This document shows positions 1 through 64,000 of a DNA stretch of 64,000 bases, piece by piece. The position numbers and the translations under genes are program-made. This DNA is from Bacteroidales bacterium. GTDB lineage: Bacteria; Bacteroidota; Bacteroidia; Bacteroidales; UBA12077. How positions within the stretch are numbered: position 1 is the first letter of the stretch; each line of letters opens with the position of its first letter. The notes below the pieces were generated by a model. The model was given only the letters and a program-made list of their open reading frames with translations, was not told the DNA's origin and ran no database searches. The stretch spans positions 28,941-92,940 of the forward strand of contig WTBR01000043.1 of assembly GCA_013138975.1 (NCBI GenBank), read 5' to 3'.

Positions 1-1
1 A

Positions 2-1021
2 AATGTACTAGTTGTAAAATTTGTTGCTAGTGCCAATGATTATATAAATCAAATAGAATCATTTAAAAAAATTACATCCGAAATAAACGAAATAAAGGAT
101 GTGACAAATATTAATGGAATCCCTGGCGATGAACTGATTAATACAAGTTCACTATATTTAGAAGAAAATACGATCGATGAAAGTATACAGGTACATAAGG
201 TTTATATTGATGATAATTTTTGTAATGTGTTTAAATTAAGCTTTTTAGAAGGAGAAGATTTTTCTGAGGATTATAATTTAAATGCCCAAAGTGTTATAAT
301 AAATGAGACTTGTATGAAGCGTTTAGGATTTAAATCTCCCGCTGAAGCAGTTGGTCAGTTTGTTATGGAAAGAAGCCGAAAATTAAGTAATTATAAAATC
401 ATAGGCGTTGTTCAGGATTACAATCACAGATATGGTAAATTTGAAATTCAACCCATGATACTTTTAACATGGAAGAATAGTTCCGGATTTTTTGCATTAA
501 AATTGAATGAAGATATTAACACGATTAAAACGGTTGAGTATGTTAAAACTGTTTGGACTAAATTCTTTCCGGAATTACCCTTTTCTTACTTTTTCTTTGA
601 TGTATATTTTGAAAGGCAGTTTAAAGATGATGTTCAATTTCTCCGTATAATGAAAATATTAGTTGCAATTATTACTATTTTATCAGTTATAGGCTTATTT
701 AGTTTATCTACTTTTTATTCTATTAAAAGAAAAAAAGAAGTATGTATAAGATGGGTTTTGGGTGCAAGTGTTACCAATATAATAGGATTGTTTTTTAAAG
801 ATATGTTCAAACTTGTTGCAGTCGGTAGTATTATTGCTTATCCTCTAGCGTTTTGGGTATTTACAAAATGGTTAGATCGTTTTGCTTATCATATTCAAAT
901 TACACCATTTATTTTATTTCTTGCATTCTTTGTAATGCTAATCATAATATTAGTTACAGTACTTTACCATATTTTTTCCGTTGTAAGAATGAATCCTGTG
1001 GATTCTTTGAGAGAGGAATAG
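2..1021 (+). CDS. ABC-transporter permease, FtsX/MacB family, C-terminal part (5' end outside window)
   Basis: The reading frame is open from nt 2, with no stop upstream of the listed GTG at 101, so the gene is cut by the window edge. The C-terminal region has hydrophobic helices (ILVAIITILSVIGLFSL, LVAVGSIIAYPLAFWVF, ILFLAFFVMLIIILVTVLY). It ends ...RMNPVDSLREE, which is characteristic of FtsX-family permeases. The preceding soluble part resembles a MacB-type extracytoplasmic domain. Confidence 0.8.
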   Translation, partial: NVLVVKFVASANDYINQIESFKKITSEINEIKDVTNINGIPGDELINTSSLYLEENTIDESIQVHKVYIDDNFCNVFKLSFLEGEDFSEDYNLNAQSVIINETCMKRLGFKSPAEAVGQFVMERSRKLSNYKIIGVVQDYNHRYGKFEIQPMILLTWKNSSGFFALKLNEDINTIKTVEYVKTVWTKFFPELPFSYFFFDVYFERQFKDDVQFLRIMKILVAIITILSVIGLFSLSTFYSIKRKKEVCIRWVLGASVTNIIGLFFKDMFKLVAVGSIIAYPLAFWVFTKWLDRFAYHIQITPFILFLAFFVMLIIILVTVLYHIFSVVRMNPVDSLREE

Positions 1022-1048
1022 TAATTTCTTTCAAACTAAAACATTAGT

Positions 1049-4000
1049 ATGCAAATTCTCGATAAAAAAAATATTGAAGATATAATTGAACTTTCTCCAT
1101 TACAAGAAGGGATGTTTTTTCATTATTTAAACGATGAGAGCTTCGCTCAATATCATGAACAGCTTTGCATTGAGATGACAGGATGCCTTAAGTTAGACTT
1201 GGTTCAACAAGCCTGGCAGATGGTTGTGGATACAAATCAATTGTTGAGGGTACTATTTAGATGGGAAAAAATTAAAACTCCCATTCAAATTGTTTTGAAA
1301 AACCACACCGCAGATTTTGCATACTATAATTTAAAGAATAACAACAGTGAAATAAAGAGTATCAATGAACTTTTAGAACAAGATCTTAAATTAAAATTTG
1401 ACCTTTCAAAAGTGCCATTTCGAGTAAAATTGGTTGAAACTGATGAGAATAAAAGCTTTCTAATTGTTAGTAATCATCATATTTTATATGATGGCTGGAG
1501 CACAGGCATTATTCTAAATGATTTTTTCACTAACTATAATGGATTAATACAAGATCCTAATCTTAAGCCTTTAGTGAAGCCGGAGAATGTTTTTAGGAAA
1601 TATGTGGCGCATTTAAAGAAGTCAAAAAACATTAAAGCATTAGATTATTGGAAAAAGGAATTTGAAGGAATCAAATCAAATACTGATTTGCAATTCGAAA
1701 ATACTGATAATCAAACACCTCCTGATTATGAACTTGTAGATTCTTTGTTAAGTGAAGACTTAAACGAAAAACTAAATTCATTTACCGCTAATCATCGATT
1801 AACATTGTCTCAATATTTTTATTGTGCCTGGGCTATTTTGTTATATAAGTATAATTATAATGGCAAAAATATTGTTTTTGGGACAACAGTATCAGATCGT
1901 TCATTAAATATTTTAGGTATCCAGGAGTCAGTCGGATTATATATTAATACAGTACCTTGTATTGCGAAAATTAAACCTGAGAATACGATAATTCAAACCT
2001 TAATTGAATTAAAGTCGTTCCTCGATAAAAGAACAGATTTTGAATCTGTTCCCTTATCCGATATTATTACAAACTGTTGCAACATTAATAGGGAAATTTT
2101 CAACTCCATTCTTGTCGTAGAGAATTACCCGATTAGTTCAAAAAAATACTCCAATTCTGATTTAGAGATTAATTCAATTACCGATCATGGAGTTACGAAT
2201 TATGATATTACAGTAAGGATTAAAACGCATAAGGAACTTAAAGTGGAGATTAGTTATAATAAATCTAACTATTCTTCTTATTACGTAAATCAATTGTTAA
2301 ATCAATATGTAAACATTTTACAATTATTATATAAATCATCGGATATTTCAATTGGGAATTTTGATTTTTTGACTCATGAAGAAAAAGAACGATTACTTTA
2401 TTCATGGAATAATACAGAATCTGATGTAAACAAAGAAAAAAATATTGTAGAGCTGTTCGAAAATGTTGCTCGAAAGAATAATGAAAAAGTTTTATGTGTA
2501 AGTGAAGATAGAATCTTTACATATGGATATATCTCTAAAAGAGTAAATGCACTTGCTAGCCAATTATTATCAAAAGGAGCAGTAAAGGAAAATATTGTTG
2601 GAGTAATCGTTTCGCGAAACGAATTATTGATTATTTCAATACTCGGGATATTAAAAGCGGGATGTGCTTATTTGCCAATCGATCCTGAATATCCAACAGA
2701 TAGGGTTTCCTATATGTTAGAAGATAGTGAAGTTGAAATAATTATTACAGATGACAAAAATCAAAATATTTTCGAAAATTCCGACTCTAATTATAAAATT
2801 CTGGATATTTCAGAACCATGCATAACAAATGAATACCTTGAAATAAATAAGGATATTGATCCAGGATCTTTAGCATATCTTATATATACATCAGGTTCTA
2901 CAGGTAAGCCAAAAGGGATTTTAATAGAACAAGCCAGCGTAATAAATTTTTGTCATGCAATAAAAAATCGTATTCCAATTGAACCAGAGCATGGAATGCT
3001 AATGTTAACAACAATTTCATTTGACATCTTCGTTCTTGAAATGTTTGTTCCATTGTTAATAGCTTCGAAAATAATTATTGCAAACGAGAAAGAGCAGAAG
3101 GATACACATTTACTAAGTAAACTGATGGCAAGAAGCGCAGTCGATTTAGTTCAAATGACTCCGTCAAGGTTGCAAATGATCTTAGAAGATGACGAACAAA
3201 AAGATTGTTTAAAGCCTGTCAAAATATTAATGATAGGAGGAGAATCGTTCCCCGAAAATGTATTAAAGTCCTTAAAAGAGAGTTACAAGAATAAAATTTA
3301 TAATATGTATGGGCCCACTGAAACAACAGTATGGTCTACAATAGGTGAATTAACAAATAATGAGGAAATTAATATTGGACAACCAATATTAAATACCCAG
3401 ACATATATATTGGATTCTTCGGGAAATTTAATGCCAAATGGGGCTTCGGGCGAATTGTGCATAGGCGGTGAAGGAGTTTTAAGAGCATATTGGAGAAATG
3501 AAAAATCGAACAAAGAGAAAATTATAGAAAATCCTTTTATATCAGGTCAAAAGATATTTAAAACCGGTGATATTGCACGATGGAATAAAAATGGGGAATT
3601 AGAATGTTTTGGAAGGATCGATGATCAAGTAAAAATAAGAGGATTTAGAATTGAGTTAGGTGAAATTGAAAATCAAGCTAATCAAATTCAAGGAATCATT
3701 AATGTTGCAGCTTCCGTATTTGAAATTAACCCGGGAAATAAGGCATTGTGTTTGTACTATGTTTCTGATATTGAAATCGATAGCGAATATCTTATAGAAG
3801 AATTATCGGGGAAAATACCTTATTATATGGTTCCTCAGCGTTATGTCCGCTTGAATTCCCTGCCACTTACCCTAAATGGGAAAATAAACAGGAGATTGTT
3901 ACCTAAACCAACTGTAAATTCTCAGAAGTCTTTAAGCATGCCTGTTACAAGTGAAGAAAAGGAGATGGTGAAGATTTGGAGTGATGTTTTAAGCGTTGAT

Positions 4001-5572
4001 GTTTGTAAAATTGGGCTTGAGAGTAACTTCTTTGAGCTGGGTGGGCATTCAATAAAAGCTACACTTTTAGTTTTAAGGATAAAAAAAGAACTTGGAATGG
4101 ATGTGTCCATTTCAGATATCTTTAATAAGCAATCCATTAATAAGATTTTAACTGTTGGAAAGAAGAAAATAGAAGATAAGTCTTTCATTCAAAAATCTGT
4201 CGAAAAAAGAGAATACTACTCCGCTTCCTCAACCCAGAAAAGGTTATTTGCACTACAAGCAATGCAAGATGATACTTCTTTCAATATGTCGATCGCTTTT
4301 AAATTAAAAGGTGAAGCAAATGAGAAGAAAATAGAAGAAATTTTCAATATACTTATACAAAGACATGAAAGTTTAAGAGTCTCTTTTCAAGTGATAGATA
4401 ACAATATTGTTCAGATTGTTGATGATAATGCAGATATAAAACTCAAATCACGATTAATAAAGAATAGCGAAATCGATGGAGTTATTGAAGATTTTATTAC
4501 AAAATTTGATATTAGTGTTGCTCCACTTTTACGGGTAGGCTTATTTAAAATTATAGATTCTGATGATGCCGGGTTTAACTATTTATTGGTAATTGACGTG
4601 CATCATATAATTGCTGATGAAGCATCATATAAGATATTAATTCAAGAGTTTATTGATTTATACTCTGGTAAGAAATTAGCAGTAACAGAACTACAGTATA
4701 AGGAATTTGCATATTGGCAAAATGATACAGTAAATAATGATGCATTAAGAAAACAGGAAAAGTATTGGTTAAGTAAATTTTCAGATGGAATTAATGAATT
4801 AAACCTTCCGAAAAGAGAAGATTCTATTCAGATTGAAGACCAAGCCGCAATTAAAAGATTCGAACTTGACCTTGATAAATCTATAATACTAAGCGAATTT
4901 GTTAAAAGTTCGAATACAACAATGTATGTATTTCTTTTATCCATTTTTAAAGTATTACTAAGTAAATATTGTAACCAAAAAGATATTATTGTTACATCTC
5001 CGGTTTCTACACGACCCGGCATTAAATTTCAAAATACCATTGGTTTATTTGTAAATATGTTGCCAATGAAAAGCCATATTGAACCAGATATGGAATATTC
5101 TAATTACCTTTTAGATTTGAAAAATGAGGTGATGAGTAATTTGGAGAATGATATGTTTCAATTTGAAAACATCGTTTGGAGTCTTAAGATAAAGGAAAAA
5201 TTTAAACGAAATATATTACTTGATGCCGTTTTCGTGTATAACGAAATAAAGGATAATGAAAATAAATTCATTTTAAAAGATCAAAACGGTACAAATAAAT
5301 TAGTTCAAAAAGACATTGATAAAAAGGATTTACAAAACAATTTACAAATAGATGCTATAAAAAAGAAGGGGAATGTTTCCTTCGAACTTTCATATAGGAC
5401 AAAAGATTACACAGAAGAGGCTATCGAATTATTTGCAGAAAATTATCTCCTTATCTTGAACCAGGTTTTAGAAGATAAATCAATTTTAATTAAAGATATT
5501 ATTATTGATTCTAATAAGATAACGGTAGATGCTCCTGTAATTTCCAATCCGGATTCTGATTTTAGATTTTAA
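1049..5572 (+). CDS. NRPS subunit, C-A-T-C (A domain Gly-like code)
   Basis: N-terminal C domain: LSPLQEGMFFH, HHILYDG at 1475-1495. A domain: YTSGSTGKPKG at 2885-2917, NMYGPTETT, GELCIGGEGVLRAYW, FKTGDIARW, GRIDDQVKIRGFRIELGEIE, LNGKINRR. T domain: FFELGGHS, Ser codon 4049-4051. Second C domain: SSTQKRLFALQ, HHIIADE at 4601-4621. The protein ends ...DSDFRF. Confidence 0.9.
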   Translation: MQILDKKNIEDIIELSPLQEGMFFHYLNDESFAQYHEQLCIEMTGCLKLDLVQQAWQMVVDTNQLLRVLFRWEKIKTPIQIVLKNHTADFAYYNLKNNNSEIKSINELLEQDLKLKFDLSKVPFRVKLVETDENKSFLIVSNHHILYDGWSTGIILNDFFTNYNGLIQDPNLKPLVKPENVFRKYVAHLKKSKNIKALDYWKKEFEGIKSNTDLQFENTDNQTPPDYELVDSLLSEDLNEKLNSFTANHRLTLSQYFYCAWAILLYKYNYNGKNIVFGTTVSDRSLNILGIQESVGLYINTVPCIAKIKPENTIIQTLIELKSFLDKRTDFESVPLSDIITNCCNINREIFNSILVVENYPISSKKYSNSDLEINSITDHGVTNYDITVRIKTHKELKVEISYNKSNYSSYYVNQLLNQYVNILQLLYKSSDISIGNFDFLTHEEKERLLYSWNNTESDVNKEKNIVELFENVARKNNEKVLCVSEDRIFTYGYISKRVNALASQLLSKGAVKENIVGVIVSRNELLIISILGILKAGCAYLPIDPEYPTDRVSYMLEDSEVEIIITDDKNQNIFENSDSNYKILDISEPCITNEYLEINKDIDPGSLAYLIYTSGSTGKPKGILIEQASVINFCHAIKNRIPIEPEHGMLMLTTISFDIFVLEMFVPLLIASKIIIANEKEQKDTHLLSKLMARSAVDLVQMTPSRLQMILEDDEQKDCLKPVKILMIGGESFPENVLKSLKESYKNKIYNMYGPTETTVWSTIGELTNNEEINIGQPILNTQTYILDSSGNLMPNGASGELCIGGEGVLRAYWRNEKSNKEKIIENPFISGQKIFKTGDIARWNKNGELECFGRIDDQVKIRGFRIELGEIENQANQIQGIINVAASVFEINPGNKALCLYYVSDIEIDSEYLIEELSGKIPYYMVPQRYVRLNSLPLTLNGKINRRLLPKPTVNSQKSLSMPVTSEEKEMVKIWSDVLSVDVCKIGLESNFFELGGHSIKATLLVLRIKKELGMDVSISDIFNKQSINKILTVGKKKIEDKSFIQKSVEKREYYSASSTQKRLFALQAMQDDTSFNMSIAFKLKGEANEKKIEEIFNILIQRHESLRVSFQVIDNNIVQIVDDNADIKLKSRLIKNSEIDGVIEDFITKFDISVAPLLRVGLFKIIDSDDAGFNYLLVIDVHHIIADEASYKILIQEFIDLYSGKKLAVTELQYKEFAYWQNDTVNNDALRKQEKYWLSKFSDGINELNLPKREDSIQIEDQAAIKRFELDLDKSIILSEFVKSSNTTMYVFLLSIFKVLLSKYCNQKDIIVTSPVSTRPGIKFQNTIGLFVNMLPMKSHIEPDMEYSNYLLDLKNEVMSNLENDMFQFENIVWSLKIKEKFKRNILLDAVFVYNEIKDNENKFILKDQNGTNKLVQKDIDKKDLQNNLQIDAIKKKGNVSFELSYRTKDYTEEAIELFAENYLLILNQVLEDKSILIKDIIIDSNKITVDAPVISNPDSDFRF

Positions 5573-5607
5573 TTTCAGGTTTGAGCGGAAACAAAAGAGC
5601 TTATATT

Positions 5608-5760
5608 ATGTCAACGATGCTTTTTTAGTTGAAAACCTGACAGAGTCAGAATGACCTAACAGATCTAAATGAGATATTCATATTCGCCTAGCCGCTTGAA
5701 GCGGCTTGGCGAATTCAAAACTCTGTCAGGCAGACCCGAAACATAAAGCTTGACTTGACA
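5608..5760 (-). repeat. intergenic repeat family A (MITE/REP-like), full copy, inverted orientation
   Basis: The reverse complement begins TGTCAAGTCAAGCTT..TTTCGGGTC.GCCTGACAGAGTTTT and ends GGTCATTCTGACTCTGTCAGGTTTTCAACTAAAAAAGCATCGTTGACAT. Both ends match the copy at 24359-24487. The internal segment differs and contains the hairpin TTCGCCTAGCCGC/GCGGCTTGGCGAA (~5684-5716). Confidence 0.8.
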
Positions 5761-5853
5761 ATAGTTTTTGTTCTTACTTTCGAGCAAATAAAATATAAAG
5801 GTTTTTTTTAAATATAAAACAATAGTATATCAACCTTGTAAAATATCTTAGCG

Positions 5854-7560
5854 ATGAATAAAAACATGGTATCCGAAAATACAAGAATTTTAATGATGCA
5901 ATTACCCTTTTGGGCACCTTTAATTCCGCCACAGGGTATCGCACGACTTAAAACCTATTTGAATATGAATGGGTATAATAATGTTGTGACAATAGATGCA
6001 AATGTTGAAACTCAGTTTAAAAATATATACGAAGATTATTTTAATCACGCAAAAGAATATATTCCGGATGAGTTACACGGGAATTTTTACGATAATGGAC
6101 ATGATGTTTTCCGACTTCATTTAATGGCTCACTTGAATTGTAAAGTTGAGAAGGATTATATTCATCTGGCAGGATTGTTATTTGATTCAATTTACTTATA
6201 TATTCCATCAAACCAGGAAATCATTAATCTTAATAAGATTATAGATTCTTTTTATACTAAATTGGAAACATATTTCTTGTCTTTGATGAAGGAATATGAT
6301 CCGGAAATAATAGGATTTTCACTTCACAGCGGTAATTTCCCTGCAACCATATTTTTAAGTGAACTGGTAAGAAAAATAAGGCCTGATACTAAAATTATTC
6401 TTGGAGGTAGCATGTTTGCAGGTGAACTCAGACAAGAAACTCCGGATTTTGAAATGTTCATTAAAAGAACCGGAAATCTATTTGATAAAATTTTTATAGG
6501 ATTAAGCGAACGTGCCTTATATAAATATTTGCGTGGAGAATTGCCTGAAGATAAAAAAGTAATTTGTCAAGAGGATTTGAACGAGAAAATAATGACCATA
6601 AATTCTTTTGTAAAACCGGATTTATCTGATTTTGATTTATCAAAATACTCAACAATTGCGAGTTATACCTCTTTAAGTTGTACAAATGAATGTAGCTTTT
6701 GTAACGAAAAATCATTTTGGGGTGAATATCAAAAGAGAGATTTATCATTGGCAGTGAATGAGATAGTGAAGTCTTATGAAGAATATAAACCCGGTTATTT
6801 TTTCATGTTAGATGTAATGTTAAATCATACAATAGATGATTTTTCGAAAGCCATAATTGAAACAAAATTGCCAATATACTATGATGGTTATTTAAGAGTA
6901 TCTGAAGATTCGTGCGACTATGAAAAATGCATGACATGGAGACAGGGAGGATTATATAGGGTAAGAATGGGCTTGGAGAGTGGATCGCAAAAATTGCTTG
7001 ATGATATGAAAAAAGGGATTACTGTAGAGCAATCAAAACAAACTTTACATAACCTTGCGAAAGTAGGTATCAAAACAACAGGTTATTTTGTAATTGGTCA
7101 TCCGGGAGAAACAGAAGAAGATTTTATTAAAACCCTTAATTTTATTGAAGAATCAAAAGATAATTTCTGGCAAATAGAACCACATGTGTTTAATTATATG
7201 CATACGGGACAAAATTCGGGTGACATCTGGTCTGAAAATAGAAGCCTTATTTATCCTGAAAAATATAATGAGCATCTTATTTGTACAAGATGGAAAATTG
7301 ATCTTGAGCCAAATAGAAACACGGTTTTTGAAAGGCTTTTAAGATTCGTTAAACATTGTGATAAGCTCGGTATCAAAAATCCGTATTATTCATATGAAAA
7401 ATATAATGCAGATCTCCGTTGGAAAAGATTGCATAAAAATGCAGTTCCTTCTACCTTGGAGCTTGATAGTCATAATTTTACTGATACAGTTCGTGGTATT
7501 GAGGATCGAATAGAAGCTGCAATTATCAAGGATGACTCAAATGGTGATTTTGCATTTTAA
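5854..7560 (+). CDS. B12-binding (class B) radical SAM enzyme
   Basis: The N-terminal Rossmann-like cobalamin-binding-type segment reads ILMMQLPFWAPLIPPQGIARLKTYL...EIIGFSLHS...KIILGGSMF. The CxxxCxxC radical SAM motif CTNECSFC lies at 6679-6702. It is a paralog of the 49333 gene and ends ...NGDFAF. Confidence 0.85.
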   Translation: MNKNMVSENTRILMMQLPFWAPLIPPQGIARLKTYLNMNGYNNVVTIDANVETQFKNIYEDYFNHAKEYIPDELHGNFYDNGHDVFRLHLMAHLNCKVEKDYIHLAGLLFDSIYLYIPSNQEIINLNKIIDSFYTKLETYFLSLMKEYDPEIIGFSLHSGNFPATIFLSELVRKIRPDTKIILGGSMFAGELRQETPDFEMFIKRTGNLFDKIFIGLSERALYKYLRGELPEDKKVICQEDLNEKIMTINSFVKPDLSDFDLSKYSTIASYTSLSCTNECSFCNEKSFWGEYQKRDLSLAVNEIVKSYEEYKPGYFFMLDVMLNHTIDDFSKAIIETKLPIYYDGYLRVSEDSCDYEKCMTWRQGGLYRVRMGLESGSQKLLDDMKKGITVEQSKQTLHNLAKVGIKTTGYFVIGHPGETEEDFIKTLNFIEESKDNFWQIEPHVFNYMHTGQNSGDIWSENRSLIYPEKYNEHLICTRWKIDLEPNRNTVFERLLRFVKHCDKLGIKNPYYSYEKYNADLRWKRLHKNAVPSTLELDSHNFTDTVRGIEDRIEAAIIKDDSNGDFAF

Positions 7561-7602
7561 TATTGATGTATTCAATTTAATCCGACCAAATAATTATTAA
7601 TT

Positions 7603-8766
7603 ATGAAATATTTCTCTTTACCTGCTGATTTTAAAACTGAAACTATTGATAAATATGTTGAGCTAAACAACAAGTTTTCAGGATCGAAAGTTTCCGAAAC
7701 TTATGGGCAAATCACGGTAGGCGCATATACGGGGTCGGGTCGAAGTATTAAATTATTACCAAAAACCGATTTTGCTGATTTAGAGAAATATGTTAAATAT
7801 TCTCAGGATAGGGGGATTAAATTCAACTATACATTCAATACTGCTTGTATGGCTAATTCTGAATTTACTGAAAAAGGAATGGCAGAATTGAAGGATTTCT
7901 TTTATAAACTTGATAATATTAATATTAAATCACTAACAATAGCATTACCATCATTAATTGAATTAGTAAAGGAGATATTACCGGAAACTGAAATTAAAGT
8001 TTCAGCTATTTCTAATGTTATTTCACCTGATAATGCCCTGTTTTATAAGAAAATGGGAGCGAAAAGGTTAGTGCCAAATACTGATATTAACCGTAATTTT
8101 ACATTACTCGGAGCCATATCAAAATGTTTTGGAGATGGAGTAGAAATAATTGTAAACAGCGTTTGTTATAAGAATTGTCCTTATAAGATCTTCCATTATA
8201 ATCATGAATCACATTCTAATAATAATCAAGACGTTGACAATTATTATTTCCATAGGTGTACAATGCAAAAAACAATGGAACTTAAGAATATGGTTCGTTT
8301 AAATTGGATTAGACCTGAAGATTTAAATTTATATGAAGATATTGGAATTCATCATTTTAAGCTCCAAGGCAGGAATAATGTGTATAATGGCGATCCTGCA
8401 AAATCTATCGAAGCATACTTTAAAGAAGAATACGAAGGCAACTTATATGACTTATTAACACTTTTTTCCCCAATCAATTCATATCATCCTTTTATCGACA
8501 ATAAGAAATTGGATGGTTACATAGAACGATTTAAAAAAGATCCTGAATTCTGTAAAAACATTTGTAGTGAATGTAATTATTGCGATCGTTTTGCTCAAAA
8601 ATCGATGGATAAAAATCATATGGACGAGTTGAATAGTTCTACTTATCAATTATATAATGGGATTGACGGGTATAATAAACTTGTTAAACAAGAAAAAGAA
8701 AAAAACGAGAAAAAAACGATTGAAGCTACATTTTCACCTGATGATAAAGAAGATTTTAATTTTTAA
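7603..8766 (+). CDS. U32-family (peptidase U32 / UbiU-UbiV-like) protein
   Basis: The layout resembles U32 proteins by eye: a TIM-barrel-like N-half (IKVSAISNVISPDNALFYKKMGAKRLV), a Cys-containing strand VEIIVNSVCYKNCPY, and HHFKLQGRNN (compare the conserved KIEGR of U32). There is an extra C-terminal Cys cluster, CKNICSECNYC. It ends ...KEDFNF. The family assignment has not been checked by HMM. Confidence 0.55.
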   Translation: MKYFSLPADFKTETIDKYVELNNKFSGSKVSETYGQITVGAYTGSGRSIKLLPKTDFADLEKYVKYSQDRGIKFNYTFNTACMANSEFTEKGMAELKDFFYKLDNINIKSLTIALPSLIELVKEILPETEIKVSAISNVISPDNALFYKKMGAKRLVPNTDINRNFTLLGAISKCFGDGVEIIVNSVCYKNCPYKIFHYNHESHSNNNQDVDNYYFHRCTMQKTMELKNMVRLNWIRPEDLNLYEDIGIHHFKLQGRNNVYNGDPAKSIEAYFKEEYEGNLYDLLTLFSPINSYHPFIDNKKLDGYIERFKKDPEFCKNICSECNYCDRFAQKSMDKNHMDELNSSTYQLYNGIDGYNKLVKQEKEKNEKKTIEATFSPDDKEDFNF

Positions 8767-8807
8767 CTTATTCTACTATGACAGATTTAACTTTTATACA
8801 AAATCAA

Positions 8808-8857
8808 CCTGTTTTTACCCTTGCTCCATAAAGGGAACAGGATGATTTTTCAGTTTT
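8808..8857 (+). terminator. candidate intrinsic terminator after the U32-like gene
   Basis: The imperfect hairpin CCTGTT(TTTA)CCCTT-GCTCCAT-AAGGGAACAGG at 8808-8841 is followed by ATGATTTTTCAGTTTT. It lies 42 nt after the stop at 8766. Confidence 0.3.
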
Positions 8858-8953
8858 CTCCCTTTAGGGTTTGGGGCAAAAAAGATGAAAAATCTTAATT
8901 CTGTCTAATCTGTTAAAGTAGAACTAATTAAATAGCAACAAGTATAATTAATC

Positions 8954-10789
8954 ATGACTCATAGAAATAAATTTATCGTAAAATTAATTCACTGTGGAAA
9001 TAATAACCCTGTGAATCTTAATGATAAAGCACAAAAGAATATGTTTTTTATGCCCATGGGTTTACTCATGTTGGCAGAGGCTTTGAATAAGGAAAATTAC
9101 GATGTAGAGGTAATTCATTCAGATATTGAAACTGATTCACTGGACGATATTTTGGACTTTAACAATATCAATGCCATTGGGTTTGATTGTCATTGGATAA
9201 ACCAAAGTTTGGCTATTCTGGAAACAGCAAAATACATTAAAGAAAAGAATAGTTCAATTTTTATTTTCCTGGGTGGATTTTCTGCAAGCTTATTTTATTC
9301 TGAGTTATTAACAGAATACGACTATTTCGATGCAATAATTAAAGGAGATGGAGAGAAACCATTACTGGAATTATGTAAAGTATTAAGTGAAAATCTAAAG
9401 GAGGAACAGACTGAAGTAAACCTTGATTTAAAGAGCGTTTCTAATTTAGTATGGAGAGAAAACGGTAATGTTATCGATAATAAAACGGATTATATTGCTT
9501 CATCTCAGGATGTAGAAGATTATACTTTTGCAAAATTTGATTTACTAAAAAATTGGGAGTTCTATAGAGATTTATCGAATTACTATTCGCATTTCAAACC
9601 AATTAGTGAACACCCAATGTATTTACTGGAAATAGGCAGGGGATGTGAAAATTCATGTGCGTATTGCGGTGGAAATAGTGTAGCTCAAGAAAAGATAAAT
9701 AATAGAAGTAATGTATTCTTTAGAAGTATATCTTCAGTAATTGAATCAATTAAAGAATCTTATTCTTATGGATTTCGAGTTTATTATTTTAGTTTAGAGT
9801 GTAAAGAAAGCGATGAATATTATCAACTTTTGTTTCAGGAAATTAAGAAGCTTGATTTACCCATATATGTGGTGTATGGTGCATGGAGATTGCCTTCAGC
9901 TAATATAATTGATCAAATTTCAGCTTGTTGCGAACAATCGGTTCTTGAGATTTCTCCTGAAACTTCAAATGAGTTACTAAGGAAAAAAAATAAAGACAAT
10001 AAGATTTATTTCTCAAACACCCAGCTTGAAGAGTGTTTATCACATATTAAAAGCAAGCAAAATATTAAAGCGCAAATATTTTTTGGATACTATCTCTCAG
10101 GGGATTCTAAAGAAACAATTTTATCTACGATAGAGTATATTTTACATTTATTGGCAAGTTATAATGGAATGGTAGAAATTGAGTACTCTAATTTCTCTAC
10201 CGACCCGGGTTCTTTATATTTCTTTAAACCAGAAAGTTATGATATAAATATTAGTACGAGAAATTTCGATGATTATATCACGAATCTTAAAAGAATGTAT
10301 GTGGATAATAGCGATAATCCGGCTGATATGACCTTGTTTCGTCCAAATACAATTTCGGAAGAGGAATCTCAAAAGATATTCTTACTAATGAGAATATTTA
10401 ATTATATATTCATCACATATCGAAACACGATCACCTTGTATTTTGAGGAAACAGGAGAAATAAACTTTTTATTAAACTTGATAAATAAATTCGATACAAA
10501 AAATCTACTGAATTATGACTCAAAATTAATACAGGACATTTTTGATGAATTATTTTCCATATTTAAACCCACTGGTGAAGAAATACGAATTGTATTTCTA
10601 AGCGAATTTGAAAAATCACACAACAGTCATACTATCTCAAGACCTACCACACAACTATTTATGGATAGTGAATTGGCACATCAGTTTTTGGAACGTTGCG
10701 ATAGATCGATTTTAACAAAATACCAACTTAATATTGAAGGGCAATTAGCCGAACAAAAAGAGAAGGATCAAGGAGATTTTAATTTTTAG
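8954..10789 (+). CDS. B12-binding (class B) radical SAM enzyme
   Basis: The N-terminal B12-binding-like segment reads FFMPMGLLMLAEALNKENYDVEVIHSD...AIGFDCHW...IFLGGFSAS...AIIKGDGEKPLLEL. The CxxxCxxC motif CENSCAYC lies at 9644-9667. It ends ...QGDFNF. Confidence 0.85.
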   Translation: MTHRNKFIVKLIHCGNNNPVNLNDKAQKNMFFMPMGLLMLAEALNKENYDVEVIHSDIETDSLDDILDFNNINAIGFDCHWINQSLAILETAKYIKEKNSSIFIFLGGFSASLFYSELLTEYDYFDAIIKGDGEKPLLELCKVLSENLKEEQTEVNLDLKSVSNLVWRENGNVIDNKTDYIASSQDVEDYTFAKFDLLKNWEFYRDLSNYYSHFKPISEHPMYLLEIGRGCENSCAYCGGNSVAQEKINNRSNVFFRSISSVIESIKESYSYGFRVYYFSLECKESDEYYQLLFQEIKKLDLPIYVVYGAWRLPSANIIDQISACCEQSVLEISPETSNELLRKKNKDNKIYFSNTQLEECLSHIKSKQNIKAQIFFGYYLSGDSKETILSTIEYILHLLASYNGMVEIEYSNFSTDPGSLYFFKPESYDINISTRNFDDYITNLKRMYVDNSDNPADMTLFRPNTISEEESQKIFLLMRIFNYIFITYRNTITLYFEETGEINFLLNLINKFDTKNLLNYDSKLIQDIFDELFSIFKPTGEEIRIVFLSEFEKSHNSHTISRPTTQLFMDSELAHQFLERCDRSILTKYQLNIEGQLAEQKEKDQGDFNF

Positions 10790-10790
10790 A

Positions 10791-10850
10791 TCGACCTGAC
10801 AGGTCATTCTGACTCTATCAGGATTTCAACTGAAAAAACATCGTTGACTT
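10791..10850 (+). repeat. repeat family A, internally deleted copy
   Basis: The sequence is TCGACCTGACAGGTCATTCTGACTCTATCAGGATTTCAACTGAAAAAACATCGTTGACTT. This joins the left CGACCTGACAG core directly to the right arm of the 24359 copy. It starts 2 nt after the rSAM stop codon. Confidence 0.75.
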
Positions 10851-10892
10851 AACTATCAATTTATTTCCCGGATAAAACAATACTTTGTTAAT

Positions 10893-10972
10893 CTTTGGCA
10901 AAGTTGAATTTCATAAATAGCCAAGCTGCTGATAATTAGATATATGATTTAAGTAAACTAGCTTTGCCAAAG
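10893..10972. promoter_or_regulatory. pair of 11-bp palindromes CTTTG-N-CAAAG (candidate operator) upstream of NRPS gene 11045
   Basis: CTTTGGCAAAG lies at 10893-10903 and CTTTGCCAAAG at 10962-10972. The two are reverse complements of each other. Each is followed by GTT..AATTTCA. They lie 140 and 70 nt upstream of the ATG at 11045. Confidence 0.3.
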
Positions 10973-11044
10973 TTTTTAATTTCAATCGAATACTGAAACC
11001 TAACGAACTATAAATATAAAATAGCAATTTTAAAATATATCAAA

Positions 11045-14000
11045 ATGACACAAAAAGAAAGCTCAAGTCATTCTACTACATCCACTAATAAATACGAAAA
11101 AGAAAGAGATTTCTGGTATTCTAAATTTTCTGATGGAGTAATACGAAATATTATACCTTATGATGTGATCGACGAGGTAGATTTATCTTCAAAGTATCTA
11201 ATTGAAGAGTTTGTTCTTAGTCAGGAAATATCAAAAAAACTTTTCTGGTTATCTAATGAATCAGATTATCGTTTATTAATGATATTGATTACAGGAATTA
11301 CCTCACTTCTTAAAAAGTATACAGGAAATAACGATATCACCATTGGAACTTCCATATATAAACAAAAAGTTGACGGGGATTTTATAAATAAGATTTTACC
11401 TATTAGAAATGTCATTAATGACGATGCTACTTTCAAGGATGTGATTATTTTATCAAAGGATAATCTGGAAAATGCAGTATTACACCAAAACTTCCCCATT
11501 GATTCTTTATCAATGAATAATTCAGGGAATGGTCATTTTCTGTTTAACAATGCTGTTTTATTGAAGAATATTCAAAGTGAAAGCTATATCGATCATTTAG
11601 AACTTGATTTACTATTCGCATTCGAAAGGATAAATGACGATATCAAACTTTCGATTAATTATAGTCCTAAATTATATAAAAAATCAACCATCGATAGATT
11701 CTATAGTCATTTCGATGCCTTTATGCAAAAATCCCTGGGTAATATAAATGAACAGTTAAAGGGTATTTCACTTATCACGGTAAAAGAAAAAGAAGATTAT
11801 CTTTTCAATAAAAATACGGGACTTACCCAAGCCCTGGATCATGAAAATATTGTAAGTTGGTTTGAAGATATAGTTGAGCGCTTTCCAAATAACAATGCTG
11901 TTTCCATGGATCAATTTGGAAAAAGTAGTGGTGATATTATTACTGAAAAGAAACTCAATATTACATATAAGGAATTAAATGATAAAGCAAATAATTTGGC
12001 TTATCAGTTAAGAAAAGAAGGATTGAAAGAAGGAAGTACTGTTGGCCTGTTGATGTATCCGGGAATTGAAGTCGCAATAAGTGTTCTGGGGGTTTTGAAA
12101 GCTCGGGGTGTTTATTTGCCGATAGCTGCAGAAACTCCAAATACAAGAATGGAACATATGCTTAAAGATTGCAATGCAGAGTTTCTTGTAGTCGATAAAA
12201 GAGTGGAATCAACTGCCGATGAAATTAAGAATCAAATAGAAAATATAAAGATTATTTCTGTTTGTGATAAAATTGAAGAACTTGGTAATGGCAATCTTGA
12301 TTTGCCTTATTCCAAAGAAGATCCTATTTATGTAATTTATACTTCCGGTTCAATGGGTTATCCTAAAGGAGTTCTTGTAGGAAATTCAGGTTTGATAAAT
12401 TATGTTCAATGGAGAAGAGAAGCATATGAATATAATGAGAAGGATATTTCTTTACAATTGCTGTCCTATAGTTTTGATGGTTTCTATTCTAATTTTTTCA
12501 CCAGTTTACTTACTGGTGGACAGTTAATTATGGTACCTGAGACACACATGCTTGAATTATCGTATTTAAATTCCTTGATCAAAGAAACAGGAGTAAGCAA
12601 TACTAGTCTTATTCCTAGATTGTTCGAGAGTATATTTAACAATCAAAAAGAAAGAGAACTTGAGAGTCTCCGGTTTGTTGTTTTAGCTGGTGAGAAAACC
12701 GACGAAGAATTAAAGGCAGGAATTAGAGAATGTTATCCTAAACTTAAAATCATTAATGAGTTTGGTTTAACCGAAACCAGTGTTACTTCAATTGCAAACC
12801 TTAATTATGCACAGGATGATTCTAATATATTAGGAAATCCAATAAACAATAATACGATATACATTCTTGATAAAGATTTAAACCCAGTACCTAAAGGAAT
12901 TTGCGGCGAATTATATATTTCGGGGATAGGATTGGCAAAGGGGTATTTGAATGAACCTGTTTTAACAGGAGATAGTTTTATAAAGAATCCGTTTAAAGAA
13001 GATACCTTGATGTATAAAACGGGTGATCTTGCTAGTTGGTCTGACGATGATACCATAAGATATTTTGGTAGAAAAGATTACCAGGTAAAAATTCGAGGTT
13101 TTCGAATCGAACTTAGTGAAATTGAAGAATGTATGAAGAAACATCCAATGCTTATGGATGCTTTAGTTATTACAAAAATGAATCATGCCAATGAGAGTCT
13201 GCTTATTGGATATTATGTTTCTAAAAATGGGAAAGAGATAGGCGATTTGACAGATCATCTCCAGGAAATATTATCGGATTACATGATTCCTTCTATTTTA
13301 ATGGAAATAGGTGAATTTCCTAAAAATCAAAGTGGTAAACTTGATTACGGTAGATTGCCTGAACCAAAGATAAGTTCCTTTAACGAATATGTTTCTCCAA
13401 AAACCGATACAGAGAGAAGGTTGGTTTCTATTTGGAGCGAAGTTTTGAATATAGAAGAATCTAAAATAAGTAGTATCGATAATTTCTTCGAGTCAGGAGG
13501 ACATTCCTTAAATGCTACAATAATAATATCTAAAGTTCAAAAAGAATTTAATGTTAAAATTCCAATTATTGATGTTTTTGAATACCCTACCGTTAAATGT
13601 TTTGCTAAAAATTTAGAGGAGAAAAGCAAAAGCACATTTAAATCATTGGAGAAAGCAGTTTCAAAAGATTTTTATCCATTGTCATCCGGTCAGGAACGAT
13701 TATATTTTATTCAGGAAAAACAAAAAAATACCATTGCATATAACATCCCGCTCATATTAAAAATAGAGGGGAGTTTAGATATAAATACGATAGAATCAAT
13801 TTTTAACAAATTGGTCGAAAGACACGAAAGTCTTAGAACCGTATTTGTTATGAATGAAGATCGTCCGGTACAAAAAATTCTGGATCAGCTTAAAATTAAA
13901 ATCGATTGCCTAAAGCACGATCAAATAGATATAATGACTTTAAAAGAGGAATTCGTAAAACCTTTTAATTTAAACGAATCTCCTTTATTCAGAGTGATGC

Positions 14001-14986
14001 TTGTTGAATTAAAAGGAAAGATAGAATACCTGTTTTTTGATATACATCATATTATTACAGATGCTTTATCAATGCAAATTCTGGTTAATGATTTTATCAA
14101 GTGTTTATCGAATATTGAATTACCGCAACTAAAATATCAATACAAAGATTTCTCAGAGAATAGTCTTAATAGAAAAGGTAGCGATTTATTTAAGAAACAA
14201 GAAGAATTTTGGTTGGATCAATATAGAAATTCTTATAACCGACTTAAATTGCCTGTTGATAATGCGAATGTTGAAAATAATTTCATCCCTCAAAAAGCAG
14301 GCTTTATTATTAATAAAACTCAAACCGATAAGTTGAACCAAATTGCAAAAGATAACAATATGTCATTGTTTATCTTGATGCTAGGTATAACGAATGTGTT
14401 TATCTCTAAATTATGTAACCAGGAGGATATTGTAATTGGGATTCCGGTAGCAGGAAGACTTCATGATGATCTTTCTGATATCGTAGGTTTGTTTATTAAT
14501 ACACTTGCTCTTAGGAATAATCCGGCGCAGGAAAAACAGGTCGGGGATTTTCTTAAGGAAGTAAAACAAAACACCTTTAATTGTTTGGAAAACCAAGAGT
14601 ATGATTTTGATATTTTGGTTGATAAGTTGGGAATAAAAAGAGTGGTTGGTCAAAACCCATTAATTGACTTATTCTTTATGTGGGATAATTTTAATTTGCC
14701 TGATATTAAATCAGAAACGGTGAGTTTAACACCGGTTTATTATGAAAATAATAACAAGTTCGATTTATCATTATTGGCTGATGAAAAACCAGATCAGATA
14801 GATTTTACAATAGAATATAATGCTGCTATTTTCAATGAAGACACGATTTTATTTATGACAAAATGGTACACAGATTTAGTGGATTGTATTTTGAATGACA
14901 CTCAAGTCAAAATAAAAGAATTACAGATAGATGCTTTTAGTAAACAAAATGAAAGTAATAGCATCGATATAACTTTTAATGTTTAA
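11045..14986 (+). CDS. NRPS subunit, half-C(C-lobe only)-A-T-C
   Basis: The N-terminal ~255 aa align with the post-His-motif half of C domains (DFWYSKF..., LLKKYTGNNDITIGTSIY..., HQNFPIDSL) but have no HHxxxDG. A domain: YTSGSMGYPKG, NEFGLTETS, GELYISGIGLAKGYL, YKTGDLASW, GRKDYQVKIRGFRIELSEIE, SGKLDYGR. T domain: FFESGGHS. C domain: YPLSSGQERLYFIQ, HHIITDALS. Confidence 0.9.
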   Translation: MTQKESSSHSTTSTNKYEKERDFWYSKFSDGVIRNIIPYDVIDEVDLSSKYLIEEFVLSQEISKKLFWLSNESDYRLLMILITGITSLLKKYTGNNDITIGTSIYKQKVDGDFINKILPIRNVINDDATFKDVIILSKDNLENAVLHQNFPIDSLSMNNSGNGHFLFNNAVLLKNIQSESYIDHLELDLLFAFERINDDIKLSINYSPKLYKKSTIDRFYSHFDAFMQKSLGNINEQLKGISLITVKEKEDYLFNKNTGLTQALDHENIVSWFEDIVERFPNNNAVSMDQFGKSSGDIITEKKLNITYKELNDKANNLAYQLRKEGLKEGSTVGLLMYPGIEVAISVLGVLKARGVYLPIAAETPNTRMEHMLKDCNAEFLVVDKRVESTADEIKNQIENIKIISVCDKIEELGNGNLDLPYSKEDPIYVIYTSGSMGYPKGVLVGNSGLINYVQWRREAYEYNEKDISLQLLSYSFDGFYSNFFTSLLTGGQLIMVPETHMLELSYLNSLIKETGVSNTSLIPRLFESIFNNQKERELESLRFVVLAGEKTDEELKAGIRECYPKLKIINEFGLTETSVTSIANLNYAQDDSNILGNPINNNTIYILDKDLNPVPKGICGELYISGIGLAKGYLNEPVLTGDSFIKNPFKEDTLMYKTGDLASWSDDDTIRYFGRKDYQVKIRGFRIELSEIEECMKKHPMLMDALVITKMNHANESLLIGYYVSKNGKEIGDLTDHLQEILSDYMIPSILMEIGEFPKNQSGKLDYGRLPEPKISSFNEYVSPKTDTERRLVSIWSEVLNIEESKISSIDNFFESGGHSLNATIIISKVQKEFNVKIPIIDVFEYPTVKCFAKNLEEKSKSTFKSLEKAVSKDFYPLSSGQERLYFIQEKQKNTIAYNIPLILKIEGSLDINTIESIFNKLVERHESLRTVFVMNEDRPVQKILDQLKIKIDCLKHDQIDIMTLKEEFVKPFNLNESPLFRVMLVELKGKIEYLFFDIHHIITDALSMQILVNDFIKCLSNIELPQLKYQYKDFSENSLNRKGSDLFKKQEEFWLDQYRNSYNRLKLPVDNANVENNFIPQKAGFIINKTQTDKLNQIAKDNNMSLFILMLGITNVFISKLCNQEDIVIGIPVAGRLHDDLSDIVGLFINTLALRNNPAQEKQVGDFLKEVKQNTFNCLENQEYDFDILVDKLGIKRVVGQNPLIDLFFMWDNFNLPDIKSETVSLTPVYYENNNKFDLSLLADEKPDQIDFTIEYNAAIFNEDTILFMTKWYTDLVDCILNDTQVKIKELQIDAFSKQNESNSIDITFNV

Positions 14987-15008
14987 ATTTTTTAAATAGT
15001 ATAAGTTC

Positions 15009-18000
15009 ATGGATATTGTAACCAAAGTTACAGAAGAGTATTGGTTAAGGCGCTTGTCGGGGTTAGATAATAAAGGCGTTTTAGCTAATACAGTTCATTT
15101 TAATAATGGTAATGATTTGGTATTAGGTAATACTTATCAATTGCCAAAGGATACTATTTCCATGTTAAAAAGAATTAGTAATAATTCGGATGTAGGAACT
15201 TATATTATATTATTATCGATATTAAAATACCAGCTCTTTTTATATTCAGGGAAAGGAGATTTTTCTGTAGGCTCTGTTTTCTTTGGTAATAATGCTGAAA
15301 ACAGCGATTATCTTATTTCACGAGAACATATAGATGAAAATTTATTGTTGAGTGATGTGCTTGGCATCGTAAAAAAATCCTATATAGACGATAACAATCA
15401 TCCATACCCATCTTTTCAGAAAATTTATGAAAAACTTTGTCTGAGGGAAGGGCTGAAAAATATAGAATTATTTGATATAGCATTGGTATCAGAAAAACTT
15501 TTCTCAGGGAATAAAGAAGTTTTCAAGAAGTTCAATATCTTAATGATTTTGAAGGAAAATGGGGAAGATTTTTGTATTGATGTTTATTCGAGAAGTGAAG
15601 GTATGGATTTGCAACAAATCCATTATTTCTGTCAAAATTATGTGCAGAATATAAATAACTTTCAAGATAATTATACAAAAAGGATTAAGGATATTGACAT
15701 TCTTGCAGACAGCGAGAAGAAACTTATTCTTTCTGATTTTAATAATACCGATAAAGATTTTCCGAAGAATAAATCTGTTATTGATTTATTTGAAAATCAG
15801 CTTGAAAGAACTCCCGATAAATGTGCTTTAAAATATAATGGAGAAGAACTTTCTTACAGGGAATTGAACGAAAAGGCAAATCAATTAGGGCGTTTATTAC
15901 AGGCTAAAGGTGTTTCTTCCGATATGGTAGTGCCTATTGTTGCTGAGAGATCTTTTGAATTAATTATTGGCTTGTTTGGAATTTTAAAAGCCGGGGGAGC
16001 TTATCTTCCTATCGATACGAAGTATCCAAAGGAAAGAATGCTTTTTTTGGTAAATGAATGTGATGCTAAAATTATTTTAACTACAAAGCAGATAGATCAT
16101 TTTACCGGCACAGATATAGAGTGTATTGATTTAAGAAAACCTGATATTTATACAGGAGATTCGCACAATATATTAAAAGATATAAAGCCTAACCACCTGG
16201 CATATGTAATTTACACCTCAGGTTCTACAGGCAATCCCAAAGGTGTCATGATTGAACATCAGGCCTTGGTAAACAGGCTTAATTGGATGCAAAATCGATA
16301 TCCTATTGGAGTAAACGATGTGATTCTTCAAAAAACATCAATAACATTTGATGTTTCTGTATGGGAATTATTTTGGTGGGCCTTACAAGGATCAACGCTT
16401 AGCTTATTGCCTGTCGATGGAGAGAAAAATCCGGATCTTATACTTAAAACCATTGAAAAGGATAAAGTAACTACCATGCATTTTGTTCCTTCGATGCTAT
16501 CTGTTTTCTTGGATTCTTTGGCTTTTTGTAAGGATATACAAATATTGAAGAGCCTTAAATATGTCTTTTCAAGTGGCGAAGAGTTAAAAGCCTTTCATGT
16601 CAATAATTTTCATGATTTAATATCCAAAGAAACAGGAGCAAAACTTATAAACCTCTATGGTCCCACAGAAGCAACTGTCGATGTTAGTTATTATGATTGC
16701 CAAAGTGATTTGACATATGGGAAAGTACCAATTGGTAAACCAATAGATAATATAAACTTGATGATACTGGATAAACAATTCAAACATGTACCGATTGGCG
16801 TAATGGGTGAATTGTGTATTGCAGGAACAGGTTTAGCACGGGGCTACTTGAAAAACGAAGAATTTACTAAGGAAAAGTTTATTGATGATTCTAAACTAAT
16901 AAATAAACGATTTTACAGAACAGGTGATTATGCCAAATGGAGAACCGATGGAAATATTGAGTTTTTAGGACGAATCGATAATCAATTTAAAATAAGAGGA
17001 TTTAGGGTTGAGATAGGGGAGATAGAGCGAAATATAAGAGAGCATGATTCAATCAAAGAAGTTATTGTTGTACCTCGCACAAACAAAAAAGAGGAAAAAC
17101 AATTATTCACATATTATATTCCTCATAATGAAAAAGAAATAGACGCATCTAAGATAAAAGCTTATTTGTCAGCTAAGCTACCGGCTTATATGATCCCGGA
17201 TATTTTTATTAAAATTGATAAAATTCCATTGACATTGAATGGGAAAGTAGATGTTAAATTACTTCCCGATAGCATAATATCTGAGCTTGAATATGCTCCT
17301 CCTAGAGATGAACTACAGGTAAATTTGGCTAAAATATGTGCCGAAGTATTGGAATCAGATTGGAAGAAGATAGGTATTAATGACAGTTTTTTTATGCTTG
17401 GAGGTAATTCAATAAAGATAATTTCCTTATTACATAAAATAAAAAAGAGATTTAATGTAGACTTGTCCATTGATACCATTTTTGATTATGATACAATAGA
17501 AAAACTTTCGGAACTGATAACAGAAGGAAGTGAAAAAAGAATTGATTCCATTGTTAAAGTAGAAAAGAAAGATTATTACCCGCTGTCATCTGCTCAGAAA
17601 AGATTATTTATTATTCAAAATACATTTAAAGATAATATTGGCTACAATATGTTAAGTGCTTTTGAAATTATGTCTGTAATTGTTCTGGAAAAAGTGCAAT
17701 CTATTTTCGATATCATACTTCAACGACATGAAAATTTAAGAACTTCATTCCGGATTATAGATGGAATACCAGTACAGGTAATTCATGATAAAATCGATTT
17801 AAAGATCGAATTTATTACTGGGGTGAAGGACATTGCAAAAGAAATATCTGATTTTGAAAAACCTTTTAATTTATTGAAGGATAATTTATTGAGAGTTCGA
17901 ATTATTAATACCACAAGTAATAAAAACTTTCTTTTATTAGATATGCATCATATAATTTCAGATGGTTTATCTAATGGCATATTCCAAAACGAATTTATAG

Positions 18001-18899
18001 CTCTTTACAATAAGCAAAAGCTCCCCGGTTTGTTGTTACAATATAAAGATTATTCAAATTGGGAACAAAAATTTGTATCTGGCCAAAGCTATAAAAAACA
18101 AGAATTATTTTGGTTTAATCAGTTCGATGAAAATCCTGAATACAGCCATATCCCATTTGATTTTAAACGACCTGCAATACAAAGTTACGAAGGTGCATCT
18201 GTATTCGAATTGATTGAAAATAATCAGTTGGATAGTTTGAAAAAAATTGCTGCAGACAATAAACTTTCTCTTTATATCCTTCTTCTGTCAATCGTTAATA
18301 TCTTGTATTCGAAAAAAACAGATACCGGTGAAGTAAGCCTTGGTACTATAGTGCATGGGAGAAATCATCCGGATTTGGAAAATGTAATGGGGCAGTTTAT
18401 AAACTTATTGGTGATTAAAAGTTCTGTGGATAAAGACTTGGGATTCCGGGAACATTTATTAGAAACAAAAAGAGTAGTATTAAATTATTTCAATAATCAA
18501 CAATTTCATTTTGAGCGCCTTGTTGAGAAAAAATATACCAAAAGAGACATGGCGATGACTCCATTCTTCAACACCTTATTTACTTATGAAAATAAGGATG
18601 AAATTGGTGGTTTGGATAATGATATTCTTAGTCCTTATGATCAAAATATCCATAAAACAAATTTTGATATCATTATTACCATTAAAGAAAAAATGGAAGG
18701 ATTGAATATTCGATTCGATTATTGTACCAAGATATATAAAAAGGAAACGATTTTACAGCTATTGTTTAATTTCAAAGAAGTTATAAATGCTGTTGTAGAG
18801 AACAATAACATTCAAATAGAAGATATAGCCATAGACAAGAACTTAAATGACATTGAGGAGAATGCATTTCTTAATGAAAGTGATGATTTTCAATTTTGA
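15009..18899 (+). CDS. NRPS subunit, half-C-A-T-C (A domain Ser-like code)
   Basis: The N-terminal ~240 aa are a C-lobe-only region (EEYWLRRL...). A domain: YTSGSTGNPKG, FDVSVWELFWW, NLYGPTEATVDVS, GELCIAGTGLARGYL, YRTGDYAKW, GRIDNQFKIRGFRVEIGEIE, LNGKVDVK. T domain: FFMLGGNS. C domain: YYPLSSAQKRLFIIQ, HHIISDGLS. It ends ...SDDFQF. Confidence 0.9.
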   Translation: MDIVTKVTEEYWLRRLSGLDNKGVLANTVHFNNGNDLVLGNTYQLPKDTISMLKRISNNSDVGTYIILLSILKYQLFLYSGKGDFSVGSVFFGNNAENSDYLISREHIDENLLLSDVLGIVKKSYIDDNNHPYPSFQKIYEKLCLREGLKNIELFDIALVSEKLFSGNKEVFKKFNILMILKENGEDFCIDVYSRSEGMDLQQIHYFCQNYVQNINNFQDNYTKRIKDIDILADSEKKLILSDFNNTDKDFPKNKSVIDLFENQLERTPDKCALKYNGEELSYRELNEKANQLGRLLQAKGVSSDMVVPIVAERSFELIIGLFGILKAGGAYLPIDTKYPKERMLFLVNECDAKIILTTKQIDHFTGTDIECIDLRKPDIYTGDSHNILKDIKPNHLAYVIYTSGSTGNPKGVMIEHQALVNRLNWMQNRYPIGVNDVILQKTSITFDVSVWELFWWALQGSTLSLLPVDGEKNPDLILKTIEKDKVTTMHFVPSMLSVFLDSLAFCKDIQILKSLKYVFSSGEELKAFHVNNFHDLISKETGAKLINLYGPTEATVDVSYYDCQSDLTYGKVPIGKPIDNINLMILDKQFKHVPIGVMGELCIAGTGLARGYLKNEEFTKEKFIDDSKLINKRFYRTGDYAKWRTDGNIEFLGRIDNQFKIRGFRVEIGEIERNIREHDSIKEVIVVPRTNKKEEKQLFTYYIPHNEKEIDASKIKAYLSAKLPAYMIPDIFIKIDKIPLTLNGKVDVKLLPDSIISELEYAPPRDELQVNLAKICAEVLESDWKKIGINDSFFMLGGNSIKIISLLHKIKKRFNVDLSIDTIFDYDTIEKLSELITEGSEKRIDSIVKVEKKDYYPLSSAQKRLFIIQNTFKDNIGYNMLSAFEIMSVIVLEKVQSIFDIILQRHENLRTSFRIIDGIPVQVIHDKIDLKIEFITGVKDIAKEISDFEKPFNLLKDNLLRVRIINTTSNKNFLLLDMHHIISDGLSNGIFQNEFIALYNKQKLPGLLLQYKDYSNWEQKFVSGQSYKKQELFWFNQFDENPEYSHIPFDFKRPAIQSYEGASVFELIENNQLDSLKKIAADNKLSLYILLLSIVNILYSKKTDTGEVSLGTIVHGRNHPDLENVMGQFINLLVIKSSVDKDLGFREHLLETKRVVLNYFNNQQFHFERLVEKKYTKRDMAMTPFFNTLFTYENKDEIGGLDNDILSPYDQNIHKTNFDIIITIKEKMEGLNIRFDYCTKIYKKETILQLLFNFKEVINAVVENNNIQIEDIAIDKNLNDIEENAFLNESDDFQF

Positions 18900-18930
18900 T
18901 CAGGGTTTAAAATGAAAAAAAATAATGTGA

Positions 18931-21444
18931 ATGAGTAATAAGATTGAAAAATATTGGGAAAACAAGCTTTTTGATTCCAAAGATGCGAACATAGGAATAT
19001 TTTATTCCGGGTATGAGGGTAAGAATAGTATAAATCAAAAAAGATATACTTTACCTTCTTCATTATCCGGAAAAATTAATTCTATATGTAATAAGTCTGA
19101 TTTAAAGCTTTTTACATTTCTTGCTTCAATTACCAATTTGTTATTATTTAATTATTTTAACAGTCCTCGTATTTTATTATTATCTCCTGTAATTCAGCAA
19201 AATACAAATCAGAAATTATTAAACTATATATTGGTTTACCAAAGCGAAATAAAAGCAAATATTTCATTTAAAGACTTTTTGTTATCTGTGTGGAAAGAAA
19301 TTAGTACTTCAACAGAACATCAGAATTTCCCACTTAAAGATTTAATTAAAAAAGCATCTGCTAACATTACTCCTTTAAATGATGTTCGAAATGTTGGAAT
19401 TTTATTGGAGAACATACATTCTAAGTCTTATTTAGGAGATATTCCAAATTTATTATTTTGTTTTAACAAAAAACAGGATGAAATAGAGTGTACAATCGAA
19501 TATAAAAATCAAGCTTTTACAGATACAGCGATTGATAAAATATGGGAATGTTTTACCACTTTAACTACAAATATTTTAAACGATCTTTCTTCAGATATTA
19601 GTCGAATTGATTTAATATCGAAAGAACAAAAAGAAGAGTTTTTATTCGAATTTAACAATACCAATAAAGCAATCGGTGATGATTCTATAGTAGACTATTT
19701 TAATAAACAAGTAGCCCAATTGCCCGATAAGATAGCTGTAATAATGGATAATTTATTTATTACATATAAAGAACTGGGAAAAAGATCAGATCATTTTTCA
19801 GCAGTATTGAATAAAAACGGGCTTGGTACAAATCATATTTGTGCGGTTTATTTAGATAGAAGTATCCATTTTATTATTTCTATTCTTGGTATTCTCAAAG
19901 CAGGAGCAGCTTACTTACCAATGGATAGAGATTATCCGGTAGAACGAATTAAATATATTGTTAAGGATAGTAAGGTAGAGATTGTTATCGTTGATAATGA
20001 GTCCTATAAAGTAGATATAGAATGCAATAAACTTAACATTGAGAAAATAGATTTTAATGCCGCGAATGAAGCTTTACCTGAAATAAATTACAACAAAGAA
20101 AATGCAGCTTATGTAATTTATACATCAGGTTCGACAGGTATTCCCAAAGGGGTAATTATAAAGCAAGAAGGGGTTTTAAATTATGCTTTATGGGCTATTG
20201 ATCATTATATTGGAAACAATGAGATTACTTTTCCATTGTTTACATCCATTTCATTCGATTTAACGGTAACATCAATTTTTACTCCTTTACTGAGTGGTAA
20301 TAAAATAAAAATATACGAAGCCAAACAGAACAGTGCTTTTTTATTGGAGAAAATATTAAAAGAGAATCAAGTCGATATTATTAAAGTTACACCTTCTCAT
20401 CTTCGGTATTTGATTCAATTATATAAGTATAAACCTACTTCAAATAATTCTGATTTCACTTCGAATATCAAAAAAATTATTGTTGGAGGAGAGGATCTTA
20501 AAACTGATTTGGCCAATTCGGTTCTGGATATTTTTGGAAATCATATTGAAATATACAATGAATATGGCCCAACCGAAACAGTAGTTGGAAGCATAATATA
20601 TAAATTTAAGCGAGATGCATATTTGGAATATCAAAGTGTAGCCATAGGTAAACCCATAGCCAATACCAAGGTGTATATCTGTAATAAGTTTGGAGGTATC
20701 ATGGCACAGGGTGTTGAAGGCGAGATTCTTATAGGAGGTAGTGGTGTTAGCATGGGTTATATAAATAAACCAGAAGCAACACATGAAAGATATATTCATC
20801 ATTCGAATAATGGCGAACAGCAATTGTATAAAACAGGCGATAGAGCAAAATGGATAGATTCTGAAAGTATTTTATTTTTGGGACGTTTGGATGAGCAAGT
20901 CAAAATAAGAGGATTTAGAATAGAATTAGGGGAAATCGAAAATACAGCTAAAAATTTTGCAGATATTGATGATTGTAAGGCCATTGTAATTAATGATAAT
21001 GAAAATATTATTGTTTGTGTGATGGCTCAGTCTAAAATTGACCAAAAGGAATTGTCCGATCATTTTAGTCAGTATCTCCCTGAATATATGATACCATCTG
21101 AGATTTACCAGGTAGATAAGATTCCTTTGACCATAAATGGTAAGATAGATACTTCTGAGTTGCTATCGATGAGGCAAACAAAGGAAGTTACGGAAGGATA
21201 TGTTGCTCCAAATAGTAAAACCGAGAAAATCATTTCTGAAATTTGGGGAGAAGAATTGAATATTGCGAAGGTGGGTATCTACGACAATTTTTTTACAATT
21301 GGAGGTACATCATTAAACATGATAAAAGTAAATAGTCGTATTCAGGAAACGCTCGAAAAGCAAATTGAGATTATTCATATGTTTGAATACACAACGATAC
21401 AGTCTTTGTCGGAATTTATAGATAATCAAATGGTTAATAATTAA
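18931..21444 (+). CDS. NRPS subunit, half-C-A-T (A domain Asn-like code), ends in carrier domain
   Basis: The N-terminal region is C-lobe-only (EKYWENKL...). A domain: YTSGSTGIPKG, FDLTVTSIF, NEYGPTETVVGS, GEILIGGSGVSMGYI, YKTGDRAKW, GRLDEQVKIRGFRIELGEIE, INGKIDTS. T domain: FFTIGGTS. There is no downstream C domain and no DFxF tail. Confidence 0.9.
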   Translation: MSNKIEKYWENKLFDSKDANIGIFYSGYEGKNSINQKRYTLPSSLSGKINSICNKSDLKLFTFLASITNLLLFNYFNSPRILLLSPVIQQNTNQKLLNYILVYQSEIKANISFKDFLLSVWKEISTSTEHQNFPLKDLIKKASANITPLNDVRNVGILLENIHSKSYLGDIPNLLFCFNKKQDEIECTIEYKNQAFTDTAIDKIWECFTTLTTNILNDLSSDISRIDLISKEQKEEFLFEFNNTNKAIGDDSIVDYFNKQVAQLPDKIAVIMDNLFITYKELGKRSDHFSAVLNKNGLGTNHICAVYLDRSIHFIISILGILKAGAAYLPMDRDYPVERIKYIVKDSKVEIVIVDNESYKVDIECNKLNIEKIDFNAANEALPEINYNKENAAYVIYTSGSTGIPKGVIIKQEGVLNYALWAIDHYIGNNEITFPLFTSISFDLTVTSIFTPLLSGNKIKIYEAKQNSAFLLEKILKENQVDIIKVTPSHLRYLIQLYKYKPTSNNSDFTSNIKKIIVGGEDLKTDLANSVLDIFGNHIEIYNEYGPTETVVGSIIYKFKRDAYLEYQSVAIGKPIANTKVYICNKFGGIMAQGVEGEILIGGSGVSMGYINKPEATHERYIHHSNNGEQQLYKTGDRAKWIDSESILFLGRLDEQVKIRGFRIELGEIENTAKNFADIDDCKAIVINDNENIIVCVMAQSKIDQKELSDHFSQYLPEYMIPSEIYQVDKIPLTINGKIDTSELLSMRQTKEVTEGYVAPNSKTEKIISEIWGEELNIAKVGIYDNFFTIGGTSLNMIKVNSRIQETLEKQIEIIHMFEYTTIQSLSEFIDNQMVNN

Positions 21445-21455
21445 TTGTGTATGAT

Positions 21456-21534
21456 AGCGTGGTACGGATTTATTAATAATCAGCAAGTTGATTATAATTT
21501 CATGTTATCTATATTAGTTAACCGTGGCACGGCT
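21456..21534 (-). repeat. probable diverged, inverted family-B unit
   Basis: AGCGTGGTACGGA...AATCAGCAA...ACCGTGGCACGGCT resembles the reverse complement of family B (AGCGGTGGTACGAC...AAATCAGCAAA...GTCGTACAACCGCT). The arms are degenerate. Confidence 0.4.
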
Positions 21535-21554
21535 AATTACTTAGCCAAAGCCTT

Positions 21555-21618
21555 GTGTCAACTCAAGCTTTAATTGTCGGATCGACCTGACAGAGTTTTT
21601 TTTAAACCTGTCAGAGTC
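21555..21618 (+). repeat. repeat family A, left-half copy
   Basis: GTGTCAACTCAAGCTTTAATTGTCGGATCGACCTGACAGAGTTTTTTTTAAACCTGTCAGAGTC matches 24359-24422 with a few substitutions. Confidence 0.75.
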
Positions 21619-21704
21619 TGGTACTAGGTAATAGTCTTTTAAGTTATACCACAAAGGGACACTAAGGACTCACAAAGTTACACAAAGAGTTTTTGAACAG
21701 CCCC

Positions 21705-21744
21705 TTAGTCAAACAAACATTAAGGTCATAAAGTAAAATTAATA
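21705..21744 (+). repeat. repeat family D, copy 1 (copy 2 at 48097-48134)
   Basis: Copy 1 is TTAGTCAAACAAACATTAAGGTCATAAAGTAAAATTAATA. Copy 2 is TTAGTCAAACAAACATTAAAGTCGTAAAGTTAATTAAT. Copy 1 lies 22 nt upstream of the carrier-protein start. Copy 2 abuts a family-B unit. Confidence 0.7.
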
Positions 21745-21765
21745 TACAAATTAATAATAAAACAA

Positions 21766-22011
21766 ATGGGAACTGAAACTAAAATTAGAGAATTTATTAC
21801 TCAAAATTTAATGGTATTCGAAAAAGATGTAACATTCACAGATCAAGACAATATTTTTGAAATGGGATTTGTTAATTCTCTTTTTGCAATGAAGCTTTTA
21901 AATTACCTCGAATCTGAGTTCAAAGTGGAAATAGAAGAACATGATATGGATATTCAAAATTTTAGTTCTGTAGTAAATATCACTGCATTAATTGATAAAT
22001 ATTTAAAATAA
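21766..22011 (+). CDS. free-standing carrier protein (DltC/ACP-like)
   Basis: This 81-aa acidic protein contains IFEMGFVNSLFAMKLLNYLESEF. The Ser codon at 21877-21879 sits where the phosphopantetheinyl Ser of DltC/ACP-type four-helix carriers is found. Confidence 0.7.
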   Translation: MGTETKIREFITQNLMVFEKDVTFTDQDNIFEMGFVNSLFAMKLLNYLESEFKVEIEEHDMDIQNFSSVVNITALIDKYLK

Positions 22012-22019
22012 GACGGCTA

Positions 22020-22730
22020 ATGTTTATTACTAAGAATTATAGCACTATTACAGATGATAAGGATAGTTTTGATTGGAAAAAATTCTTTGAAAATGAAACT
22101 GATTTTTCATCTGATAATATTGATATACTCAAAATATTTAATGAATTAAGAGACCATCTAAGCGAAAAGAATAGTCAGTTTGGTTTAGTATTTAATTCGT
22201 TTATGAAATCTCTTTTGAGAGGAACAGAATTCGAGTCCAATATTAAAATCCTTGAAATAGGTTCCGGAACCGGATTTCTTACCAGGTGGTTGCTTTCTAA
22301 TTACAATGGAGAAGGATGTTTAGTTGATTCCTGTAATGAATCATTTAAAGCTTTTAAAGCAATTCAGGATATGTCACATAAAATTGAATTCATACAAAGT
22401 GATGTATTTGACCTTGATATAAAAGAAACTTTCGATATAGTTTGCAGTTTTGGACTTATAGAACATTTTGAGGATAAAACCCGAATAATGGATGCTCATA
22501 AAAAAAATATGGATGCCAATGGTTGGGGTATAATAATAGTACCACTGGATAGCCCATTATCCAGGTGTTTTTTTGAAGTTCACCCTGAACTTAATTTAGG
22601 TTACCGTGAATTATTAACGGAAAGCGAATTTCGTAATATATTAATAGATAACAATTTAGATATACATAAAATAGTTTCTAGTAAGGGTTATGTGTATGAT
22701 TTTATTGCTGCTTTAGTGAAAAAGAATTAA
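22020..22730 (+). CDS. class I SAM-dependent methyltransferase
   Basis: Motif I is ILEIGSGTGFLT, followed by an acidic post-I (LVDS) and the motif II-like FDIVCSFGLIEHF. Its start is 8 nt after the carrier-protein stop. Confidence 0.8.
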   Translation: MFITKNYSTITDDKDSFDWKKFFENETDFSSDNIDILKIFNELRDHLSEKNSQFGLVFNSFMKSLLRGTEFESNIKILEIGSGTGFLTRWLLSNYNGEGCLVDSCNESFKAFKAIQDMSHKIEFIQSDVFDLDIKETFDIVCSFGLIEHFEDKTRIMDAHKKNMDANGWGIIIVPLDSPLSRCFFEVHPELNLGYRELLTESEFRNILIDNNLDIHKIVSSKGYVYDFIAALVKKN

Positions 22731-22789
22731 ATAAAGCCTAACTACTCAAGTATATTATAATATTGATATATAGTTATTTGAAAAGATAG

Positions 22790-22900
22790 TTTCACGCAGA
22801 GCACGCTAAGAAAAAAATATGCAAAGGCCGCATTTAATACATTATGAGCCTTTTGCGATCTTTGCAAAAAACTTTGCGACTTTTGCGAGAAAACTATAAA
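22790..22900. repeat. low-complexity TTTGCGA/TTTGCAA-type intergenic element
   Basis: The element reads TTTCACGCAGAGCACGCTAAG...GCAAAGGCCGC...CTTTTGCGATCTTTGCAAAAAACTTTGCGACTTTTGCGAG. A similar style of element, CACAAAG(G/T)..CACAAAG, occurs at ~21645-21690. Confidence 0.5.
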
Positions 22901-23132
22901 GTATTAAAATTTTATCTGTTAGTTTTAATTAGTGTGCCTGAGTAATTACAATAAAGTACATTTTTTAAACACTTTTATAAAAGGGCTTTAGGATTATTTT
23001 CATGACTGTATTAACGAAAAATAAGATGAAATATTAAGTTATAGGCAAGCCATCGACAAAATGCTCAGGGCAGATGAAAGAAAGCCTATAACAATGATTT
23101 AACATATATAAAATTTAAAAGGAGAAATATTT

Positions 23133-23654
23133 ATGTGGATTTTACTTCATAATAATGATGACCAAGGTAAACAAGCTGCAACTCGAGCTCGTAATGCAGG
23201 CTTAAGGTTTATAGATGTGGTATTAGAAAATGGCCCTAAAGCGGCTTATAAAGACATACTTATTGCTAGGGAACAAGCTGGGGCGGACTTTCTCGGTATA
23301 TTGTATAGTGGACATGGATCCAAATCAGGAAAAAAATTCATGTCAACAAACAATAAAGAACTAAATACAACGAACTTTGCTAAATTATTGGGTTTGGCTA
23401 ATCCCTTGCGAATTGTTTTTTTTAGCTGTTATGGTGGATTAATTGTTGAAAACACACTAACGGAATTTCAGACCGTGGATCAAATTCAAGTGGAAGTTGA
23501 TAATGTAAACTATAGTGCCAATTTAAAGGGGTGTTCAGTCGAGGGGCCAATAGATGCAATAATTGGAGCCAGTGTACAGCCAGATATGAGAAGACTGGCT
23601 GAAGATCCGAATTTTCGACCTTATAAAGCCACTGGTTACACAGTAGTTTTATGA
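23133..23654 (+). CDS. hypothetical small protein with His/Cys dyad arrangement (clan-CD cysteine-peptidase-like)
   Basis: The 173-aa ORF is preceded by AGGAG 7 nt upstream. It shows beta-strand-GHG (LYSGHG, His codon 23313-23315) and strand-C (IVFFSCYGG, Cys codon 23427-23429) 38 aa apart, as in caspase/CPD-type folds. It is visibly more G+C-rich than its neighbours. Confidence 0.5.
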   Translation: MWILLHNNDDQGKQAATRARNAGLRFIDVVLENGPKAAYKDILIAREQAGADFLGILYSGHGSKSGKKFMSTNNKELNTTNFAKLLGLANPLRIVFFSCYGGLIVENTLTEFQTVDQIQVEVDNVNYSANLKGCSVEGPIDAIIGASVQPDMRRLAEDPNFRPYKATGYTVVL

Positions 23655-23705
23655 TCTTAAGAAATAGATAATTAAAGATATAACAAATAATTTAAGAGAA
23701 ATAGA

Positions 23706-24359
23706 ATGTCAAATTTAGTATTATATGTAAACCCTAACGACAGAGGAAAAGCAGAGAAAATGATGGCTGCCGGTGGTGCAAATTCGAGAGCAGTTCAGGT
23801 GAAATTTAAGCGAGGAAATCAAACCCAAAGTTACGATATTGATAATCTTGAAGATATAAGAGTCGGTGATTTAGTTGCTGAAAAGATTTTTTGGATCGGA
23901 CATGGTAGGGCAGGAGCATTATCAGCAAAAGATGGAACAACTACCGAAAATACCAAAATAACTAAAGACGGTACATTTATCACATCCAAATCTATTCGTG
24001 AGTTATTAAATAAACTGAATACTCAGGTTTTCACGATACAGGGTTGTGATGTAGCCAAAGGAAATGGAAGTGAAAAGTTTGCACGAAAACTAGCTGAGAA
24101 TACGAATAGTCTGGCTATAATCAATATGTCGTCTAATCCTACAATGTTTGCACCATCTGGTAACCCAGCTCAAAATGTTACTTATTGGAATGCAATAATG
24201 CAGGATGTGCACATATTTTACAAAAGGGAACATGAATATTTTGTAAAGAGTACCCAGAGTGCGATGACTACCTTTGGAGGTGAGCCAATAGCTACTATTT
24301 GCCAAAATGGTGGTTATACTAAGAATCAGAAAGATCAATTAAAGGTTTCTGATTCCTAG
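23706..24359 (+). CDS. hypothetical small protein with His/Cys dyad arrangement (clan-CD cysteine-peptidase-like), distant paralog of previous gene
   Basis: The 217-aa ORF contains FWIGHGRAG (His codon 23901-23903) and FTIQGCDVAKG (Cys codon 24045-24047) 48 aa apart. This resembles the IGHGK...LLGCN pattern of C80-type cysteine protease domains. Confidence 0.5.
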   Translation: MSNLVLYVNPNDRGKAEKMMAAGGANSRAVQVKFKRGNQTQSYDIDNLEDIRVGDLVAEKIFWIGHGRAGALSAKDGTTTENTKITKDGTFITSKSIRELLNKLNTQVFTIQGCDVAKGNGSEKFARKLAENTNSLAIINMSSNPTMFAPSGNPAQNVTYWNAIMQDVHIFYKREHEYFVKSTQSAMTTFGGEPIATICQNGGYTKNQKDQLKVSDS

Positions 24360-24487
24360 TGTCAAGTCAAGCTTCTAGTTTCGGGTCGACCTGACAGAGT
24401 TTTTTAAAACCTGTCAGAGTCAAAACTCTATAAGGTCATACTGACTCTGTCAGGATTTCAACTAAAAAAACATCCTTGACATGACAC
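24359..24487 (+). repeat. repeat family A, full copy with terminal inverted repeats
   Basis: The copy runs GTGTCAAGTCAAG...CTTGACATGACAC, with termini that are reverse complements. The internal arms CCTGACAGAGT / CCTGTCAGAGT can each pair with ACTCTGTCAGG. The element overlaps the last base of the upstream stop codon. Confidence 0.8.
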
Positions 24488-24548
24488 TAGTGAAAAAATT
24501 GCTTGCCCCAAAAGCAAGTATTCAAGATAATAAAATAGCTCATAATTT

Positions 24549-27500
24549 ATGAAGAAAATAAAATCAGTTGATAATACGAAAGCCCAATATTCTGATTCGG
24601 ATATCGCAATAGTAGGGATTGACCTTCGTTTTCCGGGTGCTACAAGTGTTTCGGAATTTTGGGAAAACCTAGTTGATGGAAAAGAGTTGATTACCTTTTT
24701 TACGGATGAAGAATTAATCGCTGATGGAGAAGATAAAAATCTTATAAATAAAAAAAATTATGTAAAAACGAATGGAAGTATTCTGGAAAACAAAGAATAT
24801 TTCGATGCTTCCTTCTTCAATTTTACTCCACTTGAAGCACTTCTTTTAGATCCACAAACCAGGGTATTAATGGAATGTGTTTATGGTGCCGTTGAAGATG
24901 CCGGTTTTAGTTTGCAGGATAAAAAAAATAAAATAGGTCTTTTTGTTGGAGCATCATCGAGTTTATACTGGGAATTACTAACGCATATCTATGCTAAAGA
25001 AAATAATATAGATGATTTTATGGTTATGAACCTGGCTAAAAAAGATGTTATTAGTACATGGATATCTCATAAATTAAATCTTACAGGGCCAAGTGTTTCC
25101 ATTCAATCCGCTTGCTCTACTTCATTATTAGGCATTGATTTAGCTTGTAGGTCATTAAGAGATGGTCAGTGTAAAGTAGCAATAGTTGGTGGTGCGTCAA
25201 TTACTAAATTTAAAAAACGAGGATATCTTTATCAGGAAGGGATGATCTTTTCGAAAGATGGACACAATAGGGCTTTTGATGCAGAGGCAAGTGGAATGGT
25301 ATCCGGTGAAGGAGTTGCTGCCATTGTTTTACGAAAGGCCAATGATGCAATAAGAGACGGTGATGATATATATGGTATTATCAAAGGTATTGGAGTAAAC
25401 AATGATGGTAATCGTAAAGTTGGATTTTATGCACCAAGCGTTCAAGGTCAAACAGAAGCCATTCTTTTAGCATTGGAGAATTCAAAAGTATTATCTCGTG
25501 ACATTAATTATGTAGAAACACATGGTACCGGAACAATAATAGGAGATGCAATTGAAATTGAGGCCTTAAAAAAGGCATATAATACAAGCGAAAAAAAATA
25601 TTGTGCTTTAGGAGCAGTAAAATCAAATATCGGGCATTTGGATGTTTCCGCAGGATTAGCAGGATTAATAAAAACAGTATTAGTCCTGAAAAATAAGAAA
25701 ATACCACCCATTTTAAATCTTACAAAAACGAATCCAAAATTAGACCTCGATAATAGTCCTTTTTATATAAATACAGAGCTTGAAGAACTGAAAGATACTC
25801 AAAGCTTACAAAAGGCAGGGGTTAGTGCTTTTGGAATTGGGGGAACGAATGTTCATGTCATATTAGAAGAAGCCCAAACTGCACCTACATCAAGCACAGC
25901 AGGAAAGTGGCAAATGATTTATTTATCTGCCAAGAATCAAAATTCGCTGGAACAAAAAAGAATAGATTTTATTGAATATTTAAAAAATAATAAGGAAGAA
26001 AACTTAGCAGATATTTCTTATACCTTACTTAAAGGTAGAGACAATTACAGATTTAAACTTTCATGTGTAACGAGTTCTGTTTCAGAAACAATTGAAACGC
26101 TTGAAAATGCAGATCCACGAAAAGTTGATTATAAAAATGATGCTTATTTAAATAAACCCATTGTATTTGTATTTACCGGACAAGGCACACAATATATCAA
26201 TATGGGAAAAGATATATATGCGTCTGAGAAATATTTTAGAGATATCATGGATTATTGTTTTTCGAAAATTTCTCAATATTATGATATTAACCTGAAAGAC
26301 ATCTTATTTGCGGAAGAAGATACAGAATTGATTAAAGAAAAATTGGGTTCACAAGAAATTCTTCAGCCAGTATTATTCATTTTAGAATATTCGCTTGCCA
26401 GATTGCTAATGCATTGGGGTATCGTTCCTACATCAATGATTGGTTACAGTATTGGTGAATATGTTGCAGCATGTTTATCAGAAGTTATGACCTTAGATGA
26501 TGCGCTAATGCTTGTATGTAAAAGAGGAAAGGTGATGCAAAAAGCTCCGGAAGGAGTAATGATTAGTGTACCCTTAAATGAAAATGATGTTCAAGCATTT
26601 TTAAATAATAAAATATCATTAGCAGCAGTTAATGGCGATTCTTGTATTCTTTCAGGAAATTCAGAGGATATTACACAGCTGGAACGTACTTTGAGAGCGA
26701 AGAAGATACTTGCTTTCCGTTTGTCAATAACATGTGCAGGGCATTCGCCAATGATGGAGAATATTCTTCAGGATTTTGAAAAAGAATTTGATTCAGTTGA
26801 ATTAAAAGCTCCACAAATACCTTTTACATCTAATATTACTGGTAAATATATATTGCCGGAACAGGCAATGTCTAAGGAATACTGGGTTTCACAAGTTTCT
26901 AAAACAACCAGATTCTACGACTGTATTAAAACAGCAATGAAAAATAAGCTTCCTGTATTTATTGAACTAGGGCCTGGTCAGGAAGTAAGCGCACTTGTAA
27001 AAAGAGTAGTTTCCGGTGATGAATCGGAACCCGAAGTAATTAATTTAATAAGACATAAAACCAGGGATATATCAGATCACAAATACCTGCAAATAAAATT
27101 ATTACAAATATTCTCGAATAATATAAATATAGAATGGGATAAATTTTTCGAAGCTGAGAAAAGAACAAAAGTTAAGTTACCGAAGTATCCATTTAATAAA
27201 TCAAAGTATTGGTTGGAAGGCGATTTATATAAATTAGGTTTAGGTGGATCAGATGCGAAAATGAAAGTAGAATCCTTTCAGGGCGTTGATGATAGCAATG
27301 ATCTTAATAATGATCAGTTTGTAAACAATAGAATAAATATTACAAGTGATTATGTTGAACCAACGAACCCGCAAGAAGAGAAAATGCAAAAGCTTTGGTG
27401 TGATTTTTTCGGATTAAAGCGTATAGGAATTAAGGATAACTTTTTAGAATTGGGAGGCGATTCCTTAAAAGCGATTAACCTGATTAACATTATATATGAG

Positions 27501-28979
27501 AAATTCGAAACGAAAATACTGCTAAAAGATTTCTTTGCAAATCCAACGATTTGTAATATTTGTGAGCATATTGAAAATCAGGGTGAAGAGAGTTTTGTGA
27601 AAATTAAAAAAGCAGAAAAGAAAGAATATTATTTAGCTTCTTTCGCCCAGAAAAGAGTGTTTTTTGTACAGTATATGGACGAAAACAGCACTACTTATAA
27701 TATGCCACAGTTTTGCATACTAGAAGGGAATATTGACATAAATAAAATTGAAAATTCTTTTAATGAAATAGTTCGGAGACATGAATGTTTGAGAACTTCT
27801 TTTGTACTTCAAAACGAGGAGCCTGTCCAGATAATTAAAGAAAACTGTACTATTAATGTGCCAGTTATAGAATCAAATGTAGAATCAATAAAAGGAATAG
27901 CTTCTGAATTTATTAAGTATTTTGTATTGTCCGAAGCACCTTTAATCAGGGTTGGCTTAATTAAATTATCACCCGAAAAAGTCGTATTAATGGTTGATAT
28001 GCACCATATTATCTCCGATCTTATTTCGTATGGTATTATAATTGACGAATTCATGAGCTTATATAACGATGATAAGTTGCCGCATCAGGAATTACAGTAT
28101 AAAGATTTTACAGAATGGCAATATGCACAGGCTAAATCAGGAATTTTAGCAGACCAGGAAGCTTTTTGGTTAAATGAATTTAAGGATAATATACCGGATT
28201 TGAATTTACCATATGATTTTGAAAGACCGTCTTATCTTCCTCCGGATGGAAACTTAGTGAAATTCGAGGCAGGAGAAGAAATCTTAAATAAACTTAATTT
28301 ATGGGCAAAAGATAGAAATACAACATTATTTATTAATATAATTTCTATTTATTACATTTTTCTATCGAAAATATGTTGTCAGAATGATTTAGTTATTGGC
28401 ACTCCTTCAGTTGGAAGGCGACATCCCAATCTCTATAAAATCATAGGTAAATTCGTTAATATGTTATCAATACGTTCTTTAGTTGATGAGGATATTTCTT
28501 TTAGCGATTACCTTGACAGGATTAAACTAAAGTTTATGGAAGTATTGGATAATCAGGATTATCAATATGATGAACTAATAGATAAACTAAAATTCAAACT
28601 GGATAATAACAAAAACCCCATTTTTAACGTCGCTTTTTCACTTGTGAATGTAATGTCCGAAGTGTCAAATAAGCTTAACTCGCTGAATAATAAGAATCTT
28701 AAGATTACACAAGAGGAATTGGTAGAATATAAAATGTCAAAATTTGATCTCGTTTTACATGCTAGTATCTATCCGGAAAAAATTAATTTCATGTTTGAAT
28801 ATTCTACCGGTTTGTTTAAAGAAGAAACAGTAATGGGATTTAAAGATGGATTTAAAAACATACTTGAACAAGTAGTCGAAAATGAAGAATTATTAATAAA
28901 AGACATTCATTTAGAAACCGGGTATCATGAATGCACCACTAATTTATATAATTCAGAAGAAGCCGATTTCGATTTTTAA
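24549..28979 (+). CDS. hybrid PKS-NRPS subunit, KS-AT-T-C
   Basis: KS domain: DIAIVGIDLRFPGA, active-site SACSTS (Cys codon 25113-25115), ETHGTGT, KSNIGH. AT domain: FVFTGQGTQY, GYSIGE (Ser codon 26448-26450), CAGHS. T domain: FLELGGDS (Ser codon 27462-27464). C domain: YYLASFAQKRVFFVQ, HHIISDL at 28002-28022. No KR/DH/ER domain is present. It ends ...EADFDF. Confidence 0.9.
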   Translation: MKKIKSVDNTKAQYSDSDIAIVGIDLRFPGATSVSEFWENLVDGKELITFFTDEELIADGEDKNLINKKNYVKTNGSILENKEYFDASFFNFTPLEALLLDPQTRVLMECVYGAVEDAGFSLQDKKNKIGLFVGASSSLYWELLTHIYAKENNIDDFMVMNLAKKDVISTWISHKLNLTGPSVSIQSACSTSLLGIDLACRSLRDGQCKVAIVGGASITKFKKRGYLYQEGMIFSKDGHNRAFDAEASGMVSGEGVAAIVLRKANDAIRDGDDIYGIIKGIGVNNDGNRKVGFYAPSVQGQTEAILLALENSKVLSRDINYVETHGTGTIIGDAIEIEALKKAYNTSEKKYCALGAVKSNIGHLDVSAGLAGLIKTVLVLKNKKIPPILNLTKTNPKLDLDNSPFYINTELEELKDTQSLQKAGVSAFGIGGTNVHVILEEAQTAPTSSTAGKWQMIYLSAKNQNSLEQKRIDFIEYLKNNKEENLADISYTLLKGRDNYRFKLSCVTSSVSETIETLENADPRKVDYKNDAYLNKPIVFVFTGQGTQYINMGKDIYASEKYFRDIMDYCFSKISQYYDINLKDILFAEEDTELIKEKLGSQEILQPVLFILEYSLARLLMHWGIVPTSMIGYSIGEYVAACLSEVMTLDDALMLVCKRGKVMQKAPEGVMISVPLNENDVQAFLNNKISLAAVNGDSCILSGNSEDITQLERTLRAKKILAFRLSITCAGHSPMMENILQDFEKEFDSVELKAPQIPFTSNITGKYILPEQAMSKEYWVSQVSKTTRFYDCIKTAMKNKLPVFIELGPGQEVSALVKRVVSGDESEPEVINLIRHKTRDISDHKYLQIKLLQIFSNNINIEWDKFFEAEKRTKVKLPKYPFNKSKYWLEGDLYKLGLGGSDAKMKVESFQGVDDSNDLNNDQFVNNRINITSDYVEPTNPQEEKMQKLWCDFFGLKRIGIKDNFLELGGDSLKAINLINIIYEKFETKILLKDFFANPTICNICEHIENQGEESFVKIKKAEKKEYYLASFAQKRVFFVQYMDENSTTYNMPQFCILEGNIDINKIENSFNEIVRRHECLRTSFVLQNEEPVQIIKENCTINVPVIESNVESIKGIASEFIKYFVLSEAPLIRVGLIKLSPEKVVLMVDMHHIISDLISYGIIIDEFMSLYNDDKLPHQELQYKDFTEWQYAQAKSGILADQEAFWLNEFKDNIPDLNLPYDFERPSYLPPDGNLVKFEAGEEILNKLNLWAKDRNTTLFINIISIYYIFLSKICCQNDLVIGTPSVGRRHPNLYKIIGKFVNMLSIRSLVDEDISFSDYLDRIKLKFMEVLDNQDYQYDELIDKLKFKLDNNKNPIFNVAFSLVNVMSEVSNKLNSLNNKNLKITQEELVEYKMSKFDLVLHASIYPEKINFMFEYSTGLFKEETVMGFKDGFKNILEQVVENEELLIKDIHLETGYHECTTNLYNSEEADFDF

Positions 28980-28993
28980 TAAGTAAACAGCAG

Positions 28994-29347
28994 AGCGGTT
29001 GTACGACTTTACCTACAAAGTTGAGATCAAACTATATATTATTTGCTGATTTAAAAAAGAAAGTCGTACCACCGCTTGTGGAAGTGCAAGTAAAAATAGC
29101 GGTTGAACGACTCACTAAAAAAGTTGAGATCAAATTATAAATTATTTACAGATTTTTAAAGAAAAGTCGTACCACCGCTTGTGTAAAATTAGCAAGATCT
29201 AACAGGTAGCAGTGATACGGATAGTTAAGTAATAGCGGTTGTACGATTTACTTACAAAGTTGAGAACAAACTATAAATTATTTGCTGATTTAAAAAGATA
29301 GTCGTACCACCGCTTGCAACAGTTTGCGAAGTCGTACCACCGCTTGT
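28994..29347 (+). repeat. repeat family B array: three ~85-bp long-hairpin units plus a solo right arm
   Basis: The units lie at 28994-29079, 29098-29182 and 29234-29316. Each has the form AGCGGTTGTACGAC - ~55 nt AT-rich loop - GTCGTACCACCGCT, a 14-bp stem with one mismatch. An extra GTCGTACCACCGCTTGT sits at 29331-29347. The array ends ~70 nt upstream of the 29415 start codon. Confidence 0.85.
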
Positions 29348-29414
29348 AGGAGCGCTAGTTAACTGATAAATAGCTGATTTCATTAGCTCAAAAAGAAATA
29401 AATAAGAATAAATA

Positions 29415-32400
29415 ATGACGAATTTATCTAAGGAAAATACCACTTTAAATAAAAAAAGAGAAGAAAATAATTATTGGAAGACTCTTTTGTCTGGTATTAC
29501 ATTACCAACATATATACCTGTAGATTCTACTGTAATTAGGGGTGAGGGTGACTATAAGGAATTTAGCATTAATTTAGATGATGAAAGTTCTTCCTTTATT
29601 CTTAAAATCAGTAACAATTCAAACGTTCGTTTGCATATAATTCTTGTTTCGCTTGTAAAAGTATTGTTATATAAATACAGAACCCAATCCGAATTATTAA
29701 GTATAACAACAATCGATAAGCAGGTATCAGACAAAAAAATATTAAATCACATCTTACCATTTAAAACTTTTGTAGCCAAAGACCAATCTTTTAAAGAAGT
29801 TATTTTAGCTGTTAAAGAATCGTTGAAACAAGCATCCGATAACCAGAATTATCCAATTGAAAAGTTGGCAAAATCTATCGAACGACAACTTCAGTTCGAG
29901 AAACCCTACGGCTTATTTAACATAGCTATTCTTTTAGATGGCATGCATGATGAAAAATATTTAGAAGGAATTGATTGTCATTTGCTTTTTAAATTCCGAA
30001 AAATAAACGATAAGATCAATTTAGTTATTAAATATAAGGATGAATTATATACAAAGAATAAGATAGAACGAGTAGCCGGTCATCTGAAAAACATAGCCAA
30101 TTCCATAAGTAACAATATAGAATTACAAGTTAATTCAATCAACTATCTTTCAGAAAATGAAAGCAAAAACTTATTAGAAGGTTTAAATGAAAACATAGAA
30201 CAACCAATTCCGGAATCGATTTACCAAGTTATAAAAGAAAACGCAAAGAAATATGCCCATAAAGTAGCTCTTGTATATAAAGATGAACACATTACATATC
30301 AGGTATTAGACAAAAAGGCTAACAGCATAGCAAAAATATTGAAAATAAAAGGCGTAGTCCAAAATTCAATAGTAGGAGTGCTTGGGAATCGCTCTATGAA
30401 TACCATGTTAAATATCCTCGGAACACTAAAAGCTGGAGGAACCTATTTGCCTATTGATCCTGAATATCCTTTAGATCGAATAAAATTTATGATCGAGGAT
30501 GCAAACATTAAGTATTTATTAGTGGATCCTGAGGTGTATAGTAAGATTGAGATATCTGGTTTATTTGAAGAATTGGAAGATTCCACGGAATTAATACATA
30601 CTCAATGCAGGAGTCAAATTGAGGATTTTAATTCATTACCATTTCCCGATAGGTCGAAAGTGGACTATGACAAGTATAATAAACACATTGGTCAGGCCAT
30701 GGTAAAGAATAGTATTGCTATTCAAGCTACCCGTGGTTGTCCATATGCATGTGCATATTGTCATAAAATTTGGCCAAAGAAACATGTTTGGAGAAGTTCA
30801 GATAATATTTTCGAAGAAATACAGATGTATTACAATCAAGGAATAAAACGATTTGTTTTCATCGACGATATTTTCAATCTGAAAAAGAACAATAGCAAAG
30901 ATTTATTTAAAAAAATTATTGATAAGGGATTAAAAATTCAACTATTCTTTCCTAATGGCTTGCGAGGCGATATTTTAAATGAAGAGCTGATTGACCTTAT
31001 GGTTGAAGCAGGGATGGTTAATGTAGCCCTTGCATTGGAAACAGCATCTCCACGATTACAAAAGCTCATAGGAAAAAACTTGAACCTCGACAAACTAAGA
31101 ACCAACATCAACTATATCTGTGAAAAACACCCACATGTAGTTCTTGAATTGTTTACCATGCATGGCTTCCCAACCGAAACAGAAGAAGAAGCGAATAGCA
31201 CACTCGAATTTATTAAAAGTATTAAATGGCTTCATTTTCCATATGTTCATATCCTGAAAATATATCCTAATACCGATATGTCCAAATTGGCTATTGAAAA
31301 TGGAATATCTTCACTCGATATTGACAATTCGGCAAATTTATCCTATCACGAACTCCCGACCACTTTACCTTTTGAAAAGTCTTTTACTTTAAAATATCAA
31401 TCGGATTTTTTCAATAATTATTTCTTATCAAAAGAACGTTTGATAAAGGTTTTACCGCATCAAATGAAAGTTTTAACCGAGGACGAAATAGTTCAGAAAT
31501 ACAATAGTTATTTACCCGTTAACATAACTAATATTGAAGAATTGCTGGAATTCTTAAAAATTAGTAAAGAAGAACTGGGGGCATTCGAATTTGTTCAGGA
31601 AGATGAGTTTCATGTAAAAGATTTAAATAAAAAACTACAAGCTTGTTTTAAAAAAGATTACGAAGTAGAAAAAAATGCCTTCAAAATCCTTTTACTTGAC
31701 CTGTCACAGAATTTAACTTCCGATGAAGAGATGCTTTACGATGTAGTTGAGCCCCCTTTAGGCTTGATGTACCTCGCCGCATATGTAGAAGGCAAATTCA
31801 GGCAGGATGTTGATGTGCGAGTTTTAAAATCAAAAATTGATTTCGACAACTTTAGCGCTTTAAAGAATATATTAGATGATTTCAAGCCCGACGTAATCGG
31901 AGTCAGGACATTATCCTATTATAAAGAATTTTTTCATGAGACCATATCTAATATTCGTTTATGGAATCCATCGATCCCGATATTAGCTGGTGGGCCTTAT
32001 CCATCGAGCGACTATATGTCAACCCTGAAAGATGGCAACATAGATTTAGTAATTCAAGGAGAAGGAGAATTTACGTTTGGCGAAATTGTCGAATGCATGA
32101 TGAAGAATGATAATAAGTTGCCCGATGAGGAGCAGCTTAAAACCATAGATGGAATCCATTTCATGAAAAAGTCGGTGCTTAAACGTCAGATTATATCCAC
32201 CGATTTTAAGAACATAAACTCTGAACCGGAAGAATTAGCACATATCAATAAACCAGACGATGGCGCATACATTATATATACTTCAGGCACAACCGGTAGG
32301 CCAAAAGGAGTTATGGTATCCCATGAAAATGTTTTAAGCCTGTTAATAAATAACAATCATTTATTTGATTTCAATAAAGAAGATATTTGGTCAGTATTTC

Positions 32401-35400
32401 ATTCCTTATGCTTTGATTTTTCGGTTTGGGAAATATTTGGCAGCTTGTTTTTTGGAGGCAAAGCCATATTAATACCAACCGACATAACAAAAGATCCCGA
32501 TTGTTTCAGGGATGTATTACAAAAAGAAAAGGTTACAATATTAAATCAAACCCCATCATCCTTTTATAATGTTATTAATAAAGAACTTCAAAGCGAAAAT
32601 AAATCATTAAAGTTACGAAGCATCATATTTGGAGGCGAAGCATTGAATCCTTCGAAGTTATCCAAATGGAGAAATTCATACCCCAATGTGAAACTTGTAA
32701 ACATGTTTGGGATTACCGAAACAACAGTACATGTAACGTATAAAGAAATTACCCAAAAAGAAATTGAAGAAGGAATAAGCAATATAGGCAAATCGCTGCC
32801 AACCTCATTAACACTGGTTTTGAATGAAAATATGGAGCTGTTACCAATAGGTATGCCTGGAGAGTTATATGTTGGCGGAAGCGGAGTTTCTTTGGGCTAT
32901 TTAAACAGGACTGAATTGAATTTCGATAAATTTATAAATAAGAATAATGATTATAAAACACAAGTCTATAAAACAGGGGATAAAGTAGTATTAAATGAAA
33001 AATACGAATTAGAATATATAGGTCGAATAGATGAGCAGATTCAACTTCGTGGTTTTAGGATTGAATTAAAGGAAATTGAATCTGAGATGAATAATCATGA
33101 CAAAATTGATAATGCTTATGTTGAACTATTTGAAAAAGACGAAGAAAAATACCTGAGTGCCTATTATGTTTCTAATGAGGAACTAGAAAATGCTGAAATA
33201 AGAAAATTCTTGCAAAAGAGATTGCCTTATTACATGTTACCATCATATTACATAAGAATTGACAATATTCCTTTAACAATTAATGGTAAAATCGATAAGA
33301 AATTATTGCCTAAACCCAGTGTTTTAAACTGCTTGTTCGAAGTTGTTGCTCCTGAAAATGAACTTCAGGTTCATCTGGTCGAAATCTGGAAGAAAGTTTT
33401 ACAGGTAAATAACATAGGAATCGAGGATAGTTTCTTTAATCTCGGGGGCGACTCGATAAAAGGAATAAGGCTTGTAAATGCAATAAATGAAAACTTGGAC
33501 ACCAGGCTTAGAGTAGCCGATCTGTTTAAGAACGATACCATTAGGACACTGAGTTTGATCGTAAAAAATAAAGAAGCAGATCAAGAAAACAATAAAGAAA
33601 CACAGCTTCTAAAAGATTTTGAACAAATAAAAGAAAGCGCCTTTCAAAAAAATATATACAATCAACACGAAATTGAGGATCTCTACCCAATGAGTGATAT
33701 TCAGCGAGGAATGGTTTATCATGCTATAAAAAGTGCTGATAAAGCTGTATACCACGATCAAATGATTCATCAAATAAAGATACCTGATTTCAAACAAAAT
33801 ACATTAAAGGATGCGTTGAAATTAATGAGTCAGAAACACTCCATTTTAAGGGCATCATTTAACATGGAAAATTTTGAAGAATCCAGTATTGTAATTTTCA
33901 AGGAAATAGAAATCGACTATCAGCATGAGGATATCTCCGAAATGCCAAAAGACAGTAAAGTAGAATTCCTGGGTAAATACCTCGAAGACGATAAGAAAAA
34001 GATTCTAAGAACCGACCAAAAAGGCTTATGGAGGTTGAGAACATTTCAGGTAGATGAGAATGAGATTTTCGTTTTATTCGTTTGCCACCATGCCATAATT
34101 GATGGATGGAGTGATGCCTCATTTATTACAGAATTGCATAATTTGTATTTTAAACTTCTTGAAGACATAAATTATGTTCCTGTAAAACTGAAATCGACCT
34201 ATAAAGATTATGTAATTGATCAAACCATTGAAAGAAGCAATAATGAAAATATTAATTTCTGGAAAACAGAACTTTCCGGAGTAAAGAAATACGATGATAG
34301 GTATTTTTTAAATAAGCCACAGATAACTAAAAATGAGTTTAAATTTAGTATAAACGAGCTGGATAGCGATTTAGTAAGTAAGATAAATAAAAAAGGGAAA
34401 GATCTAAATATCAGCCTTAAATCCATTTATCTTACAGCCTTTAGTTTTGCACTAAACATGTTCTCTTTTGAACCTGATTTTGTATTTGGATTAGTTTCAA
34501 ACTCTCGAATCGCAAAACCCGATGGAGATAAAATCCTTGGATGTTTCTTGAACACCTTGCCACTAAAGATAAAATTCTCCTTAGAACAGGAAAATCAGGA
34601 CTTAATGACTTACTTTAATACTAAATTAAATGACCTGAAAAAATACGATTCAATTTCATTGTTCGAGATACTAAAATTTGCAGATCATGAAGGAGCTGAA
34701 AACGCTTTATTCGATATAATATTTAATTATGTCGATTTTCATATCCTTAATCAAATTGATTATACACAGGAACAAAAATCAGGAATTCCTTACCTGGTAT
34801 CCAAACTAACAGGTAATGCACGGGCAGATACCCCATTAAATTTCACGCTCGATACAACAAAAGAAAGTGTTAAGTTTTATTCCTCCTTCGATTCCTCGAA
34901 ATACAGCGAAGAAAAAGTAAAACAAATCCATATTTATTTAGTACGTGCCCTGGAAATACTTTCAGGAGATGATTCTGCCAGCTTATCAAAATCGCAGTTA
35001 ATAGATAAAAACGAGAAACAAGAAATACTAAATACATTAAACAATACCGATACATCATATCCTAAGGATAAAACGATACATCAATTATTCGAAGAGCAGG
35101 CAGAACGAAGCCCTGATAATATAGCTTTGGTATTAGGTTCAGAGTCAATCACATATTCAGAGTTAAATAAGAAATCGAACCAACTGGCACAATATCTGAT
35201 ACATAACGGAGCCTTAGAGAGTGATTTTATAGGGATAATAAACGAACCTGCTATAGAAGTTTACATAAGTATTTTAGCTATATTGAAAACCGGAAAGGCT
35301 TATTTGCCAATAGATAACTCCTTGCCAGATTCGCGAATACAATTCATGTTAAACGATTGTGGGGTGAAAATACTTTTAGCATCGAACCTTAAAACACAAT

Positions 35401-38400
35401 ATCTTGATAATGATAAAAATCCGATTGTTCCAATAAATATTTTTGAAACACTTATAGGAGGTTCAAGTAACTTGAACTTAAAAACCTCTTCGACTAGCCC
35501 TGCATATGTAATTTATACATCCGGCTCAACGGGGAAACCCAAAGGAGTTTTAATTGAGCACAAGTCTTTAGTAAACTTATCTTTTAATCATAATAAATTC
35601 TATGGAATTAAATCCGACGATCGTTTAAGCAAATTTGCTGGCTTTGGTTTCGATGCTTCCGTTTGGGAAATTTTTCCAAGTTTTATTGCTGGTTCATCCT
35701 TATATATTATTGATGAAAATATAAAACCCGATCCGGGGAAAGTAAATAAATATTTCGAGAAGAATAACATAACAGTAAGTTTCTTACCAACACAGTTTTG
35801 TGAGAAATTTATGGAATACGATAATAAATCACTGAAAATATTATTGACAGGAGGAGATAAGCTAAATTATTTTAAGAAAAGAGATTATAAATTATATAAT
35901 AATTATGGCCCTACCGAAAATACTGTTGTTACAAGCAGATTTGAAGTACAGAATTTGGAAAATAATATTCCAATAGGTAAACCAATAGAAAATATTCAAG
36001 TTTATATTTTAGATCGATATTCTCAGGTTCAAGCATTTGGGGTTCCGGGCGAGCTATGTATTTCAGGAATTGGATTAGCGAAAGGATATATTGGGAATGA
36101 TGAATTAAGCGCTGAAAAATTTACTAAGCACCCATTTAATAAAGGAGAACGAATATACCGAACCGGAGATTTAGCATGTTGCTTGCCCGATGGTAATATT
36201 GAGTTTTTAGGTAGGATTGATCAACAGGTAAAGATCCGGGGTTTTAGGATTGAGTTGGGAGAGATTGAGTCGGTTTTGCTTAAACATGAGTATGTTCAAG
36301 AAAGTGTTGTATTAACTAGAGAAGAAACCGGCGATAAACATCTGTGTGCTTACATAGTTTGCAAGGAAGGTTATATTCAGGAAAATCTTCGACAATACTT
36401 ATCAACTTTACTTCCGGATTATATGGTTCCGGCTTATTTTGTGGACTTGGAAGCGCTGCCGATAAGTCCAAGCGGAAAAGTAAACCGCAAAGCTCTACAG
36501 GCTCTTGAGATCGAGGCAGGTGCAGATTATATAGCACCATCGAATGCGATAGAAGAAAAGTTGCTTGATATTTGGTCAGAAATTTTAAATACCCCGGTCG
36601 AAAAAATAAGTGTAATGGCTAATTTTTTCTTAATAGGAGGCCATTCACTCAAAGCTACCGTGTTAGCAAGTTATATACATAAAGAAATAGGGGTTGAATT
36701 TCCTTTAGAAGATATATTTTTACATACAAGCATTAGAGCTCAAGCATGTCAAATAAGAATAAGTAAAAAGACAGAGTTTGTGTCCATACCAAAAACAGAG
36801 GAACAATCAAATTACCCGGTATCTCCTGCACAGAAGCGATTGTATTTTCTACAACAGTTTGATTTGGAGTCAATAGCCTATAATATGCCCAATGTGTTTT
36901 CATTGGGAAAAGAGGCCGATAAAAGAAAAATAGAAGAAGTATTCAAACAACTGATAGATCGTCATGAGAGTTTTCGCACAAGTATTATTGTTGTTGATGG
37001 TGAGCCTGTTCAGTTTATAAGTAAGGAAGTTGAGTTTGAGCTCGAAGAACTGAGTATAACAAACAATGAAGTTGAAAACACACGAAATAAATTCATAAAG
37101 CCTTTTGATTTATCTAACGCACCTTATTTACGAGTGGCCTTAGTAAATATTAAGGGAGAAGATAGCTTGTTAATGATAGATATGCACCATATTATAAGTG
37201 ATGGAACCTCACATATAATCTTAGAGAAAGAATTTCAGACTTTATATTCAGAAAAAGAATTGACTCCATTAAAGTTGCAATACAAGGATTATAGTCAGTG
37301 GCAAAATAGTAACGAGCAGCAAGAGTTTATAAAAGATCAGGAACAATATTGGCTTACTAAATTTGAAGGAGAGATACCGGTATTGAGTCTTCCAATGGAT
37401 TATGTCCGGCCTTTAATGCAAAGTCAAGAAGGAGCAACCGTAAATTTTATCCTGAGCAAAGAAGAAACAGAAGGGATAAGATTATTCAGCAAAGAAAATG
37501 ATCTTACTTTATATATGTCCTTGTTATCTGTATTTAGTATTCTATTATCGAAGCTAAGTGGACAAGATGATATAGTAGTAGGAACACCAATAGCCAGTAG
37601 AAATCATGCAGATTTGGAGAATATAGTAGGCATGTTTGTGAATACACTATCTATACGTAATGCAGTAAAAGGAGAAGAAACTATACGAGATTTCGTATCA
37701 AGCTTAAAGCAAACAGTTCTTGGAGCATACGAAAATCAGAATTACCAATTCGAAGATTTAGTAGGCAAGATTTCAGTAGAGCGAGATACCGGCCGCAATC
37801 CTATTTTCGATGTAATGTTTAATTTGTTGAATCAAGCTGAGTATAATGGATCAATAAATGAAGATATTGATAATAGTCATAAGAAGGGAACATCAAAATT
37901 CGATTTAAATTTAACAGCAATTGAATTTGAAAATAATATATCTTTAAGTATAGAATACAGTACAAGATTATTTAAAGAAGAGACATTAGATCGATTTATA
38001 AACTATTTTAAACAGATAGTAGCTCAATTAACAAGAAAGTCAGAATTAAAAATCTCGGCAATTGATATTCTTACAGAAGATGAGAAACATCAGGTGTTGT
38101 ATGAGTTTAACAATACAAAAGCAGATTATCCAACAGATAAGACAATTCATCAGCTTTTTGAAGATCAGGTAGAGAAAACACCCGAGAATATTGCGTTATC
38201 CTTAAATGGAGAAACCGTCAAATATTCGGAGCTCAATGCCAAAGTAAATCAATTGGCATGGAAACTAAGAGAGCAAGGGGTGAAAAATGATTCAGTGGTA
38301 GGTTTGTTTGTTGAACGTTCCATAGAGATGGTGGTAGGAATTTTGGGGATATTAAAATCAGGTGGAGCTTATTTACCCATAGATACAGAGTATCCTAAGG

Positions 38401-41249
38401 ATAGAATATCCTATATGTTTGAAGATAGTAAGTTGCAAATCTTATTGGTCAATACCGATATTTCAAATCTGAATCTTGAAACAGAGCAATACTTAATTTA
38501 TGATCTTAGGGATGAAAGCAGTTATGCTTCAAATACATCTAATCCAGATGTAATTGGAACACCTGAAGACTTGGTTTATATAATTTATACCTCTGGTTCT
38601 ACAGGTAAACCTAAAGGTGTAATGCTGAAAGACAAGAATATGGTTAATCTCATACAATTTGATTATGACAAGACCAATTTAGATTTTAGCTCTATCTTAC
38701 AATTTTCGACCATTAGTTTTGATGCCTCGGCTCATGAAATATTCGGAGCTTTATTAAGTGGAGGAAAACTTGTTTTAGTTGACGAATCTACACGTTTAAA
38801 TGTAATGGGGATTTTCGAATTAATGACAAAAGAACAAGTTAAAACTGTTTTCTGGCCCATGTCATTAATAAAATTGATATTTGGGGATCAAACTTTTGTT
38901 GATCAAATACCAAAATGCTTACGTCATCTTCAAACTGCAGGGGAAAAGGTTATTATAAATGAGTCGTTAAGAAATTACCTTAAAACGAACAATGTATTTA
39001 TACATAACCATTACGGGCCATCAGAAACCCATGTTGTAACAACTTTAACAATAGCACCGAATGAAGATCATCCGGAATTTCCTACAATAGGTAAACCTAT
39101 TTCAAACACAACAGCTTATATCTTGGATAAGAGTCTCAATCTTGTACCTGTAGGAGTTAAAGGAGAACTTTATTTTGGAGGAACTCAGGTTGGAAGAGGA
39201 TATTTTGGAAAAGAGGAACTTACCAGAGAGAAGTTTATTGAAAGTCCATTTATTAAAGGAGAAAAAATTTATCAAACAGGAGATATAGCACGTTGGTTAC
39301 CTGATGGTAACATCGATTTTTTGGGAAGGGTCGATCACCAAGTAAAGATTCGTGGATTTAGGGTAGAATTAGGCGAGATAGAGAGTGCTTTATTAAAATA
39401 TGAAAACATAAAAGAGATTGTAGTTCTTGCTAGGGAAGAAAAAGGAGACAAGTACTTGTGTGCATATATAGTTAGTACTGAAGAAATTGATCATGAAGAG
39501 CTAAGAGCGTATATGTCGGAACGGCTTCCCGATTATATGGTTCCTTCTTATTTTGTTGTGCTTGAGAGTTTCCCACAAACTGCAAACGGAAAGATAAATA
39601 GTAAAGCTTTGCCGAAACCGGAAATAAAAGAAGGAGACGATCATGTAGCACCATCCGCAGAAATAGAGGAAAAGGTAGTTGAAATATGGTCGGAAGTCTT
39701 AGATATCGATAAAGAAAATATAAGTGTAAATTCTGATTTTTTCTCATTAGGAGGCCATTCCTTAAAAGCGATAGCATTATTATCCAAAATTGAGAAAGAA
39801 TTCTCGGTAAGAATTGCAATGAAAGATTTCTTTGCTAATCCAAGTGTGAAGAAGCTGGGTAAATCGATTTTAAAATCGAAAAAAACTACAAATAATACAA
39901 AACTGGTACCCGTTGAATCGAAGGAATATTATGTAGCATCTATGCCTCAAAAGAGATTGTATTTTATACAAAACCTTAATCCTGCGGATAAAAGCTATAA
40001 TGTTTCTGCTGCCTTTACCATTAAAGGTGAACTTGATAAACAGAAATTTGAAAATGCATTACAACAACTAATAAATCGACATGCAGGTTTAAGGACTTCA
40101 TTCATAATGCTTAATGATGAAATAGTACAAAAAATAAACAATAAGCTTGAACCTCGGCTTACGTACATAAATGAAGATGATAAGGACATTCCCCAAATCA
40201 TTAAAGACTTTATTACACCCTTTGAATTATCTGAAAAATCATTATTTAGAGTTGGCTTGGTTAAAACAAAGAAAAATGATTCGATATTAATTCTGGATAT
40301 GCACCATATTATTTCTGATGAAGTATCCAACAGGATTATATTCGGTGACTTTGTTGATTTTTATAATGGTAAAAAATTAAGCTTGCTGAAAATTCAATAT
40401 GTGGATTTATGCGAGGAGCAGGAGGAAATGAAAAAGCGGGATGTTCTGAATACACAAAAGGTTTTCTGGGAGAATTATTATGATAATTACAATAATGACA
40501 GTTCACTTCCGTATGATCTTAACAAAGACGATCAATTAAAGAATAAAGGAAATATAATATCATTTACTCTTGACGGTTCAATGAATCAGGATTTGATAAA
40601 AATAAGAGAAGAATATAATTCATCCATTTATATTATAATCCTTTCCGTATTTAACATCCTTCTTTCGAAAATTTTAAATCATGATGATATCGTTGTAGGA
40701 TCGCCTATTACTGGGAGAGAAAACCCGGCCTTGAAAAACATCGTGGGATATTTAGTGAATACTTTGGCAATGCGCAGTATTGTTAATGGGGAAGCTAAAT
40801 TTGTTGATTTCTTAAAAATAGTAAACGATAGAACATTAGATGCAATTGATAATAGCAATTACGATACAATAGAATTAATTAATAAAATCAATAAAAGTGG
40901 AAGGAACAAAGGCAAGTCATTATTCGATATAATGTATACATACAATATTGTTGAAAGCAATAAGGCGAGTTTGTCAAACATAAATGTTGAACCATATACA
41001 TTTGATGGATTTTCGTCGCAATGCGATATAAAACTGAGAGTTATGGATAATAAAAATTCCTTATCACTTGCTTTTGAATACAACGAAAACTTATTCCTCG
41101 AAGATAAAATTCATAGATACATTAAGTATTTTAAGAAAATATTAAATGACATTATATTAAATCCTGAAATTACAATTGACGAAATAAATTTAACTTCTGA
41201 AAAAGATGAAGTTAAGCTAATGAATTCTTTAGTAGAAGATTTAGAGTAA
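29415..41249 (+). CDS. trimodular NRPS, half-C - A(interrupted by rSAM/B12 unit) - T - C - A - T - C - A - T - C
   Basis: The N-terminal region is C-lobe-only (NNYWKTLL...). Module 1: A1 has ITYQVL and LKAGGTYLPID, is then interrupted, and resumes with YIIYTSGTTGRPKG, FDFSVWEIF, NMFGITETTVH, YKTGDKV, GRIDEQIQLRGFRIELKEIE, INGKIDKK. T1 is FFNLGGDSI. The first C domain has LYPMSDIQRGMVYH and HHAIIDGWS. Module 2: A2 has YTSGSTGKPKG, NNYGPTENTVV. T2 is LIGGHS. The second C domain has YPVSPAQKRLYFLQ and HHIISDGTS. Module 3: A3 has YTSGSTGKPKG, NHYGPSETHVV. T3 is SLGGHS. The final C domain has YYVASMPQKRLYFIQ and HHIISDEVS. Confidence 0.9.
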   Translation: MTNLSKENTTLNKKREENNYWKTLLSGITLPTYIPVDSTVIRGEGDYKEFSINLDDESSSFILKISNNSNVRLHIILVSLVKVLLYKYRTQSELLSITTIDKQVSDKKILNHILPFKTFVAKDQSFKEVILAVKESLKQASDNQNYPIEKLAKSIERQLQFEKPYGLFNIAILLDGMHDEKYLEGIDCHLLFKFRKINDKINLVIKYKDELYTKNKIERVAGHLKNIANSISNNIELQVNSINYLSENESKNLLEGLNENIEQPIPESIYQVIKENAKKYAHKVALVYKDEHITYQVLDKKANSIAKILKIKGVVQNSIVGVLGNRSMNTMLNILGTLKAGGTYLPIDPEYPLDRIKFMIEDANIKYLLVDPEVYSKIEISGLFEELEDSTELIHTQCRSQIEDFNSLPFPDRSKVDYDKYNKHIGQAMVKNSIAIQATRGCPYACAYCHKIWPKKHVWRSSDNIFEEIQMYYNQGIKRFVFIDDIFNLKKNNSKDLFKKIIDKGLKIQLFFPNGLRGDILNEELIDLMVEAGMVNVALALETASPRLQKLIGKNLNLDKLRTNINYICEKHPHVVLELFTMHGFPTETEEEANSTLEFIKSIKWLHFPYVHILKIYPNTDMSKLAIENGISSLDIDNSANLSYHELPTTLPFEKSFTLKYQSDFFNNYFLSKERLIKVLPHQMKVLTEDEIVQKYNSYLPVNITNIEELLEFLKISKEELGAFEFVQEDEFHVKDLNKKLQACFKKDYEVEKNAFKILLLDLSQNLTSDEEMLYDVVEPPLGLMYLAAYVEGKFRQDVDVRVLKSKIDFDNFSALKNILDDFKPDVIGVRTLSYYKEFFHETISNIRLWNPSIPILAGGPYPSSDYMSTLKDGNIDLVIQGEGEFTFGEIVECMMKNDNKLPDEEQLKTIDGIHFMKKSVLKRQIISTDFKNINSEPEELAHINKPDDGAYIIYTSGTTGRPKGVMVSHENVLSLLINNNHLFDFNKEDIWSVFHSLCFDFSVWEIFGSLFFGGKAILIPTDITKDPDCFRDVLQKEKVTILNQTPSSFYNVINKELQSENKSLKLRSIIFGGEALNPSKLSKWRNSYPNVKLVNMFGITETTVHVTYKEITQKEIEEGISNIGKSLPTSLTLVLNENMELLPIGMPGELYVGGSGVSLGYLNRTELNFDKFINKNNDYKTQVYKTGDKVVLNEKYELEYIGRIDEQIQLRGFRIELKEIESEMNNHDKIDNAYVELFEKDEEKYLSAYYVSNEELENAEIRKFLQKRLPYYMLPSYYIRIDNIPLTINGKIDKKLLPKPSVLNCLFEVVAPENELQVHLVEIWKKVLQVNNIGIEDSFFNLGGDSIKGIRLVNAINENLDTRLRVADLFKNDTIRTLSLIVKNKEADQENNKETQLLKDFEQIKESAFQKNIYNQHEIEDLYPMSDIQRGMVYHAIKSADKAVYHDQMIHQIKIPDFKQNTLKDALKLMSQKHSILRASFNMENFEESSIVIFKEIEIDYQHEDISEMPKDSKVEFLGKYLEDDKKKILRTDQKGLWRLRTFQVDENEIFVLFVCHHAIIDGWSDASFITELHNLYFKLLEDINYVPVKLKSTYKDYVIDQTIERSNNENINFWKTELSGVKKYDDRYFLNKPQITKNEFKFSINELDSDLVSKINKKGKDLNISLKSIYLTAFSFALNMFSFEPDFVFGLVSNSRIAKPDGDKILGCFLNTLPLKIKFSLEQENQDLMTYFNTKLNDLKKYDSISLFEILKFADHEGAENALFDIIFNYVDFHILNQIDYTQEQKSGIPYLVSKLTGNARADTPLNFTLDTTKESVKFYSSFDSSKYSEEKVKQIHIYLVRALEILSGDDSASLSKSQLIDKNEKQEILNTLNNTDTSYPKDKTIHQLFEEQAERSPDNIALVLGSESITYSELNKKSNQLAQYLIHNGALESDFIGIINEPAIEVYISILAILKTGKAYLPIDNSLPDSRIQFMLNDCGVKILLASNLKTQYLDNDKNPIVPINIFETLIGGSSNLNLKTSSTSPAYVIYTSGSTGKPKGVLIEHKSLVNLSFNHNKFYGIKSDDRLSKFAGFGFDASVWEIFPSFIAGSSLYIIDENIKPDPGKVNKYFEKNNITVSFLPTQFCEKFMEYDNKSLKILLTGGDKLNYFKKRDYKLYNNYGPTENTVVTSRFEVQNLENNIPIGKPIENIQVYILDRYSQVQAFGVPGELCISGIGLAKGYIGNDELSAEKFTKHPFNKGERIYRTGDLACCLPDGNIEFLGRIDQQVKIRGFRIELGEIESVLLKHEYVQESVVLTREETGDKHLCAYIVCKEGYIQENLRQYLSTLLPDYMVPAYFVDLEALPISPSGKVNRKALQALEIEAGADYIAPSNAIEEKLLDIWSEILNTPVEKISVMANFFLIGGHSLKATVLASYIHKEIGVEFPLEDIFLHTSIRAQACQIRISKKTEFVSIPKTEEQSNYPVSPAQKRLYFLQQFDLESIAYNMPNVFSLGKEADKRKIEEVFKQLIDRHESFRTSIIVVDGEPVQFISKEVEFELEELSITNNEVENTRNKFIKPFDLSNAPYLRVALVNIKGEDSLLMIDMHHIISDGTSHIILEKEFQTLYSEKELTPLKLQYKDYSQWQNSNEQQEFIKDQEQYWLTKFEGEIPVLSLPMDYVRPLMQSQEGATVNFILSKEETEGIRLFSKENDLTLYMSLLSVFSILLSKLSGQDDIVVGTPIASRNHADLENIVGMFVNTLSIRNAVKGEETIRDFVSSLKQTVLGAYENQNYQFEDLVGKISVERDTGRNPIFDVMFNLLNQAEYNGSINEDIDNSHKKGTSKFDLNLTAIEFENNISLSIEYSTRLFKEETLDRFINYFKQIVAQLTRKSELKISAIDILTEDEKHQVLYEFNNTKADYPTDKTIHQLFEDQVEKTPENIALSLNGETVKYSELNAKVNQLAWKLREQGVKNDSVVGLFVERSIEMVVGILGILKSGGAYLPIDTEYPKDRISYMFEDSKLQILLVNTDISNLNLETEQYLIYDLRDESSYASNTSNPDVIGTPEDLVYIIYTSGSTGKPKGVMLKDKNMVNLIQFDYDKTNLDFSSILQFSTISFDASAHEIFGALLSGGKLVLVDESTRLNVMGIFELMTKEQVKTVFWPMSLIKLIFGDQTFVDQIPKCLRHLQTAGEKVIINESLRNYLKTNNVFIHNHYGPSETHVVTTLTIAPNEDHPEFPTIGKPISNTTAYILDKSLNLVPVGVKGELYFGGTQVGRGYFGKEELTREKFIESPFIKGEKIYQTGDIARWLPDGNIDFLGRVDHQVKIRGFRVELGEIESALLKYENIKEIVVLAREEKGDKYLCAYIVSTEEIDHEELRAYMSERLPDYMVPSYFVVLESFPQTANGKINSKALPKPEIKEGDDHVAPSAEIEEKVVEIWSEVLDIDKENISVNSDFFSLGGHSLKAIALLSKIEKEFSVRIAMKDFFANPSVKKLGKSILKSKKTTNNTKLVPVESKEYYVASMPQKRLYFIQNLNPADKSYNVSAAFTIKGELDKQKFENALQQLINRHAGLRTSFIMLNDEIVQKINNKLEPRLTYINEDDKDIPQIIKDFITPFELSEKSLFRVGLVKTKKNDSILILDMHHIISDEVSNRIIFGDFVDFYNGKKLSLLKIQYVDLCEEQEEMKKRDVLNTQKVFWENYYDNYNNDSSLPYDLNKDDQLKNKGNIISFTLDGSMNQDLIKIREEYNSSIYIIILSVFNILLSKILNHDDIVVGSPITGRENPALKNIVGYLVNTLAMRSIVNGEAKFVDFLKIVNDRTLDAIDNSNYDTIELINKINKSGRNKGKSLFDIMYTYNIVESNKASLSNINVEPYTFDGFSSQCDIKLRVMDNKNSLSLAFEYNENLFLEDKIHRYIKYFKKILNDIILNPEITIDEINLTSEKDEVKLMNSLVEDLE
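30540..32180 (+). other. radical SAM + B12-binding-like unit embedded in adenylation domain 1 (between core motifs A2 and A3)
   Basis: The insert lies in-frame inside the 29415 CDS. A2 (LKAGGTYLPID) is at ~30427-30460. The radical SAM motif ATRGCPYACAYC has its CxxxCxxC at 30738-30761. The Rossmann/B12-type segment (FKILLLDLSQ...PPLGLMYLAAYVEG...VIGVRTLSY...ILAGGPYPS...DLVIQGEGEFTFGEIVE) is at ~31680-32160. A3 (YIIYTSGTTGRPKG) is at ~32263-32310. Boundaries are approximate. Confidence 0.75.
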
Positions 41250-41452
41250 ACCATGGAATTCCGAACCTGATCGCACTATTAATTAGAACCTGTCCATTAA
41301 GTCATGTGTTTGGTTCAGAAAGTTCGAGATCAAGGCTTGTGAAGTTTTAAAAATCAAGAGTTTACTAATGTAAATGGCTGATTTTTAAAACGAGCATAAC
41401 GCAGATATCGGGCTTTATGGACAAACACTAATTTTAATAATTATTTAGATAA

Positions 41453-44400
41453 ATGACAATACAAAAACTTATCAATAACAGTTTTAAAAGGCACGAAGAT
41501 AATTATGCCTTGAAAAGCGCGAATAGAACTTTATTATACAAGAATCTTCACGAACAATCCGATATTCTTGCTAAGAATATACTTTCAAAAGGATTAAGAG
41601 GGAAAGCAATTGGCGTGTATTTAAGTGATAAAATTGATTTTATTATTAGCATTTTAGGTATACTAAAAGCGCAAAGTATTTTTGTTGTTATTCCAAACGA
41701 ATTCCCTGTAAACAGAGTTCGTAAATCAATCGAAATAACAGATCTGACTTATATTATTTGCAGTAATACAGAAAATGATGAAGCAGTTTTTGGTTCAGGA
41801 AATCAGAATATTAAATGTGAATGTTTTTCTGATTTGATAAAAAATGAGCAAAGCGAACAAAATATTAATTTAGATGAACTCACATACGATGCTGAAGATA
41901 TAATTTATTATTATTTACAATCAACAAAGGATGGCTTACAGGCAATTGCAGGAAAGAATAAAAGCCTTCTGAATGCATCGAATTGGTTTACTGAGGAATT
42001 TGATTTGAACGATAATACAAAATCAGCCTTTTTTTCTGAGTTACAATTAGAACAGTCACTTTTTGATATTTTTCCGGTTCTTATTTCAGGTGGTACAATA
42101 AATATACCTGATAATAACATTAATATTACGAATTATATTCCTGCCAAAGTAGATCCTTCTAATAAGGAAGAAGCCTTACCAAAAGAAGATTACAATAAAG
42201 AATATCCCTTTATTCTTTCAAATGATAAGCTTGAAAGTCTCGAAAAACAATCAAAAAGCCTTGAGGGATATCTTAAAAATAATTCAAAAGCCAATTTCGC
42301 TGATATTTCTTATTCTTTGTCATTATTAAATACAAACAATGCTTATAGAAGATCTTCAATTTGTAGTGATGTTAATGATCTAATAAAGAAAATTGAAGAT
42401 TATTCAAAGGAATCCGCAACAGCTCTTAAATTAAAACAAAACGAAGATATTGTTTTTCTTTTTGCCGGTTTGGGTTCTCAATATCAAAATATGGGTTTGG
42501 GATTATATAATTCCTATGATGTATTTAAAAATTCTGTTGATAAATGCTGCGATATTGTAACTTCAATTTCTGATATTGATATTAAAAACATATTATATCC
42601 TATAGATAAACAGTTAGATAAAACAATAATTGACTCCATAGATATTTCACAGTTAGTTATTTTTATTTTTGAATATGCATTAGCACAACTTCTATTAAGT
42701 ATAGGTATTAAGCCAAAAGTATTAATCGGTTATAGTTTTGGTGAATATATTGCAGCTACTATTTCAGAAGTATTTTACCTTAAGGATATTCTTAAATTAA
42801 TTGTTTTAAGAGGGAAATTAATCAAACAATTACCAGAAGGAAGCATGCTAAGTGTTCCTTTGAATATAAGAAAAGTTGAACCCTATTTGAATGATGATGT
42901 TTCATTGGCAATAAATAATGGAGTTTCTTGCATTATTTCAGGAAAAGTTGAGGCTATAAACTTATTAAAACAAAATTTGCGCAAGGAAAGAATACTTTCT
43001 TATAAATTATCAGGTGAGCGTGCAATTCATTCTTATATGATGGACGAAATTCTTGATGAATTTGAAAAAGAGTTGAGCAAATTCACATTAAATGAACCTA
43101 AAATTCCAATATTGTCCAATCTTACAGGATCATATGTAAAAGAAGGAGAGATGACAGATCCACAATATTGGTCGCGTCATTTGCGTAATACCGTTATATT
43201 TGAACAAGGGATAAAAGAATTGCTAAAATTCGAGAAGGGCGTTTTTATTGAAATAGGGCCGGGGCGAGATTTATGTAATTTACTAAGCAACTTTACAACA
43301 CCCGATCATAAATCCTTTAGCTTAATAAGAAACGAAAATAGAGAAGTTTCTGACGAATCTTTTTTATTGAAAAATGTAGAAAAAATTTGGCAGTCAGGTG
43401 TTTCTGTACAATGGAAACAGATTTTTGCCCCTGAGAGTAGAAATAAGATTGAGATATTTAATAAATCTGAAGAAATTATCGATTGGTTAGAAGCTGGAAA
43501 AATTAATTTTCTACTTGGATCAAATCCTTTATTGAAAGAATTGATAAATATGGATAAGCCTGAATCTCGCTTAGATAATTTATCAAAAATACTTGTTTGC
43601 GAAGAGCGAATAAACAAAACATTACTTAAAGAATGGTTTGAGAAATTTGATAATAGCCTTGAGCTTTATACTTTGTATGGATATTCTGAAACAGGGATTA
43701 TTAACTCCTATCATAAATTTGCAAACGAAGATTTGAATAAGCCCGGTATCCCTATCGGTAAAAACATAAAAGGAGTCAGGTTAATAATATTAGATAACAG
43801 TAATCAGTTATGCAACGAAGATCAGGTAGGGCGGGTTTTTATAAGAACACCTTATAGATCTGCCGGTTATCTTTCAAAAGGAGAAATTAAAGAAACATGT
43901 TTCATTCAAAATCCATACAATCAAAACCCTAAAGATCTTATTTTTCCTACCAACAATCTTGGTAAACTGCAAGCAGACGGAAATGTATTTATTCTGGATA
44001 AAATAGACAAAAGAAACATTTCAATTTTAAACAGGCCTGTACATTTACAAGAAATAGATTGCATTATCGAGAACTTTCTGGACATGGAAAAATCACACAG
44101 CATTTTTATAAGTGATGATAATGAGGATGGTAAATTGTATAATTTCTTTAATGCAAAGAATGAAATTCAGGTGAATGAGCTTGAGTCTTATGTAAGAGAA
44201 AGCCTGCCGGCTTATATGTGTGCAGAATCCTATATTCAAACAAACATTGATTTGAGTAATGAAGAGGATTTTGATGACAATATGCTAATTGAACTTTTAA
44301 AAGTCAGTAGCGAAGAAGAAGAGAGTTTTTCCGAAACCGAGAAAGAATTAGCAAGACTCTGGCAAGAAGTGCTCGATGTTGAAGAATCTAAAATATTCAG

Positions 44401-45937
44401 GTACAGTAATTTTTTCGAATTAGGAGGACATTCATTAAAGGCCATTTCTTTAATCTCTAAAATCCATGAAAAATTTGGAGTTAACTTGTCATTAAATGAT
44501 TTATTTAATAATACATCCTTTTCTTCTCAAATGCATTTGATTGACGTAAGTAAAAAAGAAACATATTTAAATATTCCGAATGCGGAAAAGAAAGAATTTT
44601 ACCCGGTTTCAGCAGCACAGAAAAGATTATATTTTATTCAACAAGTAGATTTACAAAGTACAGTTTATCATACAATTACATTATTAGAAGTAAAGGGAGA
44701 AATAAACAAAGATAAATTTGAGTCAACCTTTACAAAGTTAATAGATAGGCACAACAGCCTTCGTACATCATTTCATCAAATCGATAATGAAATAGTTCAG
44801 CGAATTGATCCCCAAGTAAATTTTGAAATTGAATATATGGATGCCCAAAATATAGACATAACAAGGTCTATAAAAGGCACTATACAGCCATTCAATTTAC
44901 AGCAAGCCCCTTTATTTCGAGTGAATCTAATTAAAAGGAGCCTGAATGATCATATTCTCATGATTGATATGCATCATATCATTACAGACGCAACATCAAG
45001 AGGTGTTTTTGTAGGAGACTTTATGAAGCTATATAATCAGGAGGAAACAGGAAAGATTGAATTACATTATAATGATTTTTCTGAATGGCAAAACAAGCTA
45101 TTTAGCTCTGGAAGGATTAAAAAACAAGAACAATTTTGGTTAGATCAATTTAAAGAAACGATCCCGGAACTAAAATTAAAAACAGATTTTGAACGTCCTC
45201 CGGAAATGAGTTTTATAGGAAATCAATATAAAACACAATTTGATGATGCGCTTTTCGAAAAAATAAATCAATTAGTTTCGGAAAGAAATAGCACAGTTAA
45301 TATCTTTTTACTTTCAATATATTATATCTTTTTATGGAAATTCACCGGGCAAACCGATATAGTTGTCGGTTCGGTAATCGTAGGCCGACGACATTCATCT
45401 TTAGAAAAAATTATAGGATTTTTTGTGAATATGCTTCCATTATACAGCAAGTTGTCTGGAGAGATGACTTTTAATACATACCTAAACGAAGTAAAGGAAT
45501 TATCATTAAATGCATATAACAATCAGGATTATCAATTCGAAGAATTAATTAAAAAATTAGAAATCCCAAGAAAAAAAGGCCGACATACCTTAGTTGAAAC
45601 AGTTCTTACGTATCGGGAATTAGGTAATGATTCTAATGTTGCAACTGTGTTTAAAAAAGATAATTTAGAATTTTCTTACTATGATCAAGAATTTGATAAA
45701 GCACATTTTGATTTGCTTTTTGATATAGGTAAAAATAGGAATTCATTATTTATGAATATAGAATATTCAAGCGATTTATTTAAAGATTCAACCATCGTAA
45801 AGTTTGCCAAGCATTTTACACATATCATGGAGCAGGTAATATCAAATAAAAACATAAAACTCGACGAAATAACACTATCACATGATCTTATGACCGCTTC
45901 TGTTGTGGAAGAAGTTGAGGAGGATTGGGATATTTGA
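41453..45937 (+). CDS. NRPS-like subunit: degenerate A domain interrupted by an AT domain, then T-C
   Basis: A-like N-part: LLYKNL, LKAQSIFVVIPNEFP. A3 is replaced by YYLQSTKDGLQAIAG, so there is no TSGSTGxPKG. AT domain: FLFAGLGSQY, GYSFGE (Ser codon 42734-42736), RAIHS. A-like C-part: TLYGYSETG, GRVFIRTPYRSAGYL. A7 YxTGD and the A8 GRxDxQVKIRG are degenerate, and there is no A10 Lys motif. T domain: FFELGGHS. C domain: FYPVSAAQKRLYFIQ, HHIITDATS. It ends ...EEDWDI. Confidence 0.85.
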   Translation: MTIQKLINNSFKRHEDNYALKSANRTLLYKNLHEQSDILAKNILSKGLRGKAIGVYLSDKIDFIISILGILKAQSIFVVIPNEFPVNRVRKSIEITDLTYIICSNTENDEAVFGSGNQNIKCECFSDLIKNEQSEQNINLDELTYDAEDIIYYYLQSTKDGLQAIAGKNKSLLNASNWFTEEFDLNDNTKSAFFSELQLEQSLFDIFPVLISGGTINIPDNNINITNYIPAKVDPSNKEEALPKEDYNKEYPFILSNDKLESLEKQSKSLEGYLKNNSKANFADISYSLSLLNTNNAYRRSSICSDVNDLIKKIEDYSKESATALKLKQNEDIVFLFAGLGSQYQNMGLGLYNSYDVFKNSVDKCCDIVTSISDIDIKNILYPIDKQLDKTIIDSIDISQLVIFIFEYALAQLLLSIGIKPKVLIGYSFGEYIAATISEVFYLKDILKLIVLRGKLIKQLPEGSMLSVPLNIRKVEPYLNDDVSLAINNGVSCIISGKVEAINLLKQNLRKERILSYKLSGERAIHSYMMDEILDEFEKELSKFTLNEPKIPILSNLTGSYVKEGEMTDPQYWSRHLRNTVIFEQGIKELLKFEKGVFIEIGPGRDLCNLLSNFTTPDHKSFSLIRNENREVSDESFLLKNVEKIWQSGVSVQWKQIFAPESRNKIEIFNKSEEIIDWLEAGKINFLLGSNPLLKELINMDKPESRLDNLSKILVCEERINKTLLKEWFEKFDNSLELYTLYGYSETGIINSYHKFANEDLNKPGIPIGKNIKGVRLIILDNSNQLCNEDQVGRVFIRTPYRSAGYLSKGEIKETCFIQNPYNQNPKDLIFPTNNLGKLQADGNVFILDKIDKRNISILNRPVHLQEIDCIIENFLDMEKSHSIFISDDNEDGKLYNFFNAKNEIQVNELESYVRESLPAYMCAESYIQTNIDLSNEEDFDDNMLIELLKVSSEEEESFSETEKELARLWQEVLDVEESKIFRYSNFFELGGHSLKAISLISKIHEKFGVNLSLNDLFNNTSFSSQMHLIDVSKKETYLNIPNAEKKEFYPVSAAQKRLYFIQQVDLQSTVYHTITLLEVKGEINKDKFESTFTKLIDRHNSLRTSFHQIDNEIVQRIDPQVNFEIEYMDAQNIDITRSIKGTIQPFNLQQAPLFRVNLIKRSLNDHILMIDMHHIITDATSRGVFVGDFMKLYNQEETGKIELHYNDFSEWQNKLFSSGRIKKQEQFWLDQFKETIPELKLKTDFERPPEMSFIGNQYKTQFDDALFEKINQLVSERNSTVNIFLLSIYYIFLWKFTGQTDIVVGSVIVGRRHSSLEKIIGFFVNMLPLYSKLSGEMTFNTYLNEVKELSLNAYNNQDYQFEELIKKLEIPRKKGRHTLVETVLTYRELGNDSNVATVFKKDNLEFSYYDQEFDKAHFDLLFDIGKNRNSLFMNIEYSSDLFKDSTIVKFAKHFTHIMEQVISNKNIKLDEITLSHDLMTASVVEEVEEDWDI
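42200..43470 (+). other. acyltransferase domain with PKS-type pre- and post-AT linkers, inserted between A4-like and A5-like regions of a dead adenylation domain
   Basis: The segment YPFILSNDKLESLEKQSKSLEGYLKNN...ADISYSL parallels the KS-AT linker of the 24549 protein (WQMIYLSAKNQNSLEQKRIDFIEYLKNN...ADISYTL). The AT motifs are as listed for the CDS. The post-AT linker VSVQWKQIFAPESRNK parallels NINIEWDKFFEAEKRTK. Boundaries are approximate. Confidence 0.75.
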
Positions 45938-46045
45938 TTTTGTTATTTCGTTATGAATATTATAATTCTACTTTAGAAATTAAACTATTGAAGTGATAAT
46001 AACTAACACCGGCACAAATAATTTGAAAAACTAAAATAAATCAAA

Positions 46046-47020
46046 ATGGATTGGATTTCTATAATATCATTTTTTGTAGCCATAATTAGTACTGGTTTAA
46101 GTATATTTTTCTATCTCAGACCACGTTTAAGAAAAAAAATAGACATTAATTCAAATGCAAGTATTTCAATTATTGAGATAAAAGAGCAAATCGATGATCT
46201 GAAAATAACTTATAAAGGAAAGGAAATTGAAAATTTGCATGTTCTAAGATTTAGAATTGAAAATAAGGGTAGTAAAGATTTTACAAATGAAGATTTTATT
46301 GATCCTTTTCATTGTACAATTATGGGCAATATAGTTAATGTGACAAAAGTAAATTCTCATCCATATAATTGCGATTTAGATATTAACAAAATAGAAAATA
46401 ATAAAATCTACTTCAAAACAAATTTGTTCAAAGCTGGAGAATATGTTGATATAAAAGTCATATTACTTTCAAAACCTTCACTTAATTTCAATACTAATAG
46501 AATAAAAGATTTGAAAGAAATATCAGTTACTAAGAATGAGTCTGCAAATAAATTTAAATATTTTAAGGGTGGATTGGTTGCTTCAATTTTTTTATCTATA
46601 AGTTTCTTAATAGCAAATGATATAATCAACCCTTCTAAACAATTACTTATTAATCTTTCTTATATAGAGAGGCAATTTTCAATAATTGGAGAAAGCGATT
46701 CAGATAAATATAAATCTCATATTTCTACAAATATTGTAACAATTTCAAATATTGGCTCTAAAGCTATTAAAACCGAGGATTTTGATGGTAATTTTGAATT
46801 TAAATCAAATGATTCAATATTGTACTTTGATTTTTCTGAAGAAATATTTGATAATTTAATTGCAACTACTTTAACTGGAGATAGAAGAAATTTTCACTTT
46901 TCTAAATTTGAGTTGTTACCTAAAACATCTATTTCTTTTTTAATAAAAACCTCTAAACCTTCCAAATTAAATATTAATTGCAAGCTTAAAGATGGCAAAG
47001 TAAGATTCAACAATAATTAG
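46046..47020 (+). CDS. hypothetical membrane protein
   Basis: The 324-aa ORF has an N-terminal TM helix (WISIISFFVAIISTGLSIFFYL) and a second hydrophobic helix (GGLVASIFLSISFLIANDII). I recognise no motif, and it appears unrelated to the biosynthetic genes. Confidence 0.5.
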   Translation: MDWISIISFFVAIISTGLSIFFYLRPRLRKKIDINSNASISIIEIKEQIDDLKITYKGKEIENLHVLRFRIENKGSKDFTNEDFIDPFHCTIMGNIVNVTKVNSHPYNCDLDINKIENNKIYFKTNLFKAGEYVDIKVILLSKPSLNFNTNRIKDLKEISVTKNESANKFKYFKGGLVASIFLSISFLIANDIINPSKQLLINLSYIERQFSIIGESDSDKYKSHISTNIVTISNIGSKAIKTEDFDGNFEFKSNDSILYFDFSEEIFDNLIATTLTGDRRNFHFSKFELLPKTSISFLIKTSKPSKLNINCKLKDGKVRFNNN

Positions 47021-47155
47021 AGTTTAAAAAAATGAAAACCCACTAAATTGCAACAATGGCTAAAAAAATTGCTACATTTAATGATTAGAGAAAAGTAGAA
47101 ATAGGGAATTCTATTTTTTTTTAAAACTTGTGCAGTAAATTCATTTAAAAAATAA

Positions 47156-47809
47156 ATGGCAGATTTATATAAACAAATTCACGAATACTTTAATTCACTT
47201 GAAAGATATTCATTTCCTTATGATAAAAAGGAACTCGAAAGAATCACTGATAAAAATGGACTTTATATCTTGTTTGAAAATGGTGAGAAATATGAAAAAT
47301 ACGACAGAATTGTAAGAATTGGTAGTCATGATTCAGATGACAGATTGATTAAAAGATTGCGAGACCACTTTTTATCAAGCAGACAAAGAAAAAGTATTTT
47401 CCGAAAACACATTGGTCGTTGTTTCCTAAATAGTAAAAATGATGATTACTTAAATGCTTGGGATAAGCCTTTCAATAAAACTGCTGATAAGGAAAAACAC
47501 AAAGAAATTGTTGATTTAAAATACGAACAGCAATATGAAGAATTAATCACAACGCATATAAGAACAAAACTGTCATTTGTTGTTATTCCTAAGGTTTATG
47601 AAAAATTAGATAGAGATAGAATAGAAGAGGGGCTAATTGCTTCTCTTGCACAATCTGACTTAAAAATTAGTTCGAGTAACTGGCTTGGGAATGAACACCC
47701 TAAGATTAAAATTCGACAATCTAAAATCTGGAATATTAAATTCTTAAATGGTAACCCTTTAACAGAAATAGAATTTATAAACTTGATAATAAACAAATAC
47801 GGTGGCTAA
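47156..47809 (+). CDS. hypothetical protein, possible GIY-YIG-type nuclease fold
   Basis: The GIY-YIG-like spacing GLYILFENGEKYEKYDRIVRIGS is followed by RLIKRLRDHF and a later conserved-type Glu (RIEEGLIASL). The assignment is by eye only. Confidence 0.45.
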   Translation: MADLYKQIHEYFNSLERYSFPYDKKELERITDKNGLYILFENGEKYEKYDRIVRIGSHDSDDRLIKRLRDHFLSSRQRKSIFRKHIGRCFLNSKNDDYLNAWDKPFNKTADKEKHKEIVDLKYEQQYEELITTHIRTKLSFVVIPKVYEKLDRDRIEEGLIASLAQSDLKISSSNWLGNEHPKIKIRQSKIWNIKFLNGNPLTEIEFINLIINKYGG

Positions 47810-48003
47810 CAAAAAATATAATGCATTTGGCAGATAGTGCTAAAATTGAAGATGATGGCAAAAAATAAACACAGTAGTAAATTGTAAGTTTGGAGCATTG
47901 AAATGCTAAACTCACCATATTCAATCCGACAATAACTAACTCCGGCATTTATGCCGGAGAAACAAGAATTCAGACGAATGGGCTTTTAGCCCAAAAAGTG
48001 TTA

Positions 48004-48052
48004 TAGATTAAGGGCTAAAGCCCAATGTTCTGTACTTTTATACTCCGCCATA
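48004..48052 (+). repeat. repeat family C, copy 1 (copy 2 at 48249-48297)
   Basis: Copy 1 is TAGATTAAGGGCTAAAGCCCAATGTTCTGTACTTTTATACTCCGCCATA. Copy 2 is TAGATTAAGGGCTAAAGTCCAATGTTCTATACTTTTGTATTCCGCCATA. The two are direct repeats 245 bp apart that bracket family-B unit 48135-48218. Confidence 0.8.
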
Positions 48053-48096
48053 CCTGCCCGCCGAATAATGTGCTAAGGCAGGTGGGAATGACGGAG

Positions 48097-48134
48097 TTAG
48101 TCAAACAAACATTAAAGTCGTAAAGTTAATTAAT
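48097..48134 (+). repeat. repeat family D, copy 2
   Basis: See copy 1 at 21705-21744. Confidence 0.7.
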
Positions 48135-48218
48135 AGCGGTTGTACGACTTACTTAAATAGATGAGAACAAATTGTAAATTTTTTACTAATTTTAAAAAAA
48201 AGTCGTACCACCGCTTGT
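48135..48218 (+). repeat. repeat family B, single unit
   Basis: The unit is AGCGGTTGTACGACTTACTTAAATAGATGAGAACAAATTGTAAATTTTTTACTAATTTTAAAAAAAAGTCGTACCACCGCTTGT. It is followed by the partial spacer GCAAGACCTGTTA that is also seen in the arrays. Confidence 0.85.
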
Positions 48219-48248
48219 GGTAAATATGCAAGACCTGTTAGTTTTTTT

Positions 48249-48297
48249 TAGATTAAGGGCTAAAGTCCAATGTTCTATACTTTTGTATTCCGCCATA
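48249..48297 (+). repeat. repeat family C, copy 2
   Basis: See copy 1 at 48004-48052. There are a few substitutions between the two copies. Confidence 0.8.
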
Positions 48298-48335
48298 ATT
48301 TTGTTAGAGCAAATAATGAAAAATGAAACCAAATA

Positions 48336-48941
48336 ATGTTAGAAAATTTTTTACTGATAAAAGATATTATAGAATTAATTCATCAATATCGCAAGAAAGT
48401 ACTAAAATTACTGTTGACTGTATTAGTAATACTCATTCTTTTTTTCGGTTGGGTAAGTAAGATTGTTTCTAAGGAAGAGACCCGAGATATAGAGACTTGG
48501 ACAATTATAGAGCCTGGTGATTCAATCTTTGTAAAGGATAATGTGTTCTACCTTGACTTTTATAAAAAAGGAAGAGAAAAACTTTCTGACTATAATCAGA
48601 AAGAAATTAATTATCGCAGAGAGGATACTATTAATTTTATACAACAAAATTCAGTGCATGAAAAATACTTTTATAAAAAAAGAACCTCATTCGTAGGGAT
48701 TTGTAAAGAAAAAGATTCAACAATTACTGTACAAGGTGAATATAACAATCATAGATGGGTTAAGATAAAACCTTCATATGAAATTTCACACCCACCAAAA
48801 TCAAATAAATATGACTATGATGCTCGAAAATGGTATGATAACAAAGATAGCTATTTTGTCAACGGACATCTCAGTAAAGACTTTTTTGTAGACTTTGAAG
48901 ATATTACAAATATAAATAATGATAGTATTTTTAATAGATAA
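48336..48941 (+). CDS. hypothetical membrane-anchored protein
   Basis: The 201-aa ORF has a single TM helix (LLLTVLVILILFFGWVSKIV). No motif was recognised. It is flanked on both sides by family-B repeat units. Confidence 0.45.
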   Translation: MLENFLLIKDIIELIHQYRKKVLKLLLTVLVILILFFGWVSKIVSKEETRDIETWTIIEPGDSIFVKDNVFYLDFYKKGREKLSDYNQKEINYRREDTINFIQQNSVHEKYFYKKRTSFVGICKEKDSTITVQGEYNNHRWVKIKPSYEISHPPKSNKYDYDARKWYDNKDSYFVNGHLSKDFFVDFEDITNINNDSIFNR

Positions 48942-49003
48942 ATTAATTAAGAATTGCGCAGAAAGTTCGTTTAACTCGCAATTTATATAAAGAACATATT
49001 TCC

Positions 49004-49264
49004 GCAAGACCTAACAGGTAAAAGTGATATGGCTAAATAAGTAATAGTGCTTGTACGACTTACTTAAATAGATGAGAACAAATTGTAAATTTTTTACTGA
49101 TTTAAAAAAAAGAGTCGTACCACCGCTTGTGGAAAATATGAAAGACCTAACAAGTAACAATGATATGGCCAATTAAGTAATAGCGGTTGTACGACGTACA
49201 TAAATAGATGAGAACAAATTGCAAATTTTTACTGATTTTTTAAAAGAGTCGTACCACCGCTTGT
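49004..49264 (+). repeat. repeat family B array: two units with conserved spacers (136-bp period)
   Basis: The hairpin units lie at 49046-49130 and 49182-49264. Each is preceded by the spacer AAGACCTAACA(G/A)GTA..(A/T)GATATGGC...TAAGTAAT. The same 136-bp spacing separates the 29098 and 29234 units. Confidence 0.85.
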
Positions 49265-49332
49265 AGAAAAAGAGAAAATACCTGCAGATATCAGGAAAGA
49301 ATCAAAAATATAAAACATTAAAAATTAAAGAT

Positions 49333-51009
49333 ATGAATATTTTACTCGGATTATTACCTTTTTGGGATCCTCAAATTCCACCATTAGGGATTGCATGCTT
49401 AAAAAGTTATTTAAATAAAAATGATCTTGATGCAGTTTGTTTTGATTTAAACACCAAAATAGAATTTCGAAATATTTACGATAAATATTTTAGTGTCTTA
49501 AATCGAGTAATCCCCGAAGACAAAAAAGGGAACATTTACAATATTGGAAATCAGGTTGTAAGAAATCATCTCACAGCACATTTGCATGTTGAATCTCAGG
49601 AAAAGTATTTTTTGGTTTTAGGAACCTTGGTTTTAAATACTTTTTATACCAAACTTGAGAATGATGATTATATTGAGTTAATAAATATTGTTAAAGAATA
49701 TTATGTATTACTTGAAAAAGCAATACGTGAATTATTCCTTAAGCATAAACCGACAATATTTGGTTTATCAGTGTTTGGTGATACATTAGGACCATCAATT
49801 TTTGCTTTTAAATTGGCAAAAGAAATAAACCCTGAAATAAAAACGATAATGGGTGGAGGTATTTTTGCCGATCAGCTAGCGCCAAATTCTCCTAATCTTG
49901 AGTATTTTATGAATTATTCTCGCAGTTTTATCGATAAGTACGTTATTGGTGAAGGCGAAGAGCTATTTCTTGCATTTGTTAAAGACGAAATTCCGGAAGA
50001 TGAAATTGTATTATCAAAGCAAAGCAGTGGAAACTATCTGAGTATTGATGAATTGAACGTTCCTGTTTATGATGATTTTGAACTTAAACATTATGCTCAT
50101 GTTGGATTTTATGGGGCAAGAAGTTGTCCATTTCAATGCAATTTTTGTTCTGAAACAATTAATTGGGGAAAATATCGAAAAAAGGAGATAGACAAAACAG
50201 TAAGTGAATTTAAATTATTAAATGAGAAGTATAATAATCAATTGTTTTTATTGACCGATTCAACATTAAATCCTGTTGTTACTCCACTTTCAGAAGCATT
50301 AATAAAAGCTGATTTTACAGTGTATTGGGATGGATTTTTAAGAGCCGACAAACACGTTTGCAGTGAAGAGAATACTATACTATGGAGAAAAGGCGGGTTT
50401 TATAGAGCTAAATTGGGCTTAGAAAGTGGATCTCAGCGTATGTTGGATTTAATGAATAAATCAACATCAGTTGAAACCTATAAAAAAGCGCTAGCCAGTC
50501 TCGCCTTCGCAGGAATAAAAACAACAACATTTTGGCTATTTGGATTCCCCGGTGAAACAGAGGAGGACTTTCAAAAAACACTTGACTTTTTAGAAGAGTG
50601 TAAAGATTATATATACGAGGCCGATTGTAATGCTTTTAATTATTTCGTATCAGGTCAGGCAAATTCAGATGATTGGTTGCAAAATAGCACAAGTTCAGCG
50701 CTATTCCCGGAATGGACAAGAGAATATTTTATTACACAAACAAATGTATTGGATAGTTTACCTTCCAGACAAGATGCCTATTCTCGGGTCAATCGTTTTA
50801 TGGAACATTGTAAAAAACTAGGAATACCTAATCCATATTCTTTAACAGATATTGATAAGGCAGATAAACGATGGAAAAGCTTACATCTTAATGCTGTTCC
50901 TGCCTTAATGGATTTTAAAAGTAATACATATATAGATGAATGTAAAGATGTAAAACAATATACGTTTACATCAGAAGTCGATACAGAAGATTTTGAGTTT
51001 GATCTTTAA
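49333..51009 (+). CDS. B12-binding (class B) radical SAM enzyme (paralog of 5854 gene)
   Basis: The N-terminal segment is LLPFWDPQIPPLGIACLKSYL...IFGLSVFG...KTIMGGGIF...YVIGEGEELF. The CxxxCxxC motif CPFQCNFC lies at 50125-50148. It is collinear with the 5854 protein to the C-terminus (NPY..AD.RWK.LH.NAVP). It ends ...TEDFEFDL. Confidence 0.85.
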   Translation: MNILLGLLPFWDPQIPPLGIACLKSYLNKNDLDAVCFDLNTKIEFRNIYDKYFSVLNRVIPEDKKGNIYNIGNQVVRNHLTAHLHVESQEKYFLVLGTLVLNTFYTKLENDDYIELINIVKEYYVLLEKAIRELFLKHKPTIFGLSVFGDTLGPSIFAFKLAKEINPEIKTIMGGGIFADQLAPNSPNLEYFMNYSRSFIDKYVIGEGEELFLAFVKDEIPEDEIVLSKQSSGNYLSIDELNVPVYDDFELKHYAHVGFYGARSCPFQCNFCSETINWGKYRKKEIDKTVSEFKLLNEKYNNQLFLLTDSTLNPVVTPLSEALIKADFTVYWDGFLRADKHVCSEENTILWRKGGFYRAKLGLESGSQRMLDLMNKSTSVETYKKALASLAFAGIKTTTFWLFGFPGETEEDFQKTLDFLEECKDYIYEADCNAFNYFVSGQANSDDWLQNSTSSALFPEWTREYFITQTNVLDSLPSRQDAYSRVNRFMEHCKKLGIPNPYSLTDIDKADKRWKSLHLNAVPALMDFKSNTYIDECKDVKQYTFTSEVDTEDFEFDL

Positions 51010-51070
51010 TTTATACCAATTAAACACAAAATGACCGATATAATTCGTTTCTTTTTCACTTATATATCTT

Positions 51071-51112
51071 CAAAAAATAAAACCATAGCTACGGCTATGC
51101 TTGGATTTTTTG
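51071..51112 (+). terminator. candidate terminator/attenuator hairpin after rSAM gene 49333
   Basis: CAAAAAAT..CATAGC-TACG-GCTATG..ATTTTTTG forms nested inverted repeats that end in a T-run. The stem is short and AT-rich, so support is weak. Confidence 0.25.
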
Positions 51113-51189
51113 AATCATCTAAGCAAAAAAGAATTCAAATTATTCATAGGTCATATTGAAATTTAACTGGTATTACAAAAAATTGTAGT

Positions 51190-54100
51190 ATGCAAGAGAG
51201 TATTTCGTCAGATAAAACAATCATATCATATCAGCAAAAAAATGAAAGAGATTTTTGGTTGGATAAATTGGCTGATTATGAAACAAAAAAGGGTATAGGC
51301 TTAAGGCTCGATGTTATAACTGAGAATGTAGTAGGGCAAGATTCAGTAAAATTATTATTTGATTCAGAAGCAAGCAGTAAAATAAATGGCTTGGTAAGTA
51401 ATTCAAGTCATAAGCTACACATATTTTTAACAGCCGTATTAACAGAGTTATTGCATCGATATACAGGCGACGAAGATATTATTATAGGTACACCTATTTA
51501 CAAACAGGATCAGGAGGGAGATTACATAAACACGGTGCTGGCCTTGCGGGCAAAAATAGAAAAAGGACTATGTTTTAAAGATCTTTTACTGAAAGTAGTA
51601 AGACCTACTGTTGTAGAAGCTGTAAAACATCAGAATTACCCATTTGAGAGTTTACTCCATCAATTAGATTTAGGAGCATTAGATGGAATTAATCCTTTGT
51701 TTGATGTAGCCATATTATTAGATAATATTCAAGAAAAAAGCTATTTAGATCATGTTCCCGTTCGATTGTTATTTAAATTCAATAATAGTTCAGAGGGTCA
51801 GGTATCCTGCGAATTAGAATATGACACATCCGTAATAAGTAAATCTTTTGCAAGCAATTTATTGGTTCATTATGAGTTTTTAGCAAAACAATTCATAGGC
51901 AATTTAACAGTACCTATGGATGATCTGGCAATGCTTTTACCCGCAGAACGAAAGCAGATCTTAGAAGATTTTAATTCAACAGAACATACTTATCCATCAG
52001 AAGAATCAGTTGATGAATTATTTAGAGAAACAGCTACATTATATAAAGACAAAATAGCACTAAAATATAATGGACATCATTTAACTTACGGAGAATTAGA
52101 TCAAGAATCAAGCAAGTTAAGTAGCTATCTACAAAAACAAGGAGTAGAAAAGGGAGAACCTGTAGGGATCATGATTGGTCATAGTGTAGAGATGATCGTA
52201 GGTTTATTGGGAATCTTAAAATCAGGAGCAATTTATTGTCCAATTAATATTGATTATCCCGAAGAGCGCAAACGAAGTCTTCTAGCAGATAGCGATATAC
52301 GCTTTTTACTATGCAATGATTTAGAATATAAGAATGATGCTGTAACGAAGATTGATTTGACATCAATAGAGTTTAATCAGGAAGAATTAGCTGAGGTATC
52401 AACGCATACAGGTCAGGATGCCTGTTATATAATGTACACTTCAGGATCAACCGGTCAACCAAAAGGAGTTATCATAAATCATCAAAATGTAGTTCGATTA
52501 GTAAAGAATACGAATTTTGTAAATTTTAATTCCGATTACCGCATATTACAAACAGGTGCATTAGAGTTTGACGCTTCAACATTCGAACTATGGGGATCTT
52601 TATTAAATGGAGGTACCTTATACCTGGAAGATAAGTACACAATCATAAACAATAAAAAACTAAAAAGCACACTAGAGAAAAATTCAATAAACACCATCTG
52701 GATGACTGCCCCCTTATTTAACCAGATGTTAGATACAGACATATCCATTTTTAAGAACCTCGATCATTTACTGGTTGGAGGAGATGTATTATCAACAAAA
52801 CATATTAATAAATTACGTGAATCATATCCCGGAATAAAAGTAACAAATGGTTATGGGCCTACAGAAAACACGACATTTTCAACAACACATGAAATTACTA
52901 AACAGTATAAAGGGAATAACATTCCGATAGGAAAACCCATAAATAATTCCACAGCTTATATATTAGATCATAAAGAAAATATTTTACCACCGGAAGTTCC
53001 GGGAGAATTATATGTAGGAGGAGACGGAGTAGGTTTAGGATATCTGAATAATCCCGAATACACACACGAAAAATTTATAGAACTTCCGGATTTTACGGGA
53101 CAAAGATTCTATAAAACAGGAGATAAGGCCTTATGGCTTTCCAATGGAGACATCTCGTTTGTAGGAAGAATAGACAATCAGGTAAAAATTCGAGGTTACC
53201 GAATAGAACCGGGAGAAGTTGAGAGTGTAATCACTTCCGATAATGAAGTAAAAGAATCGATAGTAATAGTTAAGGAAAGTGATGATGGAGAAAAATATTT
53301 ATGTGCTTATTTGGTAGGAGAAAGTGATCTAATAATTTCAGACCTGAAAATTCGCTTGCAAAATAAGTTACCGGACTATATGCTACCTACTTATATAGTA
53401 AAACTTGATAAATTTCCATTAACCACCAATGGAAAGATTGATAAGAAATTATTGCCGGAACCTGAAATAGAATTAGGAAAAGAACTTATTGCCCCAAGAA
53501 ACCGAATTGAAAAAGAACTATTAGAAATTTGGTCGGAATTATTGAGCCTTGAAAAAGAACATATAGGGATTGACTCCAACTTTTTTGAATTGGGAGGACA
53601 TTCACTGAAAGCTACTTTATTAACATCACAAATACACAAAGCCTTAAATGTAGATGTATCCCTTTCAGAGGTATTTAAGAATCAAACAATTCGGGAACTA
53701 TCTTTAGTATTGGAGTCATCAGCAGAAGGATTTTACAAATCCATAAGTCGAGCACCTGAACAAGCATATTATGATCTATCCTCAGCCCAAAAGCGACTTT
53801 ACGTTTTGGAACAAATGGAAAGCCTTTCTACAAGCTATAATGTGCCAATGGCCTTTACCTTGGAAGGGAAAGTTAACGTAGAAAAGATAGAGCATGCATT
53901 GCAGCAACTGGTTCAACGACATGTAAGTTTACGAACATCCTTTACCTTGGTAGATCAAGTTCCCAAACAAAAAATTGAAGAACATGTAGAATTGCCAATT
54001 CGCTTTTACGATGAGTCTGATGTAAATGCAGAAGAATTGATAAAGGATTTTGTGCAAGCATTTGATTTAAGCAAGGCTCCTTTAATGCGTGTAGGTCTGG

Positions 54101-57100
54101 CAAAACTGGGTGAGGAGAAATACTTGTTTTTGATCGATATGCATCATATCATTACCGATGGTACTTCGGTGGCAATCACCTTGAAAGAATTTATGCAGCT
54201 TTATTCCGGTTTAGAATTAAAAACCAAACCAATACAGTATACTGATTTTTCAGAATGGCAAAATAAGCTATTAAAATTAGAGGAAATAAATAAGCAAAAG
54301 CATTTTTGGGAGAAGGAATTTGAGGAAGAAATCTCAGTATTAGAGCTACCAAATGATTATTCTCGTCCAATAGTTCAAAGCTACGAAGGAGATAGCCATA
54401 ATTTTGAACTCGACACTGAAATAACCGAGAAACTACAGCAAATATGCGCACAAGAAGGCAAAACCATGTTTATGCTTTTACTTGCAGCATATAATGTATT
54501 ATTATCAAAACTTAGTAATCAGGATGATATTGTTGTAGGATCACCAATTGCAGGAAGACGTCATGCCGATTTAGAGAACACAGTAGGGATGTTTATAAAT
54601 ACACTGGTATTAAGAAACTTTCCTTCCGGAGATAAAACATTTAAAAGTTTCTTAAATGAAGTAGGCGAAAAAACCTTAAATGTATTTGAAAATCAAGAGT
54701 ATCAGTTTGAAGATTTGGTTGGGCAATTAGCCTTGAGTAAAGATACCAGCCGTAATCCAATTTTTGATGTGGCATTTTCTTTTCATAATGAATCTGCGCC
54801 GGGGCGAATTGAACACATAAAAACTCCCGGATTAACATTACGACCGTACAATACGAATAATACTACAATAAAATTTGATCTGACTTTAAGCGCAACAAGC
54901 AAAAAAGATAAATTATTATTAAGTTTTCAGTATTGTACAAAGTTATTTAAAAAGGAAACAATAGAACGTTTTACGGAATCTTACATAAATATTCTGGAAG
55001 CAATAAGTACAGATATTAACCAGTCTCTATTTAAAATAGATATTATCTCCGATAAGGAAAAACAGTGGATATTAGAACAGCAAAACAATACATCGGTACA
55101 ATATCCTGAAAACAAATTATTACATACACTATTTGAAGAACAGGTAGAAAAAAGGGAACATAAGGTAGCGGTAAAATTTGGCGATGAGCATATTACTTAT
55201 CGCGAACTGAATAATAGGGCGAATCACTTAGGACATACGCTTCGAAAAAGGGGAATAGAACCGGGTAGTATTGTTGGACTCATACAAGACAAGTCAATTG
55301 AAATGTTGATATCTATTCTCGGTGTTTTAAAAGCAGGAGCTGGTTATTTACCAATAAATCCATCGTATCCTCAAGAGAGAATCGAATTTTTAATAAATGA
55401 TTCAAATGCAGCTATAGTTGTTGTATCAGAAACCACAAAACAAAAGTACACTGAAAAGCAGATTAATATATCAGATTTAAGCGATGAAGAAGTAAGTATA
55501 TCAAACTTAAAAACAGATCAATCTCCAGAAAGTTTAGCGTATATCATATATACTTCGGGTACTACAGGTAAACCTAAAGGAGTAATGATAAATCATAAAA
55601 ATGTAGTTCGTTTATTATTTAACGATTCGGAACTCTTTGATTTTAATGACCAAGATGTTTGGAGTATGTTTCATGCCTATAATTTTGATTTTTCGGTATG
55701 GGAAATATATGGAGCATTACTTAAGGGCGGAGAGTTAGTTGTTTTTAACGATTCGGAGGTTAAGGATGCAAGCGTAGTTACAGAAAAAATAATCAAAGAA
55801 AACATTACAGTTCTAAATCAAACACCAGCTTCGTTTTATAATTTACAGTATAGCAACGATAATATATTAAGTAAAAAGCTTCAATTACGTTATGTTATTT
55901 TTGGAGGTGATGCATTAATTTCTTCTAAGCTAAAAGAATGGAAAGAATATTTTCCGGGGATAAAATTTGTAAATATGTATGGCATAACAGAAACAACAGT
56001 TCATGTCACATATAAGGAAATAGGCGATGAAGAGATAAAGGGAAATAAAAGTAATATAGGTAAATCAATACCAACTTTATCTACATATATTTTAGACGAA
56101 AGGCAAGGAGTATTGCCCATAGGAGTTGGAGGTGAAATATGTATTAGTGGTGCCGGAACGAGTGTTGGATATTTGAATAATCCGGAATTAACAAACGAAA
56201 AATTTATACCCAATCCATATCAACAAGGAGAGCGCCTTTATAAATCGGGAGATAAGGGAAGGATACTGAAAAATGGAGACATAGAGTATTTAGGTCGTAT
56301 CGATCAACAGGTTAAAATTAGAGGATACAGAATAGAATTAGGAGAAATAAATTCTTATTTATCAGGCTATGATCAAATAAAAAAGTCTGTTGTAGGTGTA
56401 ATTCCAATGAACGAAGAAAAAGCCTTGGTGGCTTACTTTATATCATCCGGGAAAATAGCATCCGACCAGCTAAAAAAATATCTATTAGGAAGTCTTCCTG
56501 AATATATGATTCCGACTTATTTTATTCAAGTAGAAAATATTCCTTTAACAAGCAATGGTAAAGTGGATTGGAAATCTTTACCCGAACCCGATATTAAGAT
56601 AAAAGAACAATATGAAGAAGCTACAAGTACAGCAGAATTAAAGATTTTGGAGATTTGGGCTAATGTTTTAAATATTGATAGTTCTGCAATTAGTGTAAGC
56701 GAAAGTTTCTTTAAAATTGGAGGTAACTCGCTAAATGCTAATCAGGTAGTTTTAAAGATTCATCAAAGTTTAAATGTAAAATTACCTTTAACAGATTTGT
56801 TTCGATTCCAAACCATAAGGGAGCTGGCACAAAGATTAAATCAGTATAAAACCGAAGATTTTATATTGATGAAAAATACAGAAAAGAAAGAATACTACAA
56901 TATTTCACCGGCACAAAGAAGATTATACCTTCTTCAGCAAATGGCTGCAAATAATATTACGTATAATTTACCGCAGTTAATAAAATTAAATTTTGAACTT
57001 GATGTTAAAAAAGTTGAGGAAGTATTTATAAAACTAATTAATAGACATGAATGTTTTAGAACTTCATTTCATGTAATTAATGGAAAAATTGTTCAGCGAA

Positions 57101-58221
57101 TTAACGAAGAATCTAAAATTGAAATTGATTTTTATGATATTAAATCGACAAATAAGGAAGCAATAATTTCAAACTTTATTAAACCTTTTGATATTTCTAA
57201 ATCACCCTTAATAAGACTTAGCATAATCAAAGAAAATACGAATAGTTATATACTTTTGATTGATATGCATCATATAATTTCCGATGAAGTATCTCAGGAA
57301 TTATTAATGAAAGAATTTAACTTATTGTACAATAACGAATCGCTGAGTAAGCAAAAATTACAATACAAAGATTTTGCAGAATGGTTTTGTTCTGAAAATA
57401 GCGTGAATATATTGGAAAGTGAAGAGAAATTTTGGTTGGATATGTACAAGGATAATATTCCAATACTTAATTTGCCAATAGATAATTTAAGAGATAAGGA
57501 TGTGTTTTCATCAGGGGATAAAAAGAATTATTTTATCGATGATCAACTTGCTGCGAAAATAAAAGACTTAGCAATAAAAAAAGAGTGTTCAATAAATAAT
57601 TTACTTTTTAGTATTTATTTTATTCTTCTCGCAAAATTATCTGGTCAAGATGATCTTGTTATAGGAACAGTTGCCTCCGGTCGAAAACATGTAGATTTAA
57701 TAAACATAATTGGCTTTTTTGTAAATATGCTGGCGATAAGAAATAAACCTGCCGGTAATAGAAAATTCAGTGTGTTTTTAAACGAAGTGACTAATAATTA
57801 TTATTCGGCTATTGATAATCAGAATTACCAATTTGATGAATTAATCGATAAACTTAAAATCACCAGAACCGAAAATCGTAATCCTTTGGTTGATGCCGTT
57901 TATGTTTTTAAAGACAGTTCGGATGTTTTTATAGAAAGCAAAGAAACGTTAAATGAAGATAAATTAGACTTTAACATATCGCATTTTGATATTATGTTTT
58001 ATTTAACTGAATATAAGAATAGTATGCGTATTTCAGTTGAGTATAGCACAAAATTATTCTCCGAAAAGACAATTGATAATATGGCAAGTTCTTATATAAA
58101 ACTATTAGAACAGATTGTTGAAAATGAGGACATTACTATTGATGAATTACAGATTGTTGATGATTTTAAATCAACAACTACTGATATAGAATCACTTAAT
58201 CAAATTGAATTCGAATTATAA
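51190..58221 (+). CDS. bimodular NRPS, half-C-A-T-C-A-T-C (Val-like and Thr-like codes)
   Basis: The N-terminal region is C-lobe-only (RDFWLDKL...). Module 1: A1 has [61 protein letters not shown]. T1 is FFELGGHS. The first C domain has [16 protein letters not shown] and HHIITDGTS. Module 2: A2 has [59 protein letters not shown]. T2 is KIGGNS. The final C domain has [15 protein letters not shown] and HHIISDE at 57268-57288. It ends ...QIEFEL. Confidence 0.9.
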   Translation: [2343 protein letters not shown]

Positions 58222-58234
58222 GAATTAAGATAAA

Positions 58235-61200
58235 ATGAAGAATAGAACATTATCGCAAGTATCATTATCATCATCAAAATATACTAAAGAAAAGGACTTT
58301 TGGTTAAAATTCTTTTCTGGTGTAAAAAGTAAAAACGCTATTGTAGGATTAATTGATACTAACAACAATAATACTGAAAGTGTATTCGAAAAAATACAAA
58401 TCTCTTTTGAATCCAATCTTTGTAATGGAATAAATAAGATATGTAAAAACTCGGATAATACTTTACACATATTTTTAACAGCCGTATTAACAGAATTATT
58501 GCATCGATATACTGGCGATGAAGATATTATTATAGGTACACCAATTTACAGGCAGGATCAGGAGGGAGACTATATAAATACAGTACTTGCAATACGATCG
58601 AAGATAGAAAAAGGGCAAAGCTTTAAAGATCTTTTACTGAAGGTAGTAAGACCTAATGTTATAGAATGTATCAAACATCAGAATTACCCATTTGAGAGTT
58701 TACTCCATCAATTAAATTTAGGAGCATTAGATGGAATTAATCCCTTATTTGATGTAGCCATATTATTAGATAATATACAAGAAAAGAGCTATTTAGATCA
58801 TATTCCTAAGCGATTGTTATTTAAATTCAATCATAGTTCAGAGGGGCAAGTGTCCTGTGAATTAGAATATGACGCATCGGTAATAAGTAAATCTTCGGCA
58901 AGCAATTTATTGCTTCATTATGAGTTTTTAGCAAAACAATTAATAAGCAATATAGCAGTACCCATGGATGATCTGGCGATGCTTTTACCCGCAGAACAAA
59001 AGCAGGTTATAGAAGATTTTAATTCAACAGAAAATACTTATCCATCGGAAGAATCCGTTGACAGTTTATTTAGAGAAACAGCTGCATTAAATAAAGACAA
59101 AGTAGCACTAAAATATAATGGACATCATATAACTTACCGAGAATTAGATCAACGTTCAAGCCAGTTAAGTAGCTATTTGCAAAAACAAGGAGTAGAAAAG
59201 GGAGAACCTGTAGGGATCATGATTGGTCATAGCGTAGAGATGATTGTTGGTTTATTAGGAATCTTAAAATCAGGAGGAATTTATTGTCCAATTAATATTG
59301 ATTACCCGGAAGAACGCAAACGAAGTCTTCTAGCAGATAGCAATATACGCTTTTTGCTATGCAAGGATTTAGAATTTAAGAATGATGCTGTAACGAAGAT
59401 TGATTTGACATTAATAGAGTTGAATCAGGAAGAATTTGCAGAGGTATCAAAGCATACAGGTCAGGATGCTTGCTATATTATGTATACTTCAGGATCAACA
59501 GGACAACCAAAAGGAGTTATCATAAATCATCAAAATGTAGTTCGATTAGTAAAGAATACGAATTTTGTAAATTTTAATTCCGATTACCGCATATTACAAA
59601 CAGGTGCATTGGAGTTTGATGCTTCAACATTCGAACTTTGGGGATCCTTATTAAATGGAGGTACCTTATACCTGGAAGATAAGTACACAATCATAAACGA
59701 TCAAAAACTAAAAAGTACACTAGAGAAAAATTCAATAAACACCATCTGGATGACTTCCCCATTATTTAACCAGATGTTAGATACAGACATTTCCATTTTT
59801 AAGAACCTCGATCATTTATTAGTTGGAGGAGATGTATTATCAACTAAACATATTAACAAGTTACGTGAATCTTATCCCGGAATAAAAGTAACAAATGGTT
59901 ATGGACCTACAGAAAACACGACATTTTCAACAACACATGAAATTACAAAACAGTATAATGGAAATAACATTCCAATTGGAAAACCCATAAATAATTCCAC
60001 AGCTTATATAATAGATCATAAGGAACATATTTTACCACCTGAAGTTCCGGGAGAGTTGTATGTAGGTGGCGATGGAGTAGGATTAGGATATTTGAATAAT
60101 CCTGAATACACACACGAAAAATTTATAGAACTGCAAGATCTTCCGGGACAAAGATTTTATAAAACAGGAGATAAGGCCTTATGGCTTTCCGATGGAGAAA
60201 TCTCGTTTTTAGGAAGGATCGACTATCAGGTAAAAATTCGCGGTTACCGCATAGAACCGGGAGAAGTTGAAAGTGTAATCACTTCCGATAATGAAGTAAA
60301 AGAATCATTAGTAATAGTTAAGGAGAATAACGAAGGAGAAAAATATTTATGTGCCTACCTGGTAGGAGAAAGTGACCTGGAAATTTCAGACCTGAAAATT
60401 CGCTTGAAAGATAGCTTACCGGACTATATGCTACCTACTTATATAGTTAAGCTTGATAAATTTCCATTAACCACCAATGGAAAGATAGATAGAAAATTAT
60501 TGCCAGAACCTGAAATAGACTTTGGAAAAGAACTTATTGCCCCAAGAAACCCAACTGAAAAAAGACTATTAGAAATATGGTCAGAATTATTAGGTATTGA
60601 AAAAGAAAATATCGGAATAGATTCAAATTTTTTTGAATTAGGAGGACACTCATTGAAAGCAACATTACTGACCTCCCAAATATATAAGATATTAAATGTT
60701 GAGTTGCCACTTTCGGAGATATTTAAAAATCAAACAATCCGAGAACTGTCTTTAGTATTGGAATCATCAGCAGAAGGATTGTATAAATCAATAAGTCAAG
60801 CCCCGGTTCAGTCATATTATGCACTTTCATCAGCTCAAATGCGGCTTTATATTTTGGATCAAATGGATATGACTTCCACAAGTTATAATATTCCCATGGC
60901 TTTTATATTAGAAGGCGACATCGATTTAAAAAAGCTGATAAACACATTACAAAAGCTGGTAAAAAGACATGCCGCTTTACGTACATCCTTTGTTCAGGTA
61001 GATCAAATTCCCAAACAAAGAATAGCGGAAGATGCAGAATTGCAGGTAAAATATTATTCAGAATCTACAGTCACACCAAGGGAATTATTTTCTGATTTTG
61101 TACAAGCCTTTGATTTGAGTCAGGCACCCTTAATGAGGGTAAGCCTTGTAAAACAGAATGAAGGGCAATATTTATTTATGATAGATATGCATCATATCAT

Positions 61201-63940
61201 TACCGATGGTACCTCTTTAGCTATTCTGGTGAGAGAATTTATGCAACTGTATTCCGGATTAGAATTAAAACCACTACCGATACAGTATAGCGATTTTTCG
61301 GAATGGCAAAATGAATTATTGAGTACAAAGCAAATAGATAAACAAAAAGACTTTTGGACAGAAGAATTCAAAGAAGAAATAAGCATCATGGAACTACCAT
61401 GTGATTATTCACGTCCACCGGTTCAAAGTTTTGAAGGAAGGAGTTTAAAATTTACAATAAGCCCGGAGTTAACATCCAAACTAAAAGATATTTGCTTAAG
61501 TGAAGATAAGACCATGTTTATGGTATTGCTATCCGCCTATAACGTATTGTTATCGAAGCTGAGCAATCAGAGTGATATAGTTATCGGAACACCCATTGCA
61601 GGAAGACGCCATCCGGATCTTGAGAATATAGTAGGGATGTTTATAAATACATTAGTATTAAGAAATTTCCCGGCAGGAGATAAAACACTGAAAAATTTCT
61701 TAGAAGAAGTTAAAGAGAAAACAATTAAAGTGTATGATAATCAAGATTATCAGTTTGAGGATTTAGTACGCCAATTATCCTTAACTAATGATACAAGTCG
61801 TAATCCAATATTTGATGTAGCCTTTTCATTTCATAATGAATCAGCGCCCGGAAATATTGATTCAATAAGTATTCCGGGATTAAGTTTACAAGCATATAAT
61901 CCTACAATAACAACCACTAAGTTTGATTTAACCTTAAGCAGCTCAGAGGTAAGAGATCAATTGCAATTTAGTTTTCAGTATTGCACCAAACTCTTTAAAA
62001 AAGAAACAATAGAACGTTTTAAGGATTATTTTGTAAAGATATTAGAATCCATAAGTACAGATCTGCATCAAAAGATATCCCAAATTGAAATAATCTCGGA
62101 TCAAGAAAGAGATTGGATAATAGCTCAACAAGATCAAACTTCAGTAAGTTATCCTACAAACAAACTATTACATAGAATATTTGAAGAACAAGTAGAAAAG
62201 CAAGGAGACAAAATAGCGGCAAAGTTTGGAGATCAACAGATAAGTTATCGAGAGCTTAATAATAAGGCAAATCAATTAGGTCATGCACTTCAGCAGGATG
62301 GAATAGGTTTAAATAGCATAGTTGGATTGATTCAGGATAAGTCAATTGAAATGTTGATATCTATTTTAGGGGTATTAAAAGCAGGAGGAAGTTACTTGCC
62401 AATTAATCCAACATATCCACAGGAACGGATAGAGTTTTTAATAAATGATTCAAATGCAGATTTGGTAATTGTATCAAATGAAACATCAGGCGAAACTATA
62501 AAACCACAAATTAATGTTAACAGCTTGTTTGGTACAGATTTAAGTACATCTAATTTAGTATTGGAACAAACCTCGGAAAGTGCTGCATATATAATCTATA
62601 CCTCGGGAACAACAGGAAAACCCAAGGGAGTTATAATAAATCACGAAAATGTAGTACGTCTATTATTTAACGAATCAAATTTATTTGACTTTAATGATCA
62701 AGACGTATGGAGTATGTTCCATGCTTATAATTTTGATTTTTCTGTATGGGAGTTTTACGGATCTTTATTAAAAGGTGGAGAATTAATTGTATTGTCAGAT
62801 ACAGAAGTAAAAGATGCCAATCTGATAAGCGAAAAAATCCTTAAAGAAAATATTACAGTTTTTAATCAAACACCCGCATCCTTTTATAATTTAAAGAATA
62901 GCAATGAAAGTTTACTAAACAAGAATCTACAATTACGATATGTTATTTTTGGAGGAGATGCTTTAGCACCGGCCAAACTCAAGATATGGAAAGATCATTT
63001 CCCTGAAATAAAATTCATAAACATGTACGGTATCACAGAAACTACGGTTCATGTTAGCTATAAAGAAATAAGCGATAATGAAATAGCAAGAGGTAAAAGT
63101 AATATAGGTAAATCAATACCGACCTTAGCAAGCTATATTCTGGATGAAAATCAAGAATTATTACCGCAAGGAGCAGGGGGCGAGATATGCGTAAGTGGAG
63201 CAGGAATTAGTATGGGGTATTTGAACAATCCGGAGTTAACACATGAAAAATTCATTATTAATCCATTTAAGCCGGGTGAATATATATACAGATCCGGAGA
63301 TAAAGGTAGAATATTACCAGATGGAGATATCGAATACCTGGGTAGAATAGATCAACAGGTAAAAATAAGAGGCTATAGAATAGAATTAGCTGAGATAGAA
63401 AAAGTTTTATTGAAACATGAAAATATTGAAAAATGTGTTGTAATAGTCAAAGAAGATTCAGAAGATAAACACCTGTGTTCCTATATCGTTTATGAAAAAG
63501 AGATTGAACAGGAAGAATTACGCACATACTTATCCAATCATTTACCGGATTATATGATTCCATCGTATTTTGTAAAGATGGATACACTGCCATTAACTGC
63601 TAATGGTAAAGTTAATCGTAAGGCCTTGCCTAATCCTGAAGTAAAAGCAGGAGACGATTATGTCGCCCCATCCAATGAATTGGAGAAAAAAATGGTAAGT
63701 ATCTGGTCGGAAGTATTGGATGTGCCAGAAGAAGAATTGAGTGTAATGGCAAACTTCTTTGCCCTAGGTGGTCATTCATTAAAGGCCATGGATGTAACTA
63801 ACAAAATACAAGAAATTTTCAATGTTGCAGTGCCACTTACGCAAGTTTTAAATTCACTCACAATCAGGTCGCTTGTATTATTAATATCAGTAAAAGTTGA
63901 TCAGGAAGAAAATCTTGAATATGAGGAAGTAGAATTTTAA
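58235..63940 (+). CDS. bimodular NRPS, half-C-A-T-C-A-T (Val-like and Thr-like codes), ends in carrier domain
   Basis: It has the same motif set as the 51190 gene, and the first module is nearly identical. The T2 motif is FFALGGHS. No C, TE or R domain follows. It ends ...LEYEEVEF. Its start is 13 nt after the preceding stop. Confidence 0.9.
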   Translation: MKNRTLSQVSLSSSKYTKEKDFWLKFFSGVKSKNAIVGLIDTNNNNTESVFEKIQISFESNLCNGINKICKNSDNTLHIFLTAVLTELLHRYTGDEDIIIGTPIYRQDQEGDYINTVLAIRSKIEKGQSFKDLLLKVVRPNVIECIKHQNYPFESLLHQLNLGALDGINPLFDVAILLDNIQEKSYLDHIPKRLLFKFNHSSEGQVSCELEYDASVISKSSASNLLLHYEFLAKQLISNIAVPMDDLAMLLPAEQKQVIEDFNSTENTYPSEESVDSLFRETAALNKDKVALKYNGHHITYRELDQRSSQLSSYLQKQGVEKGEPVGIMIGHSVEMIVGLLGILKSGGIYCPINIDYPEERKRSLLADSNIRFLLCKDLEFKNDAVTKIDLTLIELNQEEFAEVSKHTGQDACYIMYTSGSTGQPKGVIINHQNVVRLVKNTNFVNFNSDYRILQTGALEFDASTFELWGSLLNGGTLYLEDKYTIINDQKLKSTLEKNSINTIWMTSPLFNQMLDTDISIFKNLDHLLVGGDVLSTKHINKLRESYPGIKVTNGYGPTENTTFSTTHEITKQYNGNNIPIGKPINNSTAYIIDHKEHILPPEVPGELYVGGDGVGLGYLNNPEYTHEKFIELQDLPGQRFYKTGDKALWLSDGEISFLGRIDYQVKIRGYRIEPGEVESVITSDNEVKESLVIVKENNEGEKYLCAYLVGESDLEISDLKIRLKDSLPDYMLPTYIVKLDKFPLTTNGKIDRKLLPEPEIDFGKELIAPRNPTEKRLLEIWSELLGIEKENIGIDSNFFELGGHSLKATLLTSQIYKILNVELPLSEIFKNQTIRELSLVLESSAEGLYKSISQAPVQSYYALSSAQMRLYILDQMDMTSTSYNIPMAFILEGDIDLKKLINTLQKLVKRHAALRTSFVQVDQIPKQRIAEDAELQVKYYSESTVTPRELFSDFVQAFDLSQAPLMRVSLVKQNEGQYLFMIDMHHIITDGTSLAILVREFMQLYSGLELKPLPIQYSDFSEWQNELLSTKQIDKQKDFWTEEFKEEISIMELPCDYSRPPVQSFEGRSLKFTISPELTSKLKDICLSEDKTMFMVLLSAYNVLLSKLSNQSDIVIGTPIAGRRHPDLENIVGMFINTLVLRNFPAGDKTLKNFLEEVKEKTIKVYDNQDYQFEDLVRQLSLTNDTSRNPIFDVAFSFHNESAPGNIDSISIPGLSLQAYNPTITTTKFDLTLSSSEVRDQLQFSFQYCTKLFKKETIERFKDYFVKILESISTDLHQKISQIEIISDQERDWIIAQQDQTSVSYPTNKLLHRIFEEQVEKQGDKIAAKFGDQQISYRELNNKANQLGHALQQDGIGLNSIVGLIQDKSIEMLISILGVLKAGGSYLPINPTYPQERIEFLINDSNADLVIVSNETSGETIKPQINVNSLFGTDLSTSNLVLEQTSESAAYIIYTSGTTGKPKGVIINHENVVRLLFNESNLFDFNDQDVWSMFHAYNFDFSVWEFYGSLLKGGELIVLSDTEVKDANLISEKILKENITVFNQTPASFYNLKNSNESLLNKNLQLRYVIFGGDALAPAKLKIWKDHFPEIKFINMYGITETTVHVSYKEISDNEIARGKSNIGKSIPTLASYILDENQELLPQGAGGEICVSGAGISMGYLNNPELTHEKFIINPFKPGEYIYRSGDKGRILPDGDIEYLGRIDQQVKIRGYRIELAEIEKVLLKHENIEKCVVIVKEDSEDKHLCSYIVYEKEIEQEELRTYLSNHLPDYMIPSYFVKMDTLPLTANGKVNRKALPNPEVKAGDDYVAPSNELEKKMVSIWSEVLDVPEEELSVMANFFALGGHSLKAMDVTNKIQEIFNVAVPLTQVLNSLTIRSLVLLISVKVDQEENLEYEEVEF

Positions 63941-64000
63941 AATCTGTTTTTTTAACAGAATTAAAATTCTTATTAAATTGAATATCAAATTAATATATTG

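What the first reader, a model, noticed from the sequence alone, without database searches (positions are those of the whole stretch)
30738..32160. Embedded unit has the reverse domain order (rSAM then B12) of its three free-standing paralogs
In the free-standing enzymes the B12-type Rossmann segment is N-terminal, and the CxxxCxxC follows at residue 276 (5854 gene), 231 (8954 gene) or 265 (49333 gene). In the embedded copy the CxxxCxxC comes first, at NRPS residue 442 and ~65 aa into the insert. The B12-type segment comes last, at NRPS residues ~756-900, just before the A domain resumes.

I infer one of two explanations. The insert may be a circular permutation that brings its termini together so it can sit in an A-domain loop. 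Alternatively it may descend from a different rSAM lineage than the free-standing enzymes. Either would be informative about how large inserts are tolerated in A domains.
Basis: partly seen in the sequence, partly recalled or inferred. Interest (0 to 1): 0.6.

Follow-up and report, generated by a model that had tools for sequence, protein, structure and literature searches.

The report
Permuted B12 radical-SAM unit inside NRPS
A peptide-assembly enzyme carries a complete radical-SAM/vitamin-B12-type enzyme spliced into its amino-acid-activating domain with its two halves in reversed order; this order is a true circular permutation shared by a large, undescribed enzyme family, and its cut point puts the two ends side by side, which fits a loop insert.

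Summary
In the 3944-aa NRPS (29415..41249), about 549 aa (aa 377-925) sit between adenylation motifs A2 and A3. The order is CxxxCxxC/radical-SAM core, helical region, then a Pfam-significant B12-binding Rossmann domain. The three free-standing enzymes in the window have B12 first.

The unit is a genuine circular permutant of class B radical SAM enzymes: a doubled copy aligns without a break across its own junction to classical models. It is also a separate lineage, only 23-31% identical to the window's paralogs in short segments.

It belongs to a large family (over 150 clusters at 50-62% identity). Most members are embedded at the same junction: A2 to the cluster is 104 aa in 127 of 165. Others are stand-alone ~550-aa proteins in NRPS/PKS clusters, so the permutation is not special to this copy.

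The cut appears to lie in the turn of the beta-hairpin that follows the Rossmann fold, so the ends should be adjacent. AlphaFold models are confident and keep the A domain intact. Which state came first is unresolved.

The likely function is cis-acting, cobalamin-dependent C-alkylation of PCP-bound threonine. I found no publication. Earlier runs of this scan noted the same design in other genomes.

The parts
29415..41249 (+). NRPS gene (3944 aa): half-C, A(rSAM-B12), PCP, then two further C-A-PCP modules and a terminal C domain; the protein ends '..VEDLE'
30198..30542 (+). N-terminal part of the interrupted adenylation domain (aa ~262-376), with A2 motif LKAGGTYLPID at aa 338
30543..32189 (+). 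Embedded unit (aa ~377-925, about 549 aa) between A2 and A3
   Evidence: Alignment with uninterrupted A domains; 100% self-match and family matches
30591..30722 (+). N-terminal strand of the unit (LIH, aa 393-395; proposed second strand of the split hairpin) and the pre-cluster segment R.QI.DF..LPFPDRS
   Evidence: DSSP strand E16-18 in the model; aligned with the hairpin and linker of classical enzymes
30723..31214 (+). Radical SAM core (Pfam 437-600), with CPYACAYC at aa 442-449 (nt 30738-30761)
   Evidence: C65, C69 and C72 are invariant in 87 sequences
31377..31646 (+). Helical region (aa ~655-744), equivalent to the C-terminal domain of class B enzymes plus the new linker that joins the old C- and N-termini
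   Evidence: Helices 278-367 of the model; class B models align up to insert residue ~303, for example HpnJ profile position 443 of 472
31680..32165 (+). B12-binding-type five-stranded Rossmann domain (aa 756-917), with GGP and GEGE motifs; it ends with strand IHFM (aa 914-917; proposed first strand of the split hairpin)
   Evidence: Pfam PF02310 at 779-891; matches to the TokK and CysS Cbl-binding domains; model strands; invariant residues G482, G483, P484 and G505, E506, G507, E508
32190..33314 (+). Resumed adenylation domain (aa 926-1300): A3 YTSGTTGRPKG at aa 955 and A10 NGKIDKK; specificity code DFWNIGMVHK
5854..7560 (+). Free-standing classical (B12 then rSAM) enzyme, 568 aa, cluster at aa 276; 37% identical to the 49333 protein; ends GDFAF
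8954..10789 (+). Free-standing classical enzyme, 611 aa, cluster at aa 231, TIGR04190-like (179.7 bits, below the cut-off); ends GDFNF
49333..51009 (+). Free-standing classical enzyme, 558 aa, cluster at aa 265; ends EDFEFDL

Best explanation
The insert is one member of a large, distinct family of circularly permuted class-B-type radical SAM enzymes. Their order is rSAM core, helical domain, linker, then B12-type Rossmann domain.

The cut lies in the turn of the beta-hairpin that in classical enzymes joins the Rossmann domain to the rSAM domain. The N- and C-termini of the unit would then be the two neighbouring strands of one hairpin. The whole ~545-aa enzyme could therefore hang from the A2-A3 loop of an otherwise intact adenylation domain.

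The same unit, with the same breakpoint, also occurs in other forms:
- as a stand-alone ~550-aa protein in NRPS/PKS clusters;
- with a leftover A-domain N-terminal fragment;
- fused to a PCP or to a C domain.

The reversed order is therefore a family trait and not an adaptation of this copy. It is unrelated to the three classical B12-first enzymes encoded nearby. The embedded architecture probably arose once, because the junction is identical across homologs, and it has been excised repeatedly. Whether the permutation came before or with that first insertion is not resolved.

The function is inferred and not shown. The unit probably acts in cis on the amino acid loaded by its own module, predicted here to be threonine. 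The most likely reaction is a cobalamin-dependent radical C-methylation or alkylation of the PCP-tethered substrate.
For: Shown by tools:
- Domain order and significance.
- Permuted matches to class B models, and continuous alignment across the junction of a doubled sequence.
- The hairpin is continuous in classical enzymes and split in permuted ones. DSSP strands at residues 16-18 and 537-540 of the model fit this.
- AlphaFold model of the unit: pLDDT 92.6, pTM 0.91.
- AlphaFold model of the A domain plus unit: pLDDT 90.9, pTM 0.90. An intact A-domain structure (4d56) superposes at a TM-score of 0.91 (normalised to target length) over 1027 alignment columns that span the insert.
- Family size: 1222 representative proteins at E<=1e-30. 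The best 150 cover the full unit at 49-62% identity, and apart from a few short or variant forms (a 670-aa unit-PCP fusion, ~725-aa relic forms, contig-end fragments) they lie in multi-module proteins of up to 7929 aa.
- About 85 stand-alone proteins of 529-601 aa at 46-58% identity. Their contexts are confirmed as separate genes inside NRPS/PKS clusters.
- The permuted family is one clade against 11 classical enzymes: SH-aLRT 99 for the whole length, 92 for B12 only, 100 for rSAM only.
- Free versus embedded needs 13 changes on the tree, of which at least 6 are forced by well-supported branches.
- A2 to the cluster is 104 aa in 127 of 165 embedded homologs, and the cluster to A3 is 508-533 aa.
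- The ~725-aa stand-alone forms keep an A1-A2 relic with the same 104-aa spacing.
- 40 columns are invariant across 87 sequences, including the three cluster cysteines and the GGP and GEGE motifs. The insert is more conserved than its A-domain flanks.
- Sequence and fold relatives include the cobalamin enzymes TokK, CysS, TsrM, MgmA and OxsB.

From the literature and PDB entries:
- The title of the CysS crystal entry names a pantetheinylated substrate analogue as the bound ligand.
- Class 1 Cbl-rSAM enzymes have a five-stranded Rossmann fold followed by a beta-hairpin (PMC13331322).

Other support:
- The A-domain code DFWNIGMVHK is the canonical threonine code. That assignment rests on my own knowledge of the Stachelhaus code.
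- The genome has two cobalamin riboswitches.
Against: - No coordinates were available, so the N-to-C distance and the pairing of the two terminal strands are inferred and not measured.
- Cobalamin binding cannot be read from sequence. The best PDB sequence match is AprD4. As far as I know from memory, that enzyme has a B12-like domain but acts as a cobalamin-independent dehydratase.
- No NCBIfam class B model reaches its cut-off; the best is 107.7 bits against a cut-off of 575.
- Embedded homologs sit in A domains with many different specificity codes: Thr-, Pro-, Ile- and Leu-type and others. A single common chemistry is therefore not obvious.
- The root of the family is unresolved.
- No CbiD gene was found in the genome.
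Confidence: 0.75

Rival explanations
1. The permutation arose together with the first insertion into an A domain, because only a unit with adjacent termini can be a loop insert. All stand-alone permuted enzymes would then be secondary excisions.
For: - The insertion junction is identical in almost all embedded homologs, so most of the 13 or more state changes must run from embedded to free.
- Relic forms with an A1-A2 fragment prove that such excisions occur.
- Free clades are nested among embedded ones in the midpoint-rooted tree.
- All five stand-alone contexts examined lie in NRPS/PKS clusters.
Against: - The root is unresolved with classical outgroups.
- A tail-less stand-alone clade (P0247, P0251 and relatives) has a long, fully supported stem and could be basal.
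- A permuted gene must exist, at least transiently, before it can be inserted.
Confidence: 0.35
2. This is not a true permutation. An rSAM enzyme lost its N-terminal B12 domain and later acquired an unrelated B12-binding domain at its C-terminus.
For: - The domain-level trees are poorly resolved among the classical enzymes.
- The best-scoring NCBIfam models differ for the two halves: Sden_1168, PhpK and ApyD for the rSAM half, KedN5 for the B12 half.
Against: - Single classical models align continuously from the B12 domain through the linker into the rSAM core across the junction of the doubled sequence.
- The breakpoint splits one hairpin exactly.
- In both the B12-only and the rSAM-only tree the nearest classical enzymes are drawn from the same loosely resolved set (L008, L009, the 8954 protein), never the 5854/49333 type.
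Confidence: 0.08
3. The unit is a radical SAM enzyme that does not use cobalamin and does not methylate. It could be, for example, an AprD4-like dehydratase or an epimerase, with the Rossmann domain serving only a structural role.
For: - The best PDB matches by both sequence and fold are to AprD4.
- The diversity of host A-domain specificities would suit chemistry at a position common to all amino acids.
- No class B family cut-off is reached.
Against: [quoted passage not shown]
- It holds invariant GGP and GEGE motifs under strong conservation.
- The genome senses cobalamin, with two riboswitches.
Confidence: 0.25
4. The insert is an inactive relic, or a chance or assembly artefact.
For: None found.
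Against: - The reading frame is uninterrupted.
- 40 residues are invariant, including the cluster cysteines.
- The same genome holds four diverged copies, and hundreds of homologs occur across phyla.
Confidence: 0.02

Closest known systems
Class B (class 1) cobalamin-dependent radical SAM enzymes: TsrM, TokK, CysS, OxsB, MgmA
   Same: The unit has a CxxxCxxC radical SAM barrel, a C-terminal helical region and a PF02310-type five-stranded Rossmann domain with GGP and GEGE motifs. It matches these enzymes by sequence and by fold. The CysS crystal entry title names a pantetheinylated substrate analogue as ligand, which suggests a carrier-tethered substrate.
   Different: The domain order is circularly permuted, with the Rossmann domain last. 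No curated family cut-off is reached. The unit is embedded in another enzyme's domain. The searchable reviews describe only N-terminal Rossmann domains, apart from Mmp10.
Interrupted adenylation domains (A-M-A and others; Labby, Watsula and Garneau-Tsodikova 2015, seen in a reference list)
   Same: An auxiliary tailoring enzyme is spliced between core motifs of an otherwise intact A domain. From my own knowledge, the a2-a3 site is one of the two known sites for methyltransferase inserts.
   Different: The known inserts are class I SAM methyltransferases, ketoreductases or oxidases of roughly 300-450 aa. This insert is a ~545-aa two-cofactor (4Fe-4S and B12-type) radical enzyme. I found no paper that describes it.
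Mmp10 / DUF512 class of Cbl-dependent radical SAM enzymes
   Same: The cobalamin-type domain lies C-terminal to the radical SAM domain (PMC13331322).
   Different: Mmp10 uses a modified four-stranded DUF512 domain and is not a permutant. The domain here is the canonical PF02310 five-stranded Rossmann fold.
Trans-acting Cbl-rSAM C-methyltransferases of NRPS pathways (DscE of discodermin)
   Same: This is radical C-methylation chemistry tied to a nonribosomal peptide pathway, which the authors call an 'unusual enzyme combination' (PMC12858407). The three free-standing enzymes of this window are of this kind.
   Different: DscE is a separate protein and was shown in vitro to methylate isolated discodermin. 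I take it to have the classical domain order, which I did not check. The unit here is covalently built into the module.

Membership tests
Radical SAM superfamily | CxxxCxxC cluster motif and a PF04055 core above the cut-off | tested here: met
   CPYACAYC at aa 442. PF04055 scores 73.3 bits against a cut-off of 29.5. The three cysteines are invariant in the family.
Class B / class 1 cobalamin-dependent radical SAM enzymes | A Rossmann-type B12-binding domain (PF02310) in the same polypeptide | tested here: met
   PF02310 scores 45.6 bits against a cut-off of 32.1 at aa 779-891. [quoted passage not shown] The model has five strands.
Class B / class 1 cobalamin-dependent radical SAM enzymes | [quoted passage not shown] | tested here: not met
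   The order is rSAM 437-600, then B12 779-891. There is no N-terminal Rossmann fold.
Class B / class 1 cobalamin-dependent radical SAM enzymes | Score above the curated cut-off of a named class B family (NCBIfam) | tested here: not met
   The best score is Sden_1168 at 107.7 bits against 575. PhpK scores 103.6 against 600, and KedN5 scores 64.2 against 700.
Class B / class 1 cobalamin-dependent radical SAM enzymes | Binds cobalamin and transfers methyl through methylcobalamin | not testable with these tools
   Class B enzymes bind Cbl base-off without a conserved ligand motif (PMC13331322). This needs biochemistry.
Circular permutant of class B enzymes | Co-linear alignment of a classical model across the junction of a tandemly doubled sequence | tested here: met
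   KedN5 aligns 404-768 to profile 17-359. TIGR03975 aligns 468-785 to 149-436. TIGR04428 aligns 463-800 to 83-419.
Circular permutant of class B enzymes | The same three-dimensional arrangement of domains as the unpermuted enzymes | tested here: inconclusive
   The model is confident (pTM 0.91). Foldseek aligns sequentially and covers only the rSAM half, at 230-300 columns. No coordinates were available.
Interrupted adenylation domains | The A domain is complete on both sides of an insert placed between core motifs | tested here: met
   A2 is at aa 338 and A3 at aa 955, and A4 to A10 motifs are present. The model superposes on an intact A domain at a TM-score of 0.91, normalised to target length.
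Interrupted adenylation domains | The insert is one of the described auxiliary types (class I methyltransferase, KR, Ox) | tested here: not met
   The insert is Radical_SAM plus B12-binding. No Methyltransf, KR or oxidase hit was found.
Mmp10 / DUF512 class | A C-terminal four-stranded DUF512 Cbl-binding domain | tested here: not met
   The C-terminal domain hits PF02310 and has five strands. No DUF512 hit appears in Pfam at E<=0.1.

The most novel reading that the evidence does not exclude
The permuted rSAM-B12 unit is a self-contained 'plug-in' radical alkylation domain of assembly lines. One ancient cut in the hairpin turn made its ends adjacent, and one insertion into the A2-A3 loop created a composite A(rSAM-B12) domain. 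That composite then spread across at least ten phyla of mostly anaerobic bacteria and adapted to many amino-acid specificities. It has repeatedly been released again as a trans-acting enzyme with a docking tail. On this reading it is an undescribed class of NRPS tailoring domain, and it would install C-methyl or alkyl groups on unactivated carbons of carrier-bound residues.
Probability: 0.4. Interest if true: 0.8.

Novelty: new variant of a known kind. Interest (0 to 1): 0.62.

Why it matters
Radical C-methylation of unactivated carbons is hard chemistry. So far it has been linked to ribosomal peptides, or to trans-acting enzymes of NRPS pathways. An in-line version built into the adenylation domain would be a new tailoring-domain type for assembly lines.

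The hairpin-turn breakpoint gives a concrete structural rule for how a 545-aa two-cofactor enzyme can be tolerated as a loop insert: the termini are neighbouring strands. The same unit occurs embedded, half-excised and free. This suggests it is portable, which is useful for engineering and for genome mining of anaerobes.

For this particular finding, the practical answer is that the reversed order is real and explicable. It is a trait of the whole family and not a peculiarity of this gene.

Tried and rejected
- **Second B12 segment before the cluster.** Rejected. Only about 65 aa lie there, and they match the pre-cluster linker.
- **Recent origin from the three neighbouring enzymes.** Rejected. 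Identity is 23-31% over short segments, and the clades are separate.
- **Rooting the family with 11 classical enzymes.** The base is a polytomy with long outgroup branches, so polarity is unresolved.
- **Foldseek as a test of the two-domain arrangement.** Its sequential alignment covers only one half, so it is uninformative on this point.
- **Mean-field DCA on 316 units to detect pairing of the two terminal strands.** The top scores were gap artefacts at the ends, so I discarded it.
- **Candidate natural 'split A domain' forms (L053, L072, L031).** These turned out to be in-frame stops or masked N runs and not real fissions.
- **The ~725-aa forms as split A domains.** Rejected. The next gene starts a new, complete A domain.
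- **Literature.** Six full-text searches found no paper that describes a radical SAM/B12 insert in an A domain or a permuted class B enzyme.
- **N-to-C distance.** It could not be measured because the structure tool returns no coordinates.
- **Organism name.** It is withheld by the tools. The nearest homolog is from a Clostridiaceae MAG at 62% identity.
Full report
**Observation**

The window (31% G+C) is one long hybrid NRPS/PKS cluster. The gene at 29415..41249 encodes a 3944-aa NRPS. Pfam on its first 1500 residues gives the following:
- a half condensation domain at 13-254;
- an AMP-binding domain in two pieces;
- Radical_SAM at 437-600 (73.3 bits);
- B12-binding at 779-891 (45.6 bits against a cut-off of 32.1);
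- AMP-binding resuming at residue 920 at profile position 132.

The only CxxxCxxC in the protein is at residue 442, which is nt 30738.

The A2 motif is at residue 338 and the A3 motif at 955, which is 617 residues apart. In three uninterrupted A domains of the window the distance is 75-78 residues. Alignment with those domains places the insert at about residues 377-925.

The three free-standing genes have their cluster motif at residues 276, 231 and 265, with the B12-type segment in front.

No Rossmann segment precedes the cluster: the 65 residues there match the pre-cluster linker of class B models. The C-terminal segment is B12-binding-related, both by Pfam and by matches to the cobalamin domains of TokK and CysS.

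**Is it a circular permutation?**

The evidence says yes.
- On its own, the insert matches NCBIfam class B models in swapped order. Residues 22-254 match profile positions ~244-478, and residues 404-542 match positions 17-154.
- I scanned the insert written twice in tandem. The KedN5 model then aligned in one stretch from residue 404 of the first copy to residue 215 of the second, covering profile positions 17-359. The TIGR03975, TsrM-type and MtaB models also crossed the junction.
- An alignment of re-ordered family members with 11 classical enzymes locates the cut. Classical enzymes have a continuous hairpin after the Rossmann fold, for example 'LVYKKNGQCVFN'. In the permuted family the first strand ('GIHFM', aa 914-917) is the C-terminal end of the unit. 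The second strand ('LIH', aa 393-395), followed by the R.QI.DLD.LP.PDR segment, is its N-terminal end.
- DSSP on the model shows strands at exactly these places.

My inference is that the termini of the unit are the two neighbouring strands of one hairpin. I could not measure this, because the structure tool returns no coordinates.

**Structure**

With an alignment of 87 sequences, AlphaFold2 gives pLDDT 92.6 and pTM 0.91 for the unit. With 59 embedded homologs, it gives pLDDT 90.9 and pTM 0.90 for the A domain plus unit, residues 262-1300.

Foldseek superposes that second model on an intact A domain (4d56) at a TM-score of 0.91, normalised to the target, over 1027 alignment columns. In the model, then, the A domain is whole and the unit is an excursion from one loop.

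The unit alone matches AprD4, MgmA, TsrM, RimO/MiaB, OxsB and CysS. Only 230-300 columns align in each case, as expected when a sequential aligner meets a permutant.

**A separate lineage, and a large one**

The three neighbouring enzymes are only 23-31% identical to the unit over short segments. The 5854 and 49333 proteins are 37% identical to each other. The 8954 protein belongs to another subfamily, TIGR04190-like.

An exhaustive search of 1.8 billion representative proteins found 1222 at E<=1e-30. The best 150 all cover the full unit at 49-62% identity. Apart from a few short or variant forms (a 670-aa unit-PCP fusion, ~725-aa relic forms and contig-end fragments), they lie inside multi-module proteins of up to 7929 aa, and several hold two copies.

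A length-restricted search found about 85 stand-alone proteins of 529-601 aa at 46-58% identity and about 95% coverage. I checked four stand-alone contexts. All are separate genes inside NRPS/PKS clusters, and often lie next to a classical B12-first enzyme. Variants fused to a PCP (P0141) or to a C domain (P0254) also exist.

Distribution:
- The window's own genome has four embedded copies, 52-58% identical to each other. One sits in a 12,621-aa open frame.
- Species-representative genomes with the unit come from Clostridia, Aminicenantes/Acidobacteriota, Bacteroidales, Omnitrophota, Desulfobacterota, SAR324, Ignavibacteria, Elusimicrobia, Planctomycetes, Spirochaetes and Chloroflexi.
- Only 2 of 36 sampled congeners, and none of 24 other families of the same order, have it.

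The pattern is patchy and consistent with cluster transfer.

**Phylogeny**

The permuted family is one clade apart from the 11 classical enzymes. SH-aLRT support is 99 for the whole length, 92 for the B12 segment only and 100 for the rSAM part only. The 5854 and 49333 proteins are never its nearest neighbours.

Within the family (271 units), the free versus embedded state needs 13 changes, and at least 6 are forced by well-supported branches. The backbone is star-like, and with classical outgroups the root falls in a polytomy.

**Direction of change**

The junction is the same almost everywhere. A2 to the cluster is exactly 104 residues in 127 of 165 embedded homologs (range 101-119), and the cluster to A3 is 508-533 residues. 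This holds although the host A domains carry very different specificity codes and cluster by code. It argues for one insertion event, so most state changes must be excisions.

Direct relics exist. Recurrent ~725-aa proteins consist of an A1-A2 fragment with the same 104-residue spacing, the unit, and a short acidic-aromatic tail. The next gene begins a new, complete A domain.

I put it at about 0.35. It is not specific to this copy, and it cannot be shown with the present rooting.

**Function (inferred)**

The unit is under strong constraint. There are 40 invariant columns, including the three cysteines and the GGP and GEGE motifs of the Rossmann domain. It is more conserved than its A-domain flanks: 62% against 48% identity to the closest homolog, and the invariant columns concentrate in the insert.

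The A domain keeps its core motifs. Its ten specificity residues read DFWNIGMVHK. To my knowledge this is the canonical threonine code; I derived the positions from the GrsA numbering as I remember it.

Three observations bear on mechanism:
- The insert sits at a site known for methyltransferase inserts.
- The title of the CysS crystal entry names a pantetheinylated substrate analogue as the bound ligand.
- Cbl-rSAM methylases are already linked to NRPS products, as with DscE (PMC12858407).

The most likely mechanism is therefore cis-acting radical C-methylation or alkylation of Thr-S-PCP. I put this at about 0.5.

The main rival is cobalamin-independent chemistry of the AprD4 type, since AprD4 is the best PDB match. 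The genome has two cobalamin riboswitches but no CbiD gene, which suggests cobalamin uptake and not synthesis.

**Comparison with the known**

The unit works like a class B radical SAM enzyme and like an interrupted A domain. It fails one defining feature of each: the N-terminal position of the Cbl domain, and the insert type.

The one characterised enzyme with a C-terminal Cbl domain is Mmp10, which uses a different four-stranded DUF512 domain.

Six full-text searches found no description of this design.

Earlier runs of this scan noted the same architecture in eight genomes, and one reached the same conclusion about the permutation. I treated those notes as leads and re-tested the points independently here.

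**Verdict**

This is a new variant of known kinds: a circularly permuted B12-type radical SAM unit used as an in-line NRPS domain. I rate interest at about 0.6.

Noticed in passing
window C-termini of genes 1049-5572, 5854-7560, 7603-8766, 8954-10789, 15009-18899, 24549-28979, 49333-51009; also L047, L031, L092: Many proteins of the cluster end in an acidic-aromatic tail: SDFRF, GDFAF, EDFNF, GDFNF, DDFQF, ADFDF, EDFEFDL. These include megasynthase subunits, the three classical rSAM enzymes and a U32-like protein. The interrupted NRPS ends VEDLE instead, and most stand-alone permuted rSAM enzymes elsewhere end FNDDLE[DN]E. The same two tail types recur in clusters from other phyla. They are probably docking tails that recruit trans-acting enzymes and order the subunits.
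   Followed up: partly
window 29415-30180, 18931-19650, and the ends of 15009-18899 and 24549-28979: NRPS subunits end with a complete condensation domain. The next subunit then starts with an extra half condensation domain (Pfam profile positions ~190-456) in front of its A domain. This could be the partner of the C-terminal tails.
   Followed up: no
window 41453-45937: This is a second interrupted A domain of a different kind. The A domain is degenerate, with A3 replaced by 'YYYLQSTKDGLQ'. A KS-AT linker and an acyltransferase domain (active site GYSFG, aa ~253-649) are inserted at about profile position 245.
   Followed up: partly
L092:5802-10175 and L093:8001-10184 (other genomes): Recurrent ~725-aa stand-alone proteins consist of an A-domain N-terminal relic (A1-A2), the permuted unit and a '..YDF' tail. 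They occur in tandem and are followed by a gene that starts a new A domain. They look like half-excised forms of the embedded unit.
   Followed up: yes
own genome contigs C152, C95, C63 (L005-L007): Three more embedded copies lie in other NRPS genes of the same 6.8-Mb genome, one in a 12,621-aa open reading frame. Only 2 of 36 sampled congeners carry the unit.
   Followed up: partly
window 7603-8766: A peptidase-U32-family protein (387 aa) lies between two classical rSAM genes and carries the same DFNF tail. From my own knowledge, U32 proteins act in oxygen-independent hydroxylations, so it may be a further anaerobic tailoring enzyme.
   Followed up: no
L012-L088 (embedded homologs): Host A domains of the unit carry very different specificity codes: Thr-type 12, Pro-type 13, Ile-type 3, a Leu type and several unknown types. 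The unit tree partly follows these groups.
   Followed up: partly

Follow-up and report, generated by a model that had tools for sequence, protein, structure and literature searches.

An acyltransferase spliced into a dead adenylation domain is the probable loading enzyme of a nonribosomal peptide synthetase module

Within the 64-kb stretch of DNA analysed here (the window), one nonribosomal peptide synthetase (NRPS) gene encodes a module whose adenylation (A) domain has lost its catalytic motifs and is split by a polyketide-type acyltransferase (AT). We think it probable that this is an elongation module in which the dead A domain (A*) is retained as a scaffold, the embedded AT loads the carrier (T) domain of the same protein in cis, and the condensation (C) domain ending the preceding protein carries out the condensation. 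Of these proposals, the best supported is that the AT, and not adenylation, most likely loads the carrier.

The open reading frame runs uninterrupted in a single frame for 1494 codons, and its 1494-aa product is ordered as the N-terminal part of A* (A*N), a block of KS-AT linker, AT and post-AT linker, the C-terminal part (A*C), T and C (Table 1). As an earlier note on this DNA had expected, the Pfam AMP-binding match is split around the Acyl_transf_1 match, its C-terminal stretch (aa 673-807) corresponding to profile positions 246-384; DltA models of NCBIfam match aa 5-222. The cassette enters the A fold after motif A4 and before A5, in a surface loop. All motif strings reported in that note were recovered (LLYKNL, LKAQSIFVVIPNEFP, YYLQSTKDGLQAIAG, GLGSQY, GYSFGE, RAIHS, TLYGYSETG, GRVFIRTPYRSAGYL, LPAYM, GGHS and HHIITDATS), as was the collinearity of the AT block with the linker-AT region of the window's orf24549 protein, the two being 42.6% identical across the AT and both having a CurL-like linker. 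The KS-AT linker also aligns to that of ZmaA-AT (4QBU). GC and GC3 are even along all blocks of the gene; the predicted structure has a mean pLDDT of 52, too low for a check of geometry.

Table 1. Features of the target gene and its proposed or possible partners in the window (A*N and A*C, the two parts of the degenerate A domain).
Feature	Position	Strand	Basis
Free-standing carrier protein, 81 aa	21766..22011	+	PP-binding 30 bits vs cut-off 20.8
C-terminal C domain of preceding NRPS (orf 29415-41249, aa 3500-3924), proposed partner	39912..41186	+	domain map; HHIISDE motif
Whole gene, A*N-[linker-AT-linker]-A*C-T-C	41453..45937	+	ORF list, translation, Pfam, NCBIfam
A*N, N-terminal part of degenerate A core, aa 1-232 (A1, A2, degenerate A3 and A4)	41453..42148	+	aligned to LgrA 208-~415 and GrsA
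KS-AT-type linker without any KS, aa 253-313	42209..42391	+	Pfam CurL-like_PKS_C E 9e-9; RhiE-like linker
AT domain, aa 334-649	42452..43399	+	Acyl_transf_1 E 1e-44
AT Ser428 codon	42734-42736	+	
AT Arg453 codon	42809-42811	+	
AT His526 codon	43028-43030	+	
Post-AT linker, aa 650-672	43400..43468	+	aligned to C-terminal linker of ZmaA-AT and CurL
A*C, remaining A core and small C-terminal subdomain, aa 673-950 (degenerate A5-A10)	43469..44302	+	AMP-binding profile
T/PCP carrier domain, aa 965-1025	44345..44527	+	PP-binding E 2e-12; GGHSL motif
Phosphopantetheine Ser994 codon of T domain	44432-44434	+	
Condensation domain, aa 1047-1479, HHIITD intact	44591..45889	+	Condensation E 2e-106; motif table

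Spliced together, the two A* halves align over their full length with LgrA 208-662 and GrsA 40-508. Measured against these references and the window's 11 other A domains, in all of which the residues are intact, A* alone is without the A3 P-loop, the A4 Asp, the A7 Asp, the A8 Arg and the A10 Lys, which bears out the earlier claim that its ATP- and substrate-binding residues are gone. Where intact A domains read TSGSTGxPKG (A3), TGD (A7), GRxDxQVKIRGxR (A8) and NGK (A10), A* has QSTKDG-LQA, FPTNN, DKIDKRNISILNRP and an Asp in place of the Lys, respectively. The note's A4-like stretch is present but needs correcting, as the true A4 FD position is LE (QLEQS) and the FDIF a few residues on does not provide the A4 Asp. 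Judged by these residues, the A domain of the module is a conserved, catalytically dead scaffold.

The AT carries the motifs GLGSQY, GYSFGE, LSY and RAIH. Its active-site Ser428 and His526, whose conservation the earlier note had treated as decisive, are invariant in an alignment of 11 family members, together with Arg453, the equivalent of the carboxylate-binding Arg117 of FabD, and the embedded AT is, on this prediction, catalytically competent. Among the matches listed, its nearest solved AT is ZmaA-AT of zwittermicin (334 bits, KS-AT and post-AT linkers included, vs 189 for the next), which is specific for hydroxymalonyl-ACP. The target shares GYSFG, the conserved Arg and a hydrophobic "RXR" motif (LSY) with ZmaA-AT and related ACP-dependent ATs of cis-AT polyketide synthases (PKSs), such as FkbA-type methoxymalonyl ATs; GYSFG and a hydrophobic "RXR" are the features by which, according to one proposal, ACP-dependent ATs can be told apart (PMC4207774). 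In contrast to ZmaA-AT, the target AT is neither preceded by a KS nor followed by an ACP or KR, lying instead inside an A remnant and facing a PCP-type carrier followed by C; at the YASH position it has RAIH, compared with GAAH in ZmaA-AT and related ATs.

A malonyl-type unit is expected, since the RAIH/GYSFGE subtype also works in a normal KS-AT-KR-ACP module (P0012 in locus L081) and the Arg is kept; hydroxy- or aminomalonyl borne on a carrier protein is a possibility. GYSFGE ATs of Paenibacillus loci occur together with canonical GHSxGE/HAFH ATs and adjoin an FkbK-FkbH-ACP-FkbI cassette. In Aminicenantes-like bins, GYSFGE-type ATs are held by most modules of multimodular PKSs, and the clade may for this reason include plain malonyl-CoA users. 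Plain malonyl would offer the C domain no obvious nucleophile. Neither the window nor the loci of the relatives contain FkbH, FkbI, FkbK or ZmaG/I/J-type genes, so that nothing local supports a supply of hydroxy- or aminomalonyl.

An A domain split by an AT was found again in 10 other protein clusters, and the arrangement is therefore not a chance pattern but the mark of a small family. Nine metagenomic clusters have the order A*-AT-A*-T-TE, with the AT at the site used in the target, 28-48% identity, and the motifs AGKNKSL and IRTPYR in common. These TE-type relatives are missing both the KS-AT and post-AT linkers, and 6/9 have lost the whole C-terminal subdomain, which bears A9 and A10. The A* scaffolds are monophyletic (100/100 bootstraps). 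The AT cassettes of target and TE-type relatives grouped in just 2/100 and are not monophyletic, so that the two subtypes may not load one and the same unit.

The gene lies directly behind a protein that ends in a C domain. The upstream gene ends in T-C at every one of the eight loci whose neighbouring genes could be read (the window plus L079, L001, L002, L082, L088, L089 and L090), which makes the AT-loaded carrier the most likely acceptor of this trans C domain; the window's seven C-ending proteins pair with seven acceptor proteins only when the target module is counted. The upstream C domains are ordinary in look and form no special clade. In the mechanism we propose, the AT cassette would supply the loading function missing from A*, its Ser428-His526 dyad moving a malonyl-type (alpha-carboxy) acyl unit to the phosphopantetheine of Ser994 on the module's own carrier. 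The donor would probably be a carrier-protein-tethered substituted malonate (e.g., hydroxymalonyl or aminomalonyl), with malonyl-CoA less likely. The full-length terminal C domain of orf29415 would then join the growing peptide to the loaded unit, acting on it via O, N or C, and the target's own C domain would pass what results on to orf51190, the NRPS that follows. The earlier note thought that the AT-loaded carrier may supply an acyl or malonyl-type unit to a C domain; the loading part of that proposal is supported, but the eight loci indicate that the unit serves first as acceptor of the upstream C domain and is not just a donor or cap for the target's own.

The nearest reading to that note's wording is a starter or cap, which we consider unlikely: the AT would load malonyl from malonyl-CoA and the target's own C domain would N-malonylate the next module's amino acid (or acetylate it, after decarboxylation), and the upstream C domain would not be its partner. 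ATs that keep the Arg use malonyl-CoA by default, hydroxy- and aminomalonyl genes were not found nearby, and the target begins directly at A*, lacking the N-terminal half-C fragment of the window's other acceptor proteins. Yet a starter-type C domain is already present in orf1049, the C-terminal C domain of orf29415 would remain without an acceptor, and the TE-type relatives, being A*(AT)-T-TE right behind a C-ending NRPS, can only be a last acceptor and never a starter.

Somewhat less likely again is a rescue in trans, whereby a separate A or A-T protein would charge the T domain and the AT would proofread by hydrolysis, load a free-standing carrier protein or off-load. Inactive in-line A domains complemented in trans are on record (PMC8949500), and the flanking C domains resemble ordinary amide-forming ones; hydrolase or terminal transferase roles are possible for AT-fold enzymes. 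However, neither the window nor the loci of the relatives contain a stand-alone A or A-T gene to spare, every family member carries the AT within the same polypeptide, at a conserved site and with the full transferase motif set, and the minimal relatives hold nothing else able to load the carrier.

The window does encode a free-standing carrier protein of 81 aa, with 57% identity to the ACP within the Paenibacillus cassette and with the type II PCPs PigG and PltL among its best solved relatives. This protein might provide a carrier-tethered unit for one of the window's two ZmaA-type ATs; as it adjoins the other of these (orf24549), it may serve that AT instead, and the TE-type loci yielded no homologue of it. 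Its PCP kinship, the protein-borne donor suggested by the hydrophobic "RXR" motif, and the normal amine acceptor that the flanking C domains would gain fit a further, rather improbable scheme, in which the AT would move to T an amino acid or short peptide that had been tailored on the free-standing carrier, e.g., by the cluster's B12-radical SAM methylases, following VinK or SyrC/CmaE/CysB logic. Against it stand the invariant malonate-binding Arg453, the service of the RAIH subtype in a KS-AT-KR-ACP module, which requires a decarboxylating extender, the absence of VinK from the 60 solved relatives listed, and the failure to find the carrier's homologue at those TE-type loci.

Assembly error, which the earlier note had allowed for, is excluded by an identical protein in an independent read assembly (Logan SRR10375099) and by P0001, which is 90% identical to the target, with layout and upstream gene alike. 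Target and P0001 are under purifying selection, with dN/dS of 0.23 in A*N, 0.11 in the AT, 0.10 in the A*C core, 0.21 in the A*C subdomain, 0.13 in T and 0.18 in C (all blocks, 0.10-0.31). Given this selection and the family-specific conserved motifs, the A* parts are a maintained scaffold and not decaying sequence. Although one domain has lost many catalytic motifs, the notion of a chimera or of a decaying gene without a pathway role is effectively refuted by the intact reading frame, the identical second assembly, the low dN/dS in every block and the nine further clusters that keep the architecture.

Among known systems, the interrupted A domains (A-M-A, A-KR-A, A-Ox-A and A-MOx-A in the Labby/Lundy/Garneau-Tsodikova classification) likewise hold a complete foreign catalytic domain in a loop, after which the A fold resumes. 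Their inserts are tailoring domains acting on the activated substrate, while the A domain stays active and the enzyme bifunctional; the inserts that the reviews name are confined to four kinds, methyltransferase (M), oxidase (Ox), ketoreductase (KR) and monooxygenase (MOx), at sites a2-a3, a6-a7 and a8-a9, with no mention of an AT (PMC8341866, PMC11355689). In the target, the A domain is dead, the insert would be the loading enzyme, and the site is a4-a5, different from those three. The monooxygenase insert of MtaG/MelG also lies at a4-a5. Within the window, orf29415 has a second interrupted A domain, which a radical SAM/B12 block splits after A2 and before A3.

Trans-rescued A domains (albicidin, cystobactamid, ramoplanin, enduracidin) and SyrC/CmaE-type shuttles likewise keep a degenerate A domain structurally and have another enzyme load the carrier, by acyl transfer and not by adenylation in cis (PMC8949500). 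What reaches the carrier there is an amino acid that a separate A-T protein has activated. SyrC/CmaE-type shuttles are free alpha/beta-hydrolase-type transferases. The target's transferase is instead an AT of the FabD fold that is built into the dead A domain itself, and no separate A-T protein turned up. Closer to home, the hybrid PKS-NRPS KS-AT-T-C module of the window (orf 24549-28979) has the linker-AT-...-T-C order and the ZmaA-like AT clade in common with the target; there a KS serves decarboxylative C-C bond formation, whereas the target has A*N at the KS position and would use the C domain of the preceding protein as condensing catalyst.

No description of an AT embedded in a dead A domain was found in the open-access literature searched, in agreement, for open-access papers, with the earlier impression that the architecture is not among described systems. 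The target is an NRPS module without adenylation chemistry of its own, in which a spliced-in polyketide-type enzyme most likely does the loading instead.

The window holds an NRPS/PKS gene cluster on a single strand, with roughly 30% GC, that extends past both window ends. One of its genes, a single ORF without interruption, encodes a protein in which an acyltransferase (AT) and its PKS linkers sit between the two parts, A*N and A*C, of a degenerate adenylation domain (A*), with carrier (T) and condensation (C) domains behind. This A*-[AT]-A*-T-C order, which the earlier note had proposed, was borne out by Pfam, NCBIfam and the translation, where all peptide strings quoted in that note were found. 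Pfam indeed returned the AMP-binding match in two pieces around Acyl_transf_1, the split the note had expected, and DltA-type NCBIfam models cover aa 5-222. As in interrupted A domains, the A fold breaks off for an entire foreign domain and continues behind it. An AlphaFold2 model of the 966-aa A*-AT-A* region, with an 11-sequence alignment as input, has a mean pLDDT of 52 and a pTM of 0.40 and is of moderate confidence only in the AT and part of A*C.

Coordinates of the A*-AT protein, of the synthetases around it and of accessory features (window positions unless marked aa or L001, a related locus whose protein ends in T-TE)
Feature	Position	Strand	Remark
A*-AT protein gene	41453-45937	+	1494 aa; A*(AT)-T-C
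A*N	aa 1-232
Linker-AT-post-AT linker	aa 233-672
A*C	aa 673-950		followed by T-C
AMP-binding, C-terminal piece	aa 673-807		Pfam, from profile position 246 of 384
CurL-like KS-AT linker	aa 253-313		Pfam
Acyl_transf_1	aa 334-649		Pfam, 153.8 bits (cut-off 32.7)
PP-binding	aa 965-1025		Pfam
Condensation	aa 1047-1479		Pfam
orf1049			Cstarter-A-T-C
orf11045			c½-A-T-C
orf15009			c½-A-T-C
orf18931			c½-A-T
orf24549			KS-AT-T-C
orf29415			c½-A(rSAM/B12)-T-C/E-like-A-T-C-A-T-C
orf51190			c½-A-T-C-A-T-C
orf58235			c½-A-T-C-A-T
Block interrupting the first A domain of orf29415	30537-32249 (aa ~375-945)
Radical SAM in orf29415	aa 437-600
B12-binding in orf29415	aa 779-891
Free-standing carrier protein	21766-22011	+	81 aa; PP-binding, 30 bits
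Methyltransferase gene	22020-22730		236 aa
Two ORFs without a family	23133-24359		start at 23133, 23706
Three ORFs without a family	46046-48941		start at 46046, 47156, 48336
Stretches with B12-radical SAM and U32-like genes	5854-10789, 49333-51009
U32-peptidase-like gene	7603-8766
21-nt motif, six copies	29063-29083, 29166-29186, 29331-29351, 48202-48222, 49114-49134, 49248-49268	+
ThiF/E1-interrupted A-domain gene	L001 2409-9977		insert at aa ~95-420
HemN/ChuW-like radical SAM gene	L001 13426-14553

In a search against solved structures with residues 233-667 cut out, A domains of LgrA (208-662), GrsA (40-508), McyB and TycA align to the full length of the spliced A*, so the A fold is continuous around the insert, whose point of entry is the loop behind the strand after motif A4, that is, between A4 and A5. 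The spliced sequence was also aligned with the 11 other A domains of the window, including the radical SAM/B12-interrupted one of orf29415, the preceding NRPS. All 11 keep the canonical motifs; in A* they are substituted, with QSTKDG-LQA for TSGSTGxPKG (A3), LE for FD (A4), GYSE for GPTE (A5), GRV for GEL (A6), FPTNN for Y(K/R)TGD (A7), DKIDKRNISILNRPVH for GRxDxQVKIRGxRIE (A8) and EEDFD for NGK(V/I)D (A10). In the ANL superfamily, these positions are established to bear the phosphate-binding loop, the catalytic Lys and two Asp residues, one that binds the alpha-amino group and one that binds ribose. With ATP-binding, substrate-binding and catalytic positions substituted, adenylation by A* is, on sequence grounds, not possible; A3, A7, A8 and A10, intact in bifunctional interrupted domains, are all altered. 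The motif loss described in the earlier note thus stands against both LgrA/GrsA and the cluster's own intact A domains.

The embedded AT has the full catalytic set of FabD/PKS-type enzymes: a GxSxG Ser (Ser428, GYSFGE), the catalytic His (His526, RAIHS) and, 25 residues after the Ser, a carboxylate-binding Arg (Arg453) equivalent to FabD Arg117. All three are unchanged across 11 family members, which settles the question of Ser/His conservation on which the earlier note had made its reading depend. A dead A scaffold around a competent AT is therefore very probably what this module contains. The best solved-structure match of the AT is ZmaA-AT, in an alignment that takes in both linkers. Extenders tethered to an ACP have been tied to GYSxG together with hydrophobic residues at the 'RXR' positions (PMC4207774, ZmaA paper), and the substrate-motif analysis suggested in the note revealed this signature of ACP-dependent (ZmaA/FkbA-type) ATs: GYSFG, with Tyr for His before the Ser, L-S-Y at the 'RXR' positions, and RAIH at the YASH position. 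A recent duplication of the neighbouring AT of orf24549 is ruled out by 42.6% identity and uniform GC3.

An assembly chimera, raised as a possible artifact in the earlier note, or a decaying pseudogene can be dismissed. A contig from an independent read-level assembly (Logan SRR10375099) encodes an identical protein of 1494 aa, and a JGI metagenome contig (L079) carries a 90%-identical homologue, P0001, that matches it in architecture and in the C-domain gene upstream. Block-by-block dN/dS between the two proteins (Nei-Gojobori) is 0.23 for A*N, 0.31 for the linker, 0.11 for the AT, 0.10 for the A*C core, 0.21 for the A* small subdomain, 0.13 for T and 0.18 for C; hence the dead A* halves are constrained like working domains. 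GC and GC3 are even over the whole gene.

A search of 5.8 billion clusters added nine proteins, P0002-P0010 (1048-1156 aa), of the order A*N-AT-A*C-T-TE. The family alignment places their AT insertion at exactly the same point and reveals an invariant AGKNKSL, specific to the family, within the degenerate A3 region as well as a family A6 of IRTPYR(A/S)A(G/A)Y. In six of these nine TE-type relatives the C-terminal A subdomain is gone altogether, A9 and A10 included, and the remaining three still have YKTGD and PDGKID, so the adenylation apparatus is at several stages of decay around a conserved core. The A* scaffolds are monophyletic with respect to the window's intact A domains (100/100 bootstraps, with long-branch effects possible). 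The AT phylogeny proposed in the note gave a mixed answer: the TE-type ATs are monophyletic (100/100), and their grouping with the AT of the A*-AT protein is unsupported (2/100). Within the family, the KS-AT and post-AT linkers occur only in the latter protein and P0001. This pattern can be read as a single scaffold origin with later exchange of AT cassettes, or simply as an AT tree of low resolution.

The family is rare, with about 10 clusters among the 5.8 billion, all in metagenomic assemblies or bins and none from a cultured organism. Searching a library of 1.84 billion representatives with a family-alignment profile yielded no new members among the best 150 matches, which are swamped by giant multimodular synthetases because summed scores outrank single-module proteins; of these 150, only P0001 and P0008 (in two stretches) cover most or all of the profile length. 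An A*N-only profile gave four weak or partial matches and did not recover the known family, and is uninformative on spread. Scanning metagenome contigs with A*N patterns added one TE-type locus (L082) of the same synteny, the five other matches being ordinary stand-alone A proteins. A scan of genome contigs with AT motifs common to a broad clade found the A*-AT junction in 0 of 76 species-representative loci.

Known interrupted A domains, as described in two papers (PMC8341866, PMC11355689), carry M, KR, Ox or MOx inserts, the M inserts at a2-a3, a6-a7 or a8-a9, and stay active. The split fold is common to these and the present protein. However, they are bifunctional with a tailoring insert, whereas here the A domain is dead and an AT with PKS linkers lies between A4 and A5. 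Neither paper lists an AT insert, and full-text searches of open-access papers found no AT-in-A arrangement. Also known are in-line A domains that are inactive and whose loss a separate A-T protein makes good (PMC8949500). The albicidin/cystobactamid type shares the degenerate A core in an in-line module but draws on a separate A-T supplier, whereas here the transferase is part of the same protein and lies within the A remnant. No stand-alone A or A-T protein was found in the sequenced parts of the window and of five TE-type loci (L001, L002, L082, L088 and L090).

Two further inserts came to light in neighbouring or related synthetases. The first A domain of orf29415 (3944 aa) is split between A2 and A3 by a block of ~570 aa with radical SAM and B12-binding domains, its A motifs being intact; the two papers on interrupted A domains, one of them term-searched for it, do not mention such an insert. 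In L001, a ThiF/E1-like domain, for which a term search of one such paper likewise gave no mention, lies between A1 and A2 of an otherwise intact A domain (A3 LAYILYTSGSTGKPKG), and the gene is also present in L002.

The position of the A*-AT protein in the assembly line suggests what its carrier does. Seven window proteins end in a full C domain, and proteins with an acceptor carrier number seven only if the A*-AT protein is counted. The upstream gene ends in T-C in eight loci (the window, L079, L001, L002, L082, L088, L089 and L090), and, as in an NRPS elongation module, the T-domain Ser994 lies between the upstream C (HHIISDE) and the protein's own C (HHIITDA). The assembly lines of the TE-type loci end with A*(AT)-T-TE, for which this leaves an acceptor role only. 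From the matching counts, the synteny and this end position, it seems rather likely that the AT-loaded carrier is the acceptor of a C domain acting in trans and then the donor for its own C. The earlier note had the acyl unit supplied to a C domain; its donor role is kept, and refined in that the carrier would be first the acceptor of the upstream C. The C domains preceding A* modules form no distinctive clade and share no distinctive motif that we could find, and their HHxxxD is normal.

Six window synthetases (orfs 11045, 15009, 18931, 29415, 51190 and 58235) have at their N-terminus no more of a C domain than its C-terminal lobe (c½ in the table), from the 'YW..L' helix onwards and comprising the first ~240-270 aa, each behind a protein that already ends in a full C domain. 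Seven synthetases come after a C-ending protein; of these, the A*-AT protein is the exception, beginning directly with A*. The half-C N-termini may be docking or platform remnants. Behind the A*(AT)-T-TE gene comes a radical SAM gene of the HemN/ChuW-like type (class C), directly in L002 and L082 and with a 4-nt overlap of the stop in L001; its product may act on the AT-derived unit.

As to that unit, an ordinary KS-AT-KR-ACP module (P0012, metagenomic locus L081) has an AT of the RAIH subtype too, which together with the invariant Arg argues for a malonyl-type extender rather than an amino acid. An aminoacyl-shuttle role loses weight for the same reason, as this AT subtype has a KS for a partner elsewhere. 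In Paenibacillus and Kroppenstedtia loci, one and the same locus has both GYSFGE ATs and canonical malonyl-type ATs (GHSxGE/HAFH), and in L060, a Paenibacillus locus, the GYSFGE AT follows a cassette of FkbK-like, FkbH (275 bits), ACP and FkbI-like genes. The window has a free-standing, unannotated carrier protein, below the 100-150-aa cut-offs of ORF lists, which directly precedes the methyltransferase gene and adjoins the other ZmaA-type AT (orf24549). It is 51-57% identical to ACPs of the Paenibacillus loci L043, L058 and L060 and of L081, and 57% identical to the one inside the L060 cassette. FkbH, FkbI and FkbK are absent from the 64-kb window and the relatives' loci, which speaks against a hydroxy- or aminomalonyl unit, as does the carrier protein's place beside orf24549. 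It also counts against such a unit that GYSFGE ATs are very common in Aminicenantes-like PKSs, so some of them probably use malonyl-CoA. Since the C domain needs a nucleophile, a heteroatom-substituted malonyl is favoured, if only tentatively; in depsipeptide synthetases it is well established that C domains can esterify alpha-hydroxyacyl carriers.

Five ORFs (173-324 aa) match no Pfam or NCBIfam family significantly and thus give no clue to precursor supply. Three of them stand between the A*-AT gene and the next NRPS; in L079 the downstream gene differs (Gp49/HigB-like), so this spacer looks variable. Three stand-alone B12-radical SAM genes and the U32-like gene lie among the synthetases. 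L080 also has the U32-like gene, and L081 the methyltransferase, the carrier protein and a B12-radical SAM gene; both are related metagenomic clusters, which suggests a wider, uncharacterised cluster family. Promoter and terminator scans around the A*-AT gene gave counts in line with those of shuffles, and the whole window has zero Rfam matches. A 21-nt motif, GTCGTACCACCGCTTGTGGTA, without an Rfam match, occurs with 0-3 mismatches in six copies (0 expected by chance), all intergenic and upstream of orf29415, orf48336 and orf49333; before orf29415 it is, by eye, part of repeat units of roughly 100-130 nt.

We class the A*-AT protein as an NRPS module interrupted by a domain, within a hybrid NRPS/PKS line. 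As far as sequence reaches, it bears out the interpretation in the earlier note. The AT probably loads the carrier in cis, and on balance we lean towards an overall explanation in which it charges this carrier with a malonyl-type unit from within a dead A* scaffold and a C domain in trans condenses. It is a real, if less likely, possibility that this amounts to a KS-free route for putting a polyketide-type extender into a peptide. The AT would load malonyl, either plain or in its hydroxy or amino form, onto the peptidyl-carrier domain, and the ordinary-looking C domain of the preceding protein would join the peptide chain to it through an ester or amide to the alpha-heteroatom, with the A* scaffold retained as a platform for docking of the C and T domains. 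At its boldest, this reading would have the C domain make a C-C bond with decarboxylation, for which we know of no precedent. For C-domain chemistry, the question is which nucleophile is used when the acceptor is a malonyl-type thioester.

The A4-A5 loop is a natural, permissive insertion site, of use for engineering, and the non-monophyletic AT cassettes on a monophyletic scaffold suggest that cassettes are exchangeable there. Present tools would label this protein either a broken PKS module or an 'A domain of unknown specificity'; if our reading is true, the rules for predicting products from sequence widen. Adenylation is the step by which NRPS modules are thought to choose monomers; should the inference hold, an AT has taken over monomer selection within an NRPS module, and the A fold survives as architecture only.
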